Source: a virus
Lineage: Duplodnaviria; Caudoviricetes
Length of the DNA: 64,000 nt
Direction: 5' to 3' (one strand)
IMG/VR virus record: IMGVR_UViG_3300031555_003442
Location: 64,001 to 128,000 of that record
Shown in pieces: positions 1-64,000 of the stretch (its first letter is position 1; every line of letters starts with the position of its first letter). The position numbers were made by a program, and so were the translations under genes. The notes beneath the pieces are model-generated. The model was not told where the DNA came from and made no database searches. It was given only the letters and a program-made list of their open reading frames with translations.

Positions 1-54
1 TGATGTGGCCGACGAACTTGAAGAACTCTACATGAAGTAGGGAGGAACGGTAAA

Positions 55-210
55 ATGAAACCGCTTAAATTTCAGCATTTTTATGGAACGTATGAGTCCA
101 GGACTAGCGCTGCGGCGAAATGCTGCGAGTTTGTAAATGAAAATAAAATAGAGGTCGTATCTATCTCTCATTGCGAGTACGATGTCTTCCTTTACTATCG
201 GGAAAAGTAA
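55..210 (+). CDS. hypothetical protein (51 aa)
   Basis: GGAGG RBS, ATG..TAA read by eye; below ORF-track cutoff. Confidence 0.5.
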   Translation: MKPLKFQHFYGTYESRTSAAAKCCEFVNENKIEVVSISHCEYDVFLYYREK

Positions 211-228
211 TAACAGAACGAGGTCAAT

Positions 229-681
229 ATGTCAGAATTGAGATGTCAAGCAGAACTCAACTGGTACGAGGTTGGCAAGGAAACTCCTCGTGACAGCATC
301 CTTCTTTTCCTTGTCAGCGAAAAAGAACCTGAAATTCTGTACACTGGAATGAGTGTCAATGGTCAGTTTCGCATAATGGGTCAATTAGGTGGTATTCTAC
401 CACTTAAAGACACGAAATTCACTCACTTTGCATACGTGAACAAGAATATGCTTCCGATTAACTGCAAGCCAGGTTGTCTAGGCAGCGGTTGGCATCTTAC
501 CAAGGATGAACTTCCAGAAAATGACGAGCCCGTCGCAATCTGGCCTAGCTTCCAGGGTCGTCAGTTCGCTGTATGGAATAAGGAATGCGACTGCTGGGAT
601 ACCGAGGACGGCGACGATTACATGTGCGACAAGGATGCTGTCGAGAAGTGGTATCCTATTAACTGGGGAGGGGCGCAATGA
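229..681 (+). CDS. hypothetical phage protein, two DUF551-like W..LP modules
   Basis: ORF with GAGG RBS; WYEVGKETP and WHLTKDELP...WYPI segments. Confidence 0.6.
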   Translation: MSELRCQAELNWYEVGKETPRDSILLFLVSEKEPEILYTGMSVNGQFRIMGQLGGILPLKDTKFTHFAYVNKNMLPINCKPGCLGSGWHLTKDELPENDEPVAIWPSFQGRQFAVWNKECDCWDTEDGDDYMCDKDAVEKWYPINWGGAQ

Positions 682-911
682 TTTCCGAAGACCAGAAAAA
701 AGAAATCGATGAGCTTGCCGAACAGATGAAGTCGGAGGTTAAGGAAGACCATACGATTCTTGATGTTCTTCAAGATTGGGCCGAGTCCTCTCTGACTGCT
801 ACATGGCGACAATGTGAAAATATCATAATAGCCGCATATCAAATCGGAAAAGAACATGGAAGAAATGAAGTGCGTGACGCTCAACCAAAGGTGGTAACCC
901 ATGATAACTAG
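678..911 (+). CDS. hypothetical protein
   Basis: ATGA-coupled ORF in + run. Confidence 0.65.
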   Translation: MISEDQKKEIDELAEQMKSEVKEDHTILDVLQDWAESSLTATWRQCENIIIAAYQIGKEHGRNEVRDAQPKVVTHDN

Positions 912-1170
912 AAAAGAACTCGCTGATGCGATGCTCAAAAACGACAAGCTCAAACTGGGTGTGACCGAAAAGTTCTACGACCGTGAATCCCAATGCGCCT
1001 ACTGCGGCGACAAGGGTCAGGTTATTTTCGACCAGGACAACCAGGAACTTGACCGCTATGAAAACGACTTCTGTGTTGCCGCCCTTCCTGTCGAGTCGGT
1101 AAAACAAGCCATCGCTGCTCTGGAATACTACGAGGAGCATGGAGAACTTCCTGACGAAGAGTACGTGTAA
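901..1170 (+). CDS. hypothetical protein with CxxC
   Basis: overlapping ORF in + run, CAYC. Confidence 0.65.
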   Translation: MITRKELADAMLKNDKLKLGVTEKFYDRESQCAYCGDKGQVIFDQDNQELDRYENDFCVAALPVESVKQAIAALEYYEEHGELPDEEYV

Positions 1171-1183
1171 TAATGAGGTGAAC

Positions 1184-1501
1184 ATGAAACTCGTATATAA
1201 CAGCATAGAAATTACATGCACCGTAGATGAGTTCGAGGAGTTGGTTACCCGTGGTCTTATCCCTGGGCGAGAAGCCTTGATGGAAAAGTATAAGGACGAC
1301 GACTGGATTGGTATGATGCGTAAGCTGGTTCCTGAAAAGCCGAAGGACGGTCAGCCTGACCTCCCGTATAAGCCGCCTGTTGTCGCTCTATATGGTTGCG
1401 AGATGTCTAAGCCTATTGCTGTATATGGATGTCAGCCGATACCGTCAAAAGACTACGACCCTACTTATACATCTTCGCAGACGACAAGCGATGATAAATG
1501 A
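1184..1501 (+). CDS. hypothetical protein with duplicated (L/V)YGC motif
   Basis: GAGGTG RBS before ATG 1184. Confidence 0.65.
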   Translation: MKLVYNSIEITCTVDEFEELVTRGLIPGREALMEKYKDDDWIGMMRKLVPEKPKDGQPDLPYKPPVVALYGCEMSKPIAVYGCQPIPSKDYDPTYTSSQTTSDDK

Positions 1502-1508
1502 GGATGCT

Positions 1509-1691
1509 ATGACATCGAAAAACAAGCACGAGAAACTGAACGGGCGCAAACTGAGCAGGCCAACTCCCCGAGATTGTAAGAGCAGTCAGAGGAACGAGCA
1601 TGCAAAGCGTGGTGCATTCTATGACCAGAGCATACGGCAGCGCTTGAATATGGAAGCAAAGTCTGAAATCGCAGATGCTGCGGAGGAGTAA
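1509..1691 (+). CDS. small basic hypothetical protein
   Basis: GAGGA RBS before ATG 1509. Confidence 0.55.
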   Translation: MTSKNKHEKLNGRKLSRPTPRDCKSSQRNEHAKRGAFYDQSIRQRLNMEAKSEIADAAEE

Positions 1692-1693
1692 CT

Positions 1694-2059
1694 ATGTTCT
1701 GGTTTTTATTGGTAGTTGGTATAGGTGTTTTTGTCATACTCGTATTATGGGTGTATGCTTGCCTTACCGCAAAGAAAAACTTTTACCGTTGGGCAAGAAA
1801 CGGGCTTCCTCACTGGCCTATCTATGAAATTTACTGTGCCCGTTACCAGTTCGGACCACCTTATGAGTGGGACCCAGATTGTCGCATCAAGGCGGAATCT
1901 GCAAGTGCCGCAGTAGAACGATACTTGAACTGGTATCATCGTACCCATCACAAGCAGCACGAACTTGAACATGCTGGCCACTTCTGTTCGACAACCTATC
2001 AGTGGGGTAAAATCGAGGTTGTCAATCTCAGTACCAAGTGGCGTAGTTATTTTAGATAA
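1694..2059 (+). CDS. membrane-anchored hypothetical protein
   Basis: N-terminal hydrophobic helix; GGAGGAG RBS. Confidence 0.65.
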   Translation: MFWFLLVVGIGVFVILVLWVYACLTAKKNFYRWARNGLPHWPIYEIYCARYQFGPPYEWDPDCRIKAESASAAVERYLNWYHRTHHKQHELEHAGHFCSTTYQWGKIEVVNLSTKWRSYFR

Positions 2060-2067
2060 GGAATTTT

Positions 2068-2286
2068 ATGGCAAAGCTTGAAGTGACTAGCGTTAGAGAG
2101 AAGGAAGGCAGGACTTGCTTCTACTGCAACGATACCCTGATTTTCAGTTCTCCTACAAAGGTTCCCGAAAATTTCCAGGTATCTCAGGAGGCATGGGACG
2201 ATGCTCGTCAGATGTGCGTGGATGCCCGAATAAGGGGTAACTGGGTTGGTGAGGATATTACCAATCCGATTCCGTTTGAAGGTTAA
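2068..2286 (+). CDS. hypothetical protein
   Basis: AAGGA RBS, ORF in run. Confidence 0.6.
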   Translation: MAKLEVTSVREKEGRTCFYCNDTLIFSSPTKVPENFQVSQEAWDDARQMCVDARIRGNWVGEDITNPIPFEG

Positions 2287-2309
2287 CAATAAAATGAGGA
2301 ATAGGTGAT

Positions 2310-3134
2310 ATGAACCCAAGTTCAAAACTAGAAGCGGCCCTTGACTCGATGGGCTTGACTCAAGAACAGAAAGACAAGATTTGTGATGCTTACAAGGAAG
2401 ATTTGCGTAGGCAGACCGACAATATCGGCGACATGATTGATGCGTTCAAGGAAAAGCTGAACAAGAACAATACCGAGGCGCTCAACAGGACCCGTAAGGA
2501 AGTTACCAAGCAGATGTGGAATAATAACCGCATTGACTTGGAGAATGAAAAGGAAAAGCTAGAAGCGGAGTTCAAGAAGAAGCACGAGGCTGACGAAAAG
2601 CTTGAACAGAAGATGCTTGAAACGGTTAACGTTGCCGCCGAACGCTATGCCAATTACAGGCTTGGCGAAAAATGTACGGAAGGTGATGTCGAGGCGTTGA
2701 AGGCGTTGGCGAAGGACGTGTTTGAGCACCTGAAGGCCGAGATGAACGCCCCGCTGTACATTGTCACGGTGACCTATCAGCACGACATGGATGTCGAAGA
2801 CCGTAAAATCTACATCGGTCGTGACCCAGTAAAGGCAAAGCGTGCGTTCATGAACTACCAGGAACTTTGGCACAAGGAGAGCAAGCGTAAGTTCCCGAAC
2901 CCGTTCAAGTATAAGGAGAGCAACGGTTATTTCGAGGGAGCCAAGTATCTGGACGACGAAATTACTGGCAAGCAGGCTGACGAAATGTTGTCCGACGCCC
3001 TTGACGAGTCCATTGCGAACAAGCATGACTACACAATCAGGCCAGACGATATTGGCGAGGACCTGGACTTCAATAATTCCCCATGCTCTCTGGAAGTGAT
3101 TGTAGGCGACTACGAAACCTACGGCGGTGTATGA
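2310..3134 (+). CDS. coiled-coil hypothetical protein
   Basis: 274-aa ORF with E/K-rich N-terminal half. Confidence 0.75.
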   Translation: MNPSSKLEAALDSMGLTQEQKDKICDAYKEDLRRQTDNIGDMIDAFKEKLNKNNTEALNRTRKEVTKQMWNNNRIDLENEKEKLEAEFKKKHEADEKLEQKMLETVNVAAERYANYRLGEKCTEGDVEALKALAKDVFEHLKAEMNAPLYIVTVTYQHDMDVEDRKIYIGRDPVKAKRAFMNYQELWHKESKRKFPNPFKYKESNGYFEGAKYLDDEITGKQADEMLSDALDESIANKHDYTIRPDDIGEDLDFNNSPCSLEVIVGDYETYGGV

Positions 3135-3154
3135 TGAAACCCACAGGAGGAAAT

Positions 3155-3328
3155 ATGAAAAAGGATAACCTGATTGAAACAATCAAAAAGGACTCCCTTG
3201 CGGAGGATGTCGCACACCTAATCGTTAACAAATGGGGTATCAACCTCGTTGCCGTAAAGAGCATAACGATTAACCGACAGAAAGACGGTCAGCTAAAAGA
3301 CCTTCACGTCGAGTTCATTCCAGCCTAG
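3155..3328 (+). CDS. hypothetical protein
   Basis: AGGAGG RBS before ATG 3155. Confidence 0.55.
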   Translation: MKKDNLIETIKKDSLAEDVAHLIVNKWGINLVAVKSITINRQKDGQLKDLHVEFIPA

Positions 3329-3343
3329 TTTAAGGCAAAAAGA

Positions 3344-3368
3344 AAAGGGCAAGCAATGCTTGCCCTTT
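3344..3368. terminator. bidirectional intrinsic terminator
   Basis: AAAGGGCAAGC-AAT-GCTTGCCCTTT hairpin between convergent genes. Confidence 0.8.
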
Positions 3369-3384
3369 CTTAATTTCACGCCTA

Positions 3385-4110
3385 TTAGACGTGCTTGTAT
3401 CCAGGCGGAATCCAGATGGTGAACCTGTCGTACTGGAACGTTGCGTTCCAAGTACCGAGTTCAGCCACGTTGTAAGTTCCCTTCGTCGGCAACTTGACAG
3501 TCCGCGGCCATGCGTTGATATACGTGATGGAGAAGATGCAGTCACCGTACATCCAGTCGTAGTATTCCAGCGTAACCGTCTGGTTACGGAGGAGCCGCAC
3601 GGTCGGGTTAGGCCAGTTGGCCTGTTGGCCGAGACCGAGGTGGATGTGGTTAGAAGAATCCTGGGCGATACGGTTCGTCTGCCAGTTGGCGTCTGAACGG
3701 TTTGCCAAGGTTAGCTCACCCGTGTTGTAGATGAGGTTACGCCATTCCATCATGGCTTCATACGGAGCCATATCTTCGGTACACACACCGCCGATGGAGA
3801 ATGTACCATCGAGGCCGTGCTGACCGACAGGATAGTGCTTGTTGAAGCCCATGTACTGGAACGCCTTGGATTCCAACTCGACGGCTGGAATGTCAGGCGG
3901 TTCCTGGACGTAGAGAGCAAAGGATGCTTCGCCGTCCTGGATGTCGAACTGGTCGTGGTTTTGAAGGCCCATGCCGAAGGCGTGGAAGATTTCTGTGGAA
4001 ATCAGCATCCTCCAACGGCTGGTCCTATACGGGTCGGCGAGGGTGTCAATGACAGCGCCAAAGAACACCTTTTTCTTCAATTCGTCGTCGATTGTCTGGT
4101 TGATACCCAT
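3385..4110 (-). CDS. tail tube protein (T4 gp19-like)
   Basis: directly downstream of the sheath gene; DPYRTSRW N-terminus, NAWP and TFQYD tube-like motifs. Confidence 0.8.
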   Translation of the reverse strand: MGINQTIDDELKKKVFFGAVIDTLADPYRTSRWRMLISTEIFHAFGMGLQNHDQFDIQDGEASFALYVQEPPDIPAVELESKAFQYMGFNKHYPVGQHGLDGTFSIGGVCTEDMAPYEAMMEWRNLIYNTGELTLANRSDANWQTNRIAQDSSNHIHLGLGQQANWPNPTVRLLRNQTVTLEYYDWMYGDCIFSITYINAWPRTVKLPTKGTYNVAELGTWNATFQYDRFTIWIPPGYKHV

Positions 4111-4123
4111 AGTTTACCTCCAA

Positions 4124-7100
4124 TTACACATAAAGTGAAGTGGTCTGAGTGTTGCTAGAACCATTGGATTCAACAATAGTTCTCAATGTAATCCAGCGAG
4201 AGGTCTTGGTTGGCTTCAAGCGGAGGTCAACGTGCAACTCGTTCCTGTCGATTACGTCAGGCGTGTTGTTCGTGTCGTCGCAGATAGCCGTACCTGAGTA
4301 CAAACCAGCCGGGTTAGAGTTCATGATTGCATCGAGTTGAGCCTGCAGGTCCGACTGGATGTTCGTACGCAGGTTGGTGGTGTTCAACTGGAAGACCTTC
4401 CTATCGAGGTAGTGATAGAACATCTTGTGAATACCAGCCAAGAGCATAGCGACATGAATCTGGTCGAATGCTGAGCTTTCCTTCTGCATCGTGAAGTCGC
4501 CCCAGATGAACATTCCACGGCTGTTGAAACGAGTCGGGTTGACCCTGATTTCGGTCAGACGTGCGATGTTGGAATCCGTGTCTTCTGGATACTTGAAGGT
4601 TCTCGGATACTTTTCGGTTACGCCCCATTCCGTCGGGATGACAGCGTTGATTTCGCCAGCAGGCGGCAACCACCAGATACCGTTGGCAGCGTTTGCCGTG
4701 ATGATGGAGGCCAGCTGTACGGACTTCACCACTTCGACGTTCATGAGGGTGTAGTAGCTGTCGAAGAAGATGCCACGGCCATCGTAGATAGCGCCCCAAC
4801 GGCCCTTCACTCCGAAGCCCTGTGAACCAATCATCTTCCTGAGGGTAGTCTCGATGTTGGCTTCGCCTACGCCGTCAAGGATAGCAAAGCAGTCCTTACG
4901 GAGTTCGCAGACATTGAGGATTGCGGAAATGACCGTACCGTCGAGAACTTCACGGTCCTTCTTGAACAGGTTCGTGACACCAGTACCAGCACCGATGAGC
5001 ATAGACACGTCCGTGCCATCCTTGTCGAGGAACAGGTTCCAAGCGTTTGCAAGGGTAGCGGTGTCGCTGTTGTTGGCTGGCGTGTATTCCCAGATTGCGT
5101 CGTTGATGATGGCCGGGTCACGTTCATCGTATGCGAGCATCGTGGAAACAGAGTCGAGACGTCCGTTTTCAACACTCTGGGACATATCGTAAGAGTTGTT
5201 CGTGAGGAAGTTGTCGAGGATGCCGCTGTCGTTGATGAGGAGCCTTGCACCGCTGTTCGTGAGAACAGAGTCGGCCACGTCACCAATGTAGAGGTTACCG
5301 TCATCATGCACGTAAGGCACGATGGTTCCTTCCATCTCGTAGCTCTTGCCGTTGAAGTGGTAGGTGATGTAGAGGTACATCCTTGCGATGGCCTCGCCTT
5401 CCGTAGAAAGCACATACACCTGCTTTGCAACGCCATTGAAGTTCACATCTTCGTACTTGACGGATGCGAGACCCATTGCGTTGAACGAAGCACCGATTTC
5501 GTCGCTCACGAGGAGCTTGTCGGTACGCTGCATCACGCCACCGTTGTAGGTAGAGTATGCGAAGTCGAGCAGGTCCTTGTACGGGTCGCTTTCCTCGTGT
5601 TCACCAGGAACGATGAAGTTTTCTTCCTGTACGTTCGCAGGAACCGTCAGGTCGTATGCACCGAGCATATTGAATGTCAAGCCATCCTTGCCAGCCACCC
5701 AGATGTTTGCATTGGATGCAGTGAGGTCGACCAGTTTCCATTCGCTGTTCGCACCGAACTTGTTAGCCTTACCCGTATACTCGTCGAATTCGATATCTCC
5801 GTGGTGGCTCAAAATCACGATGTCCTTGAACGTGTTGATGTTCTGGACAACGTAGATATCGTCCTTGCCGAAGATTTCCGTCTGGTCGTCAGCTGCCTTG
5901 TTCGTCTTCTGAGGAACGAATGCGACGAGGTCGCCAATTCCGTACTGAGTTGCTGTTCCGAACGGTACCTGCACGCCGATTGTGGTCGGCGTGTTGTACT
6001 TGTACCTGTCGGCAGGGTCGGTAATCTGGGTGACGTTGTTGCCAAGGTAAGTGTTGATTGCGAACCCTTCCTTGTTGAAAGCAGCAAGGATGTTATTCGT
6101 CGTTGCCGTGAGGTTGATGAGAGTCGTTCCGAGTTCACCGCTAACGTCGGTACCATCCTTGTCGGTGAGAGTTACTGCGCCAGAACCCGTCACAGCAGTG
6201 ACGTAGTATTCGAGCTTTTTTGCATCATTTTTGAGCTGGATAATGTCGTCTGCGGATACAGTGCCGACATCGACCATGGCACGAGTCTGCAACATATCAG
6301 GCTTTCCTGAAAGGGTTTCAGGGAACACCATCGTAACGACGTATTCCAGAACGGGGTAAGTAGCCGTAAAGCTGATTTCGTCGTCCACTTCAGGGGCTGT
6401 AGCTCCCTCGGGATAGACAAATGTCCAAGAACTGCCGCTCTTGCTGATGGTACCCGAGTCGCAGGTATATGTTGCGTCGTCGGGAACATCGGTTTCAACG
6501 AAGGTTACCGTACCAGTTGCCGTGCGGGTGTTTTTATCCACGGCAGTAACCTTGAATGTACCAGCACTCGTCTTAGGAGTTTCACTTTCGACGGCTTTCG
6601 GGCCAGACACGTTAACACCAAGGTATTCTTCATTCTTGGTTCCGAAGGTCGCAACAACGGAGTCTTCAGCATTGATTCTGTCCATAAACTCGATAGCATC
6701 ATCTTCCTCTTCGAAGGTTGCTGTGAGTTTCTTCGGTGCGGAAGATGTCCATGTAACATTGGTGAGTTCAACCGTGTTCAACACGTCAGGACGGTTGGAG
6801 TTGACGTTCAGCGTGACAATCTTTGCAGATGCGTCGCAGCTTTCCTTTCCAACGGACGTGATTTCGTAAGAGTCGAACTTTGTTGCACCAACAGCGTCGG
6901 CATCCAGCGTGACTGTCACTTCTCCATCGACCGTGACCGTGTCGACCGTACCCGTGACACTCTTCGTGTCATTGTAGTAGAACTTGACGGTGTCGCCCGC
7001 TTCAAGAACAGCGTCTTGGGGAGTGAACGTGAACGTCCTCAGACCTGCGATACCAGTGATTTCTTCATCTGTCGGGAGACCGATGATACGGGTAATCTTG

Positions 7101-8188
7101 ACGTTGGCATCAGGTTCACGCAACAGGATTGCGGAACCCATCTTAATCTTGTCGAAGTCAACGATGTTGCTCGTCTTGACATAGTTCATTTCGCCGTACT
7201 TCTTGACAGCACGGTTTGCAACAGCCGTCTTCACTTCGAGGTAGTCAACACCAGTCGTAGCGTCGTCGTTGTTGCAGAAGAACGATGCGGTCTTGCTTGC
7301 CATGGACGGGACATTGTTCATCTCGGTTTCGTACTCGGCGACAACCTGAGTGTCCAAAATCTTGTTGACCGTCGCATACACGCCCGTCTCGTTCTGAACG
7401 AAGTTAGAAGCGGGGAAGTAGATTACGTCGCCAACATTGAAGGCAGGAACAGAGTCGCAAACGAGGGTTACGAGCCTCTTGTTTTCCTTGCGAACCGTAG
7501 CGGTGTACCTATCGGCAGCACGCCTTGCAGCGGTCGGGTCGCTGTTGACGAGAGCGAAAAGCACGATGTTGGTATCGGAACGCACGTCAGACGGCTTTCC
7601 TTCTTCGTTGAACTCTTCACCAGCGGTCAACTGGAAGTCCACGTTGGAGTTCTCGGCGATGGTCTCCTGGATGGTGTTAATCTTGCGTTTACCACCGAAA
7701 CCAGAGAAACCGTCTGCGATATAGCGGGTAGCGGCGAAGTGACGGATATCGAAGGACGTATGAATCACGTCGGTATCGTTTTCATCGCTGGTACGGGACC
7801 TATCGTAGTAGTCGCTCTTGGCAGCACTGCGGTCGAAAGACACGACAAATGCGTCAGACTTCAAGTCGGACTTGCGAACGTCGGTCTTTTCCACCTGTTC
7901 GCCGTAGGGACGAACGAAGTGTACGTGGCCGCCGTTGTTAAGCACGGCACGGGTAGCGTACATACCCATGTTCCACTTGGCCTGGTTGAACCCGAGGCCG
8001 AGGATGGAATCCTGATTCGCCGTATTGGTGATTTTCAGGATTTTGTTAAATTCGCCCTTAGGGGAGTAGCCAACAACGCCGCCGATTAGGGACGGGTTGT
8101 CAATGAAAGAATAACCTGAACGGTCTTCAATCTTGATGGCCACGCCTGGACTTCCTTTTCTAGCCATAATACCCTCATATTTGGTCAT
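4124..8188 (-). CDS. contractile tail sheath protein (gp18-like), enlarged
   Basis: SPGVAIKIED start; C-terminal WWLPPAG, VNP, IWGDFT, SAFDQIHV, CDDTNNTPDVIDRNELHVDLRLKP motifs. Confidence 0.92.
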   Translation of the reverse strand: MTKYEGIMARKGSPGVAIKIEDRSGYSFIDNPSLIGGVVGYSPKGEFNKILKITNTANQDSILGLGFNQAKWNMGMYATRAVLNNGGHVHFVRPYGEQVEKTDVRKSDLKSDAFVVSFDRSAAKSDYYDRSRTSDENDTDVIHTSFDIRHFAATRYIADGFSGFGGKRKINTIQETIAENSNVDFQLTAGEEFNEEGKPSDVRSDTNIVLFALVNSDPTAARRAADRYTATVRKENKRLVTLVCDSVPAFNVGDVIYFPASNFVQNETGVYATVNKILDTQVVAEYETEMNNVPSMASKTASFFCNNDDATTGVDYLEVKTAVANRAVKKYGEMNYVKTSNIVDFDKIKMGSAILLREPDANVKITRIIGLPTDEEITGIAGLRTFTFTPQDAVLEAGDTVKFYYNDTKSVTGTVDTVTVDGEVTVTLDADAVGATKFDSYEITSVGKESCDASAKIVTLNVNSNRPDVLNTVELTNVTWTSSAPKKLTATFEEEDDAIEFMDRINAEDSVVATFGTKNEEYLGVNVSGPKAVESETPKTSAGTFKVTAVDKNTRTATGTVTFVETDVPDDATYTCDSGTISKSGSSWTFVYPEGATAPEVDDEISFTATYPVLEYVVTMVFPETLSGKPDMLQTRAMVDVGTVSADDIIQLKNDAKKLEYYVTAVTGSGAVTLTDKDGTDVSGELGTTLINLTATTNNILAAFNKEGFAINTYLGNNVTQITDPADRYKYNTPTTIGVQVPFGTATQYGIGDLVAFVPQKTNKAADDQTEIFGKDDIYVVQNINTFKDIVILSHHGDIEFDEYTGKANKFGANSEWKLVDLTASNANIWVAGKDGLTFNMLGAYDLTVPANVQEENFIVPGEHEESDPYKDLLDFAYSTYNGGVMQRTDKLLVSDEIGASFNAMGLASVKYEDVNFNGVAKQVYVLSTEGEAIARMYLYITYHFNGKSYEMEGTIVPYVHDDGNLYIGDVADSVLTNSGARLLINDSGILDNFLTNNSYDMSQSVENGRLDSVSTMLAYDERDPAIINDAIWEYTPANNSDTATLANAWNLFLDKDGTDVSMLIGAGTGVTNLFKKDREVLDGTVISAILNVCELRKDCFAILDGVGEANIETTLRKMIGSQGFGVKGRWGAIYDGRGIFFDSYYTLMNVEVVKSVQLASIITANAANGIWWLPPAGEINAVIPTEWGVTEKYPRTFKYPEDTDSNIARLTEIRVNPTRFNSRGMFIWGDFTMQKESSAFDQIHVAMLLAGIHKMFYHYLDRKVFQLNTTNLRTNIQSDLQAQLDAIMNSNPAGLYSGTAICDDTNNTPDVIDRNELHVDLRLKPTKTSRWITLRTIVESNGSSNTQTTSLYV

Positions 8189-8200
8189 TACTCATCATAA

Positions 8201-8208
8201 AGTTTATG
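8201..8208 (-). promoter_or_regulatory. putative phage late promoter CATAAACT
   Basis: recurrent intergenic motif, 12 nt before the sheath ATG. Confidence 0.6.
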
Positions 8209-8298
8209 TAGTGGCCACAATTTTGAAAAAATCCGCATTTTGACCCTTGCCGAATGGGCCCTAAAAAATGTATCTTAAGGGTAAACTACAGGTACAGT

Positions 8299-8616
8299 AT
8301 GAGAGAAATTAGGATACAACTCCATCGCCTGGCCAATTTTATTGGAATTTTGGGCGTATTTAAGGATTTCTTTGGGGATGAGGCCAAGCTGGCTAAAATC
8401 TACCGTGTTCTCATGGGAGGTTTGATTGCCTATATCATAGGCAGGACCGCCTACATGACCTACAAGGTCTTCAAGAACGGGTATGTAAAAGAGATTCAGC
8501 GTAGAATCGACGACGATGAGCTGGAAGAAGGCGGGAACGGGTATGAAGACCGTCCCTCGCTAGACATCGGACCAGAGGATGATGACGAAGACACGGAAGG
8601 AGAGTATGGGTACTAA
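8299..8616 (+). CDS. small membrane protein with acidic tail
   Basis: hydrophobic segments; overlaps the ATPase start. Confidence 0.6.
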   Translation: MREIRIQLHRLANFIGILGVFKDFFGDEAKLAKIYRVLMGGLIAYIIGRTAYMTYKVFKNGYVKEIQRRIDDDELEEGGNGYEDRPSLDIGPEDDDEDTEGEYGY

Positions 8617-10192
8617 TCAACCAACACCAAAGCCTGTAATTAAAGTAGATTTCAGAACGTCGGACGAATGGAAGAAGTTCGGATGGCGTGAAAAGCTGGG
8701 ATGGGTCGCACACGTATTTAGGGACAATGTCGGCAACATCAAGGGAATGATTAACGACAACCTGAACGACCTGTTCACCGTCATGCATGCGGCGTCCCGT
8801 ACGGGAACTGTGTACCGCAAGCTTGTAGACCTCGGACAAATCACGATGGCGTCGAACAAGTTCCTGTCTGGGCTGGAAAGCATCCTGACAAAGGAAACCC
8901 GTATCGCCAGCAACCAGTACGACTACATCTTGAAGTGGGTACACGCCCCGAGCGTAGACAACCTGTTCATCAATGATGTCGGAATCAACTCGGACATTGT
9001 GAGAACATTCGCCGAGAACATCAAGAAGATTTCGGAGAGCGGTGCGTTCAAAATCAAGAAGATGGAGTACGAGCCCAAGACCAAGACGAACGGTCATGAT
9101 GTGGCGGTTAACTACCTCCTCGAATACACGGGCGACGTGAAAGATGCTAATGGCATGGAAATCTTCATCCATTGCTCTTATTTCAACACGACCGACAATT
9201 CGGGTAAGATTCTGACAACCCCGACGAAGGGTACTTTCCTGTTCGCCCTTAACATGGAAGGCAAGAACTACCCCATTGTCGACAATCTCGAAAACAATGG
9301 CGACGGTTGCTTCGATGTATACCGTTCGATGCTCATGGTAGCATTGCAGAATTACGTCAATAGCCTTGACATCGCAAACAACTTTGTCAAGCTTGAGCCG
9401 TACGGCGACCTCAGGGCGACGTCCCGCCGCAAGGTTCCTTTCAATATCAGGAATTTCGACAAGGAAGCTATCATTACCGAAATGAAGAAATGTCTCGAAC
9501 ACGGCAAGCGTCGTGGATACATGTTCATGGGCGACCCTGGTACAGGAAAGACGGAATCAATCCAGAAGCTGCTCGAACAGTTTACCGACCTGCCCGTATT
9601 CTGGGTTGACAGCTCGTCTCTCAGTTCCTACACGGCTATTCACGAAGTGTTCGAGACTCTTCACTACTTCCCGAAGTCAATCTGCGTTTTTGACGATATT
9701 GATGCACTGGACCTCACTGCCAAGTCGGACAAGACCACTGCGTTCATCGAATGCATGGACTGCAAGGATGACAAGCTGGCCTACAACGGAATCGTAATCA
9801 TGACGGTAAACGAACCGACCCGTGTACATTCCTCAATCAAGTCAAGGCCCGGCCGTATCGACAAGATTATCTACATCAAGAACCCAGAGACACTCGAAAG
9901 CGTGTTCGATGTCATCACCCAGAGATATGTCAGGGCGGACTGCCAGATGCCGTCCGAGTTCCGTATGACGAGCAAGAAGTTTGTCTCCTGCATGCAGAAG
10001 TGCATTGACGCTAACTTCACCCATGCCCATATCGCTGGCATCATCGACGACATCATCTATCTCTCGGATACCACGGGCAAGAAGCTCCTGGCCGAGCTTT
10101 CCTCCAGAATCGACGACCGCATCATGTCCATCAAGTATGCCAACATGAAGACAAAGAACGGGTACTTCGAAAAGGGGAGTCTGGGTGACTGA
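8606..10192 (+). CDS. AAA+ ATPase
   Basis: Walker A GDPGTGKT, Walker B ICVFDDID, SRH RPGRID. Confidence 0.88.
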   Translation: MGTNQPTPKPVIKVDFRTSDEWKKFGWREKLGWVAHVFRDNVGNIKGMINDNLNDLFTVMHAASRTGTVYRKLVDLGQITMASNKFLSGLESILTKETRIASNQYDYILKWVHAPSVDNLFINDVGINSDIVRTFAENIKKISESGAFKIKKMEYEPKTKTNGHDVAVNYLLEYTGDVKDANGMEIFIHCSYFNTTDNSGKILTTPTKGTFLFALNMEGKNYPIVDNLENNGDGCFDVYRSMLMVALQNYVNSLDIANNFVKLEPYGDLRATSRRKVPFNIRNFDKEAIITEMKKCLEHGKRRGYMFMGDPGTGKTESIQKLLEQFTDLPVFWVDSSSLSSYTAIHEVFETLHYFPKSICVFDDIDALDLTAKSDKTTAFIECMDCKDDKLAYNGIVIMTVNEPTRVHSSIKSRPGRIDKIIYIKNPETLESVFDVITQRYVRADCQMPSEFRMTSKKFVSCMQKCIDANFTHAHIAGIIDDIIYLSDTTGKKLLAELSSRIDDRIMSIKYANMKTKNGYFEKGSLGD

Positions 10193-10212
10193 CCGACATG
10201 TTAGAAACAGGA

Positions 10213-10242
10213 ACATCTAGTTAGATTTAACTAGGTGTTTTT
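10213..10242 (+). terminator. intrinsic terminator
   Basis: AACATCTAGTTA-GATT-TAACTAGGTGTT plus T-run. Confidence 0.7.
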
Positions 10243-10334
10243 ATTCGATATTGCCTAAAAACAGCCAAATTCCACAACTTTTCCACAGCGATAAAAAACA
10301 TCTAAAATTGTGTGGCAACTTCCCGAAAAGCGAC

Positions 10335-10342
10335 TATAAACT
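10335..10342 (+). promoter_or_regulatory. phage-specific promoter motif TATAAACT
   Basis: 24 nt before the nrdD ATG. Confidence 0.55.
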
Positions 10343-10366
10343 ACAAGCACACATTAAGGAATCTAT

Positions 10367-13129
10367 ATGATTAAGTACGTAATTAAAAGAGATGGCCGAC
10401 GTGCCAAATTTAATCCAACTAAAATTTCTGACGCAATCACGAGTGCCTTCCTCGACAAGGAGATGCAGGTCGGGAAGAAGGAACTAGAAAATCTTACCGA
10501 CAAGGTTTGTGACAAGATTGAAGCCTCTACGGACAAGCCGACGGTTAGCGTCGAGACTATCCAGGACATCGTAGAAGATGTACTCATGTCCAAGGACAAG
10601 TATAAGGAAGTTGCCAAGGCGTACATCCTCTACCGTGCCGAAAGAACCCGCAAGCGTGAATCGAAGAGCAAGATTATCAGCACTATTCAGGAAATCAAGG
10701 CTGCTGACCTCAAAAGTTCCAACATCCTGCGTGACAACGCCAATGAATCTGGAACAACCCCCGCAGGTGCATACGGAAAAATCGCATCTGAAACCAACAA
10801 GACTTACAACATTCTCAATGTCGTGGATAGGAACATCGCCGAGCTCCATACCAAGGGCTACATGCACATCCATGACCTGAACCTTTACGACCTTACTTTC
10901 AACTGTCTTTTTGCCCCAATCGGCAAGCTTCTGGAAAGGGGTTTCGACTCTGGTACTGGCTTTATCCGTTCCCCCAAGTCAATCCAGTCTGCCGCATCTA
11001 TCACCGCCGTAATCCTGCAGCTTCAATCTAACCAGCAGTTCGGTGGCATCGCTTCTGCAAACCTCGATTTCGAACTCGCCCCCTATGTGGACATGTCCTT
11101 CAAGAAGAATCTTGCTTGGATTCTCGCTTCCGACAAGGTGCTGGCCGAAAGAAGTCTTGGTTTCGACTCCTTCGACGACATCGACAATGCCGACATCGAG
11201 AAGGCAATCAAGAAGGAAGCCCACGCTATCCGCAGCCAGATGGCAAAGGACGGCCTCAGCCTCGACATGCCGTTCAAGGATGTCGTCGCAAAGTACGACC
11301 GCAAGGCTGTCGTTCAGGCTTACATCAAGACCAAGGACGATACCTACCAGGCAATGGAAGGCCTCGTACACAATCTCAACTCTCTGCAGTCCCGTTCGGG
11401 CAATCAGGTTCCGTTCAGCTCCCTGAACTTCGGTCTCGATACTTCCCGTTGCGGACGCCTCGTTTCGAGCAACCTTATCGCCGCACAGATGGCTGGCCTC
11501 GGTGACGGACTCACTGCAATCTTCCCGATTCTTATCTTCAAGTACATGAAGGGTGTCACCTATCTCCCTGACGACCCGAACTACGATTTGAAGCAGGCTG
11601 GTATCGCATGTCTTGCACGTCGCTTCTACCCGAATGGCGTCGCCGTTGACAACGAGTTCAACGCCCCGTACATCCGCTACGAATACAATGACGATTTCAA
11701 GCTGACCGATGACACCCTCGTCAAGAAGATTGGTGGCGACCGTGTTGCCAAGTATGGTGAAGTCGCTTCCGAAAACGACATCTATCCTCGTTGGGAAGTC
11801 CGTGTCGAAGGCAAGTACTGGCAGATTTGCCATGGCCGTCTGCAACGCCTCATTCCTGAAAGCACCGTTTCCACGATGGGATGCCGTACAAGGGTTCTCG
11901 GCAACGTGAATGGCCCGCAGCAGACTGTTGGCCGTGGCAACCTTGCGTTCCATACCCTGAACCTCCCGAAGCTCGCTGTCGAAGCCCGTATCGAAGCTTC
12001 CAGCGAAGCTGACCGTATCAAGCTATTCAACGAAAAGCTCGACCGTATGCTTGTTCTCGCAAGGAAGTCCCTTGAAGACCGTTTCGAGGTCATCGCCAAG
12101 AAGACTTACGAGAACTACCCGTTCACCATGCAGCAGGGCCTCTACCTCACGTCAGATGACAAGGTTCACGATATCCACGATACCGTTGCCGAAGTCCTCC
12201 GTCAGGGAACTCTCTCCATCGGTTACATCGGCGTTTACGAAGCCGTTCTCGCTCTCACGGGCAAGACCTGGGGTAAGGACGACGAAGTGTTCGACCTCGG
12301 TTACGAAATGGTCAAGCGCATCCGTGACTTCTGTGACAAGACCCAGAAGGAAACCCACATGAACTGGTCCTGCTTCGCAACTCCTGCCGAAGCCGTCTGC
12401 GGAAGGTTCTGCAACATCGACATGCGTCAGTTCGTCAAGAACCCGTCTATCGAAGCTGACGCTTTCACTAAGGAAAGCGTTGATGCTGAAACCCTCGGCG
12501 AAGAAATCACCGTAAGGGATTATGCGACGAGAAACACCATTAAGGTCAAGTACGCCGACCTTCTCGAAAACAAGGCCAAGTTCATCAACAGCTACGAAGT
12601 CCTCGTCAACGACAAGTGGGGTCTAATCGACTCGATTACGGCACAGAAGCTCGGAGTCAAGTACTGGACCGAATTTGGCTACCGCATGTGGGGTAAGGGC
12701 TACCTGACCAACTCGCACATGCTCCCGTTCGCATTGAAGACCACTCTTGCAAACAAAATCAAGTGGGAAGCTCCGTTCCACAAGATTACCAACGCTGGCC
12801 ACATCTTCTATCACAAGATGGATGGCGACCTCAGCAAGAACCTCGAAGGCGTGGAAAAGGCCATGAACGCCATGTATGAAGGTGGCATGGGCTACTTCAC
12901 TGTGACGATGGATTCGGATACGTGCATCGCTCCGCAGCCTAATGGAAAACCGTGTGGATTCCACGGTGTAATCAATGGCCGTTGCCCGAAGTGCGGCAAT
13001 ATGTTGGAAAAGTACATCATCCGTGTAAGGAGAATCACGGGCTACCTGACTGGTTCTCCCGCAAAGTCGATTTTCGATGTATGGAATCCAGCCAAGAAGA
13101 ATGAACTGGACGACCGTGTGAACATCTAG
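10367..13129 (+). CDS. nrdD: anaerobic (class III) ribonucleoside-triphosphate reductase with ATP cone
   Basis: VIKRDG ATP cone, HIHDL, MGCRT, TPAE, YLTNSH, CxxC zinc site, glycyl-radical RRITGYL. Confidence 0.96.
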   Translation: MIKYVIKRDGRRAKFNPTKISDAITSAFLDKEMQVGKKELENLTDKVCDKIEASTDKPTVSVETIQDIVEDVLMSKDKYKEVAKAYILYRAERTRKRESKSKIISTIQEIKAADLKSSNILRDNANESGTTPAGAYGKIASETNKTYNILNVVDRNIAELHTKGYMHIHDLNLYDLTFNCLFAPIGKLLERGFDSGTGFIRSPKSIQSAASITAVILQLQSNQQFGGIASANLDFELAPYVDMSFKKNLAWILASDKVLAERSLGFDSFDDIDNADIEKAIKKEAHAIRSQMAKDGLSLDMPFKDVVAKYDRKAVVQAYIKTKDDTYQAMEGLVHNLNSLQSRSGNQVPFSSLNFGLDTSRCGRLVSSNLIAAQMAGLGDGLTAIFPILIFKYMKGVTYLPDDPNYDLKQAGIACLARRFYPNGVAVDNEFNAPYIRYEYNDDFKLTDDTLVKKIGGDRVAKYGEVASENDIYPRWEVRVEGKYWQICHGRLQRLIPESTVSTMGCRTRVLGNVNGPQQTVGRGNLAFHTLNLPKLAVEARIEASSEADRIKLFNEKLDRMLVLARKSLEDRFEVIAKKTYENYPFTMQQGLYLTSDDKVHDIHDTVAEVLRQGTLSIGYIGVYEAVLALTGKTWGKDDEVFDLGYEMVKRIRDFCDKTQKETHMNWSCFATPAEAVCGRFCNIDMRQFVKNPSIEADAFTKESVDAETLGEEITVRDYATRNTIKVKYADLLENKAKFINSYEVLVNDKWGLIDSITAQKLGVKYWTEFGYRMWGKGYLTNSHMLPFALKTTLANKIKWEAPFHKITNAGHIFYHKMDGDLSKNLEGVEKAMNAMYEGGMGYFTVTMDSDTCIAPQPNGKPCGFHGVINGRCPKCGNMLEKYIIRVRRITGYLTGSPAKSIFDVWNPAKKNELDDRVNI

Positions 13130-13146
13130 TAATTCCTAAATATGAG

Positions 13147-13180
13147 AAAGCCGTTTGAACTGAGTTTCAAACGGCTTTTT
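13147..13180. terminator. bidirectional intrinsic terminator
   Basis: AAAGCCGTTTGAA...TTCAAACGGCTTTTT. Confidence 0.8.
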
Positions 13181-13185
13181 ATTAC

Positions 13186-13866
13186 TTAGTCCTTGATTTC
13201 CATTCTGGTTTCCACGAGGCTTCCGTACTTACTGCTGGTGGAAAATTCCAGGAGGCCCTTGGTGGTGGCATCCAGTTCGTAGCCACGGTCGTACATGATG
13301 TGGCACCTTAGGACTTCGCACAGCCAGAATGCGTCGGCGATATCGTTCACTGGGGAGTCGTAGTTTCCCTTGAACTCCTCGGGAAACCATTGCGGATACA
13401 TCTCCTCCCAGGCTTGGCACATCGCTGGCTTGCCCGCCTTGCCGTCACCCGTGGCGAAGTTTTTGTTCTGGTCGATGTTGTAGGCTATCACCCCGATTCC
13501 ACGGTCGAAAGCGGAAACTTTGAGCGAGCCAGCAATCTGTGCGAGCTGCAAGATGGAGTTCGTGTCGCAGTTCTTCTGTTTCAGTTTACCGTAAGCTAAG
13601 TCTTCCATTGACATATACTTAACCCCCTCTGTATCTTCCAGAAGGTAGTTGGTAATCCATGACAGGCGGTGGATAAGACCTATCTTGGTCCAACCCTTCG
13701 GCAGGTGCCTGATATGTATCTTGTCGGTCTCGAAACAGCGTTTCTTGGTCTGGTGGTAGCCGTAATACTGCATGTCAACTATGTCGAGGTTCTTGTCCTC
13801 GTCGAGAGTCATAATCACTTTGCCGCTGGAATTTAGCGACTGGTCTATTCCCATTATTTTAAGCAT
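13186..13866 (-). CDS. RuvC-like Holliday junction resolvase
   Basis: IMGIDQSLNSSG, MEDLAYG, ATGDGKAGK, NDIADAFWL catalytic pattern. Confidence 0.82.
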   Translation of the reverse strand: MLKIMGIDQSLNSSGKVIMTLDEDKNLDIVDMQYYGYHQTKKRCFETDKIHIRHLPKGWTKIGLIHRLSWITNYLLEDTEGVKYMSMEDLAYGKLKQKNCDTNSILQLAQIAGSLKVSAFDRGIGVIAYNIDQNKNFATGDGKAGKPAMCQAWEEMYPQWFPEEFKGNYDSPVNDIADAFWLCEVLRCHIMYDRGYELDATTKGLLEFSTSSKYGSLVETRMEIKD

Positions 13867-13892
13867 TTCTGTTCCATTGGGTGCATCCAATG

Positions 13893-13900
13893 TATAAACT
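13893..13900 (+). promoter_or_regulatory. putative late promoter TATAAACT
   Basis: 30 nt before ATG 13931. Confidence 0.6.
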
Positions 13901-13930
13901 ATATTTAATTGGAATCCATAGGATAACAAC

Positions 13931-14272
13931 ATGAAAGTTAAAGCTAATGATTTGTTCGAGAGCTACCTGCAGACGATTTGTAACTCCAAGGCACAATTCG
14001 AAGCCATCAACAATCTCCACAAGCTGTATTTCGAGTCCGAGATGGGTAAGGAAGTCGAAGTCGATGATGACGAATGCTGTAAGGATGGCAAATGCTGTAA
14101 AGACGGCGAGTGCTGTGAAGATGGCAAGTGCTGCAAGGACGGCGAGTGCAAATGCGAAAAGGGCATCAACGAAGCAATCGACGGCGGTCTTGACATCCAG
14201 GCCGAAGCCGACAAGAACGGTCTTACCGTTCCTGAATACGAGCAAGCTTTGGATATGTTCCTCAACCAATAA
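13931..14272 (+). CDS. acidic protein with Cys-rich CC[K/E]DG repeats; possible internal head protein
   Basis: ORF with AGGA RBS and late motif; shares an N-terminal motif with other late proteins. Confidence 0.7.
   Translation: MKVKANDLFESYLQTICNSKAQFEAINNLHKLYFESEMGKEVEVDDDECCKDGKCCKDGECCEDGKCCKDGECKCEKGINEAIDGGLDIQAEADKNGLTVPEYEQALDMFLNQ
14072..14155 (+). repeat. 18-bp degenerate tandem repeat (about 4.5 copies) encoding (E/K)CC(K/E)DG
   Basis: gaatgctgtaaggatggc / aaatgctgtaaagacggc / gagtgctgtgaagatggc / aagtgctgcaaggacggc. Confidence 0.85.
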
Positions 14273-14283
14273 GGGAAGGCGAC

Positions 14284-15234
14284 ATGGATAAGAGAGGATT
14301 TAACATTGCGTTGAACGGTCTGAAGGACAAGTACCCCGACAAGTTGATACTAATCGAGGGTATCCAGCGTGCGTTCAACCGTGAAGTTCCTTCGATTTCA
14401 AGGGATAACCTCCTTGCCCTGTACCAGAATCCAGCCCAGTTCATGATGAAGAAGCCGCTGGAAGATGGTCGTTGGACGACTCAGCTTCACGAATGGGCCG
14501 ACAATGGCGTCGAAGACCTTCTTAACATCAACCCGATTTACCTTGGGGCCAAGAACTCCGTCGGTGACACGGTGCTGATGAACATGGTCGAGTACGCTAT
14601 CGGAAAGACGACCGAGCAAATCAACTTCGACTTCTTGAAGAAGCTTCTCGAAAATCCGCTCGTGTTCGAGTACAAGACGAGCGAGGACGGGGAGTTGTGT
14701 CAGGCGAGCGTGTGGGACATCAAGGATATCACTGGGCGCACCCCGATTGACTATCTCAGCGACATGGCAAGCGGAACTGGAACCTGCCAGGGATGCGACC
14801 CCATAGTTGAACTCGCACCGCTTATCGCCGAGTGGGCATCCATCATGAATGCCGAACTTGACGAAGGAATCGAAGGGCTCGAAGAACCTGCGGAAGAAGA
14901 ACCAGAGGAAGCAGCTCCTCCGACTGAAGAAGAAATCCTTGCGGCAATTTCTGAAGACGAACTTTGCGACGGCGAGAGCGACCCTGGTGATGGCGATGAA
15001 GCGTCTGTCGTTGCTGAACCTGGCTCCGAGGAATACTATCCCGAAACTGGTTCTGGTGCCGTCATTTCCGAAGATACTCCGCTCGATGGTGAGGGGGATG
15101 GTGATGGCGACGATGAATTGCCACAAGAGGCTGCCGCCATGATTCATGAAGAGGTCGGAAAAGACCCGTTCATCCGAGATAAAGGTAATGTTGAAAGAAT
15201 CACCTTGGCAAAGCAGAAGGTGAACCCAGAGTAA
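14284..15234 (+). CDS. ankyrin-repeat-like protein with long acidic C-terminus
   Basis: KNSVGDTVLMN and KDITGRTPIDY ankyrin-like motifs; D/E-rich tail. Confidence 0.6.
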   Translation: MDKRGFNIALNGLKDKYPDKLILIEGIQRAFNREVPSISRDNLLALYQNPAQFMMKKPLEDGRWTTQLHEWADNGVEDLLNINPIYLGAKNSVGDTVLMNMVEYAIGKTTEQINFDFLKKLLENPLVFEYKTSEDGELCQASVWDIKDITGRTPIDYLSDMASGTGTCQGCDPIVELAPLIAEWASIMNAELDEGIEGLEEPAEEEPEEAAPPTEEEILAAISEDELCDGESDPGDGDEASVVAEPGSEEYYPETGSGAVISEDTPLDGEGDGDGDDELPQEAAAMIHEEVGKDPFIRDKGNVERITLAKQKVNPE

Positions 15235-15500
15235 TTACTTTACAGTGGTTACATCGGTTCCATCAGGAAGGGTTTGAGTCATTTTCATACCCGTTTCTGT
15301 TATCTGCACATTGTCGTTCTGGTGTTCGCCGAGAGTTTCAAACTCAGCAAGAGTCGGCGGTTCATTTGTAGCGAGGTCGACGAGCTTGGCTTCTGCAGAA
15401 TTGTCTCCGTAGACTGCGTTGTACAGGTCGCCAACGGCCTCCTTGTCGAGGTCGTCAAGTTCAGGAGAGTCGTTGAGCTCATCTAAAAACTGCGTTTCAT
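15235..15500 (-). pseudogene. about 88-aa acidic protein interrupted by a 1-nt frameshift after codon 5
   Basis: AAGGAG RBS + ATG AAA CGC AGT TTT TAG; the -1 frame is open for 84 codons (LDELNDSPELDDLDKEAVGDLYN...). Confidence 0.6.
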
Positions 15501-16321
15501 TTCTTTGTCTCCTTGGGGAAACCCTTCATGGTTATAACCCCGTTGTCGTTCATCCTAAGCAGCTTGCCGTAGTTTCCAACCTGCCACTCACCCGAGTCTA
15601 CACCCGAATGTCTCGGGTCTTCCCAGAACGAGCGTGTATACCCCTTTATGTTTGGGCCAGGCTTAAATATAGATAAAACTTGGGAATTTGCATAGTTCTT
15701 CATTACATGAAGGATGGATTTTCCGCACAGGTCCTTGTTCCTGAATATCTTGTACCAGACCATGTACTTGTCGTTCGGGTCGGGAACCTTCGGCTTGATT
15801 ACAAGGGCGAATTCTCCCTTGTTGTATTTCAACGCCTTGATGTAGTCGTCGTTGCTGAACTTGTGCGTGGGGAACCCGCCCTCGTTGCAGTAGATGTTGA
15901 CAACGTACTTCCCGTTGCTCATTTCCTTGATTCGGTTAATCCAGTCGGTGAAGGTGTACCCGTGGCAGCCACGTATACCGCTACCGTTCCACTCGCTGAA
16001 TGGGAGATAGGCGAACTGGTATATGTGAATCATCTCGTGAAGGAGTAGCTGTTCGGCCTCGTGCTTCGTGATGTTGTTGTAGAATGTGGAGAGTCTTATC
16101 CTGAATGTCCCGACGTACCATTCGTGGTTCTTCATCGTGCATTCCCTTGTGCGGCGCTTGTTTTTCCAGTACCTGGCGTCTCCCCCGAAAGTCTTTGCGT
16201 TTACAAAACCGAACTCGATATCAGCGGGGAGCTCCCCCTTAAAGAACATAGTGTTAAATTTGTCGTAAGCCTTCCTCATCCAGTCGATGGTAGGCACAAA
16301 CATGACCCTTTCATTCTTCAT
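15497..16321 (-). CDS. SprT-like zinc metalloprotease
   Basis: YDKFNTMFFKGEL, LLHEMIH, downstream HG. Confidence 0.8.
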   Translation of the reverse strand: MKNERVMFVPTIDWMRKAYDKFNTMFFKGELPADIEFGFVNAKTFGGDARYWKNKRRTRECTMKNHEWYVGTFRIRLSTFYNNITKHEAEQLLLHEMIHIYQFAYLPFSEWNGSGIRGCHGYTFTDWINRIKEMSNGKYVVNIYCNEGGFPTHKFSNDDYIKALKYNKGEFALVIKPKVPDPNDKYMVWYKIFRNKDLCGKSILHVMKNYANSQVLSIFKPGPNIKGYTRSFWEDPRHSGVDSGEWQVGNYGKLLRMNDNGVITMKGFPKETKK

Positions 16322-16344
16322 ATTTCCCCCGTGCATCCTACTCA

Positions 16345-16372
16345 AGTTTATAGGAGGGCTGAGGCATAAACT
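16345..16372. promoter_or_regulatory. back-to-back YATAAACT motifs (divergent)
   Basis: TATAAACT on - at 16345-16352; CATAAACT on + at 16365-16372. Confidence 0.6.
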
Positions 16373-16394
16373 ATGGGAAAACAGTGGAGAAAAT

Positions 16395-17258
16395 ATGGCT
16401 AAAATCGCTATTAGCGTCAACGGGGGAGGCGCACTCGGTATCGGTCCCCTGCATTTCATGAGAAAGCTCGAAGAAAGGCTGGGAAAGCCGCTCGACCAGC
16501 TGGCCGTAGCCTATGCGGGAACGTCCACGGGGGCAATCATCGCCGCCTGCCTGTCCGAGGGCATGAAGGCTATGGACCTGTTCGACCTGTACGACAAGAA
16601 CCTTTCCAAGATATTCACTAAGTACCCGTGGTACAAGAGGTTACAACCCAGCTGCCCGACCTACGACAACAGCAACTTGAAGAAGCTGTTGAAGGAAAAG
16701 TTGAACGGAAAGTGCAAGGACTGGAAGAAACCCACCTACATAACGACCACGTTCATGAATGGGGAATCTGTCGAGAAGGTCTGGGACAAGAAGGACGACC
16801 AGGACAAGTGGTTTGCCGTGCTTTCCTCTACCGCCGCTCCTACCTATTTTGACGTTCTGAGCAAGGACGGGAAGTATTACTGCGACGGCGGTATGTGGTC
16901 CAACTCGCCTATCATGGTTCTTGAATCTGGTATCAAGCGGGATTACCCCAAGTGGAAGGACGTAAAGATTCTGTCCTTCAACACGGGAATGGATACCCCG
17001 AACGACGACACCAAGGGAAACAGGAACCTTCTCCAATGGGGCGAGTACATCCTTGACAACTGGGTTGCAAGGGCTGGCAAGAGCGACCTGTTCGAAGCAC
17101 AGGCAAACCTCGGCAAGGACAATGTCTACGAGGTTTCCCCGAAGGTGAAGAAAAAATACAAAATGGATGACCTGTCAATCAAGGACGAGGTCATCCGTAT
17201 CTGGGACGATGAATTCAAACGGGTCGGTAACGACGTTCTGAAATTCATAAAGAGCTAA
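16395..17258 (+). CDS. patatin-like phospholipase
   Basis: GGGALG, GTSTG nucleophile, SSTAAPTYF, DGG. Confidence 0.9.
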   Translation: MAKIAISVNGGGALGIGPLHFMRKLEERLGKPLDQLAVAYAGTSTGAIIAACLSEGMKAMDLFDLYDKNLSKIFTKYPWYKRLQPSCPTYDNSNLKKLLKEKLNGKCKDWKKPTYITTTFMNGESVEKVWDKKDDQDKWFAVLSSTAAPTYFDVLSKDGKYYCDGGMWSNSPIMVLESGIKRDYPKWKDVKILSFNTGMDTPNDDTKGNRNLLQWGEYILDNWVARAGKSDLFEAQANLGKDNVYEVSPKVKKKYKMDDLSIKDEVIRIWDDEFKRVGNDVLKFIKS

Positions 17259-17928
17259 TCTCTGGGGGAGGATACGTAACCTTCGAGTTCGAATGTATGT
17301 CGTATCCTCTCCATTCCATCCAATATCCCATAAGATATTCAGAAAGGTACCCGTAAAGACGTGGTTCCAGTTTTCCGTGCATAACGTCAACGGTAAACTT
17401 TTCCAGCATCGGGAAAAGGAAGCGGGAGTAATCGTCGACCACCCTCTTGTGACCGATGAACATGTTGCAACCAAAGTACCAGTTTTCTTTCAGCATGCGG
17501 TTCATTGCGTAATCGACAAGTTCTATTGAATAGTTGTCACGCAAGTACATGAGCCACTTGAACAGCATCTCCTTGACGATTGTGTCTGTGGTGGCGGTCT
17601 TGTTATGCTTTTCCTGTGCCATCCATGTCATGACATTTTTTCTAAGATGGTTCGGCGACATGATTATGTCGTGTGAGTCGAGGATAGCCCTGATTTTCTC
17701 CTCGGGAAGAATGTAGTTCGGTTTCGTGTAATCTTCCGTGAAGAAGCGGCGGTAATGTTCAAGGCCAACAATGTCGGTATTCACCTGTTTCCACAGCTTG
17801 TATAGACCGCCCAGCTCGCAAAAGTAATGGTGGTCAAGGTAGCAGTTGGTCAAGTTGTAGAAAGCACGGGGACGGCTTGCGCTGATAGGCACCATGTTCG
17901 GGTCAAGTCCACATATAAGGATAAGCAT
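17245..17928 (-). CDS. DUF4422 (GT111-like) glycosyltransferase domain protein
   Basis: YFCELGGLYKLWK, IVGLEHYRR, CNMFI, RLYGYLSE. Confidence 0.8.
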   Translation of the reverse strand: MLILICGLDPNMVPISASRPRAFYNLTNCYLDHHYFCELGGLYKLWKQVNTDIVGLEHYRRFFTEDYTKPNYILPEEKIRAILDSHDIIMSPNHLRKNVMTWMAQEKHNKTATTDTIVKEMLFKWLMYLRDNYSIELVDYAMNRMLKENWYFGCNMFIGHKRVVDDYSRFLFPMLEKFTVDVMHGKLEPRLYGYLSEYLMGYWMEWRGYDIHSNSKVTYPPPEISSL

Positions 17929-19406
17929 TAGATTTCCTCCCTGCAAATAACGGTTCTTTCGGTTTCTTCTAGGTCGCTAAGGTCCTTGTTGAAACGGATG
18001 TGGGGTTGCAGTTTCAACTTGTACTTGTTGAACAGGAGCCATGAACCGAAGGTGAATTCCCCGAGGTAGCCGATATGGCGAAGTTTCTTTTCGGAAACAG
18101 GGTACTTCTTCATGAATTTTCTGGTGTTCGGGAACATCCATTCGCAATACTTGTCTATCAGCTCCTTCTTGGCGATAAACATGTTGCAGCAAATAAGCAT
18201 GTCGTGATGAAGCCAGTCAAGGCAGAACTGCTTGAATCCAGGAGTTCCCTCCTCGACGATATCCAGCCACGCATCGAACATTTTCGTGTAGTGGGAAACT
18301 TCAAGGAAGCTGTATGCGCTCCTTCCCTTGGTATGCTGGTGGAATGCGACGATTGCATCGTATTTTTCGAGGATTTCGATAGCGCTGCTTTTCGGGAGGA
18401 TGGTGTACGAGCTATTTACATCGTAACTTCCGTTGTCCTGCATGACGAAGCACCTGCGGTAATGTTCGAGACCGACATACTTTGCCGTACTGTGCTTGTG
18501 AAGGTAGTATAGAGCAGTCAGTTCGCAGAACCACGGGTTGAACCTGTCGATGTTCGGCTCGTCATGTTCCTCGTCGACAAAGAAGTATTTACGGCACGGG
18601 TCGTTCTCGATGATTCGGGCGACACGGTTCTTTGTGGACGATACGACATAGACTTCCATTTCCTCGTCAGGGTCACTGTCTTTCTTCAACGGAAGCGCAT
18701 GTGAAATCGGCGGTAATAGCTGGTCGTAGTATTCCTGCACGGCCTCGATGATTGCGTCCTTGTTCGGGGGTTCTGGAAGTTCCAATGCGGGTGACAGGTG
18801 CCTGATGTCCAGTTCATAGTCGGCGCATACAATCGCCATGAAAATGTAGGCGGTATCTTCGTTCATCGGAAACGTGATGAAATCGTACTCGTGCATGCAT
18901 GTGAACATCGTCGAGTTTCCTGGCGGATACAGAGTGTCCTGCGGGCATACGATTTCGTAATACTTGTTCGACAGGTTCGTATCTTTCCTTTTCTCGGCAA
19001 GAGTGGAAAATGTTGCAACGGGCTTGTCATCTTCCCGTGACACCTTGACAAGGTTGAAAGCGGCGGTGCAGATACTTTTCGGGAACTTTTCGTGCATCTT
19101 GTACAGTTCTTCGAGACAGTTCGAATCGTAGTTGATTCCCGACTTTACCGAAATTATAGGAAGTGACGGGTATTCGTCCATCCCATATACGATTGCGGCC
19201 AACGGGTTGTCCGTGGGTTCCATCAGATGGGTGTTTACCCTGCTCATTTCCTTGATTGCATCGGGGACGGTAAACCCTTCCGTTTCAGTCTGGATGCACA
19301 GGAGTACGTTAATTTCTGGATTCTTGTTCAGTATTGAGCATACGGTCTTGCGACATTGGCCCAATTCATTTTCTTTAACTTGCAAAACGGCGATAGCTTT
19401 TGTCAT
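17928..19406 (-). CDS. two-domain glycosyltransferase (degenerate GT-A-like N-terminus + DUF4422)
   Basis: NPWFCELTALYYL, YVGLEHYRR, CNMFIAKK, RHIGYLGE. Confidence 0.78.
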   Translation of the reverse strand: MTKAIAVLQVKENELGQCRKTVCSILNKNPEINVLLCIQTETEGFTVPDAIKEMSRVNTHLMEPTDNPLAAIVYGMDEYPSLPIISVKSGINYDSNCLEELYKMHEKFPKSICTAAFNLVKVSREDDKPVATFSTLAEKRKDTNLSNKYYEIVCPQDTLYPPGNSTMFTCMHEYDFITFPMNEDTAYIFMAIVCADYELDIRHLSPALELPEPPNKDAIIEAVQEYYDQLLPPISHALPLKKDSDPDEEMEVYVVSSTKNRVARIIENDPCRKYFFVDEEHDEPNIDRFNPWFCELTALYYLHKHSTAKYVGLEHYRRCFVMQDNGSYDVNSSYTILPKSSAIEILEKYDAIVAFHQHTKGRSAYSFLEVSHYTKMFDAWLDIVEEGTPGFKQFCLDWLHHDMLICCNMFIAKKELIDKYCEWMFPNTRKFMKKYPVSEKKLRHIGYLGEFTFGSWLLFNKYKLKLQPHIRFNKDLSDLEETERTVICREEI

Positions 19407-19453
19407 TTTCGCTCCTTTAATCGCAATTAAAATATATTTTTGGGGTCTAACTC

Positions 19454-19482
19454 TTGCCAAGCGTCTTTAAATAATCTATATT
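19454..19482 (+). promoter_or_regulatory. sigma70-type promoter TTGCCA-N17-TATATT (thyA likely leaderless)
   Basis: ATG lies 7 nt after the -10 box. Confidence 0.7.
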
Positions 19483-19489
19483 GGTTGTC

Positions 19490-20302
19490 ATGAAACAGTA
19501 TCTCGATTTGCTTAAAGACATTATGGAGAACGGCGTCGACCGTTCCGACCGCACTGGAACGGGAACACGTTCCGTATTTGGCCGCCAGTGCCGCTATGAC
19601 CTCACCGCAGGATTCCCGTGCCTGACCACGAAGAAACTGCATCTCCGTTCCATCATCCATGAACTCCTGTGGTTCCTTGCGGGCGATACCAACATCAAGT
19701 ATCTCCGTGACAACAAGGTGACTATCTGGGACGAATGGGCTGACGAAAACGGCGATTTGGGCCCAGTTTACGGGCATCAGTGGCGTTCATGGCCGACACC
19801 CGACGGAGGCCACATCGACCAGATTAAGAACCTGGTGGACAGCCTCAAGAACAACCCCGATTCCCGCCGTCACCTCGTGTGTGCATGGAACGTGGCCGAA
19901 GTTGACAAGATGGCCTTGCCGCCCTGTCATTGCCTGTTCCAGTTCTATGTTGGTGGCGTTGGCGAATCTGGTAAGCGTAAGCTGAGTTGTCAGCTTTATC
20001 AGCGTAGTGCCGACACGTTCCTTGGAGTCCCGTTCAACATCGCTTCTTACGCCCTTCTGACGATGATGCTGGCGCAGGTATGCGGTTACGAGGCATCGGA
20101 ATTCATCCACATCCTGGGTGACACCCACATTTACAGCAACCATTTCGACCAGGTTAAGGAACAGCTTTCCAGAACCCCGAGAGCGTTGCCGACGATGAAG
20201 ATTAACCCAGATGTCAAGGACATCTTCAGCTTCCGCTACGAAGACTTCGAACTTGAAAATTATGACCCGTATCCTTCAATCAAGGCGCCGATAGCAGTAT
20301 GA
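19490..20302 (+). CDS. thyA: thymidylate synthase
   Basis: DRTGTGT, ELLWFL, LGPVYG, ALPPCH, QRSADxFLGVPFN. Confidence 0.98.
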
Positions 20303-20337
20303 TTGTGTAAATAAAAATTACGAAAAGAGACCTAGCA

Positions 20338-20556
20338 ATGACTACACATACATATCTTGTTTCTGTAACCGGTTCTACAAACATGGGTGGCAAGTTTGAT
20401 GCGTGTTTTAAATATAGCACAGCAAGCAAAGGTTCTACGTTAGCAGAAGAACTGTTTGACGCTGCCAATAATCAGGACTATGGTCTTGAATATGGAGTCA
20501 AGGCAAAAACGCCGATTATAACTGGCGTGTTTGATTGCGGAACAAATGAAGAATGA
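20338..20556 (+). CDS. hypothetical protein
   Basis: ORF between thyA and folA. Confidence 0.5.
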   Translation: MTTHTYLVSVTGSTNMGGKFDACFKYSTASKGSTLAEELFDAANNQDYGLEYGVKAKTPIITGVFDCGTNEE

Positions 20557-20606
20557 TTCCAAACATAAGGCAGATGGCTAGTTCATAAAGTGTAAGGTAA
20601 TTATTT

Positions 20607-21230
20607 ATGATTGTTTCAATGATTGTCGCAATGACTCCCGACATGATAATAGGGAAGGATGGCCACCTCCCGTGGCATATTAAATCTGATTTGATTAGGT
20701 TTAAGACTATTACTTCTGGCCACCATGTCGTTATGGGCAGGGTGAACTACGAGGATATTGGCAGGCCGTTGCCGAACCGTACCAACCTAATCCTTACCCG
20801 TGACCCTGATTTCAAGGCTGAGGGTTGCACCACGGTTGCATCCATCGAGGAAGCAATCAGGATTGCAGAAAATGCTGGGGAAACCGAGCTTTTCGTAATC
20901 GGTGGAGCCTCTGCGTACCGTGCGGCGATGCCTTATGCCGACAAGCTGTACCTCACCATTGTGTGTGCGAAGGTTGAAGGAACGGTCAAGTTCCCTGCCG
21001 AGTGCTGGACGAAGGAATGGCTACAGGTTGGAACCGACGTGCATGACATCAGGTTTTCATGGCCGATTCTCGATGCCGATTCCAACGACGATTACGACAC
21101 TCTGTATTGCACCTTTGTAAAGAAACGTTATCTCGAACGGACGATGGGTACTATGTCTGTACTTGACCCGTACAAGCCGACCCGCCAAGACATGTATGCA
21201 ATGACGATGATGAACATGGAGGAAAAATGA
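20607..21230 (+). CDS. folA: dihydrofolate reductase
   Basis: IGKDGHLPWH, VVMGR, RPLPNR, VIGG. Confidence 0.95.
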   Translation: MIVSMIVAMTPDMIIGKDGHLPWHIKSDLIRFKTITSGHHVVMGRVNYEDIGRPLPNRTNLILTRDPDFKAEGCTTVASIEEAIRIAENAGETELFVIGGASAYRAAMPYADKLYLTIVCAKVEGTVKFPAECWTKEWLQVGTDVHDIRFSWPILDADSNDDYDTLYCTFVKKRYLERTMGTMSVLDPYKPTRQDMYAMTMMNMEEK

Positions 21231-21616
21231 ATCCGATTTATATTTTTCTTATGATGCTGTTCCTTCATACGCTGGATGACTTTCACCTTCAGGGTTGCCT
21301 TGCGAACTTGAAACAGAAGTCCTGGTGGGCAGAGCATGCCCCAGACCCGATGTACAAGCATGACTGGATTCCCGCACTGATGGCGCATTGCATCAGCTGG
21401 ACAACCCTTACGATGTTTCCCTGCATCCTTTTTATGAGCGTTCCCGTATGGTTGGCAATCGTGCTGTTCGTGTTCAATGCCGCTTTCCACTTCTGGATTG
21501 ACGACTTGAAGTGCAACCGCCATGCGCTCAACCTCATCGAGGACCAGCTCATGCACCTTTCTCAACTCACCCTCACCTTCCTCGTCTGCTGGAAGATTCC
21601 CGCAATGTTTATCTAA
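21227..21616 (+). CDS. DUF3307-like membrane protein
   Basis: HxxxDFxLQ, H..IDxxK and DQxxH motifs within TM helices. Confidence 0.7.
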   Translation: MNPIYIFLMMLFLHTLDDFHLQGCLANLKQKSWWAEHAPDPMYKHDWIPALMAHCISWTTLTMFPCILFMSVPVWLAIVLFVFNAAFHFWIDDLKCNRHALNLIEDQLMHLSQLTLTFLVCWKIPAMFI

Positions 21617-21628
21617 AAGGAGATAACC

Positions 21629-22501
21629 ATGAGCCACTACACCACATACGTTGTCACAAAGACAAACAACAAAGAAGAACTCGACAAATTGATGCTTCCG
21701 TATCATGAGTACGAATGTACTGGCATGACGGCGTATTGCGTCCATCTTGACAAGACGGCGGAAGTCATCAAGGAGTATGCCGACAATAAAGATGACTATG
21801 ACTCTCCTGAAGCCTTCTTGGAGTCGTGGTATGGCATTAAATCTGACCATGTCTATGAAGAGGAACCTGCTGAAAAGCCAGAATACTCGTATGCCGTTAT
21901 CAAGGACGGAAATATCGTAAAGATGTGCAACTTTACGAACCCCAACCACAAATGGGATTACTATACCCCGTTTACTTGGGAAAGCTGCACGTTCCTTAAA
22001 GAGGGTGCTAACGGAGCAGTACAGGCAATCGAGAAATCGCAGCTTGACATTGACGGTTTCATGAATGGCAGAAAGAAGTATTTCTCTGAATTGTACAACA
22101 AGTTGAAACCGTATTTCAAACCAGATTTCATTAGCTGGGAAGACGCCCGTAAACAGAATGAAGATGACATTGCCAAGGCAAGAGAAGTCTACAACAACCA
22201 GCAGAGCATTAAGGATATGGAGGCTGGCGTCGGCTCTAGCGAACTGTTCCATATCAGATGGAATATCCAGGTTGATGACATTGCTAAGATGACCGAAGAA
22301 GAATTCCTTGACAGCAACCTTCGTGAAGCGGCCCCGTTCTGGGCTATCGTCCTTCCGACGGGTCAATGGATTGAACACGGCCACATGGGCTGGTGGGCTG
22401 TCAGCTGGGATGAAGACAAGGATTTCAACAAGACCTGGACGGAAATCTGGAAAACCCTTCCCGACGACTGCTATGTCTGGCGTTGCGACTGTCATACCTA
22501 A
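21629..22501 (+). CDS. conserved phage hypothetical protein
   Basis: 290-aa ORF; NPNHKWDYY and GHMGWW segments. Confidence 0.75.
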   Translation: MSHYTTYVVTKTNNKEELDKLMLPYHEYECTGMTAYCVHLDKTAEVIKEYADNKDDYDSPEAFLESWYGIKSDHVYEEEPAEKPEYSYAVIKDGNIVKMCNFTNPNHKWDYYTPFTWESCTFLKEGANGAVQAIEKSQLDIDGFMNGRKKYFSELYNKLKPYFKPDFISWEDARKQNEDDIAKAREVYNNQQSIKDMEAGVGSSELFHIRWNIQVDDIAKMTEEEFLDSNLREAAPFWAIVLPTGQWIEHGHMGWWAVSWDEDKDFNKTWTEIWKTLPDDCYVWRCDCHT

Positions 22502-22515
22502 TTGAGGAACTGTAT

Positions 22516-22785
22516 ATGGAAACGAGAAAAATCAAGCTGCTTGTCAGCGTAGAGTATCAGCCAGAACTTCTGCACAACATTAGAGATGAATCCAATAAAC
22601 TGGTTGACCAGGTCAACGAAGAGCCGACTGCCGCCGATATTGAGTTGATGGATAAAGAAATCAAGGAGAGTATCGAATGTGCGTTGGCTAACCTGTTTGA
22701 TGATGGATTTCATCATCCGTACCGCAAGGATTATTTGTTGAACCACGGCGACGCCATGTTTAAAGTTGTTAAGTGTGATGATTAA
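22516..22785 (+). CDS. hypothetical protein
   Basis: GAGGA RBS. Confidence 0.6.
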   Translation: METRKIKLLVSVEYQPELLHNIRDESNKLVDQVNEEPTAADIELMDKEIKESIECALANLFDDGFHHPYRKDYLLNHGDAMFKVVKCDD

Positions 22786-22806
22786 CTAAATTCAATCGGA
22801 GGAATC

Positions 22807-23121
22807 ATGAATACCGATAAGGGAACTATTATTGGCGAAGCGGGTACATACCGTCTGATAGACCTGTTTGACGACCTTGCTGGAAGGATGCATACCTACG
22901 GCCCCAATGCCGTAATCAGTTTCAATCGGTCTGGTTGGAATGGTATCGGACCTGGTTTACGCATTGAAGGAATTCAAGCCAGAAACGAAGGTCGCTATCG
23001 TGGACGCAAAGGGAACGATGCAATTCTTCAATACATAAATGGCTTGACAATTTCACCATTTGTAACTATATTATCCTTCGGACATCAACCGAAGGATTTT
23101 TTATGGCTGTTATCGCAGTAG
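22807..23121 (+). CDS. hypothetical protein
   Basis: GGAGG RBS; 3' end overlaps a promoter. Confidence 0.5.
   Translation: MNTDKGTIIGEAGTYRLIDLFDDLAGRMHTYGPNAVISFNRSGWNGIGPGLRIEGIQARNEGRYRGRKGNDAILQYINGLTISPFVTILSFGHQPKDFLWLLSQ
23044..23102 (+). promoter_or_regulatory. TTGACA-N17-TATATT promoter followed by an RBS-sequestering hairpin and T-run
   Basis: ATCCTTCGG-7nt-CCGAAGGAT then TTTTT then ATG. Confidence 0.75.
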
Positions 23122-23504
23122 ATTTTGACGGAACCCTTGCTCTCGGGGACAGTTTCCCGAACGTGAACAACTCCGTCCCGAACACGGTTCTCATCGACGC
23201 CCTCAAGACTTTACAGAACTTGGGGCACCAGATAATCCTCTGGACATGCCGAGAAAACTACGGCGGGAAGTACTACGAGGACGGGCCGTACCTCATAGAC
23301 GCAGTCCAGTTCTGCGAACGCTGCGACCTGCATTTTGACGCAGTAAACAAGAATATCGGCGAAAATGACGGTGAGGAAGGAACCCTTTATGGCCGAAAAA
23401 TAGCCGCAGACCTTTATATCGACGACAAGAGCGTCATCCTTGAACCGATAAACTGGGTAGGGTATGTAGAGAAACTTTTGAGAAGGTTTGAAACTACGTT
23501 ATAA
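23103..23504 (+). CDS. HAD-superfamily hydrolase
   Basis: IAVDFDGT, LWTCR, RKIAADLYIDDK. Confidence 0.85.
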   Translation: MAVIAVDFDGTLALGDSFPNVNNSVPNTVLIDALKTLQNLGHQIILWTCRENYGGKYYEDGPYLIDAVQFCERCDLHFDAVNKNIGENDGEEGTLYGRKIAADLYIDDKSVILEPINWVGYVEKLLRRFETTL

Positions 23505-23517
23505 CACGGGGGTGCTT

Positions 23518-24087
23518 ATGTACATGAGTGAAGACGCCGAGTTGAGGATAGCTGGCATCGAGCCAGAGTCGTTCGTTGACGGCCCAGGTATACGTTTCGC
23601 CGTGTTCACCCAGGGTTGCACCCACCATTGCCCCGAATGTCAAAATCCCGAGACCCACGCCTTTGGCAAGGGTCACGTCGAGACTGCAGAAAGTCTGCTG
23701 AAAATGATTGATTCTAACCCGTTGCTGACAGGCGTTACCCTCAGTGGTGGCGACCCGATGGAACAGGCGATTCAGCTCCTGCCGTTCGCCCACGGGGTAA
23801 AGATGAGGGGCTTGAACCTGATTGTGTACACTGGGTACTGCTACGAGATGCTCGTATCTAAGTTTGCCCATCCAGCGATGAAGGAGTTGCTGATGTACAC
23901 GGACATACTGGTCGACGGCCCGTACATGAAGGACCTGCGTGACCTGGAACTGTCGTTCAGGGGTTCGTCCAACCAGCGTCTGATAGATGTACAGCAGAGC
24001 CTTGTCGAAGGAAAGGTGGTTCTACACAAAATCCAGCAAGAAGAAATGAAATTGAAACAGGGGGAACTGGGTGGTAGTATCAGTTAG
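23518..24087 (+). CDS. nrdG: anaerobic RNR activase (radical SAM)
   Basis: DGPGIR, CxxxCxxC (CTHHCPEC), SGGDP, DGPY, FRGSSNQ. Confidence 0.95.
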   Translation: MYMSEDAELRIAGIEPESFVDGPGIRFAVFTQGCTHHCPECQNPETHAFGKGHVETAESLLKMIDSNPLLTGVTLSGGDPMEQAIQLLPFAHGVKMRGLNLIVYTGYCYEMLVSKFAHPAMKELLMYTDILVDGPYMKDLRDLELSFRGSSNQRLIDVQQSLVEGKVVLHKIQQEEMKLKQGELGGSIS

Positions 24088-24235
24088 CGGATTGCTGTTT
24101 TCCATCGTATTGGGAGTAATCGGTGCCATTATCGTACTTGTGGTTACCGCTGGCATGGGCTACTTATTCAAATTAGTTTGCAGATTTTTCCGTTGGATTG
24201 CTAATAATTTCAAAAAGTGGAAAAATAACCCTTGA
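24071..24235 (+). CDS. small single-pass membrane protein (54 aa)
   Basis: GTG start; hydrophobic helix plus basic tail, read by eye. Confidence 0.45.
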   Translation: MVVSVSGLLFSIVLGVIGAIIVLVVTAGMGYLFKLVCRFFRWIANNFKKWKNNP

Positions 24236-24289
24236 CAATCATGTTTTAATCTTCTATATTTTCTCCTGTGAAACCACAGGAGATTTTTT
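24232..24289 (+). promoter_or_regulatory. TTGACA-N17-TATATT promoter of the NAD operon plus RBS-sequestering hairpin
   Basis: TCTCCTGTG-AAAC-CACAGGAGA then TTTTTT then ATG. Confidence 0.8.
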
Positions 24290-24835
24290 ATGAACAATAA
24301 ACACCTTATCATCGTCGACATGCAGGTCGATTTCATCACGGGCGCCCTCGCCAATCCTAACACAGAATGGGCACAGGCTGTAATCAAGAACATCATCGAG
24401 CTAATCAAGAAATTTGATGGCAAGGTCTGGTTCACCCGTGACACTCATTCCAAGAACTATCTCGATACCCAGGAAGGCAAGAATCTCAAGATTCCGCACT
24501 GCATCAAGGGCACTCCTGGCTGGGAAATCATCCCTGAACTCCGCCAGTTCGTCACCGAGCAGAATGTAATCGACAAGAATACGTTCGGTTTCCCGTACTG
24601 GGCTGCCGTCCTCGGCGACCATGATACCTATGCTGGTATCGAAATCCCGCCGACCGAAGTCTACATCGCTGGTACTGTCACTAGCATCTGCGTGGACAGC
24701 AACGCAAACGGTATCAAGACGGCGTTCCCCGAAGCTATCGTCGGCGTGTACAAGGACTGCTGCCTCGACCTTGACAAGATGCATCACGATGCCGCATTGA
24801 TGGCAATGGCAGCAAAACAAATCAAGCTTCTCTAA
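24290..24835 (+). CDS. pncA: nicotinamidase / isochorismatase-family cysteine hydrolase
   Basis: IVDMQVDF, TRDTH, PHC..GT.G, K, ICV catalytic set; NAD-operon context. Confidence 0.85.
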   Translation: MNNKHLIIVDMQVDFITGALANPNTEWAQAVIKNIIELIKKFDGKVWFTRDTHSKNYLDTQEGKNLKIPHCIKGTPGWEIIPELRQFVTEQNVIDKNTFGFPYWAAVLGDHDTYAGIEIPPTEVYIAGTVTSICVDSNANGIKTAFPEAIVGVYKDCCLDLDKMHHDAALMAMAAKQIKLL

Positions 24836-24847
24836 AAAGGAGATATC

Positions 24848-25303
24848 ATGCTCTTAGACACACTAAACGACAAAATCAAAGAATTCATGAAAGCCCACGA
24901 CACGGTGGCATTGACCGCCCTCCGTACGCTCGTGTCCGACATCAAGAACGCATCCATCGCCGCACAGAAGCCTGTTGACGACGCCATGTGCATTTCCGTT
25001 ATCGACAAGGCCATCAAGCAGAAGAACGAAACCATCGAAGGTTATGCCAAGGCTGGCAAGACCGACCGAGTTGATGAAGAAAAGAAGACTCTCGAACTCT
25101 ACAAGCAGTACATGCCCGAGCAGATGTCCGAAGCCGATGTCGTCGCAGAAATCGAAAAGGCTATTGCCGAAACTGGCGCCTGCGAACAGAAGGACATGGG
25201 TAAGGTTATGAAGATTCTTTCCCCCATCATCAAGGGTCGTTTCGACGGAAAGGCAGCAAGCCAGCTTGTCGTAAAGGCATTGCTCGCAAAGGCAGGCAAA
25301 TGA
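24848..25303 (+). CDS. GatB/YqeY domain protein
   Basis: MKA, YMPEQMSE, KDMGKVM, GRFDG. Confidence 0.88.
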   Translation: MLLDTLNDKIKEFMKAHDTVALTALRTLVSDIKNASIAAQKPVDDAMCISVIDKAIKQKNETIEGYAKAGKTDRVDEEKKTLELYKQYMPEQMSEADVVAEIEKAIAETGACEQKDMGKVMKILSPIIKGRFDGKAASQLVVKALLAKAGK

Positions 25304-26361
25304 TGAAGAATTGGGTTTACATCGGCAGGTTCCAGCCGTTCCACAATGGACACCTCGACGTTCTCCACCAGATTATCGACAAGATGGATAAGGAACATGA
25401 CCGTATCATCCTCGTTCTCGGCTCCACGGGTTCTGGAAGCCCCAGAAACCCGATTGACTCGGCAAGCCGTTACGACATGATTCAGAACATCCTTGATAAC
25501 GACGAAGTTGTTAACAAGGCTGGTGTCCGCACTCACATCTTTATCGAAACCCTACGAGATTCCCCGTACAACTGGACGATGTTCGGTAAATGGCTTCAGG
25601 CTTCCCTGAGTTCCTATCCTGCCAACATGGAAAACAACATCCTCTGCGGAATGGAGTACATCAAGGATTACGCAAACCTTGTCGGTACACCGTTCTGGCA
25701 GGCAACGGAAAATGTCCATGTCCATGCGACAGACATCCGTCGGGCTTTTGCGGAAAACGATACCGAGTTCCTGAAAGCGAACCTTCCCGCAGGTATTTTT
25801 GCCAACGAGGAACTGTTTGCCAAAATCAAGGATGAAATTGTAAGTACCTACAATCTGCAGCAGAAGTATATCAAGGATTTGAACCCGAAGTATTCTTCTG
25901 TCTACAAGACCGTGGACAACATTGTTCTTTGCGCTGGTCACATCCTGTTCGTCGTCCGCAAGGATAACGGCAAGTACGCTCTCCCTGGCGGTTTCCAAGA
26001 CCCGACCGACCTTTCTGCACAGAAGGCAGCCGAGCGTGAACTGATGGAGGAAACTGGATTGGATTCGTCCGACTGGACACCCGCAGCATCGAAGAATTTC
26101 GACGCACCGTTCCGTGACCCCCGTTCTAGCAACTGTGTAAATGCGGAAACTACGGCGTTCCTGTACCGTATCAACCCGAAGTATGTGCTCGGAACTGACG
26201 GCGTTCAGTACCCGAGACTCCCAGAAGTAGTCGGTCAGGATGATGCGGCAAGTGCAACTTGGCTCAAATTGAGTGAGGTGTGCAGCTCTGCCGAAAATAT
26301 GTTCCACGCAGACCACAAGAAAATCATCTTAAACATGCTCGGACTTGAACCGAGATTCTAA
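25300..26361 (+). CDS. nadM: bifunctional NMN/NaMN adenylyltransferase - ADP-ribose pyrophosphatase (NadM-NUDIX)
   Basis: IGRFQPFHNGH; NUDIX box PGG...AAERELMEETGL; RDPR, DDA. Confidence 0.9.
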   Translation: MMKNWVYIGRFQPFHNGHLDVLHQIIDKMDKEHDRIILVLGSTGSGSPRNPIDSASRYDMIQNILDNDEVVNKAGVRTHIFIETLRDSPYNWTMFGKWLQASLSSYPANMENNILCGMEYIKDYANLVGTPFWQATENVHVHATDIRRAFAENDTEFLKANLPAGIFANEELFAKIKDEIVSTYNLQQKYIKDLNPKYSSVYKTVDNIVLCAGHILFVVRKDNGKYALPGGFQDPTDLSAQKAAERELMEETGLDSSDWTPAASKNFDAPFRDPRSSNCVNAETTAFLYRINPKYVLGTDGVQYPRLPEVVGQDDAASATWLKLSEVCSSAENMFHADHKKIILNMLGLEPRF

Positions 26362-26380
26362 CTCAAAGGAAGGTAATAAA

Positions 26381-27655
26381 ATGCTAGACCATTGGTGTAT
26401 AGAAAGTCTGCTTGAGACAGACCTCTACAAGTTCAATATGGACAACCTGTACTTCACCCAGTACAGCGACTATACCGCAAAGTGGGCCTACAAGTGCCGC
26501 AACCGCAAGGATGGCAGCGTCGTGCAGTTCACTAAGGAAGATGTGGCGGAAATCAACCGCCAGATTGACCACCTCTGCACACTCACGTTCAGCCGTGAAG
26601 AGCTTAACCTGCTCTTCTCCAAGGCTACGTGGCTCACCCCCTCGTTCATGCATTTCCTGAGCATGTTCCGTCTTGACCGTGACGAGATACGAGTGACTTA
26701 TGACGAAAGCACGCCGTCTCACATGACTATCGAAGCTGGTGGCGATTTGGACCCGCTGATGCGTAACACTTACTTCGAAATCTACGTTCTTGCCATCGTC
26801 AACGAAGTCTATTTCTACAACCACAACAAGAACCATGCCGAACTCGAAGCGGAAGCTATCAGTCGAATCGACCAGAAGATTGACATGCTTGCTCGTTGCG
26901 AATACTGTATCGGCCCGTTCTCCGAATTCGGTCTCCGCCGTCGTTTCTCCCGCAAGGTTCAGGACTACCTAGTCCGTGCATTTGCGAAGGCACAGAAGAG
27001 CGGTGTTCTCGGTAATTCCATATTCCTTGGCACATCGAATGTGTACCTGGCGTTGAAGTATGACGTGAAGCCTATCGGAACCATCGCCCATGAAGCGGTC
27101 GAAGCAATCGGCCAGGGCAACCCGATGTACAACCCAGCATATTCCAACCGTCTCATGATGGACGCATGGCAGAAACAGTACAAGGGATGCAACGGTATCT
27201 ACCTCACCGACTGCGTCCGTACCGACCTCTTCCTCATGGACCTCACCCGCAACGATGTCCGTGTCTGGGATGGTTTCCGTCATGACTCTGGAGACCCGTG
27301 TGAATGGGGCGAAAAGATGATTGACGCAATCCAGCGTCTAGGTGGAGACCCGATGGAGAAGACGTTGCTCTTCTCCGACTCCCTCGATTTCGAACGTGCG
27401 ACCGACCTTTATGTTCGTTTCAGAGAACGTGCCAAGGTCGGGTTCGGTATCGGAACGTTCCTCTCCAACGACTGTGGTCTGGAACCGCTCAACCAGGTCA
27501 TGAAGCTCATCGAATGCAATGGCCGTCCTGTCGCCAAGATTTCCGACACCGAAGGAAAGCTCATGTGCCGTGATGCCGAGTATGTCGAATGGCTGAAACG
27601 CACCCTCGACTGGCGTCTTACCCACGAAGTCAAAAAATCTAAGATAATCCCTTGA
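26381..27655 (+). CDS. pncB: nicotinate phosphoribosyltransferase
   Basis: SLLETDLYKFNM, EFGLRRRFS, GTSNV, GTIAHE, RHDSGDP, FSDSL, FGIGT, VAKISD. Confidence 0.93.
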   Translation: MLDHWCIESLLETDLYKFNMDNLYFTQYSDYTAKWAYKCRNRKDGSVVQFTKEDVAEINRQIDHLCTLTFSREELNLLFSKATWLTPSFMHFLSMFRLDRDEIRVTYDESTPSHMTIEAGGDLDPLMRNTYFEIYVLAIVNEVYFYNHNKNHAELEAEAISRIDQKIDMLARCEYCIGPFSEFGLRRRFSRKVQDYLVRAFAKAQKSGVLGNSIFLGTSNVYLALKYDVKPIGTIAHEAVEAIGQGNPMYNPAYSNRLMMDAWQKQYKGCNGIYLTDCVRTDLFLMDLTRNDVRVWDGFRHDSGDPCEWGEKMIDAIQRLGGDPMEKTLLFSDSLDFERATDLYVRFRERAKVGFGIGTFLSNDCGLEPLNQVMKLIECNGRPVAKISDTEGKLMCRDAEYVEWLKRTLDWRLTHEVKKSKIIP

Positions 27656-27708
27656 CAGGGATTGTTTAATTAGTTATATTAAGTGACGGAAACATCCGTC
27701 ACTTTTTT
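27652..27708 (+). promoter_or_regulatory. TTGACA-N17-TATATT promoter overlapping a terminator hairpin
   Basis: AAGTGACGGA-AACA-TCCGTCACTT plus T-run immediately after the -10 box. Confidence 0.75.
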
Positions 27709-27722
27709 ATTAGGAGTAAATC

Positions 27723-28331
27723 ATGATTAACCACGTTGTTGGCGACATGCTCGATTTCAGCATGGACACACCCGATATCATCATCCACCAGACCAACTGC
27801 GAGGGCAGGATGGGTGGCGGCGTAGCCAAGGTCATCAAGGAAAAGTTCCCCCAGGTGTATCTGGAATATCTTGAATTTATCGCACACAACCTGTTTGACA
27901 AGCGGGACACCATGGCTCTGCCGATAAAGTGCAGTCACCTGCTTGGAAAATTTTCTTACAGCGAGGTTCCTGTCGGTGACAAGAAGGTGATTTTTGCCAA
28001 CCTGTTTGCTCAGGATAGCTGTTCGGAAAGTACTGCGGCGTTTAGCGAAAAGCGCTTTACCAGCTACGATGCTATGCACGAGGGAATGTTCGATATCAGA
28101 AACATGCTTGTGTATTCGTATTATGTCCAGAAGTTGCATGCCAACCGTCCAGTCAAAATCTGGATGCCCGAAAAGATTGGCTGCGTCAAGGGTGGCGGAA
28201 AGTATGAAATCGTCAAGGCAATCGTCGAAAGCGTGTTCGACCATCCTAGCTTCCGCAACATGATTGACCTCACCCTGTTCACGTTGCCCGAAAAGCTGGC
28301 TCGCCCGAAGGGACCCGTCGATGCGATGTAA
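27723..28331 (+). CDS. macro domain (ADP-ribose-binding/hydrolase, DarG/TARG1-like) protein
   Basis: GDM, IHQTNC.G.MGGGVA, ANLFAQ, IGC..GGG. Confidence 0.85.
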   Translation: MINHVVGDMLDFSMDTPDIIIHQTNCEGRMGGGVAKVIKEKFPQVYLEYLEFIAHNLFDKRDTMALPIKCSHLLGKFSYSEVPVGDKKVIFANLFAQDSCSESTAAFSEKRFTSYDAMHEGMFDIRNMLVYSYYVQKLHANRPVKIWMPEKIGCVKGGGKYEIVKAIVESVFDHPSFRNMIDLTLFTLPEKLARPKGPVDAM

Positions 28332-28605
28332 GAATTGCCCGTACGAGGACTACGACTACCAGGAGAATTATCCCTGTTGTAGGCTCTTCGGCGATAACGA
28401 TGACTATATCTATGAAAACGCCAAGGGCGAACTTGGTTGCAGATACAACATGCGTGGTCTGCAGAAGTTCGTCAGGGCGCACGAAGAGGAAGAGAAGATT
28501 ATCGTGCAACAGATGGGCGATTTCGCCAAATGGTGCGAAGAGCATCCGAACCCTCCCTATGACGACCCTGAACCAGAGGTAAATGATGATACGACGAAAG
28601 AGTGA
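28321..28605 (+). CDS. Cys-rich hypothetical protein
   Basis: CxxC ORF in run. Confidence 0.6.
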   Translation: MRCKNCPYEDYDYQENYPCCRLFGDNDDYIYENAKGELGCRYNMRGLQKFVRAHEEEEKIIVQQMGDFAKWCEEHPNPPYDDPEPEVNDDTTKE

Positions 28606-28771
28606 CTTCAAGTGCCGCCACGACCTGCTTGACATCTGGGAGTGGATGGAAGGGGCGTTCATCAAGGAGTGTCTCGATAAGGGTATCGACCCAGACGATT
28701 TTGGTGAAATCGACGTGTCTTTCTCCGTCTCAGTAAAGCAAAAAAGAAAACCCGAGATTAAAAAGGACTAA
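28583..28771 (+). CDS. hypothetical protein
   Basis: GAGG RBS. Confidence 0.55.
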   Translation: MMIRRKSDFKCRHDLLDIWEWMEGAFIKECLDKGIDPDDFGEIDVSFSVSVKQKRKPEIKKD

Positions 28772-28773
28772 GT

Positions 28774-29064
28774 ATGCGCCCGTACAAGATTAGAGTGTTC
28801 CTTGACCATCACGGTGCAGTATCCGATTTCATAATGGCGGATACCGAGTTCGAGACGGTCGATGCTGCTCGATTGTACATCAAGAAGCAGTTTGATGATA
28901 CAATCACCAATCTCGAAAATACGAACACCTCCTATAACGTGTCCTGTATCTCCAACAAGGACAGCCTTGATATCCCACGGGGTTATCAACAGGATTATGA
29001 GTCCTTGTTCTACAAAAAGCTGTTTACTGATGATTTCACGATGATTATGGAAGTTATCCGATAG
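28774..29064 (+). CDS. hypothetical protein
   Basis: ORF in run. Confidence 0.6.
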   Translation: MRPYKIRVFLDHHGAVSDFIMADTEFETVDAARLYIKKQFDDTITNLENTNTSYNVSCISNKDSLDIPRGYQQDYESLFYKKLFTDDFTMIMEVIR

Positions 29065-29076
29065 AAGGCATTTATT

Positions 29077-29463
29077 ATGAGTTATAACTACCAAAAGAAC
29101 ATTGACAAGCAAATTCTAAAGCTTCGCTTTGTCCATTCCTACAAGGAATACTATTCATTGCAGTTCAAAACGCCTGGATGGTTTGCCCAGTGGATTACCG
29201 TAGAGGAATACTTACCTACGGTAAGCGCTTCGGATAAGCCAGGTGGAGTAACTTCGTATGGCAACTGGGAAAACCGTTGGTGGCGAATTGAATCCAACGA
29301 TTACGGGAAGAAACTGCTGGACGAACTGAGGGCCCAGTTGAAAACCGTCGGCGATATTTACCGTACCTATATCGAGCCTGAGGAAAAACGAATGGCAGCC
29401 GACTATAAAAGATACAAAGAGTACTGGAATAAAATAAATTCAGTTGACGCTATTATCAAATAG
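29077..29463 (+). CDS. hypothetical protein
   Basis: ORF in run. Confidence 0.65.
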   Translation: MSYNYQKNIDKQILKLRFVHSYKEYYSLQFKTPGWFAQWITVEEYLPTVSASDKPGGVTSYGNWENRWWRIESNDYGKKLLDELRAQLKTVGDIYRTYIEPEEKRMAADYKRYKEYWNKINSVDAIIK

Positions 29464-29466
29464 TGG

Positions 29467-29495
29467 TTGACAAATTTTTAAGATGTATCTATATT
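29467..29495 (+). promoter_or_regulatory. sigma70-type promoter TTGACA-N17-TATATT
   Basis: exact consensus upstream of nadE. Confidence 0.8.
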
Positions 29496-29528
29496 TTCTA
29501 ATGAAATTATCAAAAAAGGATTATCCGT

Positions 29529-30365
29529 ATGAATTATACTTACACCCCGTATTTCAAAGTCGAAGATGAATGCGACAAGCTGAAAGCGCACATGTTCGAA
29601 TGGTTCAGCTCCAAGGGCTTCAAGAAGGCTATCGTCGGAGTTTCTGGCGGAGCTGACTCCACCGTTTGTTGCAAACTGGCTTGTGACGTACTCGGCCCGT
29701 CCAATGTCTATGCGGTCAGCATGCCGAACGGAAAGCAGTCTGACATTGCCGATGCCCGCAAGGTTATCGAAATCTGCGGATGCAACGAATCGACGCTCAA
29801 CATCGGCGAAATGTTCACCGCCATGAACACCCAGTTTACCCAAGCGGGGTTCGAGCTTAATGACGCATACAGGAGCAATAGCCCTGCCCGTCTCCGTATG
29901 ACCATGCTTTTCGGTCTGGCTCCACTCGTAGGAGCTGTCGTCATCAACACCTGCAACCTTTCCGAAGACTGTGCTTGGGGTAACTTCTCCACGCTGTTCG
30001 GAGACAACGCAGGTTGTTACGCATGTTTGCAGGGCTTCACCAAGACCGAAGTCCGTATGATTGGCGAATACCTCGGCCTCCCGCATGACTTGGTTTGGAA
30101 AACTCCGAACGACGGTATGTGCGGAAAGTCTGATGAAGACCGTATTTCCGAACTGTCTGGTATCAAGAATTTCACTTACGAAGAATTTGACAAGTTCATC
30201 CGTGGCTGTCCGCACTCGTTCAGCAAGTGCGATGTTCAGCGTCTCATTCACGGTTACAAAATCGGCAAATTCAAGAACAAGATTGTCAACATTGACCATT
30301 ACACTCCTACTGCGTTGCCTAACGCATTTGAAACCATTTCTTTGACGGTAACTGGTAGACTATGA
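29529..30365 (+). CDS. nadE: NH3-dependent NAD+ synthetase
   Basis: GVSGGADS, ARLRM, NTCNLSE, TLFGD, KTEV, KTP.DG..GKSDE. Confidence 0.92.
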   Translation: MNYTYTPYFKVEDECDKLKAHMFEWFSSKGFKKAIVGVSGGADSTVCCKLACDVLGPSNVYAVSMPNGKQSDIADARKVIEICGCNESTLNIGEMFTAMNTQFTQAGFELNDAYRSNSPARLRMTMLFGLAPLVGAVVINTCNLSEDCAWGNFSTLFGDNAGCYACLQGFTKTEVRMIGEYLGLPHDLVWKTPNDGMCGKSDEDRISELSGIKNFTYEEFDKFIRGCPHSFSKCDVQRLIHGYKIGKFKNKIVNIDHYTPTALPNAFETISLTVTGRL

Positions 30366-30802
30366 GTGGAATCTACGTAGGAGAAATATCGCTCGACATC
30401 TTCAAGACGGTGTGTGAAAAGCATCGCCTTGAAGTCGAAAAGTCCGAGAACGATAAGATGGGGTTGTTCTGTGCCGTGCTCAATGTGACGGAAGACGTGT
30501 TCATGCTTATCACGTACTCTGACGAGGCCGATGGCCGCAAGTACGTGAGCCTGTTCGCATCTAACCGCAAGACGGGTTCTACGCAGCAGATAAGTCATGT
30601 CCCTGCGTACTACAACAACCTCATCACCGCAATCAGAACAGCTAACCGTTTTTATGACGACACCAAGGCAAGGGGACTTGCCGTAGTGCCTAGAACTTTA
30701 AAGAAGGAAACCGCCAATGAAGGTAATGGTAACGGGCCACAGGCCAGAGAGAATAACAGGCAGGGAACAGGAAATCAAGGAATGGCTGGCGAAGAAAGTT
30801 GA
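30362..30802 (+). CDS. hypothetical protein
   Basis: ATGA-coupled to nadE. Confidence 0.6.
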   Translation: MSGIYVGEISLDIFKTVCEKHRLEVEKSENDKMGLFCAVLNVTEDVFMLITYSDEADGRKYVSLFASNRKTGSTQQISHVPAYYNNLITAIRTANRFYDDTKARGLAVVPRTLKKETANEGNGNGPQARENNRQGTGNQGMAGEES

Positions 30803-31211
30803 TGAACTGAAGCCTAGTGACTGCATCTCTGGCATGGCACGGGGCGCCGACCAGATTTATGCGGAGGTCGCTTATGAAAAAGGTATTCCTCTTATTTGTG
30901 CTTGGCCTTACAAGCGTAAGCTTCATCCTGTTGAGCAGAAGTATCACGACTATGCGGAAGTGAACTATCTCGCCTTCCACAAGTATCAGCCTAGCTGCTA
31001 CTCAACCCGAGACAAGTGGATGGTGGATAACTGCGATGTCGTCCTTGCCGTATGGGATGGAAACCCCGTTGGCGGCACTTACGACACGATTGAGTACGCC
31101 AAGGAAAAGCGCAAGCCAATCTATCTCTTCCCGTGGACTGCGGAATCAATCACTGAGATTATCCCGTTGGACCCTCCCCAAGTGACACCTGACGGATTTA
31201 CCCTCTTCTAG
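30717..31211 (+). CDS. SLOG-superfamily (YspA/DUF1273-like) protein
   Basis: VTGHRP, SGMARGAD, RDKWMVD, AVWDG, GGT. Confidence 0.85.
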   Translation: MKVMVTGHRPERITGREQEIKEWLAKKVDELKPSDCISGMARGADQIYAEVAYEKGIPLICAWPYKRKLHPVEQKYHDYAEVNYLAFHKYQPSCYSTRDKWMVDNCDVVLAVWDGNPVGGTYDTIEYAKEKRKPIYLFPWTAESITEIIPLDPPQVTPDGFTLF

Positions 31212-31220
31212 GAGCAAACC

Positions 31221-31421
31221 ATGTCGATTTTCAACAAGAAGGAAAGGGCGAATATCGCCAGAGTCCGCAAGGAAATGAAGCAGACGAAGGAATACAAGGA
31301 TTTGCTCGTGCTGAAGGAAAAGTTCAACCGAAAGGAAATATCCGAAGCAGAGTACATCGAAGAAATGGGAAAGCTCCTGAAAGGTGTTCAGGAACAACCC
31401 CAGGAATCAATCAAGCTTTAA
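31221..31421 (+). CDS. hypothetical protein
   Basis: AGGAG RBS. Confidence 0.6.
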   Translation: MSIFNKKERANIARVRKEMKQTKEYKDLLVLKEKFNRKEISEAEYIEEMGKLLKGVQEQPQESIKL

Positions 31422-31441
31422 CTATCAAAAATGGAGAAACC

Positions 31442-31921
31442 ATGACAAACCCAGCTCAACTCGAACAGGCAATCGCCATCCCCACCGCAATCGTCGCCGA
31501 CCTCAACAAGGCTAAGGAATTCATTGATTCCGACAATAAGGATGAAGCCAAGAAGCTCATCGACAAGGTAGCTAAGTTCATGCAGTCGCAGGCCGACATG
31601 GCCAAGAAGGAACTCGAAGCCATCATGAAGAAGCATGAAGAGGCACTCGAAGTCTTGAAGAAGGACAAGCACGTCGACCTCCAAGACCCGTTCATCATGA
31701 TGCTCAACGAAAGCACCTACACCTTCAAGCGCAAGGAATGGGACGCTGGCATCCGCTACATCCGTGACCAGGACGGCAAGACCATCTGCCGTGCCCGCAA
31801 CGTGGGTGGCCTCCTTACCGAAATCGAAAAGACTGACCTTCAAGACCCGTTCAGCGCTCTCCAGGCTGGCGCTCCCCAGGCACCCGCCGCACAGCCCGCA
31901 AGTCCTATCATCACGGGTTAA
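31442..31921 (+). CDS. hypothetical protein
   Basis: GGAG RBS, strongly biased codon usage. Confidence 0.7.
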   Translation: MTNPAQLEQAIAIPTAIVADLNKAKEFIDSDNKDEAKKLIDKVAKFMQSQADMAKKELEAIMKKHEEALEVLKKDKHVDLQDPFIMMLNESTYTFKRKEWDAGIRYIRDQDGKTICRARNVGGLLTEIEKTDLQDPFSALQAGAPQAPAAQPASPIITG

Positions 31922-31924
31922 ACC

Positions 31925-32182
31925 ATGACCAAGACCGAGTTCGTGCATGCTTGCGAAAAGGTCGGATGCACCGTTTCCGAAGGAAGGGTGATGCTCGGGG
32001 ATATCCAACTCGGCTACTACTGGGAAGACAGTTTCGACGTGGTGGCCAACCCCGAGAATTTCAACCTTCGGTCAAACTGGATGTACCGCCAGGTCGACCT
32101 CAACACTTTCAAGGTTCTCCTTAAAGACGTGGTCGATGGAATCAAGAAATCAAAGGAAGTCGAAAATGCTGAGACAGATTAA
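31925..32182 (+). CDS. hypothetical protein
   Basis: ORF in run. Confidence 0.6.
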   Translation: MTKTEFVHACEKVGCTVSEGRVMLGDIQLGYYWEDSFDVVANPENFNLRSNWMYRQVDLNTFKVLLKDVVDGIKKSKEVENAETD

Positions 32183-32441
32183 CAATGATTATGTCAATCT
32201 TAATCTAATCGAGGTCGTACGCCCGATTGAAACGGACGGTAAGGTCACTGACTACGAAATCATTTTGGTTTCTGGCCGTACTTACATGGTCAACAAGAAA
32301 GTAGGCGATTCTATCCGCCTTGCTATGAACGGGCGTAATGCAAAGGTGGTGGTAGAACGGGCCGCACCTAAGAAGTCGCCCGCCGACCTTCAGACCGTTT
32401 TGCAGGCAGCAAGGAATGTTAACAGCCCGTTTAAGAGGTAA
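32166..32441 (+). CDS. hypothetical protein
   Basis: ORF in run. Confidence 0.6.
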   Translation: MLRQINNDYVNLNLIEVVRPIETDGKVTDYEIILVSGRTYMVNKKVGDSIRLAMNGRNAKVVVERAAPKKSPADLQTVLQAARNVNSPFKR

Positions 32442-32447
32442 GTTAAA

Positions 32448-33074
32448 ATGGCTGATTGGCTTAATAATATCAAAGCATGTGGTGACCCGCAACTTGAACT
32501 CCGTGCCGTGAAACTCTTCGAAGAGTTCAAACAGGTTGTTGTCAAGGCTGGTGTCGAAAATCCTGACGAATTTGCTGAAAACATGTTCGACCGAATCATG
32601 CACCTTTACAAGAGCACCGAAAGGGTGTATCACGTAGGCCCGCATGACAACGTAATCGACTCGTTCTTCGCAAAGTATCGGTTCCTTAGCAATTTCGAAC
32701 CATGTACGGTCGTGTACGACGGAATGACCTATTCTTGCTCAGAGGCTGCATATCAGGCTGCAAAGACGACAGATGTATCACTCCGTATCGCTTTCACTAC
32801 GATGAACGGCTCTAAGGCTAAATACGCTGGTCAGAAACTCACGTTGCGACCCGACTGGAACGACATCAAGGTGAATGTGATGTACGAAATCGTTAAGGAC
32901 AAGTTCAGCCGCAATCCAGAATTGAGAGTAAAGCTACTCAATACGGGTGACTTGCAGCTCATCGAGGGAAACTACTGGGGTGACACCTTCTGGGGAGTCT
33001 GCAACGGAAAGGGCGAAAACCACCTCGGAAAGATTCTGATGAGGGTCCGCAAGGAACTGTCCGAAACACCGTAA
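32448..33074 (+). CDS. NADAR (YbiA/DarG1-like) family protein with N-terminal extension
   Basis: FLSNF, SEAAYQAAK, RPDW, KF..NP.L, LIEGN.WGD.FWG, G.N.LG.ILM.VR. Confidence 0.92.
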   Translation: MADWLNNIKACGDPQLELRAVKLFEEFKQVVVKAGVENPDEFAENMFDRIMHLYKSTERVYHVGPHDNVIDSFFAKYRFLSNFEPCTVVYDGMTYSCSEAAYQAAKTTDVSLRIAFTTMNGSKAKYAGQKLTLRPDWNDIKVNVMYEIVKDKFSRNPELRVKLLNTGDLQLIEGNYWGDTFWGVCNGKGENHLGKILMRVRKELSETP

Positions 33075-33089
33075 TTTTCAGGAGTTCAC

Positions 33090-33428
33090 ATGTTGCATTT
33101 TGCCCCAGTAAAACGTGACGAAGACCAGAAAGTCGGGTATTCAACGCTTGGCGGAGTTTACCTCCATGGCACTTTGGAGACGTTTTTCGATTACGACCTC
33201 GTGACTATACACACATTGGACGTTCTTGAATTTTTGGAAGGGGAAGAGAACGGATTTGACGGTGTCGAGGTAGTTGTCGAGGGATATCCAGATAAGGTTC
33301 TGCTGTATGCATGGAAACCCACAGGAAATTGCCCACTCCCACATCGTGGGATTCTTGTAGATGCAGGTGACACCAAGTCAATCTGTTATGCGAAGGCAAA
33401 TTTCGATAGAAGGAGTGCATGGCTATGA
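33090..33428 (+). CDS. hypothetical protein
   Basis: AGGAG RBS. Confidence 0.6.
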   Translation: MLHFAPVKRDEDQKVGYSTLGGVYLHGTLETFFDYDLVTIHTLDVLEFLEGEENGFDGVEVVVEGYPDKVLLYAWKPTGNCPLPHRGILVDAGDTKSICYAKANFDRRSAWL

Positions 33429-33688
33429 CCTACATTTATTGGGAAGATGAATTCAAATGGGGCATGTATGGCGCCCATGGCAAGGGTGGAGTACCAGGAA
33501 CTGGAATTGTCGTTAACCCGACTGCTCCGTTTAAGGGTGTATGCCAGCGTTGCGGTAAGCGTCTCAATGTCCGCCATTACCCGTATTCCCCCGTAGATAA
33601 CAACTTCGGCGTATATTGTGAACACTGCATGAAAGAAATTGACGAGGAAATGTCGGCTCCCGACGAGTTTTCAGAAGAAGAGCTTTAA
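33419..33688 (+). CDS. zinc-finger-like hypothetical protein
   Basis: CQRC...CEHC. Confidence 0.6.
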   Translation: MAMTYIYWEDEFKWGMYGAHGKGGVPGTGIVVNPTAPFKGVCQRCGKRLNVRHYPYSPVDNNFGVYCEHCMKEIDEEMSAPDEFSEEEL

Positions 33689-33709
33689 ACATTAACAAGG
33701 AGAAATACC

Positions 33710-33919
33710 ATGGCAAAGGAATTTGAAGTTACATACACGGTCAAGCGTAAGTTTACCATCCCCGATACGGCAACGGATGAAGAATACGATGCCATGAAGG
33801 ATATGGTGGTCGCTGCCATGTCCAAGGAAGGAGTTCAAGGTGACGTGAAAGTCAAGCTCACCGATGCCCCTGACGAAATCAGGCAGAAGTACATCATCAA
33901 CAAGGAATGCCAGGATTAA
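33710..33919 (+). CDS. hypothetical protein
   Basis: AGGAG RBS. Confidence 0.65.
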   Translation: MAKEFEVTYTVKRKFTIPDTATDEEYDAMKDMVVAAMSKEGVQGDVKVKLTDAPDEIRQKYIINKECQD

Positions 33920-33940
33920 ATCTGAAAAGGAAATATCTTT

Positions 33941-34579
33941 ATGGGAAAGCAGCCCTACAGTAAAAAAGAAATTGAGGGACGAATCGCCTCGTTCAAGTCC
34001 AAACTTGACGAGATGTACAAGATTTTGTACGAGGCACAGTTTGTTCCGCATAATAGTCACTCCAGGGACATGTTGTATGATGCGATGGACCATGTGGAAC
34101 ATTGGCTTCAATGGCATACAAACGAGTTTGAACGTGAAGATATATTCAATGGAATCCGTAAAGCCATCAAACGAGATGCGGAAAAATATGGGTTCCCAGC
34201 GTATGTCAACAAGACTACATTCTGTTCTTTGTTGCATGTTGATGAACTTGCCGCCAAGTTGATTGACGGAACATATCACCTTGTTCCTATTCCGACATCG
34301 TATGAAGAATATCGTTGGTGTACTGGATATGAGCCAGAGGATGGCATGGTGTGTTTCAAACTTATTGTCAAAGACAATGACGACAATCAAGTTGGCACTT
34401 ATTCTTGGACTGAATGTCACACCAAGGAAAAGGCCTCCGAGTGTAGGGAACCTTGGATGATAATTAAGGATTGCCCACCTAGTAGGAAACGTAATCTCCC
34501 GCCTACCGATGAAATAAAGCCAGGAGACAAATTTTCTGACTATGACACAAAGAAGCCGAATCTTACCGACCTGTTCTAA
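33941..34579 (+). CDS. hypothetical protein
   Basis: 212-aa ORF, AAGGA RBS. Confidence 0.7.
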   Translation: MGKQPYSKKEIEGRIASFKSKLDEMYKILYEAQFVPHNSHSRDMLYDAMDHVEHWLQWHTNEFEREDIFNGIRKAIKRDAEKYGFPAYVNKTTFCSLLHVDELAAKLIDGTYHLVPIPTSYEEYRWCTGYEPEDGMVCFKLIVKDNDDNQVGTYSWTECHTKEKASECREPWMIIKDCPPSRKRNLPPTDEIKPGDKFSDYDTKKPNLTDLF

Positions 34580-34586
34580 TGGAGAG

Positions 34587-34850
34587 ATGATGGAATATAC
34601 AGATGATGAACTGGCTCAGGCGGATTTCTATGGGGTCAGCCCTGATGTAATAAGGGCGAAGCTGAGGCCGACTGAACATCGTATTCTTGTGAAGGAAGAC
34701 GGCAAGCTGTGTTCGAAGGTTGTATCCGATGCCGAATACAAGGAGCTTAACAGACCGAAATTCAGCAATCGTACTGGAAAGTACGATTCTGAACAGCAAA
34801 GGTATGGCTCATCTTTCAATGTTCGGAATACCGTTTTTGGCAATGTTTAA
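34587..34850 (+). CDS. hypothetical protein
   Basis: GGAG RBS. Confidence 0.6.
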   Translation: MMEYTDDELAQADFYGVSPDVIRAKLRPTEHRILVKEDGKLCSKVVSDAEYKELNRPKFSNRTGKYDSEQQRYGSSFNVRNTVFGNV

Positions 34851-34990
34851 TCCGCATCACTCCGATGCGGGTTTTCTTTTTGTTCTTGTTCTACCTTGTA
34901 CTGCATGTCCAGTACCAGACGGGTATTTGCGTTCGGGTCGCTGTTGGTTAGCATCAGGTGGGTATCGACTGGGTCCAAATAGGTGTTCAT
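34847..34990 (-). CDS. possible 47-aa protein (MNTYLDPVDTHL...)
   Basis: GGAGA RBS; fills the gap between terminator and promoter. Confidence 0.4.
   Translation of the reverse strand: MNTYLDPVDTHLMLTNSDPNANTRLVLDMQYKVEQEQKENPHRSDAD
34849..34881 (+). terminator. intrinsic terminator
   Basis: AATCCGCATC-ACTCC-GATGCGGGTT plus T-run. Confidence 0.7.
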
Positions 34991-35035
34991 ATCGTCTCCG
35001 TTGCGGCAATGTTAAAATATATTTTTGGCGATACC

Positions 35036-35064
35036 TTGCCAGGATTGAAAAAAATATGTATATT
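35036..35064 (+). promoter_or_regulatory. promoter TTGCCA-N17-TATATT
   Basis: consensus match; supports a start at 35096. Confidence 0.7.
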
Positions 35065-35095
35065 CATAAAAAGTCTTTATACAGGAGCGTTCAAA

Positions 35096-35500
35096 ATGAG
35101 AATCTTGAAAGTTTGTGCCGATGTGCGTTACACTACGGACGCAGAAATCTTTAACCCAGATACGAGCAAGTTCGAAGAGGACACAAATGCCAAGATGCCC
35201 TGTCTGAAGGGAACCAACTGGTGCCCCGAAGTCGATGTCGACCGTGGTGTAATCATCAACTGGACGCAGGGTGTTGAAGCTATTCTTCACTACAAGGTTT
35301 GTGACTGCTTCTCGGCGGAATTCCTTGTTGACGGCAAGAGCACTCTCAAACCCTACGAAGGATATGTACCTGACTGCATGTGCCCTGCGGACGAGGGATA
35401 TGGCGACTACATCGACATGCATGTTAATCCCGACGGTTCAATCGATGATTGGAAACTGTCTGTGTTCGAACGTTTTCTGTTTGGCTGGGAGAACGCATAA
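35096..35500 (+). CDS. conserved phage hypothetical protein
   Basis: AGGAG RBS; HYKVCD, GYVP, YGDYI. Confidence 0.7.
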   Translation: MRILKVCADVRYTTDAEIFNPDTSKFEEDTNAKMPCLKGTNWCPEVDVDRGVIINWTQGVEAILHYKVCDCFSAEFLVDGKSTLKPYEGYVPDCMCPADEGYGDYIDMHVNPDGSIDDWKLSVFERFLFGWENA

Positions 35501-35952
35501 TGTCCCTGGATATCATCCTTAAATGGGGAAAGGGCCGTGGACGGAAGTCCGACAGCCGCAACATCACCCACAATGCGGGTAAGATTGCCCAGCACGTAGT
35601 TCTCTACGATTTTCAGGGCGAGGGCCAGGTTACCCTCTATGACGTGCTGTGGAACCATGCCGACAAGAAAATGAAGGCGAGGGAACTCATCGAGGACCTT
35701 AGCAACGGGTTGCGCCTTCTTTCCGAAAATGCCAAACAGCTGAAACGGTACGAGACTATCATCAAGAAAGAACCCGAGATGAAAAACGGGAAGATGGAAA
35801 TCAGGAATCTCCCCAAGGAAAAGTGGTATGTGTGGGGTAGTGTCGAGGAAACGGACCAGTACGGGAGAAGATTCGGTCTAATCCCGTTCGTTGAAGACAT
35901 CCTGCTTCTCTGCATCAAGCATCCTGAAGCCGACGTTGAATGGAGCCGCTAG
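35500..35952 (+). CDS. hypothetical protein
   Basis: TAATG coupling; NITHN motif. Confidence 0.65.
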   Translation: MSLDIILKWGKGRGRKSDSRNITHNAGKIAQHVVLYDFQGEGQVTLYDVLWNHADKKMKARELIEDLSNGLRLLSENAKQLKRYETIIKKEPEMKNGKMEIRNLPKEKWYVWGSVEETDQYGRRFGLIPFVEDILLLCIKHPEADVEWSR

Positions 35953-35953
35953 C

Positions 35954-36457
35954 ATGATTACAATAGACTATTTCAAAAAGATTTGCTGTAACACCCTCGG
36001 GGAAAAGAACTGCCGTTTCGAGTATATCAAGGAACCGCCTGATGGGGATATCTACACCGTCCAGTGCTGGTTCAAGAACGAGAACAGCCAGTTTGCCCTT
36101 GAAGAACGCAAGGTCGCCTCAATCTTCCTGTATGAAGACGGTTCGTCTCTTGTGTGCGTCAAACCGTATGGCAAGCACGATTCGTACGGAACCGAATGGC
36201 GCTTCAAGTTCAAACGCCTCATGAAGAAGCACACTCTCGTGTATGTCAAGTACGACAGGCTTATCGAAGAAATGGCGATGGACTTCAAGAACATGTTCGG
36301 CAACACCGAAGAAAGTATCTACTCCCTGTTCTGGTCTATTTACGGCATGGAATGGCCTCCTGCGGCCTATCAGATGGCTTCGCATCTTGTGGAAGTCATG
36401 CGTTTAAGGGACAGAAGAGCAACAATAGAAGGAGGCGACAATGCCCAATCTACCTAA
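35954..36457 (+). CDS. hypothetical protein
   Basis: ORF in run. Confidence 0.65.
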   Translation: MITIDYFKKICCNTLGEKNCRFEYIKEPPDGDIYTVQCWFKNENSQFALEERKVASIFLYEDGSSLVCVKPYGKHDSYGTEWRFKFKRLMKKHTLVYVKYDRLIEEMAMDFKNMFGNTEESIYSLFWSIYGMEWPPAAYQMASHLVEVMRLRDRRATIEGGDNAQST

Positions 36458-36926
36458 ATTCTACTACCGTGACCTCAAAGTCCGTGGAACCTGCTACCAG
36501 GAATTGCCTGAACGGGATATCTTCATCCGTAAGTACGTCGGGAGGGATGGATTCGAACGTGAGAAGTGGATACGCAGACATCCGAAGTTTGATGCAAAGT
36601 GGCGTTACCACCACATGGTCGAGAGGGCCTTGGCGAATGGCGAGGCACCGACCCATCCTCTCATGATGAGACGCTACTTCTTCAAGCGTTGGTTCACTAC
36701 TATGCAGAGTGAGTTCTGGCAGCACTTCCTACCTGAGTTCAAGCTAAGTATTTTGAAAGAGCTGATGCGTATGGTCAACCAATATGTGAATACGGGGAAG
36801 GTAGGCGAGAAGATGGCCGAAAAGGGAACCAAACTCGATACCGTATTTTCTGTCTTTCTGCACTCAGCACAGAACGTTGCCATAAAGAAAATGGAAAAGA
36901 ACGTAGATTCAATTCCACTGGAGTAG
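36441..36926 (+). CDS. basic hypothetical protein
   Basis: GGAGG RBS. Confidence 0.65.
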   Translation: MPNLPKFYYRDLKVRGTCYQELPERDIFIRKYVGRDGFEREKWIRRHPKFDAKWRYHHMVERALANGEAPTHPLMMRRYFFKRWFTTMQSEFWQHFLPEFKLSILKELMRMVNQYVNTGKVGEKMAEKGTKLDTVFSVFLHSAQNVAIKKMEKNVDSIPLE

Positions 36927-36937
36927 AAGGAGTTAAC

Positions 36938-37279
36938 ATGTTCAAATACGTCATGAACAGTTTCTGGCTGGACTTTCAGCTGTTCCCGCATTTCATGTGC
37001 TACATCCTCGGTGTCGCCATCAGCGATATCATCATGTTCGCAATCTTGCTTTTATACCATCCAGCGATAGGACTTGCGGTATGCGCTGTTGCGGCCTTTT
37101 CGGCTGTCTGCGCCATTAAAATGTATGGTGACGGCATGGATGAATCCCACCACGACATGTACATCACCTACATGATGGTGTCGGAAATCCTCTCTGGTGC
37201 AATCTTCATCCATGTCGCATGGTGGTTATTCAAAATCCCGTTGACCATAATCGAATACCGCAAGCTGGAACAAGAATGA
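36938..37279 (+). CDS. multi-pass membrane protein
   Basis: three hydrophobic segments, AGGAG RBS. Confidence 0.7.
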   Translation: MFKYVMNSFWLDFQLFPHFMCYILGVAISDIIMFAILLLYHPAIGLAVCAVAAFSAVCAIKMYGDGMDESHHDMYITYMMVSEILSGAIFIHVAWWLFKIPLTIIEYRKLEQE

Positions 37280-37872
37280 AAATCTATTTCGTTAGACACG
37301 CCCCAACTTCCGCAAACAGTACTGGCACCATGACGGTCGGCTACGAGAATGCCGACATAACGCTGTGGGACAAGCCAGAGGACTGGGAAGAAACCGTAGG
37401 TTGCCACATCCCCGACGAGGCACGCAGGGTAATCCTCAGTTCCCCGACAAGGCGTTGCATCAGCACCGCAAAGCTGCTGTTCGATAGATGTCCGACCGAG
37501 CTGAGCGAACTTCTCGGTGAGTTCGACTGCAAGGCCCTCGGCCATTTGAAATTCTGGGCGATATCCGCAGCTGAGTTCAACCAGAAGGTGTTCCTGCCCG
37601 CAGCAACTATGGAAAGCCGTGCAAGAGCCATCCTGAGCGAACTCGTGAACAATGTACGGCATGAGGAACAGGTGGATTCTTTTGTCGCCATATCCCACGG
37701 TATGGTGATACGCTACATGTATCATTTTCTCAACGGCAACCCAGGCATTTCCGCCTACAAGGTAATCAACTCGGTTGGATTCCGCTTTTCGAACCTCGAC
37801 CTGCTCGTGGTTGACACCGACAAGTTAAAAACAGAGGCCTACCACTGGAAGGACCCTATAAAGCATGCGTAA
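37276..37872 (+). CDS. histidine phosphatase (phosphoglycerate mutase) family protein
   Basis: YFVRHA, SSPTRRC, E, ISHG. Confidence 0.85.
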   Translation: MKIYFVRHAPTSANSTGTMTVGYENADITLWDKPEDWEETVGCHIPDEARRVILSSPTRRCISTAKLLFDRCPTELSELLGEFDCKALGHLKFWAISAAEFNQKVFLPAATMESRARAILSELVNNVRHEEQVDSFVAISHGMVIRYMYHFLNGNPGISAYKVINSVGFRFSNLDLLVVDTDKLKTEAYHWKDPIKHA

Positions 37873-37947
37873 AGATGCCAATATATTGGCGGTTTCGTGT
37901 AATTTCGGCATGAAAGCGCTAACATTTTGGCATAACAGGAGCAAACA

Positions 37948-38214
37948 ATGAAACTGAGACTTATTGAATATCCCCGAGAAAACAAGTCGACTGTTTGGAT
38001 GATTCAGACAGAAGAGGCGAATGGCACGAAAGAATACCTTTACTTCTTCATGGGACATATTGCACATGCAAGAGAAGACGACGAATTGGCGAAAAGTCAT
38101 GCCGAATTCTACGATTATATCCGTGCTGTTGGTGCTTTTCACGCCATTAAGGACATGTTAACTCGTGCAAGGCACAAAGGTGGGCCACGAGTGGTTCTGG
38201 AAGAGGATATATAG
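37948..38214 (+). CDS. hypothetical protein
   Basis: AGGAG RBS. Confidence 0.6.
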   Translation: MKLRLIEYPRENKSTVWMIQTEEANGTKEYLYFFMGHIAHAREDDELAKSHAEFYDYIRAVGAFHAIKDMLTRARHKGGPRVVLEEDI

Positions 38215-38571
38215 ATGATGAATTTCATAAAGTTTGAATATCTGGTTGCATGCGCCATGTATACGTACGGGACGCAATGTATCACCATGCGTGACCTGAA
38301 CGAATACCGCATGAAGCTGGAGGCCGAGTTCAAGAAGCGGAATATCGAAGCGATGTTCCTGTTTTCCAGCAAGTATGCCTATGAATGCGTACACGACAAT
38401 CCCGACGTATTCGAGTTAATATGTGACGGGACTGCCGTTCGCCGCAATGACGAGGTATCTATTGACGACCTTATAAGCAAGTACCTGTCCTACATGTCGA
38501 ATGACGACCTGCTGGCGGTAACCGCCGTCAAGAATGCGTTGGATGAAAAAGTTATCGAGGTTAAAAAATGA
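38215..38571 (+). CDS. hypothetical protein
   Basis: ORF in run. Confidence 0.65.
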   Translation: MMNFIKFEYLVACAMYTYGTQCITMRDLNEYRMKLEAEFKKRNIEAMFLFSSKYAYECVHDNPDVFELICDGTAVRRNDEVSIDDLISKYLSYMSNDDLLAVTAVKNALDEKVIEVKK

Positions 38572-38711
38572 CTTTCAGAGAATACAGGAAAGCGGTCAAG
38601 GAAACCGTTGTATGGTTCTGGAAGGATATTGTCTACCAGGCGGGTGACACGGCAAAGACGCTTCGAATTGCAGTTAAGTTCGTGAAGGCTTCCGTTCCAC
38701 GGAGTACATGA
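38568..38711 (+). CDS. possible 47-aa protein
   Basis: ATGA-coupled, GAGG RBS. Confidence 0.4.
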   Translation: MTFREYRKAVKETVVWFWKDIVYQAGDTAKTLRIAVKFVKASVPRST

Positions 38712-38790
38712 TATCGTTGAACTCCTTGTCGCTCACCGAGGACAGGTAATCTTTAAGCTCCTTTATGATTGCGTCATTTTTATCTGCCAT
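38674..38790 (-). CDS. 38-aa protein (MADKNDAIIKELKDYL...)
   Basis: AAGGA RBS and its own - strand promoter. Confidence 0.5.
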   Translation of the reverse strand: MADKNDAIIKELKDYLSSVSDKEFNDIMYSVERKPSRT

Positions 38791-38821
38791 AATTGGTATC
38801 CTTGTTTTAATTTCTTATCTA

Positions 38822-38907
38822 AATATAGTTAAAACTATCCACACGGTCAAGATTTTAACGAAATTCCCTGACGACCTCTTGCCAAGCGGCATCGAAATAG
38901 GTATATT
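38822..38907. promoter_or_regulatory. divergent sigma70-type promoters
   Basis: - strand TTGACC-N17-TATATT (38850-38822); + strand TTGCCA-N17-TATATT (38879-38907). Confidence 0.7.
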
Positions 38908-38938
38908 TATAAAAAAGTTTCATTACAAGGAGAAACCT

Positions 38939-39223
38939 ATGTTCGGTATCGAACCTAATCTTGACAAAGTGTTCGGCGGAATGTTGAAGCCGAAGCAGCA
39001 GAAACTCGTTGACTACACGCAGTACCGTATGGAACGTGATTCCGTCCGATACGAAATCTTTGGCCGCAAGGTGTGCAACTCAGCCCTTATGTGGCATGAG
39101 GATACCCGCTTCTGGTTTGACCGTGAAAACATGGTCATCGTCCCCGAATTTAGCCCGTACATGGATGTTATGGGTGCCAAGCTGTTCCCTGATACGCTGG
39201 CCCGTTACGGAATCCACGCTTAA
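38939..39223 (+). CDS. hypothetical protein
   Basis: AGGAG RBS downstream of the promoter. Confidence 0.65.
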   Translation: MFGIEPNLDKVFGGMLKPKQQKLVDYTQYRMERDSVRYEIFGRKVCNSALMWHEDTRFWFDRENMVIVPEFSPYMDVMGAKLFPDTLARYGIHA

Positions 39224-39240
39224 TCCGTTCGGAGGAAACT

Positions 39241-39981
39241 ATGGGTGAAATCCACGAGTACATGAGCGCATATCCTTACTATGACGAGAACAAGTGGTGT
39301 TGGTCCATCGAGAACCCGAATAAGGATAACGCCCTGTTCATGCGTTACCGTGCCAGGAAGGACAAGAATTACCGCAACATGGACAAGCTTCCGTTCTTCG
39401 ATTCAATCGAGAAGGATGCCAACCAGTTCGGGATGCATTCGTGTACCTTTACCGACATCTTCGGAATTACATGGAATGGAACGAAGGGTTGTCAGATGGT
39501 TTCTGACGACCCTGACTACGAGCAGCACCTGTACTACTATGACGAGGACAGCGACGGGTACCTTGTCTCCGACGAGTACACGCAGGACAATCCGCCCGCT
39601 GATTTCGTCAAGCTGCGTAACCCGAGATGGGATATGTGGGTTGATGTCAAGGGTATCAAGACGCTCTACTACAAATGGGTTCAGAACAATAACCACCTGT
39701 TCAAGGATTCCGTGTTCTATGCGGAATACGATGACGGTACTAAGCTTTCGTTCTACGACGTGATGGGTCTGATGCACGGACTGAAACGTCTTCGTCCAGA
39801 CCTCTACGATGGTGTCCTTCCAGAAATTGAACGCCATTTCGAGAACCTGCGTGATAACGAACGTGCCGAAGTCAGGGAGTTCTGGCCGGGGATGACCGCC
39901 CGGGAGTATTTCGACAAATGGAACAATGCCATGGACTACTCCGAAAAGACGGGTGAGCCAATCCCTACGGACGGGGCATAA
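39241..39981 (+). CDS. hypothetical protein
   Basis: 246-aa ORF, GGAGG RBS. Confidence 0.75.
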   Translation: MGEIHEYMSAYPYYDENKWCWSIENPNKDNALFMRYRARKDKNYRNMDKLPFFDSIEKDANQFGMHSCTFTDIFGITWNGTKGCQMVSDDPDYEQHLYYYDEDSDGYLVSDEYTQDNPPADFVKLRNPRWDMWVDVKGIKTLYYKWVQNNNHLFKDSVFYAEYDDGTKLSFYDVMGLMHGLKRLRPDLYDGVLPEIERHFENLRDNERAEVREFWPGMTAREYFDKWNNAMDYSEKTGEPIPTDGA

Positions 39982-40001
39982 TTACAATTAAAGGAAAAAA
40001 G

Positions 40002-40511
40002 ATGAAAACGATTCGCAACTCGGTTTTTGAAACCAATTCCAGCTCCTGCCATGTAATCACCTTGCTGAACTCATACGAAATGGAACAGTTCAATAATGGT
40101 GAACTGCTCGTCGAGTTCGGCAGGAGCCAAGGCGCAAAGATTGTCGCAAACTTCGTTGAGAAGTTCCGTTTCGGCTATGAACTCGAACGCTTGCAATTCG
40201 GCTACGATTACAAGGAGGAAAAACCCACCTATTACGACCTTCCGAGGGAAAGCTTGGGGAAACCGAGAGATGCCTTGTGGGATTTGCTTCAGGAAGGCAT
40301 GAAGACTCATATCGAACATTTTGATGACAAGGTTGCCTCGATATTCTCTGATGTCGGTGTAACGGATGATTTGTATATCGAACGGGTTAAAAGCTACATC
40401 GAAGACTTTGCTGGTGTATCGACCGTTAATCACCTCATGGAAGACATGACGACATACACGATGCCTAACGGCGAGGTTATGCATTTCAGTTGTCATGAGT
40501 TCGAGTGTTAA
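40002..40511 (+). CDS. phage protein with FETNSSS-H N-terminal motif
   Basis: IRNSVFETNSSSCH, a recurrent phage motif. Confidence 0.7.
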   Translation: MKTIRNSVFETNSSSCHVITLLNSYEMEQFNNGELLVEFGRSQGAKIVANFVEKFRFGYELERLQFGYDYKEEKPTYYDLPRESLGKPRDALWDLLQEGMKTHIEHFDDKVASIFSDVGVTDDLYIERVKSYIEDFAGVSTVNHLMEDMTTYTMPNGEVMHFSCHEFEC

Positions 40512-40512
40512 T

Positions 40513-40956
40513 ATGAGAACGTGGCTAAAAATAAGTATCCTCAGGAGTGCTGCTGACAACGGTTACCGTCTGGCGATAGACGGTACGCTGATTGACCAGA
40601 AGCCACCTGCGGGTTCATCCGACATTGAACTGAGTACCCACAAGCTAGCCGACCTTCTTGACCTTGACACCCTCGTTGATATGCTCAAGTACAAGAATGA
40701 CTGTGAAGAGTTGAAAAAGCTCTTCTTCGTCTCCAACAGGGAGTTGTCCGACTGGGTTGACGCCAAGAAGGGACGCCGTATTCATGTGGTCCAGCCGAAC
40801 CAGATGATTAACCAAGGGGTATCCCACGATACTTGGCCGTACACGGAAGACACGGCGGAACTTAACGCCAGGAACGCAGGAGACATCTTCGTTGTCGAAG
40901 CGGGCTCCAGCACCCTGAACCACCTTACCCGAAAGGCTATCGGATTGGAATTGTAA
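40513..40956 (+). CDS. hypothetical protein
   Basis: ORF in run. Confidence 0.6.
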   Translation: MRTWLKISILRSAADNGYRLAIDGTLIDQKPPAGSSDIELSTHKLADLLDLDTLVDMLKYKNDCEELKKLFFVSNRELSDWVDAKKGRRIHVVQPNQMINQGVSHDTWPYTEDTAELNARNAGDIFVVEAGSSTLNHLTRKAIGLEL

Positions 40957-40969
40957 TGCGGAGAATGAT

Positions 40970-41293
40970 ATGGATGAGATGATTCCGTCCAGGGCTTTGG
41001 AAATCACTTTGGAATGGCTGGCGAAGTTCAACCGTCACGAGTACTTCACGAAGGAACTCTACAAGAAGCTACCCGCCTACAAGGAATGCGGCATTCGCCG
41101 TGAGAAGACCGAAATCCAGGTTGCGTTCATCTGCAAGGCGTTGCGGCTGAAAGGCATTTATACGACCCCTTGCGGAGTCGCCTGGTCCCACATCTGGGAC
41201 GATGTCGGGACCGTAGACCTATATCTTGAACGGTACGAGCCTATCATCGAAGGCTACGTGAAGTGGTGCGAAAAACAGAGCAAGAAGGGATGA
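40970..41293 (+). CDS. hypothetical protein
   Basis: GGAG RBS. Confidence 0.65.
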   Translation: MDEMIPSRALEITLEWLAKFNRHEYFTKELYKKLPAYKECGIRREKTEIQVAFICKALRLKGIYTTPCGVAWSHIWDDVGTVDLYLERYEPIIEGYVKWCEKQSKKG

Positions 41294-41514
41294 ATATGAT
41301 TGACGAGGTTCATAACAGGACGTTGCTTATGGAACATAACTTGAAGACCTCCCTCCTGTGGAAGAATATCTACAAGTTTTCATCCAAGTGGAATCTGGCT
41401 ATAATCTGCGTTGCATTTCCAGAAGCCGTCCTAGAACAACTGAAACGGGATTTTGTTGCGGCTTATCCCGACAAGGATTTCGACACCGAGTGGGAAACCT
41501 GCAAGGCCGAATAA
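41290..41514 (+). CDS. hypothetical protein
   Basis: ATGA-coupled. Confidence 0.55.
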   Translation: MNMIDEVHNRTLLMEHNLKTSLLWKNIYKFSSKWNLAIICVAFPEAVLEQLKRDFVAAYPDKDFDTEWETCKAE

Positions 41515-41619
41515 ACCGATGTCCCGTAGTTTAACTGGAAAAATGTGGCCCTCCGAAGGCCAAGACGTGCGTGTTCGAATCACGTCGGGACAACTACACA
41601 TCAAACCATGGAGATTCTT

Positions 41620-42135
41620 ATGGAAGAAATCATAACGAACGGCTGGAACAACATCCAGAAATATGCACCGCCGCTGAACAAGGAAATTTTCATCTTGACT
41701 GAAGATGACTTGAACCCGTCTGTGGCAATATGCCGAATGGCCCCAGCAAATAAGCTCACCTGGACGGTAAACAAGGAAGGAATGGTCCTGTGCTACGACG
41801 TTCCCTGTGGGAATTACCATTCATGCAATGGCTCGAAGATAAGGTACTGGAAAGAAATCGACCGTCCTTATGTCAAGGGCCGTCCAGAACAGGATAAAAT
41901 TCAGTCCGCAGTCGAAACGCTCCTGAAGCTCCCTGTAAAAGAACGCTATTCTCTCTTGTTCGGAACGGTCAAGGAACCTAATGTTGCCGACGCAGATGAA
42001 CATGAAGCGTACCTGAAATGCAAAGATACAGTCAGGCAGGCCGTTCATGACTATATCAAAACGGTAGGCCATGACTTGACGGACGCTGAAAAGATGTCTA
42101 TATCACACATATCCGAGTTTGCGTTGAATGCATAA
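41620..42135 (+). CDS. hypothetical protein, DUF551-like N-terminus
   Basis: GGAG RBS; GWNNIQKYAPP. Confidence 0.6.
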   Translation: MEEIITNGWNNIQKYAPPLNKEIFILTEDDLNPSVAICRMAPANKLTWTVNKEGMVLCYDVPCGNYHSCNGSKIRYWKEIDRPYVKGRPEQDKIQSAVETLLKLPVKERYSLLFGTVKEPNVADADEHEAYLKCKDTVRQAVHDYIKTVGHDLTDAEKMSISHISEFALNA

Positions 42136-42403
42136 GTTAAGTATGCCCATGTGCGATATCCCAATTTCAGCAACCGTGGTGCGACTTGCACCAACCATGA
42201 AGATGATTGGGCAGAAGGTTGCAGCAAGACGCAAACAGCTGATGATAACCCAGAAGGACCTTGCCGAGATGGCAGGCGTCTCTGTACGCACGGTATCCCA
42301 GATTGAATCGGGGAAGGCAAACCCGACTGTCAATCAGCTTGGCGACATCCTTAAACAAATCGGGTTCGTAATCAGTTTGCAAGACCGTGTCGTAATCGAG
42401 TAA
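42128..42403 (+). CDS. XRE-family HTH regulator (HipB-like)
   Basis: RRK..TQ.DLAEMAGVS.RTVSQIESGKANPT. Confidence 0.88.
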   Translation: MHKLSMPMCDIPISATVVRLAPTMKMIGQKVAARRKQLMITQKDLAEMAGVSVRTVSQIESGKANPTVNQLGDILKQIGFVISLQDRVVIE

Positions 42404-42417
42404 TCAAAGGAGGTTGT

Positions 42418-42693
42418 ATGAGACCTGAAAACTGGGTTGAATTAGGGCAGAATGATACAGTGCAGTTCGATGTCCACTGCGTTATGAAGAAGTGCTGGGC
42501 AAACGAGTTCCTGTCCATGCTGGCAGACATGCAGCGTCTCGGCGAGATGGGCTGCAGCAGGATGAGGGGCATGTATTGCGACGGCGATGGAGACTTCCGT
42601 CCTAAGTTTAGCCACAACCTCGAAGGGTTCACCGAGACCGAGCACAGGGTAAGCAAGGCAGACCCAGACATTTGGTTCTGGGATGCGGGGTAA
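42418..42693 (+). CDS. hypothetical protein
   Basis: GGAGG RBS; DGDGDFRP. Confidence 0.65.
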   Translation: MRPENWVELGQNDTVQFDVHCVMKKCWANEFLSMLADMQRLGEMGCSRMRGMYCDGDGDFRPKFSHNLEGFTETEHRVSKADPDIWFWDAG

Positions 42694-42697
42694 TACT

Positions 42698-43219
42698 ATG
42701 AAAGATGAACAGTATAAGGATTTTATCCAAAAGTGCCATCCTGAACTCGTAGCGGAGGCGGAATCTTTCATCAATGGCGATACGGAGGAGCCTACGCCAA
42801 AGCCGAAGAAACGTAAGAAAATGGACCGTAGCAGCTGGGAGTACATCTGCCGTTTGATGCCAAAGTTGAAGAACTTGGCACATGTCCGCATATCTGGTGG
42901 CGGAATGGGAAGAATGGATGGGTGGTATGTATATACCGTAGCTACCGTCGGATGCCGTAAGGAGAAAGTTGGCATCAGTATATGGGCGCACGATTACAAG
43001 TGTGGCAAGGATTTCCGTGAAAAGATTCCTCTTACGCCAAAGGAGCACTATCTCGAATTTTATACTAGGTTCGGCAACGCCTCCACATCGTGCTACCAGA
43101 GCATGACTAACTTGCCTGGTCATATATGCAAGGATGGGCACGGTAACGTCTATCCTACTGACATACCTCACAAGAGAAAAGAAATCTACCGATATCTTGG
43201 AATAGAGCCAAAGGAGTAA
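42698..43219 (+). CDS. hypothetical protein
   Basis: ORF in run. Confidence 0.65.
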   Translation: MKDEQYKDFIQKCHPELVAEAESFINGDTEEPTPKPKKRKKMDRSSWEYICRLMPKLKNLAHVRISGGGMGRMDGWYVYTVATVGCRKEKVGISIWAHDYKCGKDFREKIPLTPKEHYLEFYTRFGNASTSCYQSMTNLPGHICKDGHGNVYPTDIPHKRKEIYRYLGIEPKE

Positions 43220-43221
43220 CT

Positions 43222-43539
43222 ATGGGTGTAGACTACAAATGGGGCGGAAGCGCTGGCGGAACCCGTTTTGGGCAGGAGATTGACCGTGTCGCCAAGCTAT
43301 TTGGCGGCAAACGAATCGAGGGAAGCAAGGGGCCCAATAAGTTCGGGCTTCCAGACGGGACAAACCCGTGCGTCGTGAAATTCTTCGACCACCTGTACGG
43401 ACCGCTTAGCATCGAAGAGACGAAGGAAGTCTGGAATGAATTCCAGAAGCATCCTGAAATCGAGAAAATCATGCCTGATATGTGGAACGAGTTCAAGTGC
43501 GACGCTAAGTACGGCGAAGGTTTCGAGTTGAGTTACTAG
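43222..43539 (+). CDS. hypothetical protein
   Basis: AGGAG RBS. Confidence 0.65.
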   Translation: MGVDYKWGGSAGGTRFGQEIDRVAKLFGGKRIEGSKGPNKFGLPDGTNPCVVKFFDHLYGPLSIEETKEVWNEFQKHPEIEKIMPDMWNEFKCDAKYGEGFELSY

Positions 43540-43551
43540 GAGGTTGGTTGT

Positions 43552-43908
43552 ATGATTAAAGACAAGGAAGCGTACAGGGCAAAATGCACCGAGCTTTTGA
43601 ACAAGAAGGAAGAACTGATGGACAGCATCAGTGCTGTTGAAGCGGTCAAGGAATTGTTGGAAAAATACAATGTTCACCACTTGTCCGCATTGAAGGCGAA
43701 GCTTGAAAAGGAATATGATGATACCGAATATGCGTACGAATATCTCACCAAGGAAGAAGATGAAGTCTTTTCACAAATCACCAAGGAGTTCAGCGGCAAC
43801 CAGATTGAATGCTGGTTTGCACAGGGTTATGACATGGTGGAGTTGGTAAATGCCTACTTGCGTGGGGAGTTGGAAAAGTTCAAGGAGAAACCAAATGAGC
43901 ACGAATGA
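43552..43908 (+). CDS. hypothetical protein
   Basis: GGAGG RBS. Confidence 0.65.
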   Translation: MIKDKEAYRAKCTELLNKKEELMDSISAVEAVKELLEKYNVHHLSALKAKLEKEYDDTEYAYEYLTKEEDEVFSQITKEFSGNQIECWFAQGYDMVELVNAYLRGELEKFKEKPNEHE

Positions 43909-44356
43909 AAACAATGGTTGCGAACTGTTCGACGCCTACCTTACCGCAAAGAAGGCGTTGACTACACGTATCAAGAATGTTCTGGAAATCCTTGCCAAGT
44001 TCAAGGCGTTGGACGTTACTCCGTCCGAAGCTGCAGAGGCGGTCGCACAGGAAATCACACAGGTTTCCAGCCACCAGTGGAGATACAATTCAGGCCATGA
44101 AACAATCTATTGCGAACATAGTTATGGACACCGTTCGTATGGATGCTTCAAAAAGTGTACGGTGAAGATTCCTGTCAAGTACCTCAACATGAAAGACGAT
44201 GAAATCTACAAAGAGAACAGGGAAGCTGCACTTGCCGCACTGGAAGCGAAGAAGGTCGAAATTGAAGCTCAGATTGAAGAGAAGACAAAGTCGATGAGGA
44301 GCTATCTGAAAAGGATTAACTCCGAGATTGACTCTTTGAAGGAAGAGGATGAATAA
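43895..44356 (+). CDS. hypothetical protein with coiled-coil C-terminus
   Basis: AGGAG RBS. Confidence 0.65.
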   Translation: MSTNENNGCELFDAYLTAKKALTTRIKNVLEILAKFKALDVTPSEAAEAVAQEITQVSSHQWRYNSGHETIYCEHSYGHRSYGCFKKCTVKIPVKYLNMKDDEIYKENREAALAALEAKKVEIEAQIEEKTKSMRSYLKRINSEIDSLKEEDE

Positions 44357-44638
44357 ATGCAGGACCAGACGATTACATTCCACTGGCGTACATTCGAGGA
44401 GGAAACGCCGCAGTCTGGCAAGGAAATCCTTGTAAAGACCCCAGCTTCTCCCCTGTACTGGTGGACACGCACTACTGTCTTCGGCAGGCACATGCAGCTA
44501 GCTTGCCTTACATACCTCAGTAAGGCGAAGAAGGACGGACTGCTGTGGTGCTACTGCGACGAAATAGACGAACAGGCGCCACCCGATTGGGATGGCGTCT
44601 ATAACCACGGTGGACGGAGGACTGATGGAAAAGCCTAA
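44357..44638 (+). CDS. hypothetical protein, DUF551-like
   Basis: HWRTFEEETP..GKEILV. Confidence 0.55.
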   Translation: MQDQTITFHWRTFEEETPQSGKEILVKTPASPLYWWTRTTVFGRHMQLACLTYLSKAKKDGLLWCYCDEIDEQAPPDWDGVYNHGGRRTDGKA

Positions 44639-44792
44639 CAAACTTGTCTGGACGGACTTGGTATCGGACGAGTTGAAAGAGATGCTTTTCAACCTGAAAT
44701 CCGACAACGGGGTTGTCCCGTTAGGAACCGTTGACAAGCTTATCCAGCTTTTCGTGAATGATATCGAACGGTTGGGTAATCAGTCTTCGTAA
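44625..44792 (+). CDS. hypothetical protein
   Basis: GGAGG RBS. Confidence 0.55.
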   Translation: MEKPNKLVWTDLVSDELKEMLFNLKSDNGVVPLGTVDKLIQLFVNDIERLGNQSS

Positions 44793-45553
44793 TCGTCGAA
44801 GAACAGGCCGTACTCCCTCATCCATGCACGGGCCCCGATTTGGTCGGCCCGTTTTTTCATTTCCTTCACGTTGAAGTTGTACACGTCCCACCAGGGGATT
44901 TCAACAAGGAGGAAACTCGACTTTGCACCCATAGCCTCTACACAGAGCTTGTAGAAGGCGTTGTCCTTGCCGTTGGTCGCCGAGGATATGATAATCTTCG
45001 TGTCCTTTCGGTTGAGAATGGTCGGGAAAATGAGGTTGACAACCTTTTCCTGATACTCGTCCTTTGCGAACGCAAAGTCGTCAAGGAACAGGTACTTGAA
45101 CATCGGTGCATCCTGCCTGCTGATGGTGCTGTAAGTCTGTGCAGATATTGCCGAGTTGTTGCCGTTGTTCCAAATCAGGTGTTCCGTTGAATTGATGAAA
45201 ACGCCATCCTTGGCCCATTCCTTCGGCAGGTTCTTTAGAGAGAAGTCTATCTTGCCCAGAAGTTCGCACGAGCGTTCCATCTTGGTCGAAACCACTGCGA
45301 TTGAAGCGTTCGGCTCGAACAGCAGCTTGTGCATGATGAACAGCGTCGCTTCAAGCGTGGAGCCAGACTGTCTCGGCTGTTTCAGAATCAGGTTTCTCTT
45401 GTCGCCGCAGATGGGCGGGAGCTGCATCAGGGTTAGAACCTTCCGCTGGTAACCCCTCGTGGACATGCGTTCTGTCCCGTGGCAGTTCTGTACATAGGTG
45501 AATTTGGCAAGGTCGAAAATGTTGTCCTTGCAGTTAAGGAATGATTTACTCAT
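44780..45553 (-). CDS. terminase large-subunit ATPase-domain homologue, truncated, degenerate Walker motifs
   Basis: RGYQ, PRQSGST, LFLDDFAF, IISSATNG, IPWWDV, REY; T4 gp17-like motif order; no nuclease domain. Confidence 0.8.
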   Translation of the reverse strand: MSKSFLNCKDNIFDLAKFTYVQNCHGTERMSTRGYQRKVLTLMQLPPICGDKRNLILKQPRQSGSTLEATLFIMHKLLFEPNASIAVVSTKMERSCELLGKIDFSLKNLPKEWAKDGVFINSTEHLIWNNGNNSAISAQTYSTISRQDAPMFKYLFLDDFAFAKDEYQEKVVNLIFPTILNRKDTKIIISSATNGKDNAFYKLCVEAMGAKSSFLLVEIPWWDVYNFNVKEMKKRADQIGARAWMREYGLFFDDYED

Positions 45554-45633
45554 ATTGTACCCCGTGTGTTTACCAGTAGACGGAATTGCCGACTGGCCGA
45601 AGCATAATTAAAGTATATTTTTACGGGTTTCCC

Positions 45634-45662
45634 TTGACAGAAACGGTGTTTTGAGCTATATT
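45634..45662 (+). promoter_or_regulatory. promoter TTGACA-N17-TATATT
   Basis: exact consensus. Confidence 0.8.
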
Positions 45663-45679
45663 GTCAAACGAGGTATATT

Positions 45680-46099
45680 ATGAGAATGCCTGTATTTTAC
45701 TACAGAATGAAGCACAAGTTGCTTGCGTTCATCGACCGCAACTTCACTGGCTGTGCATACTGCAACGAAAAGAAATTGTGGAAGATGTTCGGCGAAAAGT
45801 GCGTCCCGCTGGACAACTTCAATACTCTGATTGACAGCGTCCCAGTCGGAGACAGCAAGACGAAGTACGCCTGCTACTTCTACCCCAAGCAGCGCCGCAT
45901 CGAGGTTAGCCGAGTGGACGAGAACGGGAAGTACATCACGGTCGAATCCATCTTCGTACACAACTGCCCCGAATGCGGAAGGCCGTTGCCGTATACGCTA
46001 GATAGAAAGAAAAAGAAGGAAAAGGTGGTCATCGCTTCGACGCCCAAGGGCCCTAACGTGTTCTACGACATGTGGAAAAAAGAGGCCGAAACAAAATGA
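45680..46099 (+). CDS. zinc-ribbon hypothetical protein
   Basis: CAYC and CPECGR. Confidence 0.65.
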   Translation: MRMPVFYYRMKHKLLAFIDRNFTGCAYCNEKKLWKMFGEKCVPLDNFNTLIDSVPVGDSKTKYACYFYPKQRRIEVSRVDENGKYITVESIFVHNCPECGRPLPYTLDRKKKKEKVVIASTPKGPNVFYDMWKKEAETK

Positions 46100-46341
46100 G
46101 GACAAAGATTATCTATAGGGGTTCCGTCTGGCGGGACTATTACTGCGAAGTCAACTTGAAGCAGTTGAGCAAGGAACTTGCGGACGAGTTGATGGACTCT
46201 TCCGATATTTCTACTTGCCTTAATACCCATATCATCAACAAGGAGCTGACTCCTGACGATGTGGTAAAACTTATTGCCTTCCTCAAAGAGAAGGAAGTTT
46301 GGAACAATGTGGCCCGTCTGGTCGTCAATGAAGATGGTTAA
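46096..46341 (+). CDS. hypothetical protein
   Basis: ATGA-coupled. Confidence 0.6.
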   Translation: MRTKIIYRGSVWRDYYCEVNLKQLSKELADELMDSSDISTCLNTHIINKELTPDDVVKLIAFLKEKEVWNNVARLVVNEDG

Positions 46342-46343
46342 AA

Positions 46344-46538
46344 ATGCGTTATAGGATAACTAAATGCCTGATGGAGAAGTACGGCCTCATGGAGTCTACC
46401 GTGAAGATTATGCTCCTAGGTCACGGCACGTTCATACAAGAGGCTGAAGAAAGCGGGATGGACCCAGAGGTGGCCGCCGAAGCCATCTATACGAAGTCTA
46501 TACGGAATGGCAAGACTTACAGCGTTAATCCGAGGTGA
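46344..46538 (+). CDS. hypothetical protein
   Basis: ORF in run. Confidence 0.55.
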   Translation: MRYRITKCLMEKYGLMESTVKIMLLGHGTFIQEAEESGMDPEVAAEAIYTKSIRNGKTYSVNPR

Positions 46539-46540
46539 AA

Positions 46541-47089
46541 ATGAAAGAAGAACTTACTTTTGAGGATGTCTGTGCCTATATCGACCAGCTTGTCGATAAG
46601 AACGACGAGACAACGATTAGAAAGGTAGTCGACGAAGCCCAGTCGGGAATTGGCCGCATTTTTGACAACAGGATGAAAGCCCTAGAAGAGAAAAAGGAGA
46701 AGAAATTCCTGCTCATCGTCGACAGTTTCGCCCCGCTTGCCGAGTGCCTCGAATCTGGTGCCGAAATCGACGAGTATTCAAGTAACATCGCTGTCCGTGA
46801 AGTCTCACGGGAATACTTCTACGGCAATGACGAGCTGACCCCTCCCTTCGTCAATAGAACTTTCGGGGAAGGCAAGCCAGTAGACTATGACTGCATGGTG
46901 TATGCGATAGACATTCTCCGTAAGGCCACTAAGCACCCTGGCTTATATATGTATTGGAAAAACAGCGTGTGCTACTCCGACGAAGGCACCAAGTACCTTA
47001 AATCCCTATTCGAGTTCATGTACACCGTCATGGACAACGCATGCACATGTTACAGGAGTAAGAAACAGCGATATGAAGACGCAAACTAA
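46541..47089 (+). CDS. hypothetical protein
   Basis: GAGGTG RBS. Confidence 0.7.
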   Translation: MKEELTFEDVCAYIDQLVDKNDETTIRKVVDEAQSGIGRIFDNRMKALEEKKEKKFLLIVDSFAPLAECLESGAEIDEYSSNIAVREVSREYFYGNDELTPPFVNRTFGEGKPVDYDCMVYAIDILRKATKHPGLYMYWKNSVCYSDEGTKYLKSLFEFMYTVMDNACTCYRSKKQRYEDAN

Positions 47090-47570
47090 GCGTATGAGGA
47101 TTCCCTTCTCGAAGGAAGCTCTCAGGAAAATGGTAACATTCGGACATTCCATGTACGCCACTCCCGAAAAGGCAGAAGAATGCGGCGGGTTGGAATACTG
47201 CCCGAAGCTGTTCAGGGTGTACAACGACCTTGGCGACAAGGACTATATGGAGTATGATTTCTACGGAGAACGCCCTGTCAGGGCACGATGCTATATCGAG
47301 AGTATAGCGACATGTCCACGCTCACCGCTCAACCCTGACTCTGACGACCCGTGGAAGCTCTGTGCGATAACACTCATGATGAGCATGATGGACAGCAAGT
47401 TCGATGACCTTGCCTATAAGAAATCAGAGCTGGAATCCGCCGCACTCGAACTGATAAAGGAATGTGCTGCCAAGTTCAATTACAGCCTCTCGGTATCGGA
47501 AAATCTCAAATTCAACTATTACAGGCACCGTTGGGACGTGTTCGTTCCAGGTGGACAGGATATTCAATGA
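47073..47570 (+). CDS. hypothetical protein
   Basis: ORF in run. Confidence 0.65.
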   Translation: MKTQTKRMRIPFSKEALRKMVTFGHSMYATPEKAEECGGLEYCPKLFRVYNDLGDKDYMEYDFYGERPVRARCYIESIATCPRSPLNPDSDDPWKLCAITLMMSMMDSKFDDLAYKKSELESAALELIKECAAKFNYSLSVSENLKFNYYRHRWDVFVPGGQDIQ

Positions 47571-47711
47571 AACCGTTTAATCCGTATCACTACGCATTGG
47601 CACTCGTATTGCCAGCAAAGCATAAGATGGTTCCGCCATCGTGCCGTATAGTTCCTATGCCGTACTCAATGAATCCATGTAAACAGTATCGCCGTGTAGG
47701 CTGAGGATATC

Positions 47712-48599
47712 ATGCACTTTAAACAAGAATTCAAGTTCAGGCTTGGCGACAGGGTTATCTACAAGGACCCGAACTCAGGTGAAACCGAAGAAGTCACCAT
47801 CAGGCAGAGAACCCTCAGGATAGACAAGGACGGACAGAAGGCGTCCTATGTGTGCAGGGAAGGTAACCACAAGCATGTCTCCTACTGGGATGAAATGACC
47901 GAGGAGAACCTGTCCTTTGCTGGTGAAGAACACGGAACTGACGTGGTTGATGGCGACATCCTTGACGGGCTCGGCGAACACCTCGAAATAGGTGACACCG
48001 TGTTCTATGACGTGTATTACAGTGCCAATGGAATAAGTGTCAAAGACCGTGTTCCGAACGTCGATTTTACCTTTGCAAAAGAGCTTGAAATAGACTACTT
48101 CAAGCTTGACTGGTATATCGAAGTAGGGTTCAAAGACGGTAAAGTGGTTGACAACGTGGATAAAGTGTATTACGACCAGCATGTACACGGCAAGCTGACT
48201 TTCGAGGACCTGACTGTTGGTGAGAAACGGTACGGCATGCCAAAGGGATTCCCGTTGTGTGAATGGGCTATGAGTACCCATAAGACCATCGGTGAGAACT
48301 TCGCTCAGGAGTATGTCGCAGCCCTTTCAAGACCTGGATATGCGTTGATTGGCAAAGATGATGCCAAGAAAGCGTGGGGGTCTCGGAACGAAGGTGAACA
48401 TGATTTCTATGCAATCAAGCGGTGGCTGACCCATCTGGGAAAGTTCGACGAGGTTGCAAAGCTGATGGACGAAAGGAAGTCGAAACCGAAGCCGACAAGG
48501 AAGGCCGTCAAGAAACAAAAGGATTCAAGCATTGACGACATCATGGAAAAACTGAAATCCGACCCGAAGCTGCTTGCCAAGGTCAAGAAAATGCTTTAA
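47712..48599 (+). CDS. hypothetical protein
   Basis: 295-aa ORF, GAGGA RBS. Confidence 0.75.
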   Translation: MHFKQEFKFRLGDRVIYKDPNSGETEEVTIRQRTLRIDKDGQKASYVCREGNHKHVSYWDEMTEENLSFAGEEHGTDVVDGDILDGLGEHLEIGDTVFYDVYYSANGISVKDRVPNVDFTFAKELEIDYFKLDWYIEVGFKDGKVVDNVDKVYYDQHVHGKLTFEDLTVGEKRYGMPKGFPLCEWAMSTHKTIGENFAQEYVAALSRPGYALIGKDDAKKAWGSRNEGEHDFYAIKRWLTHLGKFDEVAKLMDERKSKPKPTRKAVKKQKDSSIDDIMEKLKSDPKLLAKVKKML

Positions 48600-48610
48600 G
48601 GAGGCATCGT

Positions 48611-49037
48611 ATGGCAGAAAAGGAAGAAAAAGAAGAAAAAGGAAGTGTACAGGGAAAGACCCGACTTGGTTGAAGCCCTGAAGGGAACGTATATCCGTCC
48701 GTTCATAAAGATTGATGACTGGATTGGGCAAGAATCCGATGCTTTCGCCGAAATACGGTCGATTTCAGAAGTCGTAGGCCAGACAGCAGTGAAATTGATT
48801 CTTAGAAAGGTATCTTTTGCCAGGACTCAGAACCATACCGTAATCACCTCGGAAGACGAAACTCCATGGTGGGTGTTCAAGAAGAATGCCGATGATGAAC
48901 TGACCGTCGAGATGATACTTGCCCACAGGATTAAGGTGTCCCGTGAAGAATTCGTCGAATTTGCCAGAAAGACACTAAACCAGTCTTTACAGGTGATGGA
49001 AGACATGGGTATCTCCAAAGAGGAAATCCTTCGCTAA
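48611..49037 (+). CDS. hypothetical protein; ATG 48611 is out of frame by 1 nt with the main ORF (GTG 48645)
   Basis: strong AAGGAGG RBS before 48611; A-runs at 48618-48640. Confidence 0.55.
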
Positions 49038-49041
49038 GTCA

Positions 49042-49049
49042 TATAAACT
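49042..49049 (+). promoter_or_regulatory. putative late promoter TATAAACT
   Basis: intergenic, upstream of the GNAT gene. Confidence 0.55.
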
Positions 49050-49076
49050 TAGCAGGAGACGCTAAACCAAGACTGT

Positions 49077-49625
49077 ATGATGTTCACCAAGAAACTTATT
49101 ACCAAGGAACTCGTCGATGATGCACATCGTCTGTTCAAGCTCATATTCCCGAAAGAGAATCTGTACGAGGATGGAAGCGTAGAAAGCTGCTTCACACAGT
49201 GCCTTAAACCGCACAACGGACTGTGGCACTACTGGATTTGGTCTTTGAGCGATGTCGATTGCCCGATGGGGAAGTACATCGGCCTGTCTGGGATATACGA
49301 GGAAGAGGCTGACCCTGAAAGCGCTTGGCTTGGTTGGCTCGGTGTGTTACCAGAATACCGTCGTGAACGGTTCGGTACACGGATGCTCAATGCGTTCCAG
49401 ATGGAAGCGAGGCAAACTGGATACAAGTACGCAAGGATTTACACCAACGAAGGAAACGTGGCCGCAAGGGGCCTGTACGAATCCGCTGGGTATACCATGG
49501 AAAGGCTCGACTACAAGGCGCCAGACTATGTCCTTACGGATGGAGACGTGGTCATATACTCGTTGTCTCTGGATAAAGAAAAATGGCCGCTACGCCCTTG
49601 GGCTAGCAGACCATTGATGTTTTAA
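49077..49625 (+). CDS. GNAT-family N-acetyltransferase
   Basis: WLGVLPEYRRERFGT, N.AA.GLYESAGY. Confidence 0.85.
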   Translation: MMFTKKLITKELVDDAHRLFKLIFPKENLYEDGSVESCFTQCLKPHNGLWHYWIWSLSDVDCPMGKYIGLSGIYEEEADPESAWLGWLGVLPEYRRERFGTRMLNAFQMEARQTGYKYARIYTNEGNVAARGLYESAGYTMERLDYKAPDYVLTDGDVVIYSLSLDKEKWPLRPWASRPLMF

Positions 49626-49637
49626 TCTGTGATAAAG

Positions 49638-50306
49638 CTAATCGTTAATTTGATTCGCAAAATACGTTAATGTATCTAAAACAAACTTGTTCAGGACTGA
49701 GCCTGCCGGGTGATTTACCATTAGTGCAAAACATTTATCATAGTCATGTAACTTAAATCTACTTATATCGTTGCTTCCTCTGTTGTCAAGATAAGTTAGT
49801 GTGGAACATGCTGGCGCTAGTGACAATATCCATGGAACTGCCATAGAATCGGCAATCACCAAAACTTTTGGACCTTGTGGATAGTCTAGTCGGGTGATAG
49901 TAGATATGCAATGGCTGTTTGCGTATATGTGATACTCTGTCGGTGGATTTACGAGATTGTATAAAATGGTTGCGTCTCCTGTTGTAGTATGTCCATTGTA
50001 CTCGCTCATTTTATATTGTCCGATTTTTGGTACGAAATACTCTATATTTTTACCATCGGCATTTATGTTTATATTTTTTGTGTTTTCATTTAACCTCAAA
50101 TCGATATGTTCATCCACACAAGCGAACTGTAAAAAACGTATTGCTTCGGTAGGCAACCAATGATGTTTTCCATTCCTTCTACTCCAGTAAAAGAAATGAC
50201 TCCAAATGCTAGTCCAATTGATTACATTTACGTTCGGATGTGCATATTTGACATAGCATTTGTGGTCTATAGATGGGGCGATGAAAAAATTGATTTTACT
50301 AATCAT
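49638..50306 (-). CDS. DHHW/SGNH-like protein (putative polysaccharide O-acetyltransferase component)
   Basis: KHHW and VLVIADSM motifs; last gene of the sugar island. Confidence 0.5.
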   Translation of the reverse strand: MISKINFFIAPSIDHKCYVKYAHPNVNVINWTSIWSHFFYWSRRNGKHHWLPTEAIRFLQFACVDEHIDLRLNENTKNININADGKNIEYFVPKIGQYKMSEYNGHTTTGDATILYNLVNPPTEYHIYANSHCISTITRLDYPQGPKVLVIADSMAVPWILSLAPACSTLTYLDNRGSNDISRFKLHDYDKCFALMVNHPAGSVLNKFVLDTLTYFANQIND

Positions 50307-50322
50307 TGGTCATGTCCTTGGC

Positions 50323-51456
50323 TTACATGATGTAGGTGTTCACAAACTCTCTGACGCAACCCTGCCCACCATTGGTTTTCATAATATGAATGTTTGGAAT
50401 GACTTTTACCGTTGAGTCTGCATCAGATGGGCAAGCGGCTATTCCAACTTCAGTCAAACAATCTATATCGCCTACATCGTCTCCTATATAAGCAACGTAT
50501 TCGAGATTGATACCAAGCTCAGAGCATAACCCCTTCAATACGGTTATTTTATCGGTTACTCCTTGGAATAAGTAATCAACGTGCATTTTCTTGGCTCGAT
50601 GAGAGACGATGTTTGTGTTTTCCCCAGTGATGATTGCTGTTTTAACATTGTTCTCATGCAACATCCTGAATGCTACACCATCCTTCGTATTGAACTTTTT
50701 CATCTCGTTACCGTCTTCGGTATAATACATACCGCCGTCAGTAAGGACTCCATCTACATCACTAACAAACAGTTTTATGTCTGATTTAGATTTACGCTTA
50801 GAACGCATAATGCTTTCGAGTATAGTCCAATCCGTTGGCTCGTCAATTTCCGTTCCCGTGTATTCTGGCATCTCGTATATACCAATCTTTCCGCTCAGTC
50901 GGTTTTTATCCCTCTTGATGTTCTGTACTGAATTGATATAGAATGCCCCGTTTTCCATATACATGCCATCGAAGTTTTGCCTCCGTGGTCTATTTCTATA
51001 ATCGTAGTTTTTGCTAGTGCCATCGGCATTCCAAAAGAACCTGAAATTTTTCACACACGTAAGAATGCTGTCGTACACTCCAGTGTGATACATTTGAAGT
51101 GCTTCTTCAAAATGTTTTGTTTCGGTCAATGGTGATGTCGCTTGTACTAATACGAAGGTTTCATCGGTTAGATTGGCCGCATTGATGTATTCAAGCATTA
51201 CACTTTCAGTGCTTGCGGTATCGTTAGCGTTCTCTTCAGACCTTCGGTAAACATAGACTTTTGTGTAGTGTCGTGATAACACCGTTTTCTCAATAATGTC
51301 GGAATCAGTTGCTACGATAATCTCGTCAACCGAACCGCAGGCTTCCAGTGCCTCGATATTCCAACAAACAAGAGGCTTTCCACAAAAGTCCTTGATGTTT
51401 TTCAACGGGATGGATTTGCTACCACCTCTAACAGGTATAAATGCAATCGTTTTCAT
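50323..51456 (-). CDS. neuA: acylneuraminate/ulosonate cytidylyltransferase fused to a KdsC-like HAD phosphatase
   Basis: IPVRGGSKSIPLKN, QATSPL, ENGAFY, EID; then DVDGVLTDG, FNTKDG, YIGDD..D. Confidence 0.92.
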   Translation of the reverse strand: MKTIAFIPVRGGSKSIPLKNIKDFCGKPLVCWNIEALEACGSVDEIIVATDSDIIEKTVLSRHYTKVYVYRRSEENANDTASTESVMLEYINAANLTDETFVLVQATSPLTETKHFEEALQMYHTGVYDSILTCVKNFRFFWNADGTSKNYDYRNRPRRQNFDGMYMENGAFYINSVQNIKRDKNRLSGKIGIYEMPEYTGTEIDEPTDWTILESIMRSKRKSKSDIKLFVSDVDGVLTDGGMYYTEDGNEMKKFNTKDGVAFRMLHENNVKTAIITGENTNIVSHRAKKMHVDYLFQGVTDKITVLKGLCSELGINLEYVAYIGDDVGDIDCLTEVGIAACPSDADSTVKVIPNIHIMKTNGGQGCVREFVNTYIM

Positions 51457-51457
51457 A

Positions 51458-52330
51458 TTACCACTTTACTTGGTTCTTCTTCAATTTGTTCCGCTGAACT
51501 TTTTCGATATCCAAGATATCCTCTTTCTTGTAGCTCAATGACTCATAAACAGCATGGACATCTCGGACAAGTTTCCTCATTCCGTCAGGTTCCAAACTTG
51601 CGGCGTGGTCAGTGCCCTTCCAGGTTCTGTCTAGGGTAAAGTGACGTTCTATCCATTGAGCACCAAGGGCGACTGCTGCACTGTCGACGGCAATTCCAAG
51701 ATGATGCCCAGAGAATCCGATTGATTTTACCCTTCCTGAATACAGCTCGATTAGTTTCGGCAATTCCAGAAGGCAGATATCCTTAAACGGTACTGGATAT
51801 CCGCTTGTGCAATTGTAAATCACCAAGTCCTTGTTTCTCTTATTGTCTTCGAAGAAACGGATAATCTGTTCTTCTTCATCTCGTGTTGTCATACCGAATG
51901 ACAAATGGATTTCTCCACCGAAATTATCACAGAGATATTGAAGCATCGGCTTGTTTAGGTTACATGCAGATGGTATTTTGATGAGACCTGGGTTCAGTGA
52001 GGCAATTTCCTTCGCTGATGTCATGTCCCAAACAGATGTGGAATACTCAATCTTGTATTCGTCACACCAGTCCTTCAACTGCTTGTGTTGGTCGAGAGAA
52101 AGTTCCAGAAATTCCCTGTGCTCTCCATAAGTGGCACCATACGAGTTTTCTGGGTGTGGATGCGGTGCGTTGTACTCTTCTGCGGTAAGCAGTTCCTTGG
52201 GGCAACGCTTTTGAAATTTAACCACATCGGCTTTGCAATATGTAGCCGCAGTTTCTATCAACTGCTTGGCTATGCTCATCTCACCCTTGTGGTTGCATCC
52301 GATTTCAGCTATGACTTTTGGGTAGTTCAT
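51458..52330 (-). CDS. neuB: N-acetylneuraminate/KDN-type ulosonic acid synthase (no C-terminal SAF domain)
   Basis: IAEIGCNHKG, VKFQKR, KIPSA, CTSGYP, GFSGH, IERHFTLDR..KGTDH..SLEP. Confidence 0.92.
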   Translation of the reverse strand: MNYPKVIAEIGCNHKGEMSIAKQLIETAATYCKADVVKFQKRCPKELLTAEEYNAPHPHPENSYGATYGEHREFLELSLDQHKQLKDWCDEYKIEYSTSVWDMTSAKEIASLNPGLIKIPSACNLNKPMLQYLCDNFGGEIHLSFGMTTRDEEEQIIRFFEDNKRNKDLVIYNCTSGYPVPFKDICLLELPKLIELYSGRVKSIGFSGHHLGIAVDSAAVALGAQWIERHFTLDRTWKGTDHAASLEPDGMRKLVRDVHAVYESLSYKKEDILDIEKVQRNKLKKNQVKW

Positions 52331-54324
52331 TTTTCACCTCCATTAGCAACAATGAATACTGTTATAAGTCGTTCAAATATATATCCGAAGAATAGATACT
52401 GATGGTCTTGTTTTTGGTCTGGATGGCACCAGTCCGTCCGTTTCTTCAACATGCGGTCGGAGAACTTGACATAATCCTCGTATGTACTTAGGTTGTTCCG
52501 AGTAATGATATCGTTCATTACGCTCCAGGCAAATTCCATACACTTAACAAAGAATTCCCATTTGTATATGCCATGTCCACCCATATAGAAGGTTGTCCCC
52601 TCAAATGGAGTGAGATATTTTGACGTCTCGCCGTATAGCTTTTTGATTGAGGTAATCATTTCTTTATACAATGGTTCACCATGAGAGAAAATGAAGCCTC
52701 CCTTCAGTGTTCTTCTTTCGCATACCTTCCTTTGAGGTATGAACATACGGTTCATCTTTTGCGGTAGGTCTAGTTGCTCTCTCCAATTAGCAAATCCAAC
52801 ATATGGGGAATATTTGTTGTTTTTCCATACATAATACATCTGAACAAATTCGCCGAAGAAATCATGCAGATTGTTCAGGCTATCTCCATCTATCGTTGAT
52901 GTTGTGTCGTATAATACATCAAATGGTTTTGAACGCAGCTTAGCTTTCAGTTCTGGCTTGTGGTACGCTACGTATAGTTTGGTCAAGTAGGCGTAATTTA
53001 TGTTTTTGTTGTTTGATACTGGCCTCTTTTGGCTTTGGGTTTCTAATGTATTCAAATCTGAATAGTAAACTCGTTTTTTAGCGATAACGTCTAGCCAATA
53101 GCCAAACGTGGTCTCGAATATGTATCCGATAACACGCTTATTTTTTTCCTTATTGAACCGAGATTCTTTCATCCATTTTTGAATAAGCGGAAAGATATAT
53201 GATGCGTACTCATTCAGCAAGGCGGAAGATGCGATGAACATATTGCAGTTTGCCGTATCTGCTATGGTAGTCCCGTATTTCTTCGTATTTAGTTTGGCAT
53301 ACCGCCAAAACTTATCACACTCTGCTTTAACCGTCTTGAATTTCGCTCTGTACAGGAAGTCATACCTTTTTATATTTTTCCTATATGATGCACAAATGCA
53401 ATCATACTTGCTAAGCAGTTCCTTGATTTCTTTCGAACGTAGGTATTGGCGTTTCTTGTTGATGAAATACCTACGATAGTGCTCCAATCCGACAATCTTC
53501 GCTTTACTATGTTTCCATAGGTAGTACAATCCTGTGCATTCGCAATACCATTGATTCATATCGTCAATGTTATCTAGCTTATGTTTCTTGTCACCAAAGA
53601 ACTTTGTTCTCGTTATGTCATTTGACGCTTCATTGAACGCATTGTCAGAACGACCTACGGTATAAATTTCTATCTCTTTCGGTGTGAAATATAAGTCTTG
53701 CTCTTCAGCATCAAAGTATCTGATGTTGTAGAAGTTGATTTCGAGTTTCAATTCATGCAACGTACCTTGCTTGATGCTAGGCATTAGACGTTTTCTATTG
53801 ATGTTGTCGACGGCTTTCTGTAGTTCAGCTTGAACGAACTCTTTGTATTCCTCCCTTGTCATATCATCCAACGCAACGGTTACGATGAGTTTGCGGTAAG
53901 ATGAGTTTGAATTGTTTGTTAGTTCGGATAGATGAGACTCTTCAATTTGCGTTAAACTTAGTGATTCTCGGTTGACAAAGTACCAATGCACCCTCTTTAC
54001 ATCCGTTTCAATGGGTGCTTCTTTCCATACGTCGTTTGAACTAAGCAATGTTGCATTGGCCGATTTGTGTTTTTGCTCTGACTTTCCTGATACTGCCACG
54101 GGACGAGTTGGTGTTGGGTGAGATGCGCTTCTCATCATCTCCTGCAAGGAATCTAGTGGTTTTCCGCTGTTAAATACGAAGTTGGGCATCTCCCTGCGTC
54201 TGGCTGTGGCTTCTGCGGTATCTCTTTCTACCTTAGATGGAAGCTTCGGATTTGTCACTGCGGGTACATTAACCCGAGGTGCATTACGCATCCTGTTCAG
54301 AATGTCTTCAAAAGACGTTCCCAT
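52327..54324 (-). CDS. multi-domain glycosyltransferase with two DUF4422-like domains
   Basis: NQWYCECTGLYYLWK, VGLEHYRR, CNMFI, RVIGYIFE; second copy FFGEFVQMYYVWKN...GYIFERL. Confidence 0.78.
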   Translation of the reverse strand: MGTSFEDILNRMRNAPRVNVPAVTNPKLPSKVERDTAEATARRREMPNFVFNSGKPLDSLQEMMRSASHPTPTRPVAVSGKSEQKHKSANATLLSSNDVWKEAPIETDVKRVHWYFVNRESLSLTQIEESHLSELTNNSNSSYRKLIVTVALDDMTREEYKEFVQAELQKAVDNINRKRLMPSIKQGTLHELKLEINFYNIRYFDAEEQDLYFTPKEIEIYTVGRSDNAFNEASNDITRTKFFGDKKHKLDNIDDMNQWYCECTGLYYLWKHSKAKIVGLEHYRRYFINKKRQYLRSKEIKELLSKYDCICASYRKNIKRYDFLYRAKFKTVKAECDKFWRYAKLNTKKYGTTIADTANCNMFIASSALLNEYASYIFPLIQKWMKESRFNKEKNKRVIGYIFETTFGYWLDVIAKKRVYYSDLNTLETQSQKRPVSNNKNINYAYLTKLYVAYHKPELKAKLRSKPFDVLYDTTSTIDGDSLNNLHDFFGEFVQMYYVWKNNKYSPYVGFANWREQLDLPQKMNRMFIPQRKVCERRTLKGGFIFSHGEPLYKEMITSIKKLYGETSKYLTPFEGTTFYMGGHGIYKWEFFVKCMEFAWSVMNDIITRNNLSTYEDYVKFSDRMLKKRTDWCHPDQKQDHQYLFFGYIFERLITVFIVANGGEK

Positions 54325-54356
54325 CTTTACGCTCTCCTTAGATATTTCTATCTTGT

Positions 54357-54368
54357 AGTTTATAAACT
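54357..54368. promoter_or_regulatory. palindromic bidirectional late-type promoter AGTTTATAAACT
   Basis: TATAAACT on both strands between divergent genes. Confidence 0.65.
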
Positions 54369-54396
54369 GATATCGTAACAAGGATTTTTACCACCT

Positions 54397-54756
54397 ATGA
54401 TAGAGACGCTTTGCTGGCTTTCCGGCATCCTCGGGGCATTCTTCTTCGCAATCAACCTTGCACCTCAGATAGTCAAGTGCTACCGTACCAAGTCCTGCGG
54501 GGGAATCAGCCGCATGTTCCTGGTATTCGCCTTCTGCGGCAACATATTCAGTGCGATATTCGTGCTGTACACGAACCTGAAGACGGGCCTGTGGCAGTAT
54601 CCAATCTATTTCAATTACGGAGTGGCCACCACCCTTACTGCCGTGCTCACTGTGATGAAGGTCCGCTACAGCCTCCGTTCCGCCCATGTAAGGAACTCGA
54701 TACCCATAATGGGTTATAACGGCTCGTTGGAATACATTTACGACGAGGCGGCTTGA
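54397..54756 (+). CDS. PQ-loop / SemiSWEET-like transporter
   Basis: APQIVKCYRTKS..GIS PQ motif, three TM helices. Confidence 0.8.
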   Translation: MIETLCWLSGILGAFFFAINLAPQIVKCYRTKSCGGISRMFLVFAFCGNIFSAIFVLYTNLKTGLWQYPIYFNYGVATTLTAVLTVMKVRYSLRSAHVRNSIPIMGYNGSLEYIYDEAA

Positions 54757-54781
54757 CAAAACCAGTAGAATCGTGTATATT
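54753..54781 (+). promoter_or_regulatory. promoter TTGACA-N17-TATATT
   Basis: exact consensus; ATG 8 nt downstream (likely leaderless). Confidence 0.75.
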
Positions 54782-54789
54782 TAACTGGC

Positions 54790-55071
54790 ATGAAGAAGCT
54801 GAAGAAATACCTTTCCCTGATGGATGTCCCGTACACCGAGAAGGACAGCGGCGGCAAGCCGATGGTCCAGTTCGAGTACATGGGCGTCGTTTACGCCATC
54901 CTGCGGTCCGCATCCGGCAAGGACATGTACTGTGTCCTCATGGGTTACAACACAAGGGTTCCGAGCGGGCTCGTTATGGGGTTCGACAACTTGAAGGAAT
55001 GGGTCCACCGCCTGATGTATCCAGAAGATTTTGAATCGGAATTGGACGACCCCCTTGACATGTGGCTGTGA
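54790..55071 (+). CDS. hypothetical protein
   Basis: follows the promoter. Confidence 0.65.
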   Translation: MKKLKKYLSLMDVPYTEKDSGGKPMVQFEYMGVVYAILRSASGKDMYCVLMGYNTRVPSGLVMGFDNLKEWVHRLMYPEDFESELDDPLDMWL

Positions 55072-55083
55072 ATTGCGTATATT
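55055..55083 (+). promoter_or_regulatory. promoter TTGACA-N17-TATATT
   Basis: exact consensus. Confidence 0.75.
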
Positions 55084-55113
55084 TAGGCTATGTCCACCAA
55101 ATGGAGATGAATC

Positions 55114-55383
55114 ATGGCCGAACAGATAAAAGCCCGTTGCGACAGCAACCAATTCAACCGTTGGGGCGCCACTGACGACCCCAAGGACCTTACGGTCGGA
55201 AAGGAATACGATGTCGACTTCGTTGTAATCCACGACAGTTACACCCAGGTCTACCTCGTAGGTGACTGCCATGCCTACAACTCGGGCAACTTCTCCTTCT
55301 TCGACAAGTACGGGGATGAAATCGACATTGTCGATTACTTCAACCACCAGCTCGGCATACACAAGTGTTGGCCGAAGAAGTAG
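55114..55383 (+). CDS. hypothetical protein
   Basis: GGAG RBS; LTVGKEY motif. Confidence 0.65.
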   Translation: MAEQIKARCDSNQFNRWGATDDPKDLTVGKEYDVDFVVIHDSYTQVYLVGDCHAYNSGNFSFFDKYGDEIDIVDYFNHQLGIHKCWPKK

Positions 55384-55386
55384 AGC

Positions 55387-55593
55387 ATGAGCGTAAAATG
55401 CAAGAAATTCCAGTGCTGGACGTGGAGTCCGTTCATGCTTGTCGGGATTTCCCCGAAGATTGAGTACTATTGCGGTGAATGCGGCAAGTACAACACGGGC
55501 CGTTTCGACTCCAATAGCTATGACAGGGAGGGCGGCCACCTGCGGTGCTCCCATTGCGGGACAGAAAATATAATTCCCGTGTCGGTTGTCTGA
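55387..55593 (+). CDS. small zinc-ribbon protein
   Basis: CGEC and CSHC. Confidence 0.6.
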   Translation: MSVKCKKFQCWTWSPFMLVGISPKIEYYCGECGKYNTGRFDSNSYDREGGHLRCSHCGTENIIPVSVV

Positions 55594-55604
55594 CGAGGTG
55601 CCCG

Positions 55605-55841
55605 ATGCCAATACACAAGTACGGAGTAGACCTACCTGAACGCTTCAAGGAGTATAAGCCATACTACCGTTACATGAAGCGTTGCAAGGGGTTCCGTGAA
55701 GCTCTAATGCATGGCGGAGCCGTAGTGCATGACTATGACTTGAATACGACCATGCATCTTAGGCTGCGAAAGGACGGCAAGACCATCTACGACGATGCCG
55801 CATGGTATTTCTTCGAACACACGCACGATGTGCTAACATAA
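55605..55841 (+). CDS. hypothetical protein
   Basis: GAGGTG RBS. Confidence 0.55.
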   Translation: MPIHKYGVDLPERFKEYKPYYRYMKRCKGFREALMHGGAVVHDYDLNTTMHLRLRKDGKTIYDDAAWYFFEHTHDVLT

Positions 55842-55859
55842 CAGGTAATTCAAAGGAGA

Positions 55860-56381
55860 TTGACTATGTTCTATATCGAACGAAGCGTGCAGGGCCCTCC
55901 CCTGTGCAGCGACATCCACGACTGCTACGGCATGATGGAAGACGGCGAACTCGGCTGGATTCGTGACGGCCTCCGTGCCATCGGTTTCGAGACCAAGATT
56001 GAAGCCGAAGATTTCGCAATGAGCCACGGTTTCAACCCCTGGGTTCCAGCCAGTGAGTACGACCCACGCTACCTCATCGTCGAGGAACTCCGTGTTCCCG
56101 AGATTGGCGACATCGTAAAGAAGCACAACGCAAGGCTCTCGGTTGGCATATTCGGTGGAGGCCCCATCATCTCGTGGGAAAACGAGAAGTACTGCATCAA
56201 GGTCGTGACCAACACAGACGTGGACAGCTCCCCGTCGAGGGACCGACCCGAGTACGTCTATGTCGTAGGCGCCCGTCTCATGGACACCGAAACCAATACG
56301 GTAGTCGACGAGGTTTTCAACCCGACCTACGAACAGATGGAAGATTTCGTCAACAAGGGCGTCACGGAACACGGGGTGTAA
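55860..56381 (+). CDS. hypothetical protein
   Basis: AGGAG RBS. Confidence 0.7.
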   Translation: MTMFYIERSVQGPPLCSDIHDCYGMMEDGELGWIRDGLRAIGFETKIEAEDFAMSHGFNPWVPASEYDPRYLIVEELRVPEIGDIVKKHNARLSVGIFGGGPIISWENEKYCIKVVTNTDVDSSPSRDRPEYVYVVGARLMDTETNTVVDEVFNPTYEQMEDFVNKGVTEHGV

Positions 56382-56383
56382 CC

Positions 56384-56647
56384 ATGGTCAAGAAACCCAT
56401 CGAAGAACTGGTCGATGTCATAAAAGGCCATATCGACGAGAGCAAGCTCAGTATTGGCAGCGACCGTCTCCACATAACGGTTACCGACGAGGTGGACATC
56501 ATCATCGAGCTGTTCGGCCCGATGTACGACGTGTGGATTCAGAACCATGTCGAAGGCGAGGGCTGCACCGTGGCCAGGAACGAGGACCGCTTCCAGGTGG
56601 CATCCTTCATCCTGTCGGTATTTACATTGAACGGGGTAAAGAAATGA
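56384..56647 (+). CDS. hypothetical protein
   Basis: ORF in run. Confidence 0.6.
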   Translation: MVKKPIEELVDVIKGHIDESKLSIGSDRLHITVTDEVDIIIELFGPMYDVWIQNHVEGEGCTVARNEDRFQVASFILSVFTLNGVKK

Positions 56648-57003
56648 CCACGAACGCTCCCAACAAGTACAAGCTCAATCCGTTGAAGATGCCTACCGTG
56701 GCGTCCCCCGCACCTCCCCCGATGAAAGGTGTGCCGTTCTTGGACATCTTTGCACTGCAAGAGGAAGTCAAAAGGCTCCGCAAGGAAAACGAGAATATCA
56801 AGAAGGGATTGCCAGTATGGAGGAAGGCATCTGGTCTCGACAATGTCGGCGACAACACGTGGTGCATCCTGTACAGCAGGCTATACGGCATTGGAATCGG
56901 GTATTGGAGCACTCACTACGGATGGATGTTCCACAAGGAAAACCTTATCCAGACGGACAGCGTCACCCACTGGATGCCGTTCCCAGACGCACCGAAGGAT
57001 TGA
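56644..57003 (+). CDS. DUF551-domain protein
   Basis: C-terminal VTHWMPFPDAP. Confidence 0.7.
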   Translation: MTTNAPNKYKLNPLKMPTVASPAPPPMKGVPFLDIFALQEEVKRLRKENENIKKGLPVWRKASGLDNVGDNTWCILYSRLYGIGIGYWSTHYGWMFHKENLIQTDSVTHWMPFPDAPKD

Positions 57004-57005
57004 TT

Positions 57006-57251
57006 ATGCGATTCAGAATTATCAAGGAAACGATTGAAAAGGACGACGGGTCGACCCAAGTCTTTTTCTACCCGCAGAAGAAGGGATGGTTCTTCTGGAA
57101 CTACTTCTACTACTATGACGGAACCTGCCCGTTCGAATACCGTTTCGGGACAGCTGATGAAGCCGAGAGATTCATCGAAAGGGAAGTCAAGAACAACAGT
57201 CCTTCGGCTGTCGTAGTAGTGAAGGAATTTACAGTAAAGCGCAACGGGTAA
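57006..57251 (+). CDS. hypothetical protein
   Basis: FYPQKKGWFFW phage motif. Confidence 0.6.
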   Translation: MRFRIIKETIEKDDGSTQVFFYPQKKGWFFWNYFYYYDGTCPFEYRFGTADEAERFIEREVKNNSPSAVVVVKEFTVKRNG

Positions 57252-57254
57252 ATC

Positions 57255-57770
57255 ATGGAAGAGCTTACCGAAGAACAGAAGAAATTCAAGGAGGAGTCGC
57301 TCGAACTCCTCAGACAGTCCAACGATGCCGACTACAAGAAGTTCCTGAAGAAGGTTAACGAACTTGCCAAGCGCAATCTCCCCCTCGATACGAAAATCGA
57401 GTACGTTACTGGACGTTGCTGCGGTTTTGAAGGCATCGGAATCATCCTCAGCGGCGTCATCAGGTGGAAAAACCAAATCATACTCGCCCGTTTCGACCGT
57501 CCGATGCGTACCAAGCGTGAAGGCGGGGAATGCCACGCATGTGTCGACATTTTCTCGCTTGGCCGTGCTACGCTCGAACTTGAACCTAAGCAGGGCGAGT
57601 ATGTCATCTTCGAGACCACCATCGGCGACAAGGACACGTTCTGCAAGATTGTCAACAGCATGTGGGACTACACAGACCATCGTGGATACCTCGTCGAAGA
57701 CCCGCACAAGATGTTCGGCTTGAAATCAAAGGCGGATGTACCAGATTTCGTTGAAACAGATAGGGAGTGA
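57255..57770 (+). CDS. hypothetical protein
   Basis: 171-aa ORF. Confidence 0.7.
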   Translation: MEELTEEQKKFKEESLELLRQSNDADYKKFLKKVNELAKRNLPLDTKIEYVTGRCCGFEGIGIILSGVIRWKNQIILARFDRPMRTKREGGECHACVDIFSLGRATLELEPKQGEYVIFETTIGDKDTFCKIVNSMWDYTDHRGYLVEDPHKMFGLKSKADVPDFVETDRE

Positions 57771-57790
57771 CGATTATCCGTATAAAAGTT

Positions 57791-57821
57791 GGGCGTTCAT
57801 GCTGTGATGAACGCCCTTTTT
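57791..57821. terminator. intrinsic terminator
   Basis: GGGCGTTCAT-GCTGTG-ATGAACGCCC TTTTT. Confidence 0.8.
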
Positions 57822-57832
57822 CGTAACATTTT

Positions 57833-59593
57833 TTAGAATTCTAATTCTTCGTCTGGGTCCAGTTCATTCACTCGCCCGTTCCCGTCGTAGAACATGTCAT
57901 CGTCCGTGTCGTTTGGATTGTCTGAGTCATATTCTTCTTCGGATGTGCGTACACGTCCTCCGTAGGTCGGTGCTTCGTCTGGATACAATTCTGAGGCTAT
58001 ATCGTAATCGGAGGGGGTTTCATCTGCGGGTTCGTCTGTATTTGCGGGCAGCCATAGTATCTTGGTTACAACCTGGAATGGATGTCCTGGCTTATGATAT
58101 TCTTCATAACCCAATACATTACCGTTTTCATCTGGCTGGATGCTATCGAAACTCATGTGATTGACTTTTACGCTCAACGGATTGAACTCTGGAGTAGAAT
58201 ATCGTTGAAGCTTCGACACCTTGAACTCATCAGGCTCTCTGGTGGCAAGGTCACGGGCTTTCTTGTACCCGTTCAGGAAATCATCGTAAGTTTTGTCACG
58301 TCGTATACCCAATATGTTTTCACGGGAATTAGAGCTCATCTCGCCAATACATCCGACATCGGGCCCTTCTTTTTCGAGGGGGACCGAATTATCAAAGGCA
58401 TCGCTCGGTAACCAGATGTACTTTTCACTGATGTATTCAAATCCAGATTTCCTACCATATTCGAATCCCCAGGCGTTTCCATTTGTATCTTCAGGAATAC
58501 TATCGTAATTTACGTATTGTGCCTGGTTTTCCTCAGTATCAATGAGTGGCATACGATACTTTTTAATCGGTCCGACATCGCCATACGATGCAAATTTATC
58601 ACGCTGTTTCAGAAAATCAGCGTAACGCATCTTTGATAAGCTGCTTAAAGCTGAATGTCCATGCCGTGATACATAAACGAAGCCAATATCATCGTCGTCG
58701 GGTTCTTGTGTTTGTCCAAAAGAACCTTCGAGGCAAACCTTTGTTATCTTGCCGACCGCTTCCATCTGATTCTTGCTAAGGCCGAGCTGGCTTACGCCTT
58801 CCATGAAAATCTTGATTCTTTTATCCATATCGTTACCATTGGTGGATTCACCCAATAGTTTATCACTTTTCTTTTCCATGAAGTTTGTAATCGTCAGGCG
58901 GTCACCCATGATTTCCTTCAATCGGTTCAAATCTGGGTTGAACCCCTGTCTGGCAATATCGTCCCTGGCCCACAGGTTGAACAGGTCTTCATAAATGATA
59001 GCCTGCAAGTCCGTGTCGAATCGCTGCCATTTTTCGAAATCTCCATAGTATTTGGTGAATGTTAATGGATATACACGGGTTCCCTCACCCTTGTGTATGC
59101 GTCCCCACATGAGCTGTTCGATGTTCAGGTCTTCCATAGGAACGTTTTCACGAACGTTGATTGCACATGCTTGATTTCGTACACCAAATTCGTCTATTCG
59201 GTATTTTTTGATGTTTTCTGGGGTGCATTCAAGCGATACAATCAATGCTGCTTGACCTATATCTTCAATGAATGGCTTTCCCGTTGAAAACCATATACAA
59301 TTAGCTTCCCCGTTATCGTGGATGCGAAGGCCAGTAGTCAGAATGCTCCTAAGGTCATCATCGGTAAGCCCAGTCATGTAGCCGCAAATGTGGTACAGTT
59401 TAGGGTAGCTTGCTCCGTCTACCGCCTCTTGGAAGATGTGCATTTGTTGCAGATGTTCTTTCGCCTTTTTCTCGGATTTGTGCGAAGACAGGATTTCACC
59501 TGTTTCGTGGCTCTTGATTACCCACTCGGCCAGTTCGCCCTTTGAGTTGCGATGGCCTTTCATGTGGCAGACATATTCGTATAGAGGTTGCAT
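57833..59593 (-). CDS. multi-domain late protein (possible internal head protein; ART-like segment; internal duplication)
   Basis: late motif upstream; LYH..SILTTGL..IWFS; two copies of a DSI..D.NGN..G.E...WLP domain. Confidence 0.7.
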   Translation of the reverse strand: MQPLYEYVCHMKGHRNSKGELAEWVIKSHETGEILSSHKSEKKAKEHLQQMHIFQEAVDGASYPKLYHICGYMTGLTDDDLRSILTTGLRIHDNGEANCIWFSTGKPFIEDIGQAALIVSLECTPENIKKYRIDEFGVRNQACAINVRENVPMEDLNIEQLMWGRIHKGEGTRVYPLTFTKYYGDFEKWQRFDTDLQAIIYEDLFNLWARDDIARQGFNPDLNRLKEIMGDRLTITNFMEKKSDKLLGESTNGNDMDKRIKIFMEGVSQLGLSKNQMEAVGKITKVCLEGSFGQTQEPDDDDIGFVYVSRHGHSALSSLSKMRYADFLKQRDKFASYGDVGPIKKYRMPLIDTEENQAQYVNYDSIPEDTNGNAWGFEYGRKSGFEYISEKYIWLPSDAFDNSVPLEKEGPDVGCIGEMSSNSRENILGIRRDKTYDDFLNGYKKARDLATREPDEFKVSKLQRYSTPEFNPLSVKVNHMSFDSIQPDENGNVLGYEEYHKPGHPFQVVTKILWLPANTDEPADETPSDYDIASELYPDEAPTYGGRVRTSEEEYDSDNPNDTDDDMFYDGNGRVNELDPDEELEF

Positions 59594-59628
59594 AGGGGAA
59601 ACCAGATAGTTTTCCCCTACAGTTTATA
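59593..59628 (-). promoter_or_regulatory. TATAAACT promoter plus a hairpin occluding the start codon
   Basis: TAGGGGAAA-9nt-TTTCCCCTA stem includes the A of ATG. Confidence 0.65.
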
Positions 59629-59630
59629 CC

Positions 59631-59810
59631 TCATGATAACGCATTACTGATGATATCCCGTGCGACTTCAATGCATGCATCACCAAATCGCCATCCGTTG
59701 TTGATGCGGTCATCGAACCTGTCGGCAATGTCCAATGCGTTGTTGCAGTTAGACAGTTGCTTAATATGGTACGAGACCACTTCCTTGTACTCTTGATAAT
59801 CTAACGCCAT
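59631..59810 (-). CDS. hypothetical protein
   Basis: ORF in - run. Confidence 0.55.
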   Translation of the reverse strand: MALDYQEYKEVVSYHIKQLSNCNNALDIADRFDDRINNGWRFGDACIEVARDIISNALS

Positions 59811-59821
59811 TTTAATACCTA

Positions 59822-60121
59822 CTAAAACTGGCATGCCTTGCGTTCGACACGGTAATGGCCGTCGTTCGCATACTGGTATTTCTCCCTCGTAAGTCGGTCT
59901 CCGTAATTAAGGGTGATGCTTTCGACAATGACATTTTCCGTGTTCATTTCGAATTTAAGGTCGAAATCGCAGTTGGTCTTGGCGATGAGGATACCCTCGT
60001 GGTAGATTAACCCCTGGAAACCGTCGGCCTTGCATTCGCATCCGCCGAACACGCCGAAGATGCTCACTAGCAGGCAGAGTGCCCCCAGGAAATACATTAC
60101 TCGTTTTGCTTCCTTGCTCAT
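59822..60121 (-). CDS. membrane/secreted hypothetical protein (possible lipoprotein)
   Basis: signal-like helix ending FGGC. Confidence 0.6.
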   Translation of the reverse strand: MSKEAKRVMYFLGALCLLVSIFGVFGGCECKADGFQGLIYHEGILIAKTNCDFDLKFEMNTENVIVESITLNYGDRLTREKYQYANDGHYRVERKACQF

Positions 60122-60137
60122 ACTTTATCTCCTTTAT

Positions 60138-60479
60138 TTAAAACGGTAGTTCCTCATCCACAGAAGGGCTAGCCTCCTTGGGAGGGTTGAATGGTGGGTA
60201 ATACTTTCCCTTCACGTATTGCCTCGGGCGGTTCCATTTCTCGTACAGGAGGAAGGGGAGAAGGACCCTGCTTACGAATCGGTACGCCAGAATAATCTTG
60301 GTAGCGAACCTTCCGTGGAAGTCTTCTGGGTACATCTCGTTGAGCTCTCGGTACGCTTCATCGTCGGAAACCTGTTCGCCATAGTAATCCCCAGTGATGC
60401 TTACATAGATTTCGCTGAAATAAACGCAGTTGCGGCAACAAGATGTTGCGTAGCGACGGCAACGGTCACATACAATCAT
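60138..60479 (-). CDS. Cys-rich hypothetical protein
   Basis: ORF in - run. Confidence 0.6.
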   Translation of the reverse strand: MIVCDRCRRYATSCCRNCVYFSEIYVSITGDYYGEQVSDDEAYRELNEMYPEDFHGRFATKIILAYRFVSRVLLPFLLYEKWNRPRQYVKGKYYPPFNPPKEASPSVDEELPF

Positions 60480-60784
60480 TTTGTTTCCTTGTTGAAAGCG
60501 ATGTTTTCTACCTGTTCGGCACCGAATTCTACGATGGTCGGGATGTAGTCGTCCTCGTCCTCATCGTTGAGGTCACGGCAAGCACGTTCGGCCTGCCCCA
60601 GGGATGAGTAGTGAAGGCCAGTCGCAGGGTTGTCACTACACTCACAGAATCGAACCTTCTGCAACCAACCTCGGTTTAGAATCTTGCCTTTTATCTTCCA
60701 CTGTACGAATACCATCCAGAAATGGAATGAGACATCCTTCGTAGGGAAATTGCGTTCTTCATATGGAAGTGCTGTTCTACCCAT
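60476..60784 (-). CDS. hypothetical protein
   Basis: ATGA-coupled. Confidence 0.6.
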   Translation of the reverse strand: MGRTALPYEERNFPTKDVSFHFWMVFVQWKIKGKILNRGWLQKVRFCECSDNPATGLHYSSLGQAERACRDLNDEDEDDYIPTIVEFGAEQVENIAFNKETK

Positions 60785-60786
60785 TG

Positions 60787-61170
60787 TTATACCCCCATGT
60801 CTGGTGTACGGCAGCCGAGATTGTTTGACTTCGGCTTTGCCTTGCCGTCATTCCAGCACTTGAACTGACATTCTGGGCAGGACGTGTAGTAGTCCACAAT
60901 CACCTCGGGTATCCATGTGTCGGTGCCGCTGATGTTGCGTTCGCTCTGGAGTTCCCGTGTCTTGCATTCAGTGATTTTCGTCTTGAACTCGCATCCGCAT
61001 CTCGGGCACTTAAAGTCGAAGTACGGATTGCCGTGCTTGGTAATCTCGGTCGAGTCTGCCACAGGCTTGTTGGCTTGCTTGTCGATAGATTGCGGGTCGA
61101 TATCGTCGACCGCTTCAAACCAGCCCCAGAATGTTTTCCACGATTTTTTAATCAGTTGTTTGATATCCAT
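60787..61170 (-). CDS. zinc-ribbon hypothetical protein
   Basis: CPRCGC and CPEC. Confidence 0.65.
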   Translation of the reverse strand: MDIKQLIKKSWKTFWGWFEAVDDIDPQSIDKQANKPVADSTEITKHGNPYFDFKCPRCGCEFKTKITECKTRELQSERNISGTDTWIPEVIVDYYTSCPECQFKCWNDGKAKPKSNNLGCRTPDMGV

Positions 61171-61171
61171 G

Positions 61172-61411
61172 TTATCCCTTCTTTTCTTCACGGTCATCGA
61201 CAGTCAATGACAAGATAATCTTTTTGCCAGTAGGGAGTTTCCATGTGATTTCATAGGTATCGCTCCCCTTTTCAATCTTTCCCTTCATGTACTCGGCGAC
61301 GGCACAGAGCGCCTCGTCGGTTACATCGTTCTTCTTCTTCCAGACGCCAGGTTTTGTTATTGTTCCTGCATAGATTGCTGCCATACCGCAGCCGACGTGG
61401 TATTCCGCCAT
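61172..61411 (-). CDS. hypothetical protein
   Basis: AGGAG RBS; IYAG...DVT motif. Confidence 0.65.
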   Translation of the reverse strand: MAEYHVGCGMAAIYAGTITKPGVWKKKNDVTDEALCAVAEYMKGKIEKGSDTYEITWKLPTGKKIILSLTVDDREEKKG

Positions 61412-61475
61412 GTTTACTCCTTGTTTAAAATTTTAGAAACCAGCTCAGGTGGGTTCGACTCCCAAGGGCGTGCAT

Positions 61476-61739
61476 TCACGTCGACTTTTCTGGATGAAGC
61501 ATGACGTGGAGCGGTATGCCGTACTGAATCGGGGTTTCCTTCTGCTCTTCACGGGCCGCTTTCAGCAAGGTGATGATTTCACCCTCGGTGGCACATCCGC
61601 AGTCCTGCTCGTCGATGAGCAGCGTAGTTTCTTCTTCCGAATGGTGCTTGCGGTATTCTGCCAACAGTATGTCAAATACTTCTGTGGAAACAAGGACGCA
61701 CTTGTCCAGAGTCTCGATGGCGTTTTCGATTGAACACAT
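61476..61739 (-). CDS. hypothetical protein
   Basis: first gene after the - promoter. Confidence 0.6.
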   Translation of the reverse strand: MCSIENAIETLDKCVLVSTEVFDILLAEYRKHHSEEETTLLIDEQDCGCATEGEIITLLKAAREEQKETPIQYGIPLHVMLHPEKST

Positions 61740-61803
61740 GTATTTTACCCGATTGGTTTAATTTCAGTTTTTCGCAATGTTTAATTGGTTTCCTCGCCGT
61801 ATA

Positions 61804-61832
61804 AATATATTTTAAATATGTAAATTTGTCAA
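61804..61832 (-). promoter_or_regulatory. promoter TTGACA-N17-TATATT
   Basis: exact consensus on the - strand. Confidence 0.8.
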
Positions 61833-61842
61833 GAGGAAACCA

Positions 61843-62040
61843 ATGCTTCCATACGAAAATAATGAACCTGGATTGGTTCACCAGTATCAAGCGGAGTGTC
61901 ACGACCCCGCCATCGGGGCCGAATGCCACAATCCAGCCATCCAGGCAGAGGCGTCCGACCTCGTGCGTAAGAACTGTGCTGGATTTCGTCGCATAAATTA
62001 CGATGCAAACGGATTTCCCGTCCCTAATGAAACTTGGTAA
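61843..62040 (+). CDS. small protein with AECH(D/N)PAI repeat
   Basis: GAGGA RBS; 27-nt duplication. Confidence 0.5.
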   Translation: MLPYENNEPGLVHQYQAECHDPAIGAECHNPAIQAEASDLVRKNCAGFRRINYDANGFPVPNETW

Positions 62041-62050
62041 CGGGGATGTC

Positions 62051-62079
62051 TTGCCAAAATATGGAACATTGTCTATATT
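62051..62079 (+). promoter_or_regulatory. promoter TTGCCA-N17-TATATT
   Basis: consensus match. Confidence 0.7.
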
Positions 62080-62116
62080 TTGACTGATTGCGTACTTTTC
62101 AAAATGGATTTAATTT

Positions 62117-62890
62117 ATGATTATTATTGACCCTCACCCGTTCGTATTCAAGCAGGTCAAGACCATGCTTGGAGAATTGTGCAACAAGCCCAAGTATGAA
62201 AAGACCATGGTCGTGCTCGGGTACAACGTGATGGCGTGTTCCGAAGCAAGACGCCTTAAAGCGAAGCATCCCGACCACAAGCTCGTTATTTACAACATGG
62301 AGCAACTCTACCGTGGGAGCCCATGGATTAACTCGAATACGAGAGCATGGTTCGAACAGGCTGATGAAATTTGGGATTACAACCTTGAAAACATCAAGTT
62401 CTTCGCCGAAGTTCTCGGCTACAAGGCCTCCTACCATCCAGTAAAGTGGGTCGAGTCCCTTAAAACCCTGGAACAGGTGAAGCCAGAGGACATGCTTTAC
62501 GACGTGCTGTTCTATGGCGAGGAGACTCCGAGAAGAACCAAGCTTATAGGGGCGATGCGTGCGGCACACCGTGATTGGGCGATAATTACGGCAACTGGCG
62601 TAACTGGAAAGGCTCTCGACTACCTCATAGCCCACTCAAAGATTATCCTGAACGTGCATGCTTTCCCACAGTACCAGTGCCAGGAAATCGTTCGCATGTT
62701 CTACCCGCTAATCAACGGGAAGTGCATAGTCAGCGAACCGTCCAAGAACGACGGCTATGCGGGCGATGCAATCGTCTATTCATCCTACGACAACATGATT
62801 GAAACAGTTAAGGGTCTTCTTACCGATGGCAAATGGATTAACGTCGCTTCTGAGGCGTCTGATAGGTTCCGCAGACACACCACCAAGTAG
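62117..62890 (+). CDS. putative glycosyltransferase (GT-B/CgeB-like C-terminal domain)
   Basis: YDVLFYG...RR, SKIILNVH, E.VR, CIVSE. Confidence 0.65.
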   Translation: MIIIDPHPFVFKQVKTMLGELCNKPKYEKTMVVLGYNVMACSEARRLKAKHPDHKLVIYNMEQLYRGSPWINSNTRAWFEQADEIWDYNLENIKFFAEVLGYKASYHPVKWVESLKTLEQVKPEDMLYDVLFYGEETPRRTKLIGAMRAAHRDWAIITATGVTGKALDYLIAHSKIILNVHAFPQYQCQEIVRMFYPLINGKCIVSEPSKNDGYAGDAIVYSSYDNMIETVKGLLTDGKWINVASEASDRFRRHTTK

Positions 62891-63722
62891 TGAGCCTGTA
62901 AAGGAAACCAAGCCTCCTAGCAAAGTGTACAAGTACACTGTCATCGAGTGTATCCTCGAAGGCTATGAGCCATTGCGGGAAGTCAAGCACGCCAAGTCCG
63001 ATGTCCATTACCTGCTGATAACCGACAACAAGAGACTGAAGAGCAAGACCTGGGATGTACACCACATTTCCGAATACCCGTGCCTGTCTGGAATCAACGA
63101 CGTTATAGGGATACTGAACTATGTCCGCTACCACACGTTCGAGTTTGCGGACACCGCAGTGTCCATATACATCGACGCCAGCATGATGATAAACAAGCCG
63201 CTGGACAAGCTCTACGAGGACTTTGTCAACTCCAATTCGGATATCGGGCTCGCCATACATCCGTACAGGACGAACGTGTACGAGGAACTAAATGCGTGGC
63301 ATACGGCCCGTGGTCTTTCCGCAGAGGAAGTGACCGCCCAGAGGAAGCTGTTCGCAAAGACCTCGTTCAACAAGGCAGTCCTGTTCCAGTCTGGTATCAT
63401 CATCCGAAGGAACGTGAAGATTGTCCAGATAATCGACGACATAACATGGTCCTTCCTGAAACTGACTGGGGTGAACTGTTCTTCTGCGAGGGTTGACCAG
63501 ACCGTCCTTACCTATGTACTCGCCACTTATTTCAGCGGGGTGAAGTTCCTCCTGTTCACGCAGCACCTGATTCAATCCAGTTACATCACATGGTGCAAGC
63601 ACGGTTCTGACCAGCCAATCCTCATAGACAAGAGGTACTATGTCAGGCCGTCCGTGTTCGGTGTACTCGTGAACCCTTATATGATTGAACCGACAGAATC
63701 GCCTGGAAATAAGATAATTTAA
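62826..63722 (+). CDS. DUF616 (TOD1/MUCI70-like) glycosyltransferase
   Basis: GYEPL, ITDN, SIYIDAS, HPYRTNVYEE, RVDQ. Confidence 0.72.
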   Translation: MANGLTSLLRRLIGSADTPPSSEPVKETKPPSKVYKYTVIECILEGYEPLREVKHAKSDVHYLLITDNKRLKSKTWDVHHISEYPCLSGINDVIGILNYVRYHTFEFADTAVSIYIDASMMINKPLDKLYEDFVNSNSDIGLAIHPYRTNVYEELNAWHTARGLSAEEVTAQRKLFAKTSFNKAVLFQSGIIIRRNVKIVQIIDDITWSFLKLTGVNCSSARVDQTVLTYVLATYFSGVKFLLFTQHLIQSSYITWCKHGSDQPILIDKRYYVRPSVFGVLVNPYMIEPTESPGNKII

Positions 63723-63758
63723 CTACGACGGCTTACGATGGCCGCCAAGGATACTTGA

Positions 63759-64000
63759 ATGCAGTTTGGTGTTATCGAGAAGAGAATTACACGTTTATGG
63801 AACAAGACCCCAGCATTGCTCATCGGACCTCCTGGAATAGGAAAGACGCAGTTCTGCCGTGGCCTTGCAGCAAAGCTTGGATTGAACCTTGTCTGCCTCG
63901 ACTGTTCGCAGTCGGGGGACTCTGGCGACCTTATAGGATTGCTTGAAATTGAGAACCATGTACACCACCATACGAAACCCGCCTGGATGGACACGACGGA
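63759..64000 (+). CDS. MoxR-like AAA ATPase, 5' part (runs off the window; missed by the ORF track)
   Basis: MQFGVIEKRITRLWNKTPALLIGPPGIGKTQ...GDLIGL...KPAW. Confidence 0.8.
   Translation, partial: MQFGVIEKRITRLWNKTPALLIGPPGIGKTQFCRGLAAKLGLNLVCLDCSQSGDSGDLIGLLEIENHVHHHTKPAWMDTT

Follow-up and report, generated by a model that had tools for sequence, protein, structure and literature searches.

Few outcomes of bacterial antiviral immunity are commoner than NAD+ depletion. Three phage pathways that restore NAD+ against defence systems, NARP1, NARP2 and NARP3, have been proven experimentally, and none of them uses a deamidated route. NARP3 consists of PnuC and NadR and was shown to be active against Sir2-HerA (Sci Adv 2026; PMC13464706). 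Preiss-Handler gene clusters have been described in "NAD-jumbo phages", and a counter-defence role was proposed for them from sequence (Li et al. 2024, Microbiome; PMC11662467). It was also stated in 2022 that phage NadM is always paired with NadV.

In this study, a 64,000-nucleotide stretch of viral DNA (hereafter the window; positions 64,001 to 128,000 of IMG/VR record IMGVR_UViG_3300031555_003442) was analysed for a putative NAD+ salvage cluster. A first-pass annotation had presented the cluster as a candidate "third NAD-reconstitution system", a place already taken by PnuC-NadR (PMC13464706). It had also regarded the route as uncharacterised in phage anti-defence. That holds for experiments, since none tying the deamidating route to defence evasion was found in the literature searched, but not for the clusters and the idea, which were published in 2024 (PMC11662467).

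Results

Genome context and gene order

The source record is a 178-kb viral fragment of 42% completeness. Two relatives of 422 kb (G001) and 419 kb (G002) are 100% complete, carry direct terminal repeats and encode an NAD-dependent DNA ligase. The window contains a tail sheath gene together with NrdD and an NrdG-like gene; nucleotide metabolism is thus well represented. All four enzymes of the pathway named by the first-pass annotation (PncA-PncB-NadM/Nudix-NadE) were located on the plus strand (Table 1), and the order pncA, yqeY, nadM, pncB, macro, nadE is identical in 4 of 4 relatives. The hosts of these phages are probably anaerobes of the ruminant gut or other animal guts.

Table 1. Features of the NAD+ salvage cluster and its surroundings (positions within the window).
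Feature	Position	Strand	Basis or remark
Promoter P1, TTGACA-N17-TATATT	24232-24260	+	Motif scan; before pncA-yqeY-nadM-pncB
GC-rich hairpin + T-run	24262-24283	+	Between P1 -10 box and pncA start
PncA-like nicotinamidase, 181 aa	24290-24835	+	Isochorismatase fold, triad, metal site, best matches
YqeY/GatB-tail-like protein, 151 aa	24848-25303	+	Pfam YqeY 134.5 bits; phrog_1460
NadM-type (HxGH) nucleotide adenylyltransferase + Nudix ADP-ribose pyrophosphatase-type domain, 353 aa	25300-26361	+	Pfam; 2qjo/2qjt; phrog_395
PncB, nicotinate phosphoribosyltransferase, 424 aa	26381-27655	+	NCBIfam, motifs, PDB matches
Promoter P2, TTGACA-N17-TATATT	27652-27680	+	pncB stop codon inside P2 -35 box
Terminator-like hairpin (10 bp) + T-run	27681-27704	+	3' of pncB
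Macro domain protein, 202 aa, Poa1p/BT1257/DarG-TARG1 class	27723-28331	+	Profile, AF2/Foldseek, phrog_335
Four small ORFs (113, 62, 96, 128 aa), variable insert	28264-29463	+	No Pfam match
Promoter P3, TTGACA-N17-TATATT	29467-29495	+	Before nadE
NadE, single-domain NH3-type NAD synthetase family protein, 278 aa	29529-30365	+	TIGR00552, PP-loop
SLOG-like protein (weak), 164 aa	30717-31211	+	cpYpsA 23.3 bits, under cut-off
NADAR domain protein, 208 aa	32448-33074	+	Pfam NADAR 90.7 bits

The motif TTGACA-N17-TATATT has 8 exact matches in the window versus 0.01 expected by chance. It fits the consensus at 11 of 12 positions, so the sites previously described as perfect host-type early promoters do lie before pncA and nadE but are not perfect; early timing may nevertheless apply. 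P1 and P2 are both kept in the related loci L002, L004 and L005, and P3 was found in L002 as well. The hairpin upstream of pncA is likely a terminator for upstream transcripts, and the transcription start predicted from P1 would fall within its 5' arm.

Enzymes of the cluster

The PncA-like protein matches Pfam Isochorismatase (82.6 bits), and among solved structures it comes closest to nicotinamidases (1im5, E 8.5e-10). Its catalytic triad (D10/K96/C134) and metal site (D51/H53/H70) have aligned counterparts in P. horikoshii PncA, and 22 phage homologues keep all six residues unchanged; an Asp-His-His metal site distinguishes nicotinamidases from other isochorismatase-like hydrolases. The AF2 model (pLDDT 94) retrieved nicotinamidases first in Foldseek (1ilw, 5zn8, 3o93, 3pl1), with other amidohydrolases of this fold scoring just slightly below. 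The protein falls under the NCBIfam equivalog cut-off for E. coli-type PncA (22 vs 174). With both sites intact and nicotinamidases ranking first by sequence and predicted fold, the nicotinamidase proposed earlier from motifs is the probable assignment. The adjacent YqeY protein is 88-91% identical across relatives, and the 3' end of its gene overlaps the nadM start.

PncB exceeds two curated cut-offs (NF003704, 406.5 vs 379; TIGR01514, 349.7 vs 269.55), matches Pfam NAPRTase_N with 82 bits and contains the motifs TDLYKF, FGLRRRFS and RHDSGDP. The start is likely the ATG at 26381, behind AAGGAAGG, rather than the TTG at 26345. Searches against the PDB matched NAPRTases only, the NamPT-family model PRK09198 gave no match at E <= 0.001, and the PHROG NamPT family reached just 38.9 bits; these results bear out a phosphoribosyltransferase of the nicotinate type and exclude NamPT. 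In the alignment with P. aeruginosa PncB (1yir), GTIAHE stands opposite GTMAHE, and the conserved His, which we take to be the autophosphorylation site, is kept.

NadM-Nudix carries the Pfam domains CTP_transf_like and NUDIX and aligns over both domains with 2qjo (residues 5-345) and 2qjt (6-346), in agreement with the earlier reading of an HxGH adenylyltransferase fused to a Nudix domain. The HxGH motif is present as GRFQPFHNGH. In the Nudix box, RELMEETGL is intact; compared with the canonical GX5EX7REUXEEXGU, the first E is a D, and RE is preceded by an additional residue. The best NCBIfam equivalog, NF003786, was missed by a wide score difference (126.7 bits vs 397), and the protein is, judged by its sequence, a divergent family member. 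The NadM family includes NMN-specialised enzymes, as in Francisella, and bifunctional ones, as in archaea and Acinetobacter (PMC3376133); the phage NadM may not accept NaMN.

NadE scores 111.3 against the TIGR00552 cut-off of 63.65 and contains an SGGADS loop (PP-loop SGGxDS), which upholds its assignment to the NAD synthetase family. PF02540 is its sole domain; a Pfam search of the 278 residues found no glutaminase domain. Among solved structures, 2e18 (82.3 bits) and the Francisella enzyme 3fiu (76.6 bits) are the best and second-best matches and nearly equal. The nearest cellular NadE proteins show 55-59% identity and adjoin an NAPRTase-family gene in a gut MAG. In the tree, the NadE clade of the window lies on a long branch.

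Macro domain protein and neighbouring genes

Between pncB and nadE lies a macro domain gene that the first-pass annotation had overlooked. Its profile matched 2fg1, 5m3i, 6lfu and 4j5r in the PDB (E 1e-13 to 3e-9), and its AF2 model (pLDDT 83) retrieved Poa1p, DarG and TARG1 as the top Foldseek matches, the H23A and S30A mutant structures of Poa1p among them. The motifs HQxNC, GxGVA and CxxGG are invariant among 13 homologues. The same 13 contain no invariant Lys comparable with the catalytic Lys of TARG1/DarG; the invariant His22 may match His23 of Poa1p. The macro gene is kept in all relatives, and in 22 of 31 clusters with a different architecture it adjoins nadE. The four-ORF insert that follows is present in loci L002 and L003 and absent from L004 and L005. 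Downstream of nadE, the SLOG-like neighbour is 82-89% identical in relatives, where the NADAR gene is also kept.

Distribution of the cluster in IMG/VR

A co-occurrence survey, as the first-pass annotation had suggested, placed pncA less than 10 kb from nadE in 74 of 80 viral loci in IMG/VR; the deamidating route is therefore common. Of these 74 loci, 41 add pncB, and nadD is found in 21 of the 41. Clusters of pncA, a PRTase gene and nadE occur in most NadE-bearing IMG/VR contigs. NadM-Nudix recurs with PncB and NadE, and with no NadD, in four divergent lineages with NadM identities of 29-48%. This triad without NadV contradicts the 2022 statement on NadM and NadV; its distinctive feature is NadM-Nudix replacing NadD with no NadV.

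Discussion

As a single explanation taken whole, it is probable that the cluster is a conserved NAD+ salvage set of a ~420-kb tailed-phage clade, that sigma-70-like phage promoters divide its transcription into three units, that it encodes the pathway outlined here, and that countering NADases is the most likely selective reason for it. Judging from the protein families, the sequence Nam->NA->NaMN->(NaAD or NMN)->NAD+, combined with ADPR->AMP+ribose-5-P, would be biochemically coherent. PncA would convert nicotinamide to nicotinate and NH3; PncB would form NaMN from nicotinate, PRPP and ATP; NadM would adenylylate the mononucleotide; and the NH3-type NadE would amidate, by way of either NaMN->NaAD->NAD+ or NaMN->NMN->NAD+. 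The Nudix domain of NadM may split ADP-ribose into AMP and ribose-5-P, and the macro protein probably turns an ADP-ribose derivative into free ADP-ribose. Because the phage is without Prs, the conversion of ribose-5-P to PRPP is assigned to host Prs, which could carry it out. On balance, the nicotinamide and ADP-ribose released whenever NAD+ is cleaved would be turned back into NAD+. NAD+ would thereby be kept available in the infected cell when SIR2/TIR NADase defences of the host deplete it, and could also supply the NAD-dependent DNA ligase of the phage. Deamidated intermediates might, as the first-pass annotation supposed, act as a reservoir protected from NADases.

The final two steps of this pathway could run in either sequence. 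The first-pass annotation had NadM convert NaMN to NaAD; an adenylyltransferase is indeed present, but a Francisella-type order, in which NadE makes NMN from NaMN, NadM then makes NAD+ and NaAD is never formed, fits the family too (PMC3376133). The presence of NadM with no NadD resembles Francisella tularensis, where NadM without NadD accompanies an NMN-synthetase NadE (PMC3376133), and the close second match to 3fiu and the long branch of the NadE clade agree with such an order. We nevertheless consider it unlikely: the best match, 2e18, comes from P. horikoshii and was deposited as an NAD synthetase; M. jannaschii NadE shows NAD synthetase but not appreciable NMN synthetase activity, even though archaea likewise rely on NadM, and the NadM of archaea and Acinetobacter is bifunctional (PMC3376133); a true NadD is found in 4 of 5 genomes with a related NadE; and similar NadE proteins are paired with NadD in other phage clusters. 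Quite improbable is a division of the genes, in which NadM-Nudix serves an NR/NMN branch with PnuC-NadR while PncA, PncB and NadE reinforce a host NadD route. The complete relatives do encode a pnuC-nadR pair, and NadD occurs widely among the probable host groups, but nadM shares a single transcription unit with pncA on one side of it and pncB on the other, the PncB-NadE-NadM triad without NadD recurs in the four divergent lineages, and NadR carries an adenylyltransferase domain of its own.

Plain metabolic support would account for the same genes if they acted as auxiliary metabolic genes that raise NAD+ regardless of host immunity: recycling of nicotinamide could benefit phages of very large size whose ligase depends on NAD and whose infections of nutrient-poor anaerobes last long. 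The ligase of the complete relatives, the richness of the window in nucleotide metabolism (NrdD, NrdG-like), the origin of phage NadE and PncB from housekeeping families of gut bacteria, and the emphasis of Li et al. (2024; PMC11662467) on phage enzymes that consume NAD are consistent with this role. However, nicotinamidase, Nudix, macro and NADAR genes, all of which would process NAD-cleavage products, are closely linked, and a further salvage module in the relatives belongs to the NARP3 type, which acts against Sir2-HerA (PMC13464706). As the sole reason for the cluster, metabolic support is rather unlikely, although it is compatible with a counter-defence role. A chromosomal region of the host, or a bacterial contig that was misbinned, could further be suspected from the housekeeping families and from some pncB-bearing database entries that are labelled "phage" but are in fact bacterial. 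This was checked and is extremely improbable, since the viral record, the tail sheath gene, the same cluster in complete ~420-kb relatives with terminal repeats and the phage-specific promoters repeated along the record all speak against it; the phage origin claimed earlier is confirmed.

The counter-NADase reading is favoured by its surroundings: the macro, NADAR and SLOG-like neighbours, together with the pnuC-nadR pair and NAD-dependent ligase of the relatives, point to NAD/ADP-ribose conflict, from which we infer an anti-defence function. A bolder proposal, which we advance tentatively and place a little short of an even chance, is that the NadM-Nudix deamidating route with its coupled macro protein forms a distinct, widespread fourth class of NAD+ reconstitution that counters SIR2/TIR NADases and recycles nicotinamide and ADP-ribose (or derivatives), the ammonia released by PncA balancing that used by NadE. 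At present the cluster is a well-supported annotation and not a new kind of gene set, similar ones having already been reported from sequence. Together with its many viral relatives from gut and rumen, it suggests a four-enzyme route in large phages of anaerobes, hosts that typically salvage via nicotinate. If the route is shown to work, a further mechanistic class would be added; it would explain phage NadM-Nudix without NadV and offer a testable role for the macro and NADAR genes found in company with NAD genes.

Of the known systems, NARP1 (Adps + Namat) likewise rebuilds NAD+ from both cleavage products, but it pyrophosphorylates ADP-ribose, for which the cluster of the window is predicted to use Nudix cleavage instead; no PF13793 match for a Prs-like Adps was found in the record (G000) or in G001-G003. 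NARP2 (NamPT/NadV + NMNAT, as in the NadV-NatV pair of Vibrio phage KVP40) also leads from nicotinamide to NAD+ with a NadM-Nudix-type adenylyltransferase and host PRPP. The route of the window differs in adding PncA and NadE, in using deamidated intermediates and in costing more ATP; the NamPT of NARP2 is absent, the sole PF04095 gene in G000-G003 being PncB. NARP3 is another NAD+-restoring phage module, and pnuC-nadR occurs elsewhere in G001 and G002 (G002:345205-347034), whereas adjacent PnuC-NadR is absent from the window and the 178-kb record; it starts from imported nicotinamide riboside and employs other enzymes. The NAD-jumbo phages (Kuafu_71, pncB-nadD-nadE) are similar in being very large gut phages with clustered PncB and NadE and predicted autonomous NAD+ synthesis, and both sets are known from sequence alone. 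Clustering of pncB and nadE on a phage genome >200 kb is seen here as well (relatives of 419-422 kb). They have NadD where the cluster of the window has NadM-Nudix and no NadD, although NadD scores above cut-off at other IMG/VR loci, and the conserved cluster of the window adds a nicotinamidase, YqeY and a macro domain protein. Finally, the bacterial PncA-PncB-NadD-NadE pathway and its NadM variants (Acinetobacter; the NMN-synthetase route of Francisella) share the same chemistry and the same families; unlike them, the present set is phage-encoded, lies behind phage promoters and is linked with genes for macro, NADAR and Nudix proteins.

Gene content of the cluster

The gene set described in the first-pass annotation was confirmed as tightly packed genes on the plus strand at 24.2-30.4 kb of the window, and the sequence motifs quoted for its enzymes were all found in the proteins. 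That inventory was right for the enzymes but overlooked a macro domain gene.

The best solved relatives of the PncA-like protein are all nicotinamidases, with P. horikoshii PncA first (E 8.5e-10). By alignment, the phage protein shares with that enzyme the catalytic residues (Asp10, Lys96, Cys134) and the metal ligands (Asp51, His53, His70), none of which varies among 22 aligned phage homologues; the AlphaFold model (pLDDT 94) gave nicotinamidase structures as its first matches. The claim that the phosphoribosyltransferase (PRTase) is of the nicotinate type was borne out: PncB passes two curated nicotinate-PRTase cut-offs, its PDB matches are NAPRTases only, and the model search returned no NamPT match. 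A strong Shine-Dalgarno sequence lies 5' of its ATG at 26381, and the protein contains a GTIAHE motif. The NadM-Nudix protein aligns over its whole length with 2qjo and 2qjt, the Synechocystis and Francisella bifunctional enzymes; its HxGH motif is H14-N-G-H17, its score is far under the NCBIfam equivalog cut-offs, and its Nudix box is slightly irregular. No glutaminase domain was found in NadE. An Atlas search with the ORF that is coupled to the nadE end returned nothing informative. The GatB-tail-like yqeY gene, between pncA and nadM, is the most conserved of the cluster (88-91%). YqeY is not known to be connected with NAD metabolism; a weak homologue lies close to NAD genes at the unrelated viral locus L129.

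The macro domain profile, built from 13 homologues, matched BT1257, DarG macrodomains, yeast Poa1p and human TARG1, and structures of these types were retrieved again with the protein model (pLDDT 83). HQxNC, GxGVA and CxxGG are invariant in the 13 homologues. No Lys is invariant among them, and thus a DarG/TARG1-type glycohydrolase mechanism is unsupported; the protein is at least as likely to act like Poa1p, on a soluble derivative of ADP-ribose. With PADLOC, the macro, SLOG-like and NADAR proteins matched DarG, ShosA and PDC-M42C only weakly.

Features of the window in and around the NAD+ salvage cluster
Feature	Position	Strand	Remarks
Tail sheath homologue	4124-8188	-	1354 aa
NrdD	10367-13129		anaerobic ribonucleotide reductase
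Promoter-hairpin unit	23044-23097
Fer4_12/radical-SAM protein	23488-24087		NrdG-like activase
Promoter-hairpin unit	24232-24283
PncA-like nicotinamidase	24290-24835	+	isochorismatase fold, Pfam 82.6 bits
YqeY domain protein	24848-25303	+	134.5 bits
NadM-type adenylyltransferase fused to Nudix domain	25300-26361	+	end-to-end alignment
PncB	26381-27655	+	nicotinate PRTase
Promoter-hairpin unit	27652-27704
Macro domain protein	27723-28331	+	profile E 1e-13 to 3e-9
Four small ORFs	28264-29463		after macro gene; function unassigned
NadE, single-domain	29529-30365	+	over TIGR00552 cut-off; SGGADS loop
ORF coupled to nadE end	30362-30802
Weak SLOG-like protein	30717-31211		3' of nadE; under Pfam cut-offs; kept in relatives
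NADAR protein	32448-33074		3' of nadE; 90.7 bits; kept in relatives

Proposed pathway

In principle, the cluster enzymes would convert nicotinamide to nicotinate, then to NaMN and onward to NAD+, and the Nudix domain would split ADP-ribose into AMP and ribose-5-P, the latter for the host Prs. By sequence, the last steps may run in either of two orders: NadM may act on NaMN and NadE then on NaAD, or NadE may convert NaMN to NMN before NadM acts. Cells that use NadM are known to follow one or the other (PMC3376133). Among the PDB matches of NadE, Francisella 3fiu scores nearly as high as P. horikoshii 2e18, which was deposited as an NAD synthetase. The conventional order through NaAD is considered the more probable of the two; in its favour, a true NadD occurs in four of the five genomes with a related NadE, and in sister phage clusters the partner of NadE is NadD.

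Phage origin and conservation

The window could in theory represent a host chromosome. This reading was rejected: the source is a viral IMG/VR record (177,808 bp, rated 42% complete), the window contains a tail sheath gene as well as nrdD, and the same cluster occurs in four IMG/VR relatives, two of which (422,150 and 419,423 bp) are rated complete and carry direct terminal repeats. All four share the gene order pncA-yqeY-nadM-pncB-(variable)-macro-(variable)-nadE. Identities to the window are mosaic across three relative loci (L002, L004, L005): 97% or 78% for nadM, 98/88/82% for pncB, 95/87/70% for nadE, and 84% or 51-55% for macro. Together with the four-ORF insert, which is present in only some of the compared relatives, this suggests frequent recombination within the cluster, among related phages.

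Megablast comparison with 50,697 phage records gave zero matches for the region. Identity of the tail sheath to isolates reaches 29% at most, so the phage has no known host or cultured relative. The sheath homologue is very long, and only its C-terminal part resembles known sheaths (T4-like and cyanophage; at most 29% identity). Among cellular NadE sequences, the nearest (55-59% identity) lie on MAG contigs of bacteria, in one case immediately 3' of a NAPRTase-family gene. Among species representatives, NadE of up to 45% identity occurs in rumen and gut Treponema, Ruminococcus, Lachnospiraceae and Bacteroidales. NrdD and the NrdG-like activase fit a strictly anaerobic host.

In the complete relatives, PncB is the only NAPRTase-family gene, no Prs was found, and an NAD-dependent DNA ligase is present. 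Distant from the salvage cluster, these genomes also have pnuC and nadR side by side, as in NARP3 (345205-347034 of C1 in G002, also locus L010:205-2034; near 65.5 kb in G001). PnuC scores 132 bits, and the NadR-like protein combines CTP_transf_like and AAA_28 domains. The pair is absent from the 178-kb fragment containing the window. Its presence in the complete genomes means that the 420-kb phage clade probably has two NAD+ routes. The source record and these two genomes gave no match for ART (PF03496) or SIR2 with models that could miss Alt-type ARTs; a phage-made nicotinamide source is thus unsupported.

Promoter layout

The exact pattern TTGACA-N17-TATATT occurs eight times in the window (0.01 expected) and 14 times in the entire 178-kb record. 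Four of the sites fall within 23.0-29.5 kb of the window, including one 5' of pncA (P1), one straight after pncB (P2) and one 5' of nadE; the cluster sites are conserved in relatives. Promoters had been predicted ahead of pncA and nadE, and they are there, but they match 11 of 12 consensus positions and are not perfect as claimed. P1 and P2 are each followed by a GC-rich hairpin and T-run, placed ahead of the start codon and behind the -10 box, and the -35 box of P2 contains the pncB stop codon. A unit of sigma-70-like promoter, immediately succeeding GC-rich hairpin with T-run, and start codon is seen at three places in the window. Such units resemble the promoter-stem-loop cassettes of T4-type phages. 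By analogy with those phages, the cluster promoters may be early in timing. We infer that the hairpin terminates the upstream transcript, and that the new transcript begins within its 5' arm.

Distribution of viral salvage clusters

When IMG/VR was scanned with an alignment of NadE, 248 viral stretches emerged, of which the best 80 were examined with 10-kb flanks. In these best 80, a PncA homologue was found near nadE by tblastn at 74 loci, and 41 had pncA, pncB and nadE together, 21 of the 41 with a detectable NadD in operons such as pncA-pncB-nadD-nadE. NadD and PncB exceeded curated cut-offs in sampled loci; one such locus has viral-looking flanks with methylases, a phage-type RNA ligase accompanied by a kinase, and numerous small ORFs that share a strand. 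Two matches of PncB to GenBank CAKLQH020000008.1 and CAKLQF020000012.1 (locus L013, labelled "Acinetobacter phage MD-2021a") were discarded as bacterial chromosome contigs, where pncB is flanked by ribH, nusB, serB and phoBR. In a tree, gut bacterial NadE sequences are interspersed with viral ones at six or more places, and the clade of the window is on a long branch.

Of the best 80 loci, 31 combine pncA, prs, a NadV-family PRTase (PRK09198) and nadE, with a macro gene just 5' of nadE in 22 of the 31 and NADAR in eight, where it also adjoins nadE. This second common architecture, pncA-prs-NadV-family PRTase-macro-(NADAR)-nadE, was seen at L117, L120-L123, L126-L129, L132, L135 and others, and in GenBank OQ749652 (L014:4861-9299). 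The deposited genome of Phage Phass-1 has pncA-prs-PRTase-HAD-nadE. A nicotinamidase and NadE are odd neighbours for a NamPT-family enzyme, which makes the base used by this PRTase a point of interest.

Among the best 80 loci, only the four close relatives had NadM-Nudix and YqeY. When the search was started from NadM, the triad of PncB, NadE and NadM-Nudix recurred: homologues of 45-48% identity lie in pncA-x-nadM-pncB-nadE clusters, a 35% homologue from pig gut occurs with nadE, pncB and pncA, and a large family of 381 residues (29-32% identity) is found in pncB-nadE-(...)-nadM clusters on contigs of up to 384 kb. Of the sampled homologues, a single one was accompanied by a NamPT, as in NARP2. 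The recurring triad contradicts the 2022 statement of Iyer et al. that phage NadM is always paired with NadV.

Comparison with known NAD+ systems

The first interpretation of the cluster is partly supported. It cannot be called a third NAD-reconstitution system, as NARP3 is already PnuC+NadR (PMC13464706). An anti-defence role is plausible but unproven; no paper in the literature searched puts the deamidated route to the test against defence systems, and "NARP4" led only to an unrelated paper. The report of NARP1 (Adps+Namat) and NARP2 (NamPT+NMNAT) leaves pncA, pncB and nadE unmentioned (bioRxiv 10.1101/2024.02.11.579819). Li et al. (2024) described complete salvage or Preiss-Handler pathways in 174 of 668 gut jumbo phages and a pncB-nadD-nadE cluster, and put forward a counter-defence role as a hypothesis (PMC11662467). 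In sum, the cluster is a NadM-Nudix variant of a phage NAD+ salvage cluster type already reported. Useful new details are the recurrence of a PncB, NadE and NadM triad that lacks both NadV and NadD, the conservation of a macro partner, the co-residence of a NARP3-like module, and the promoter layout.
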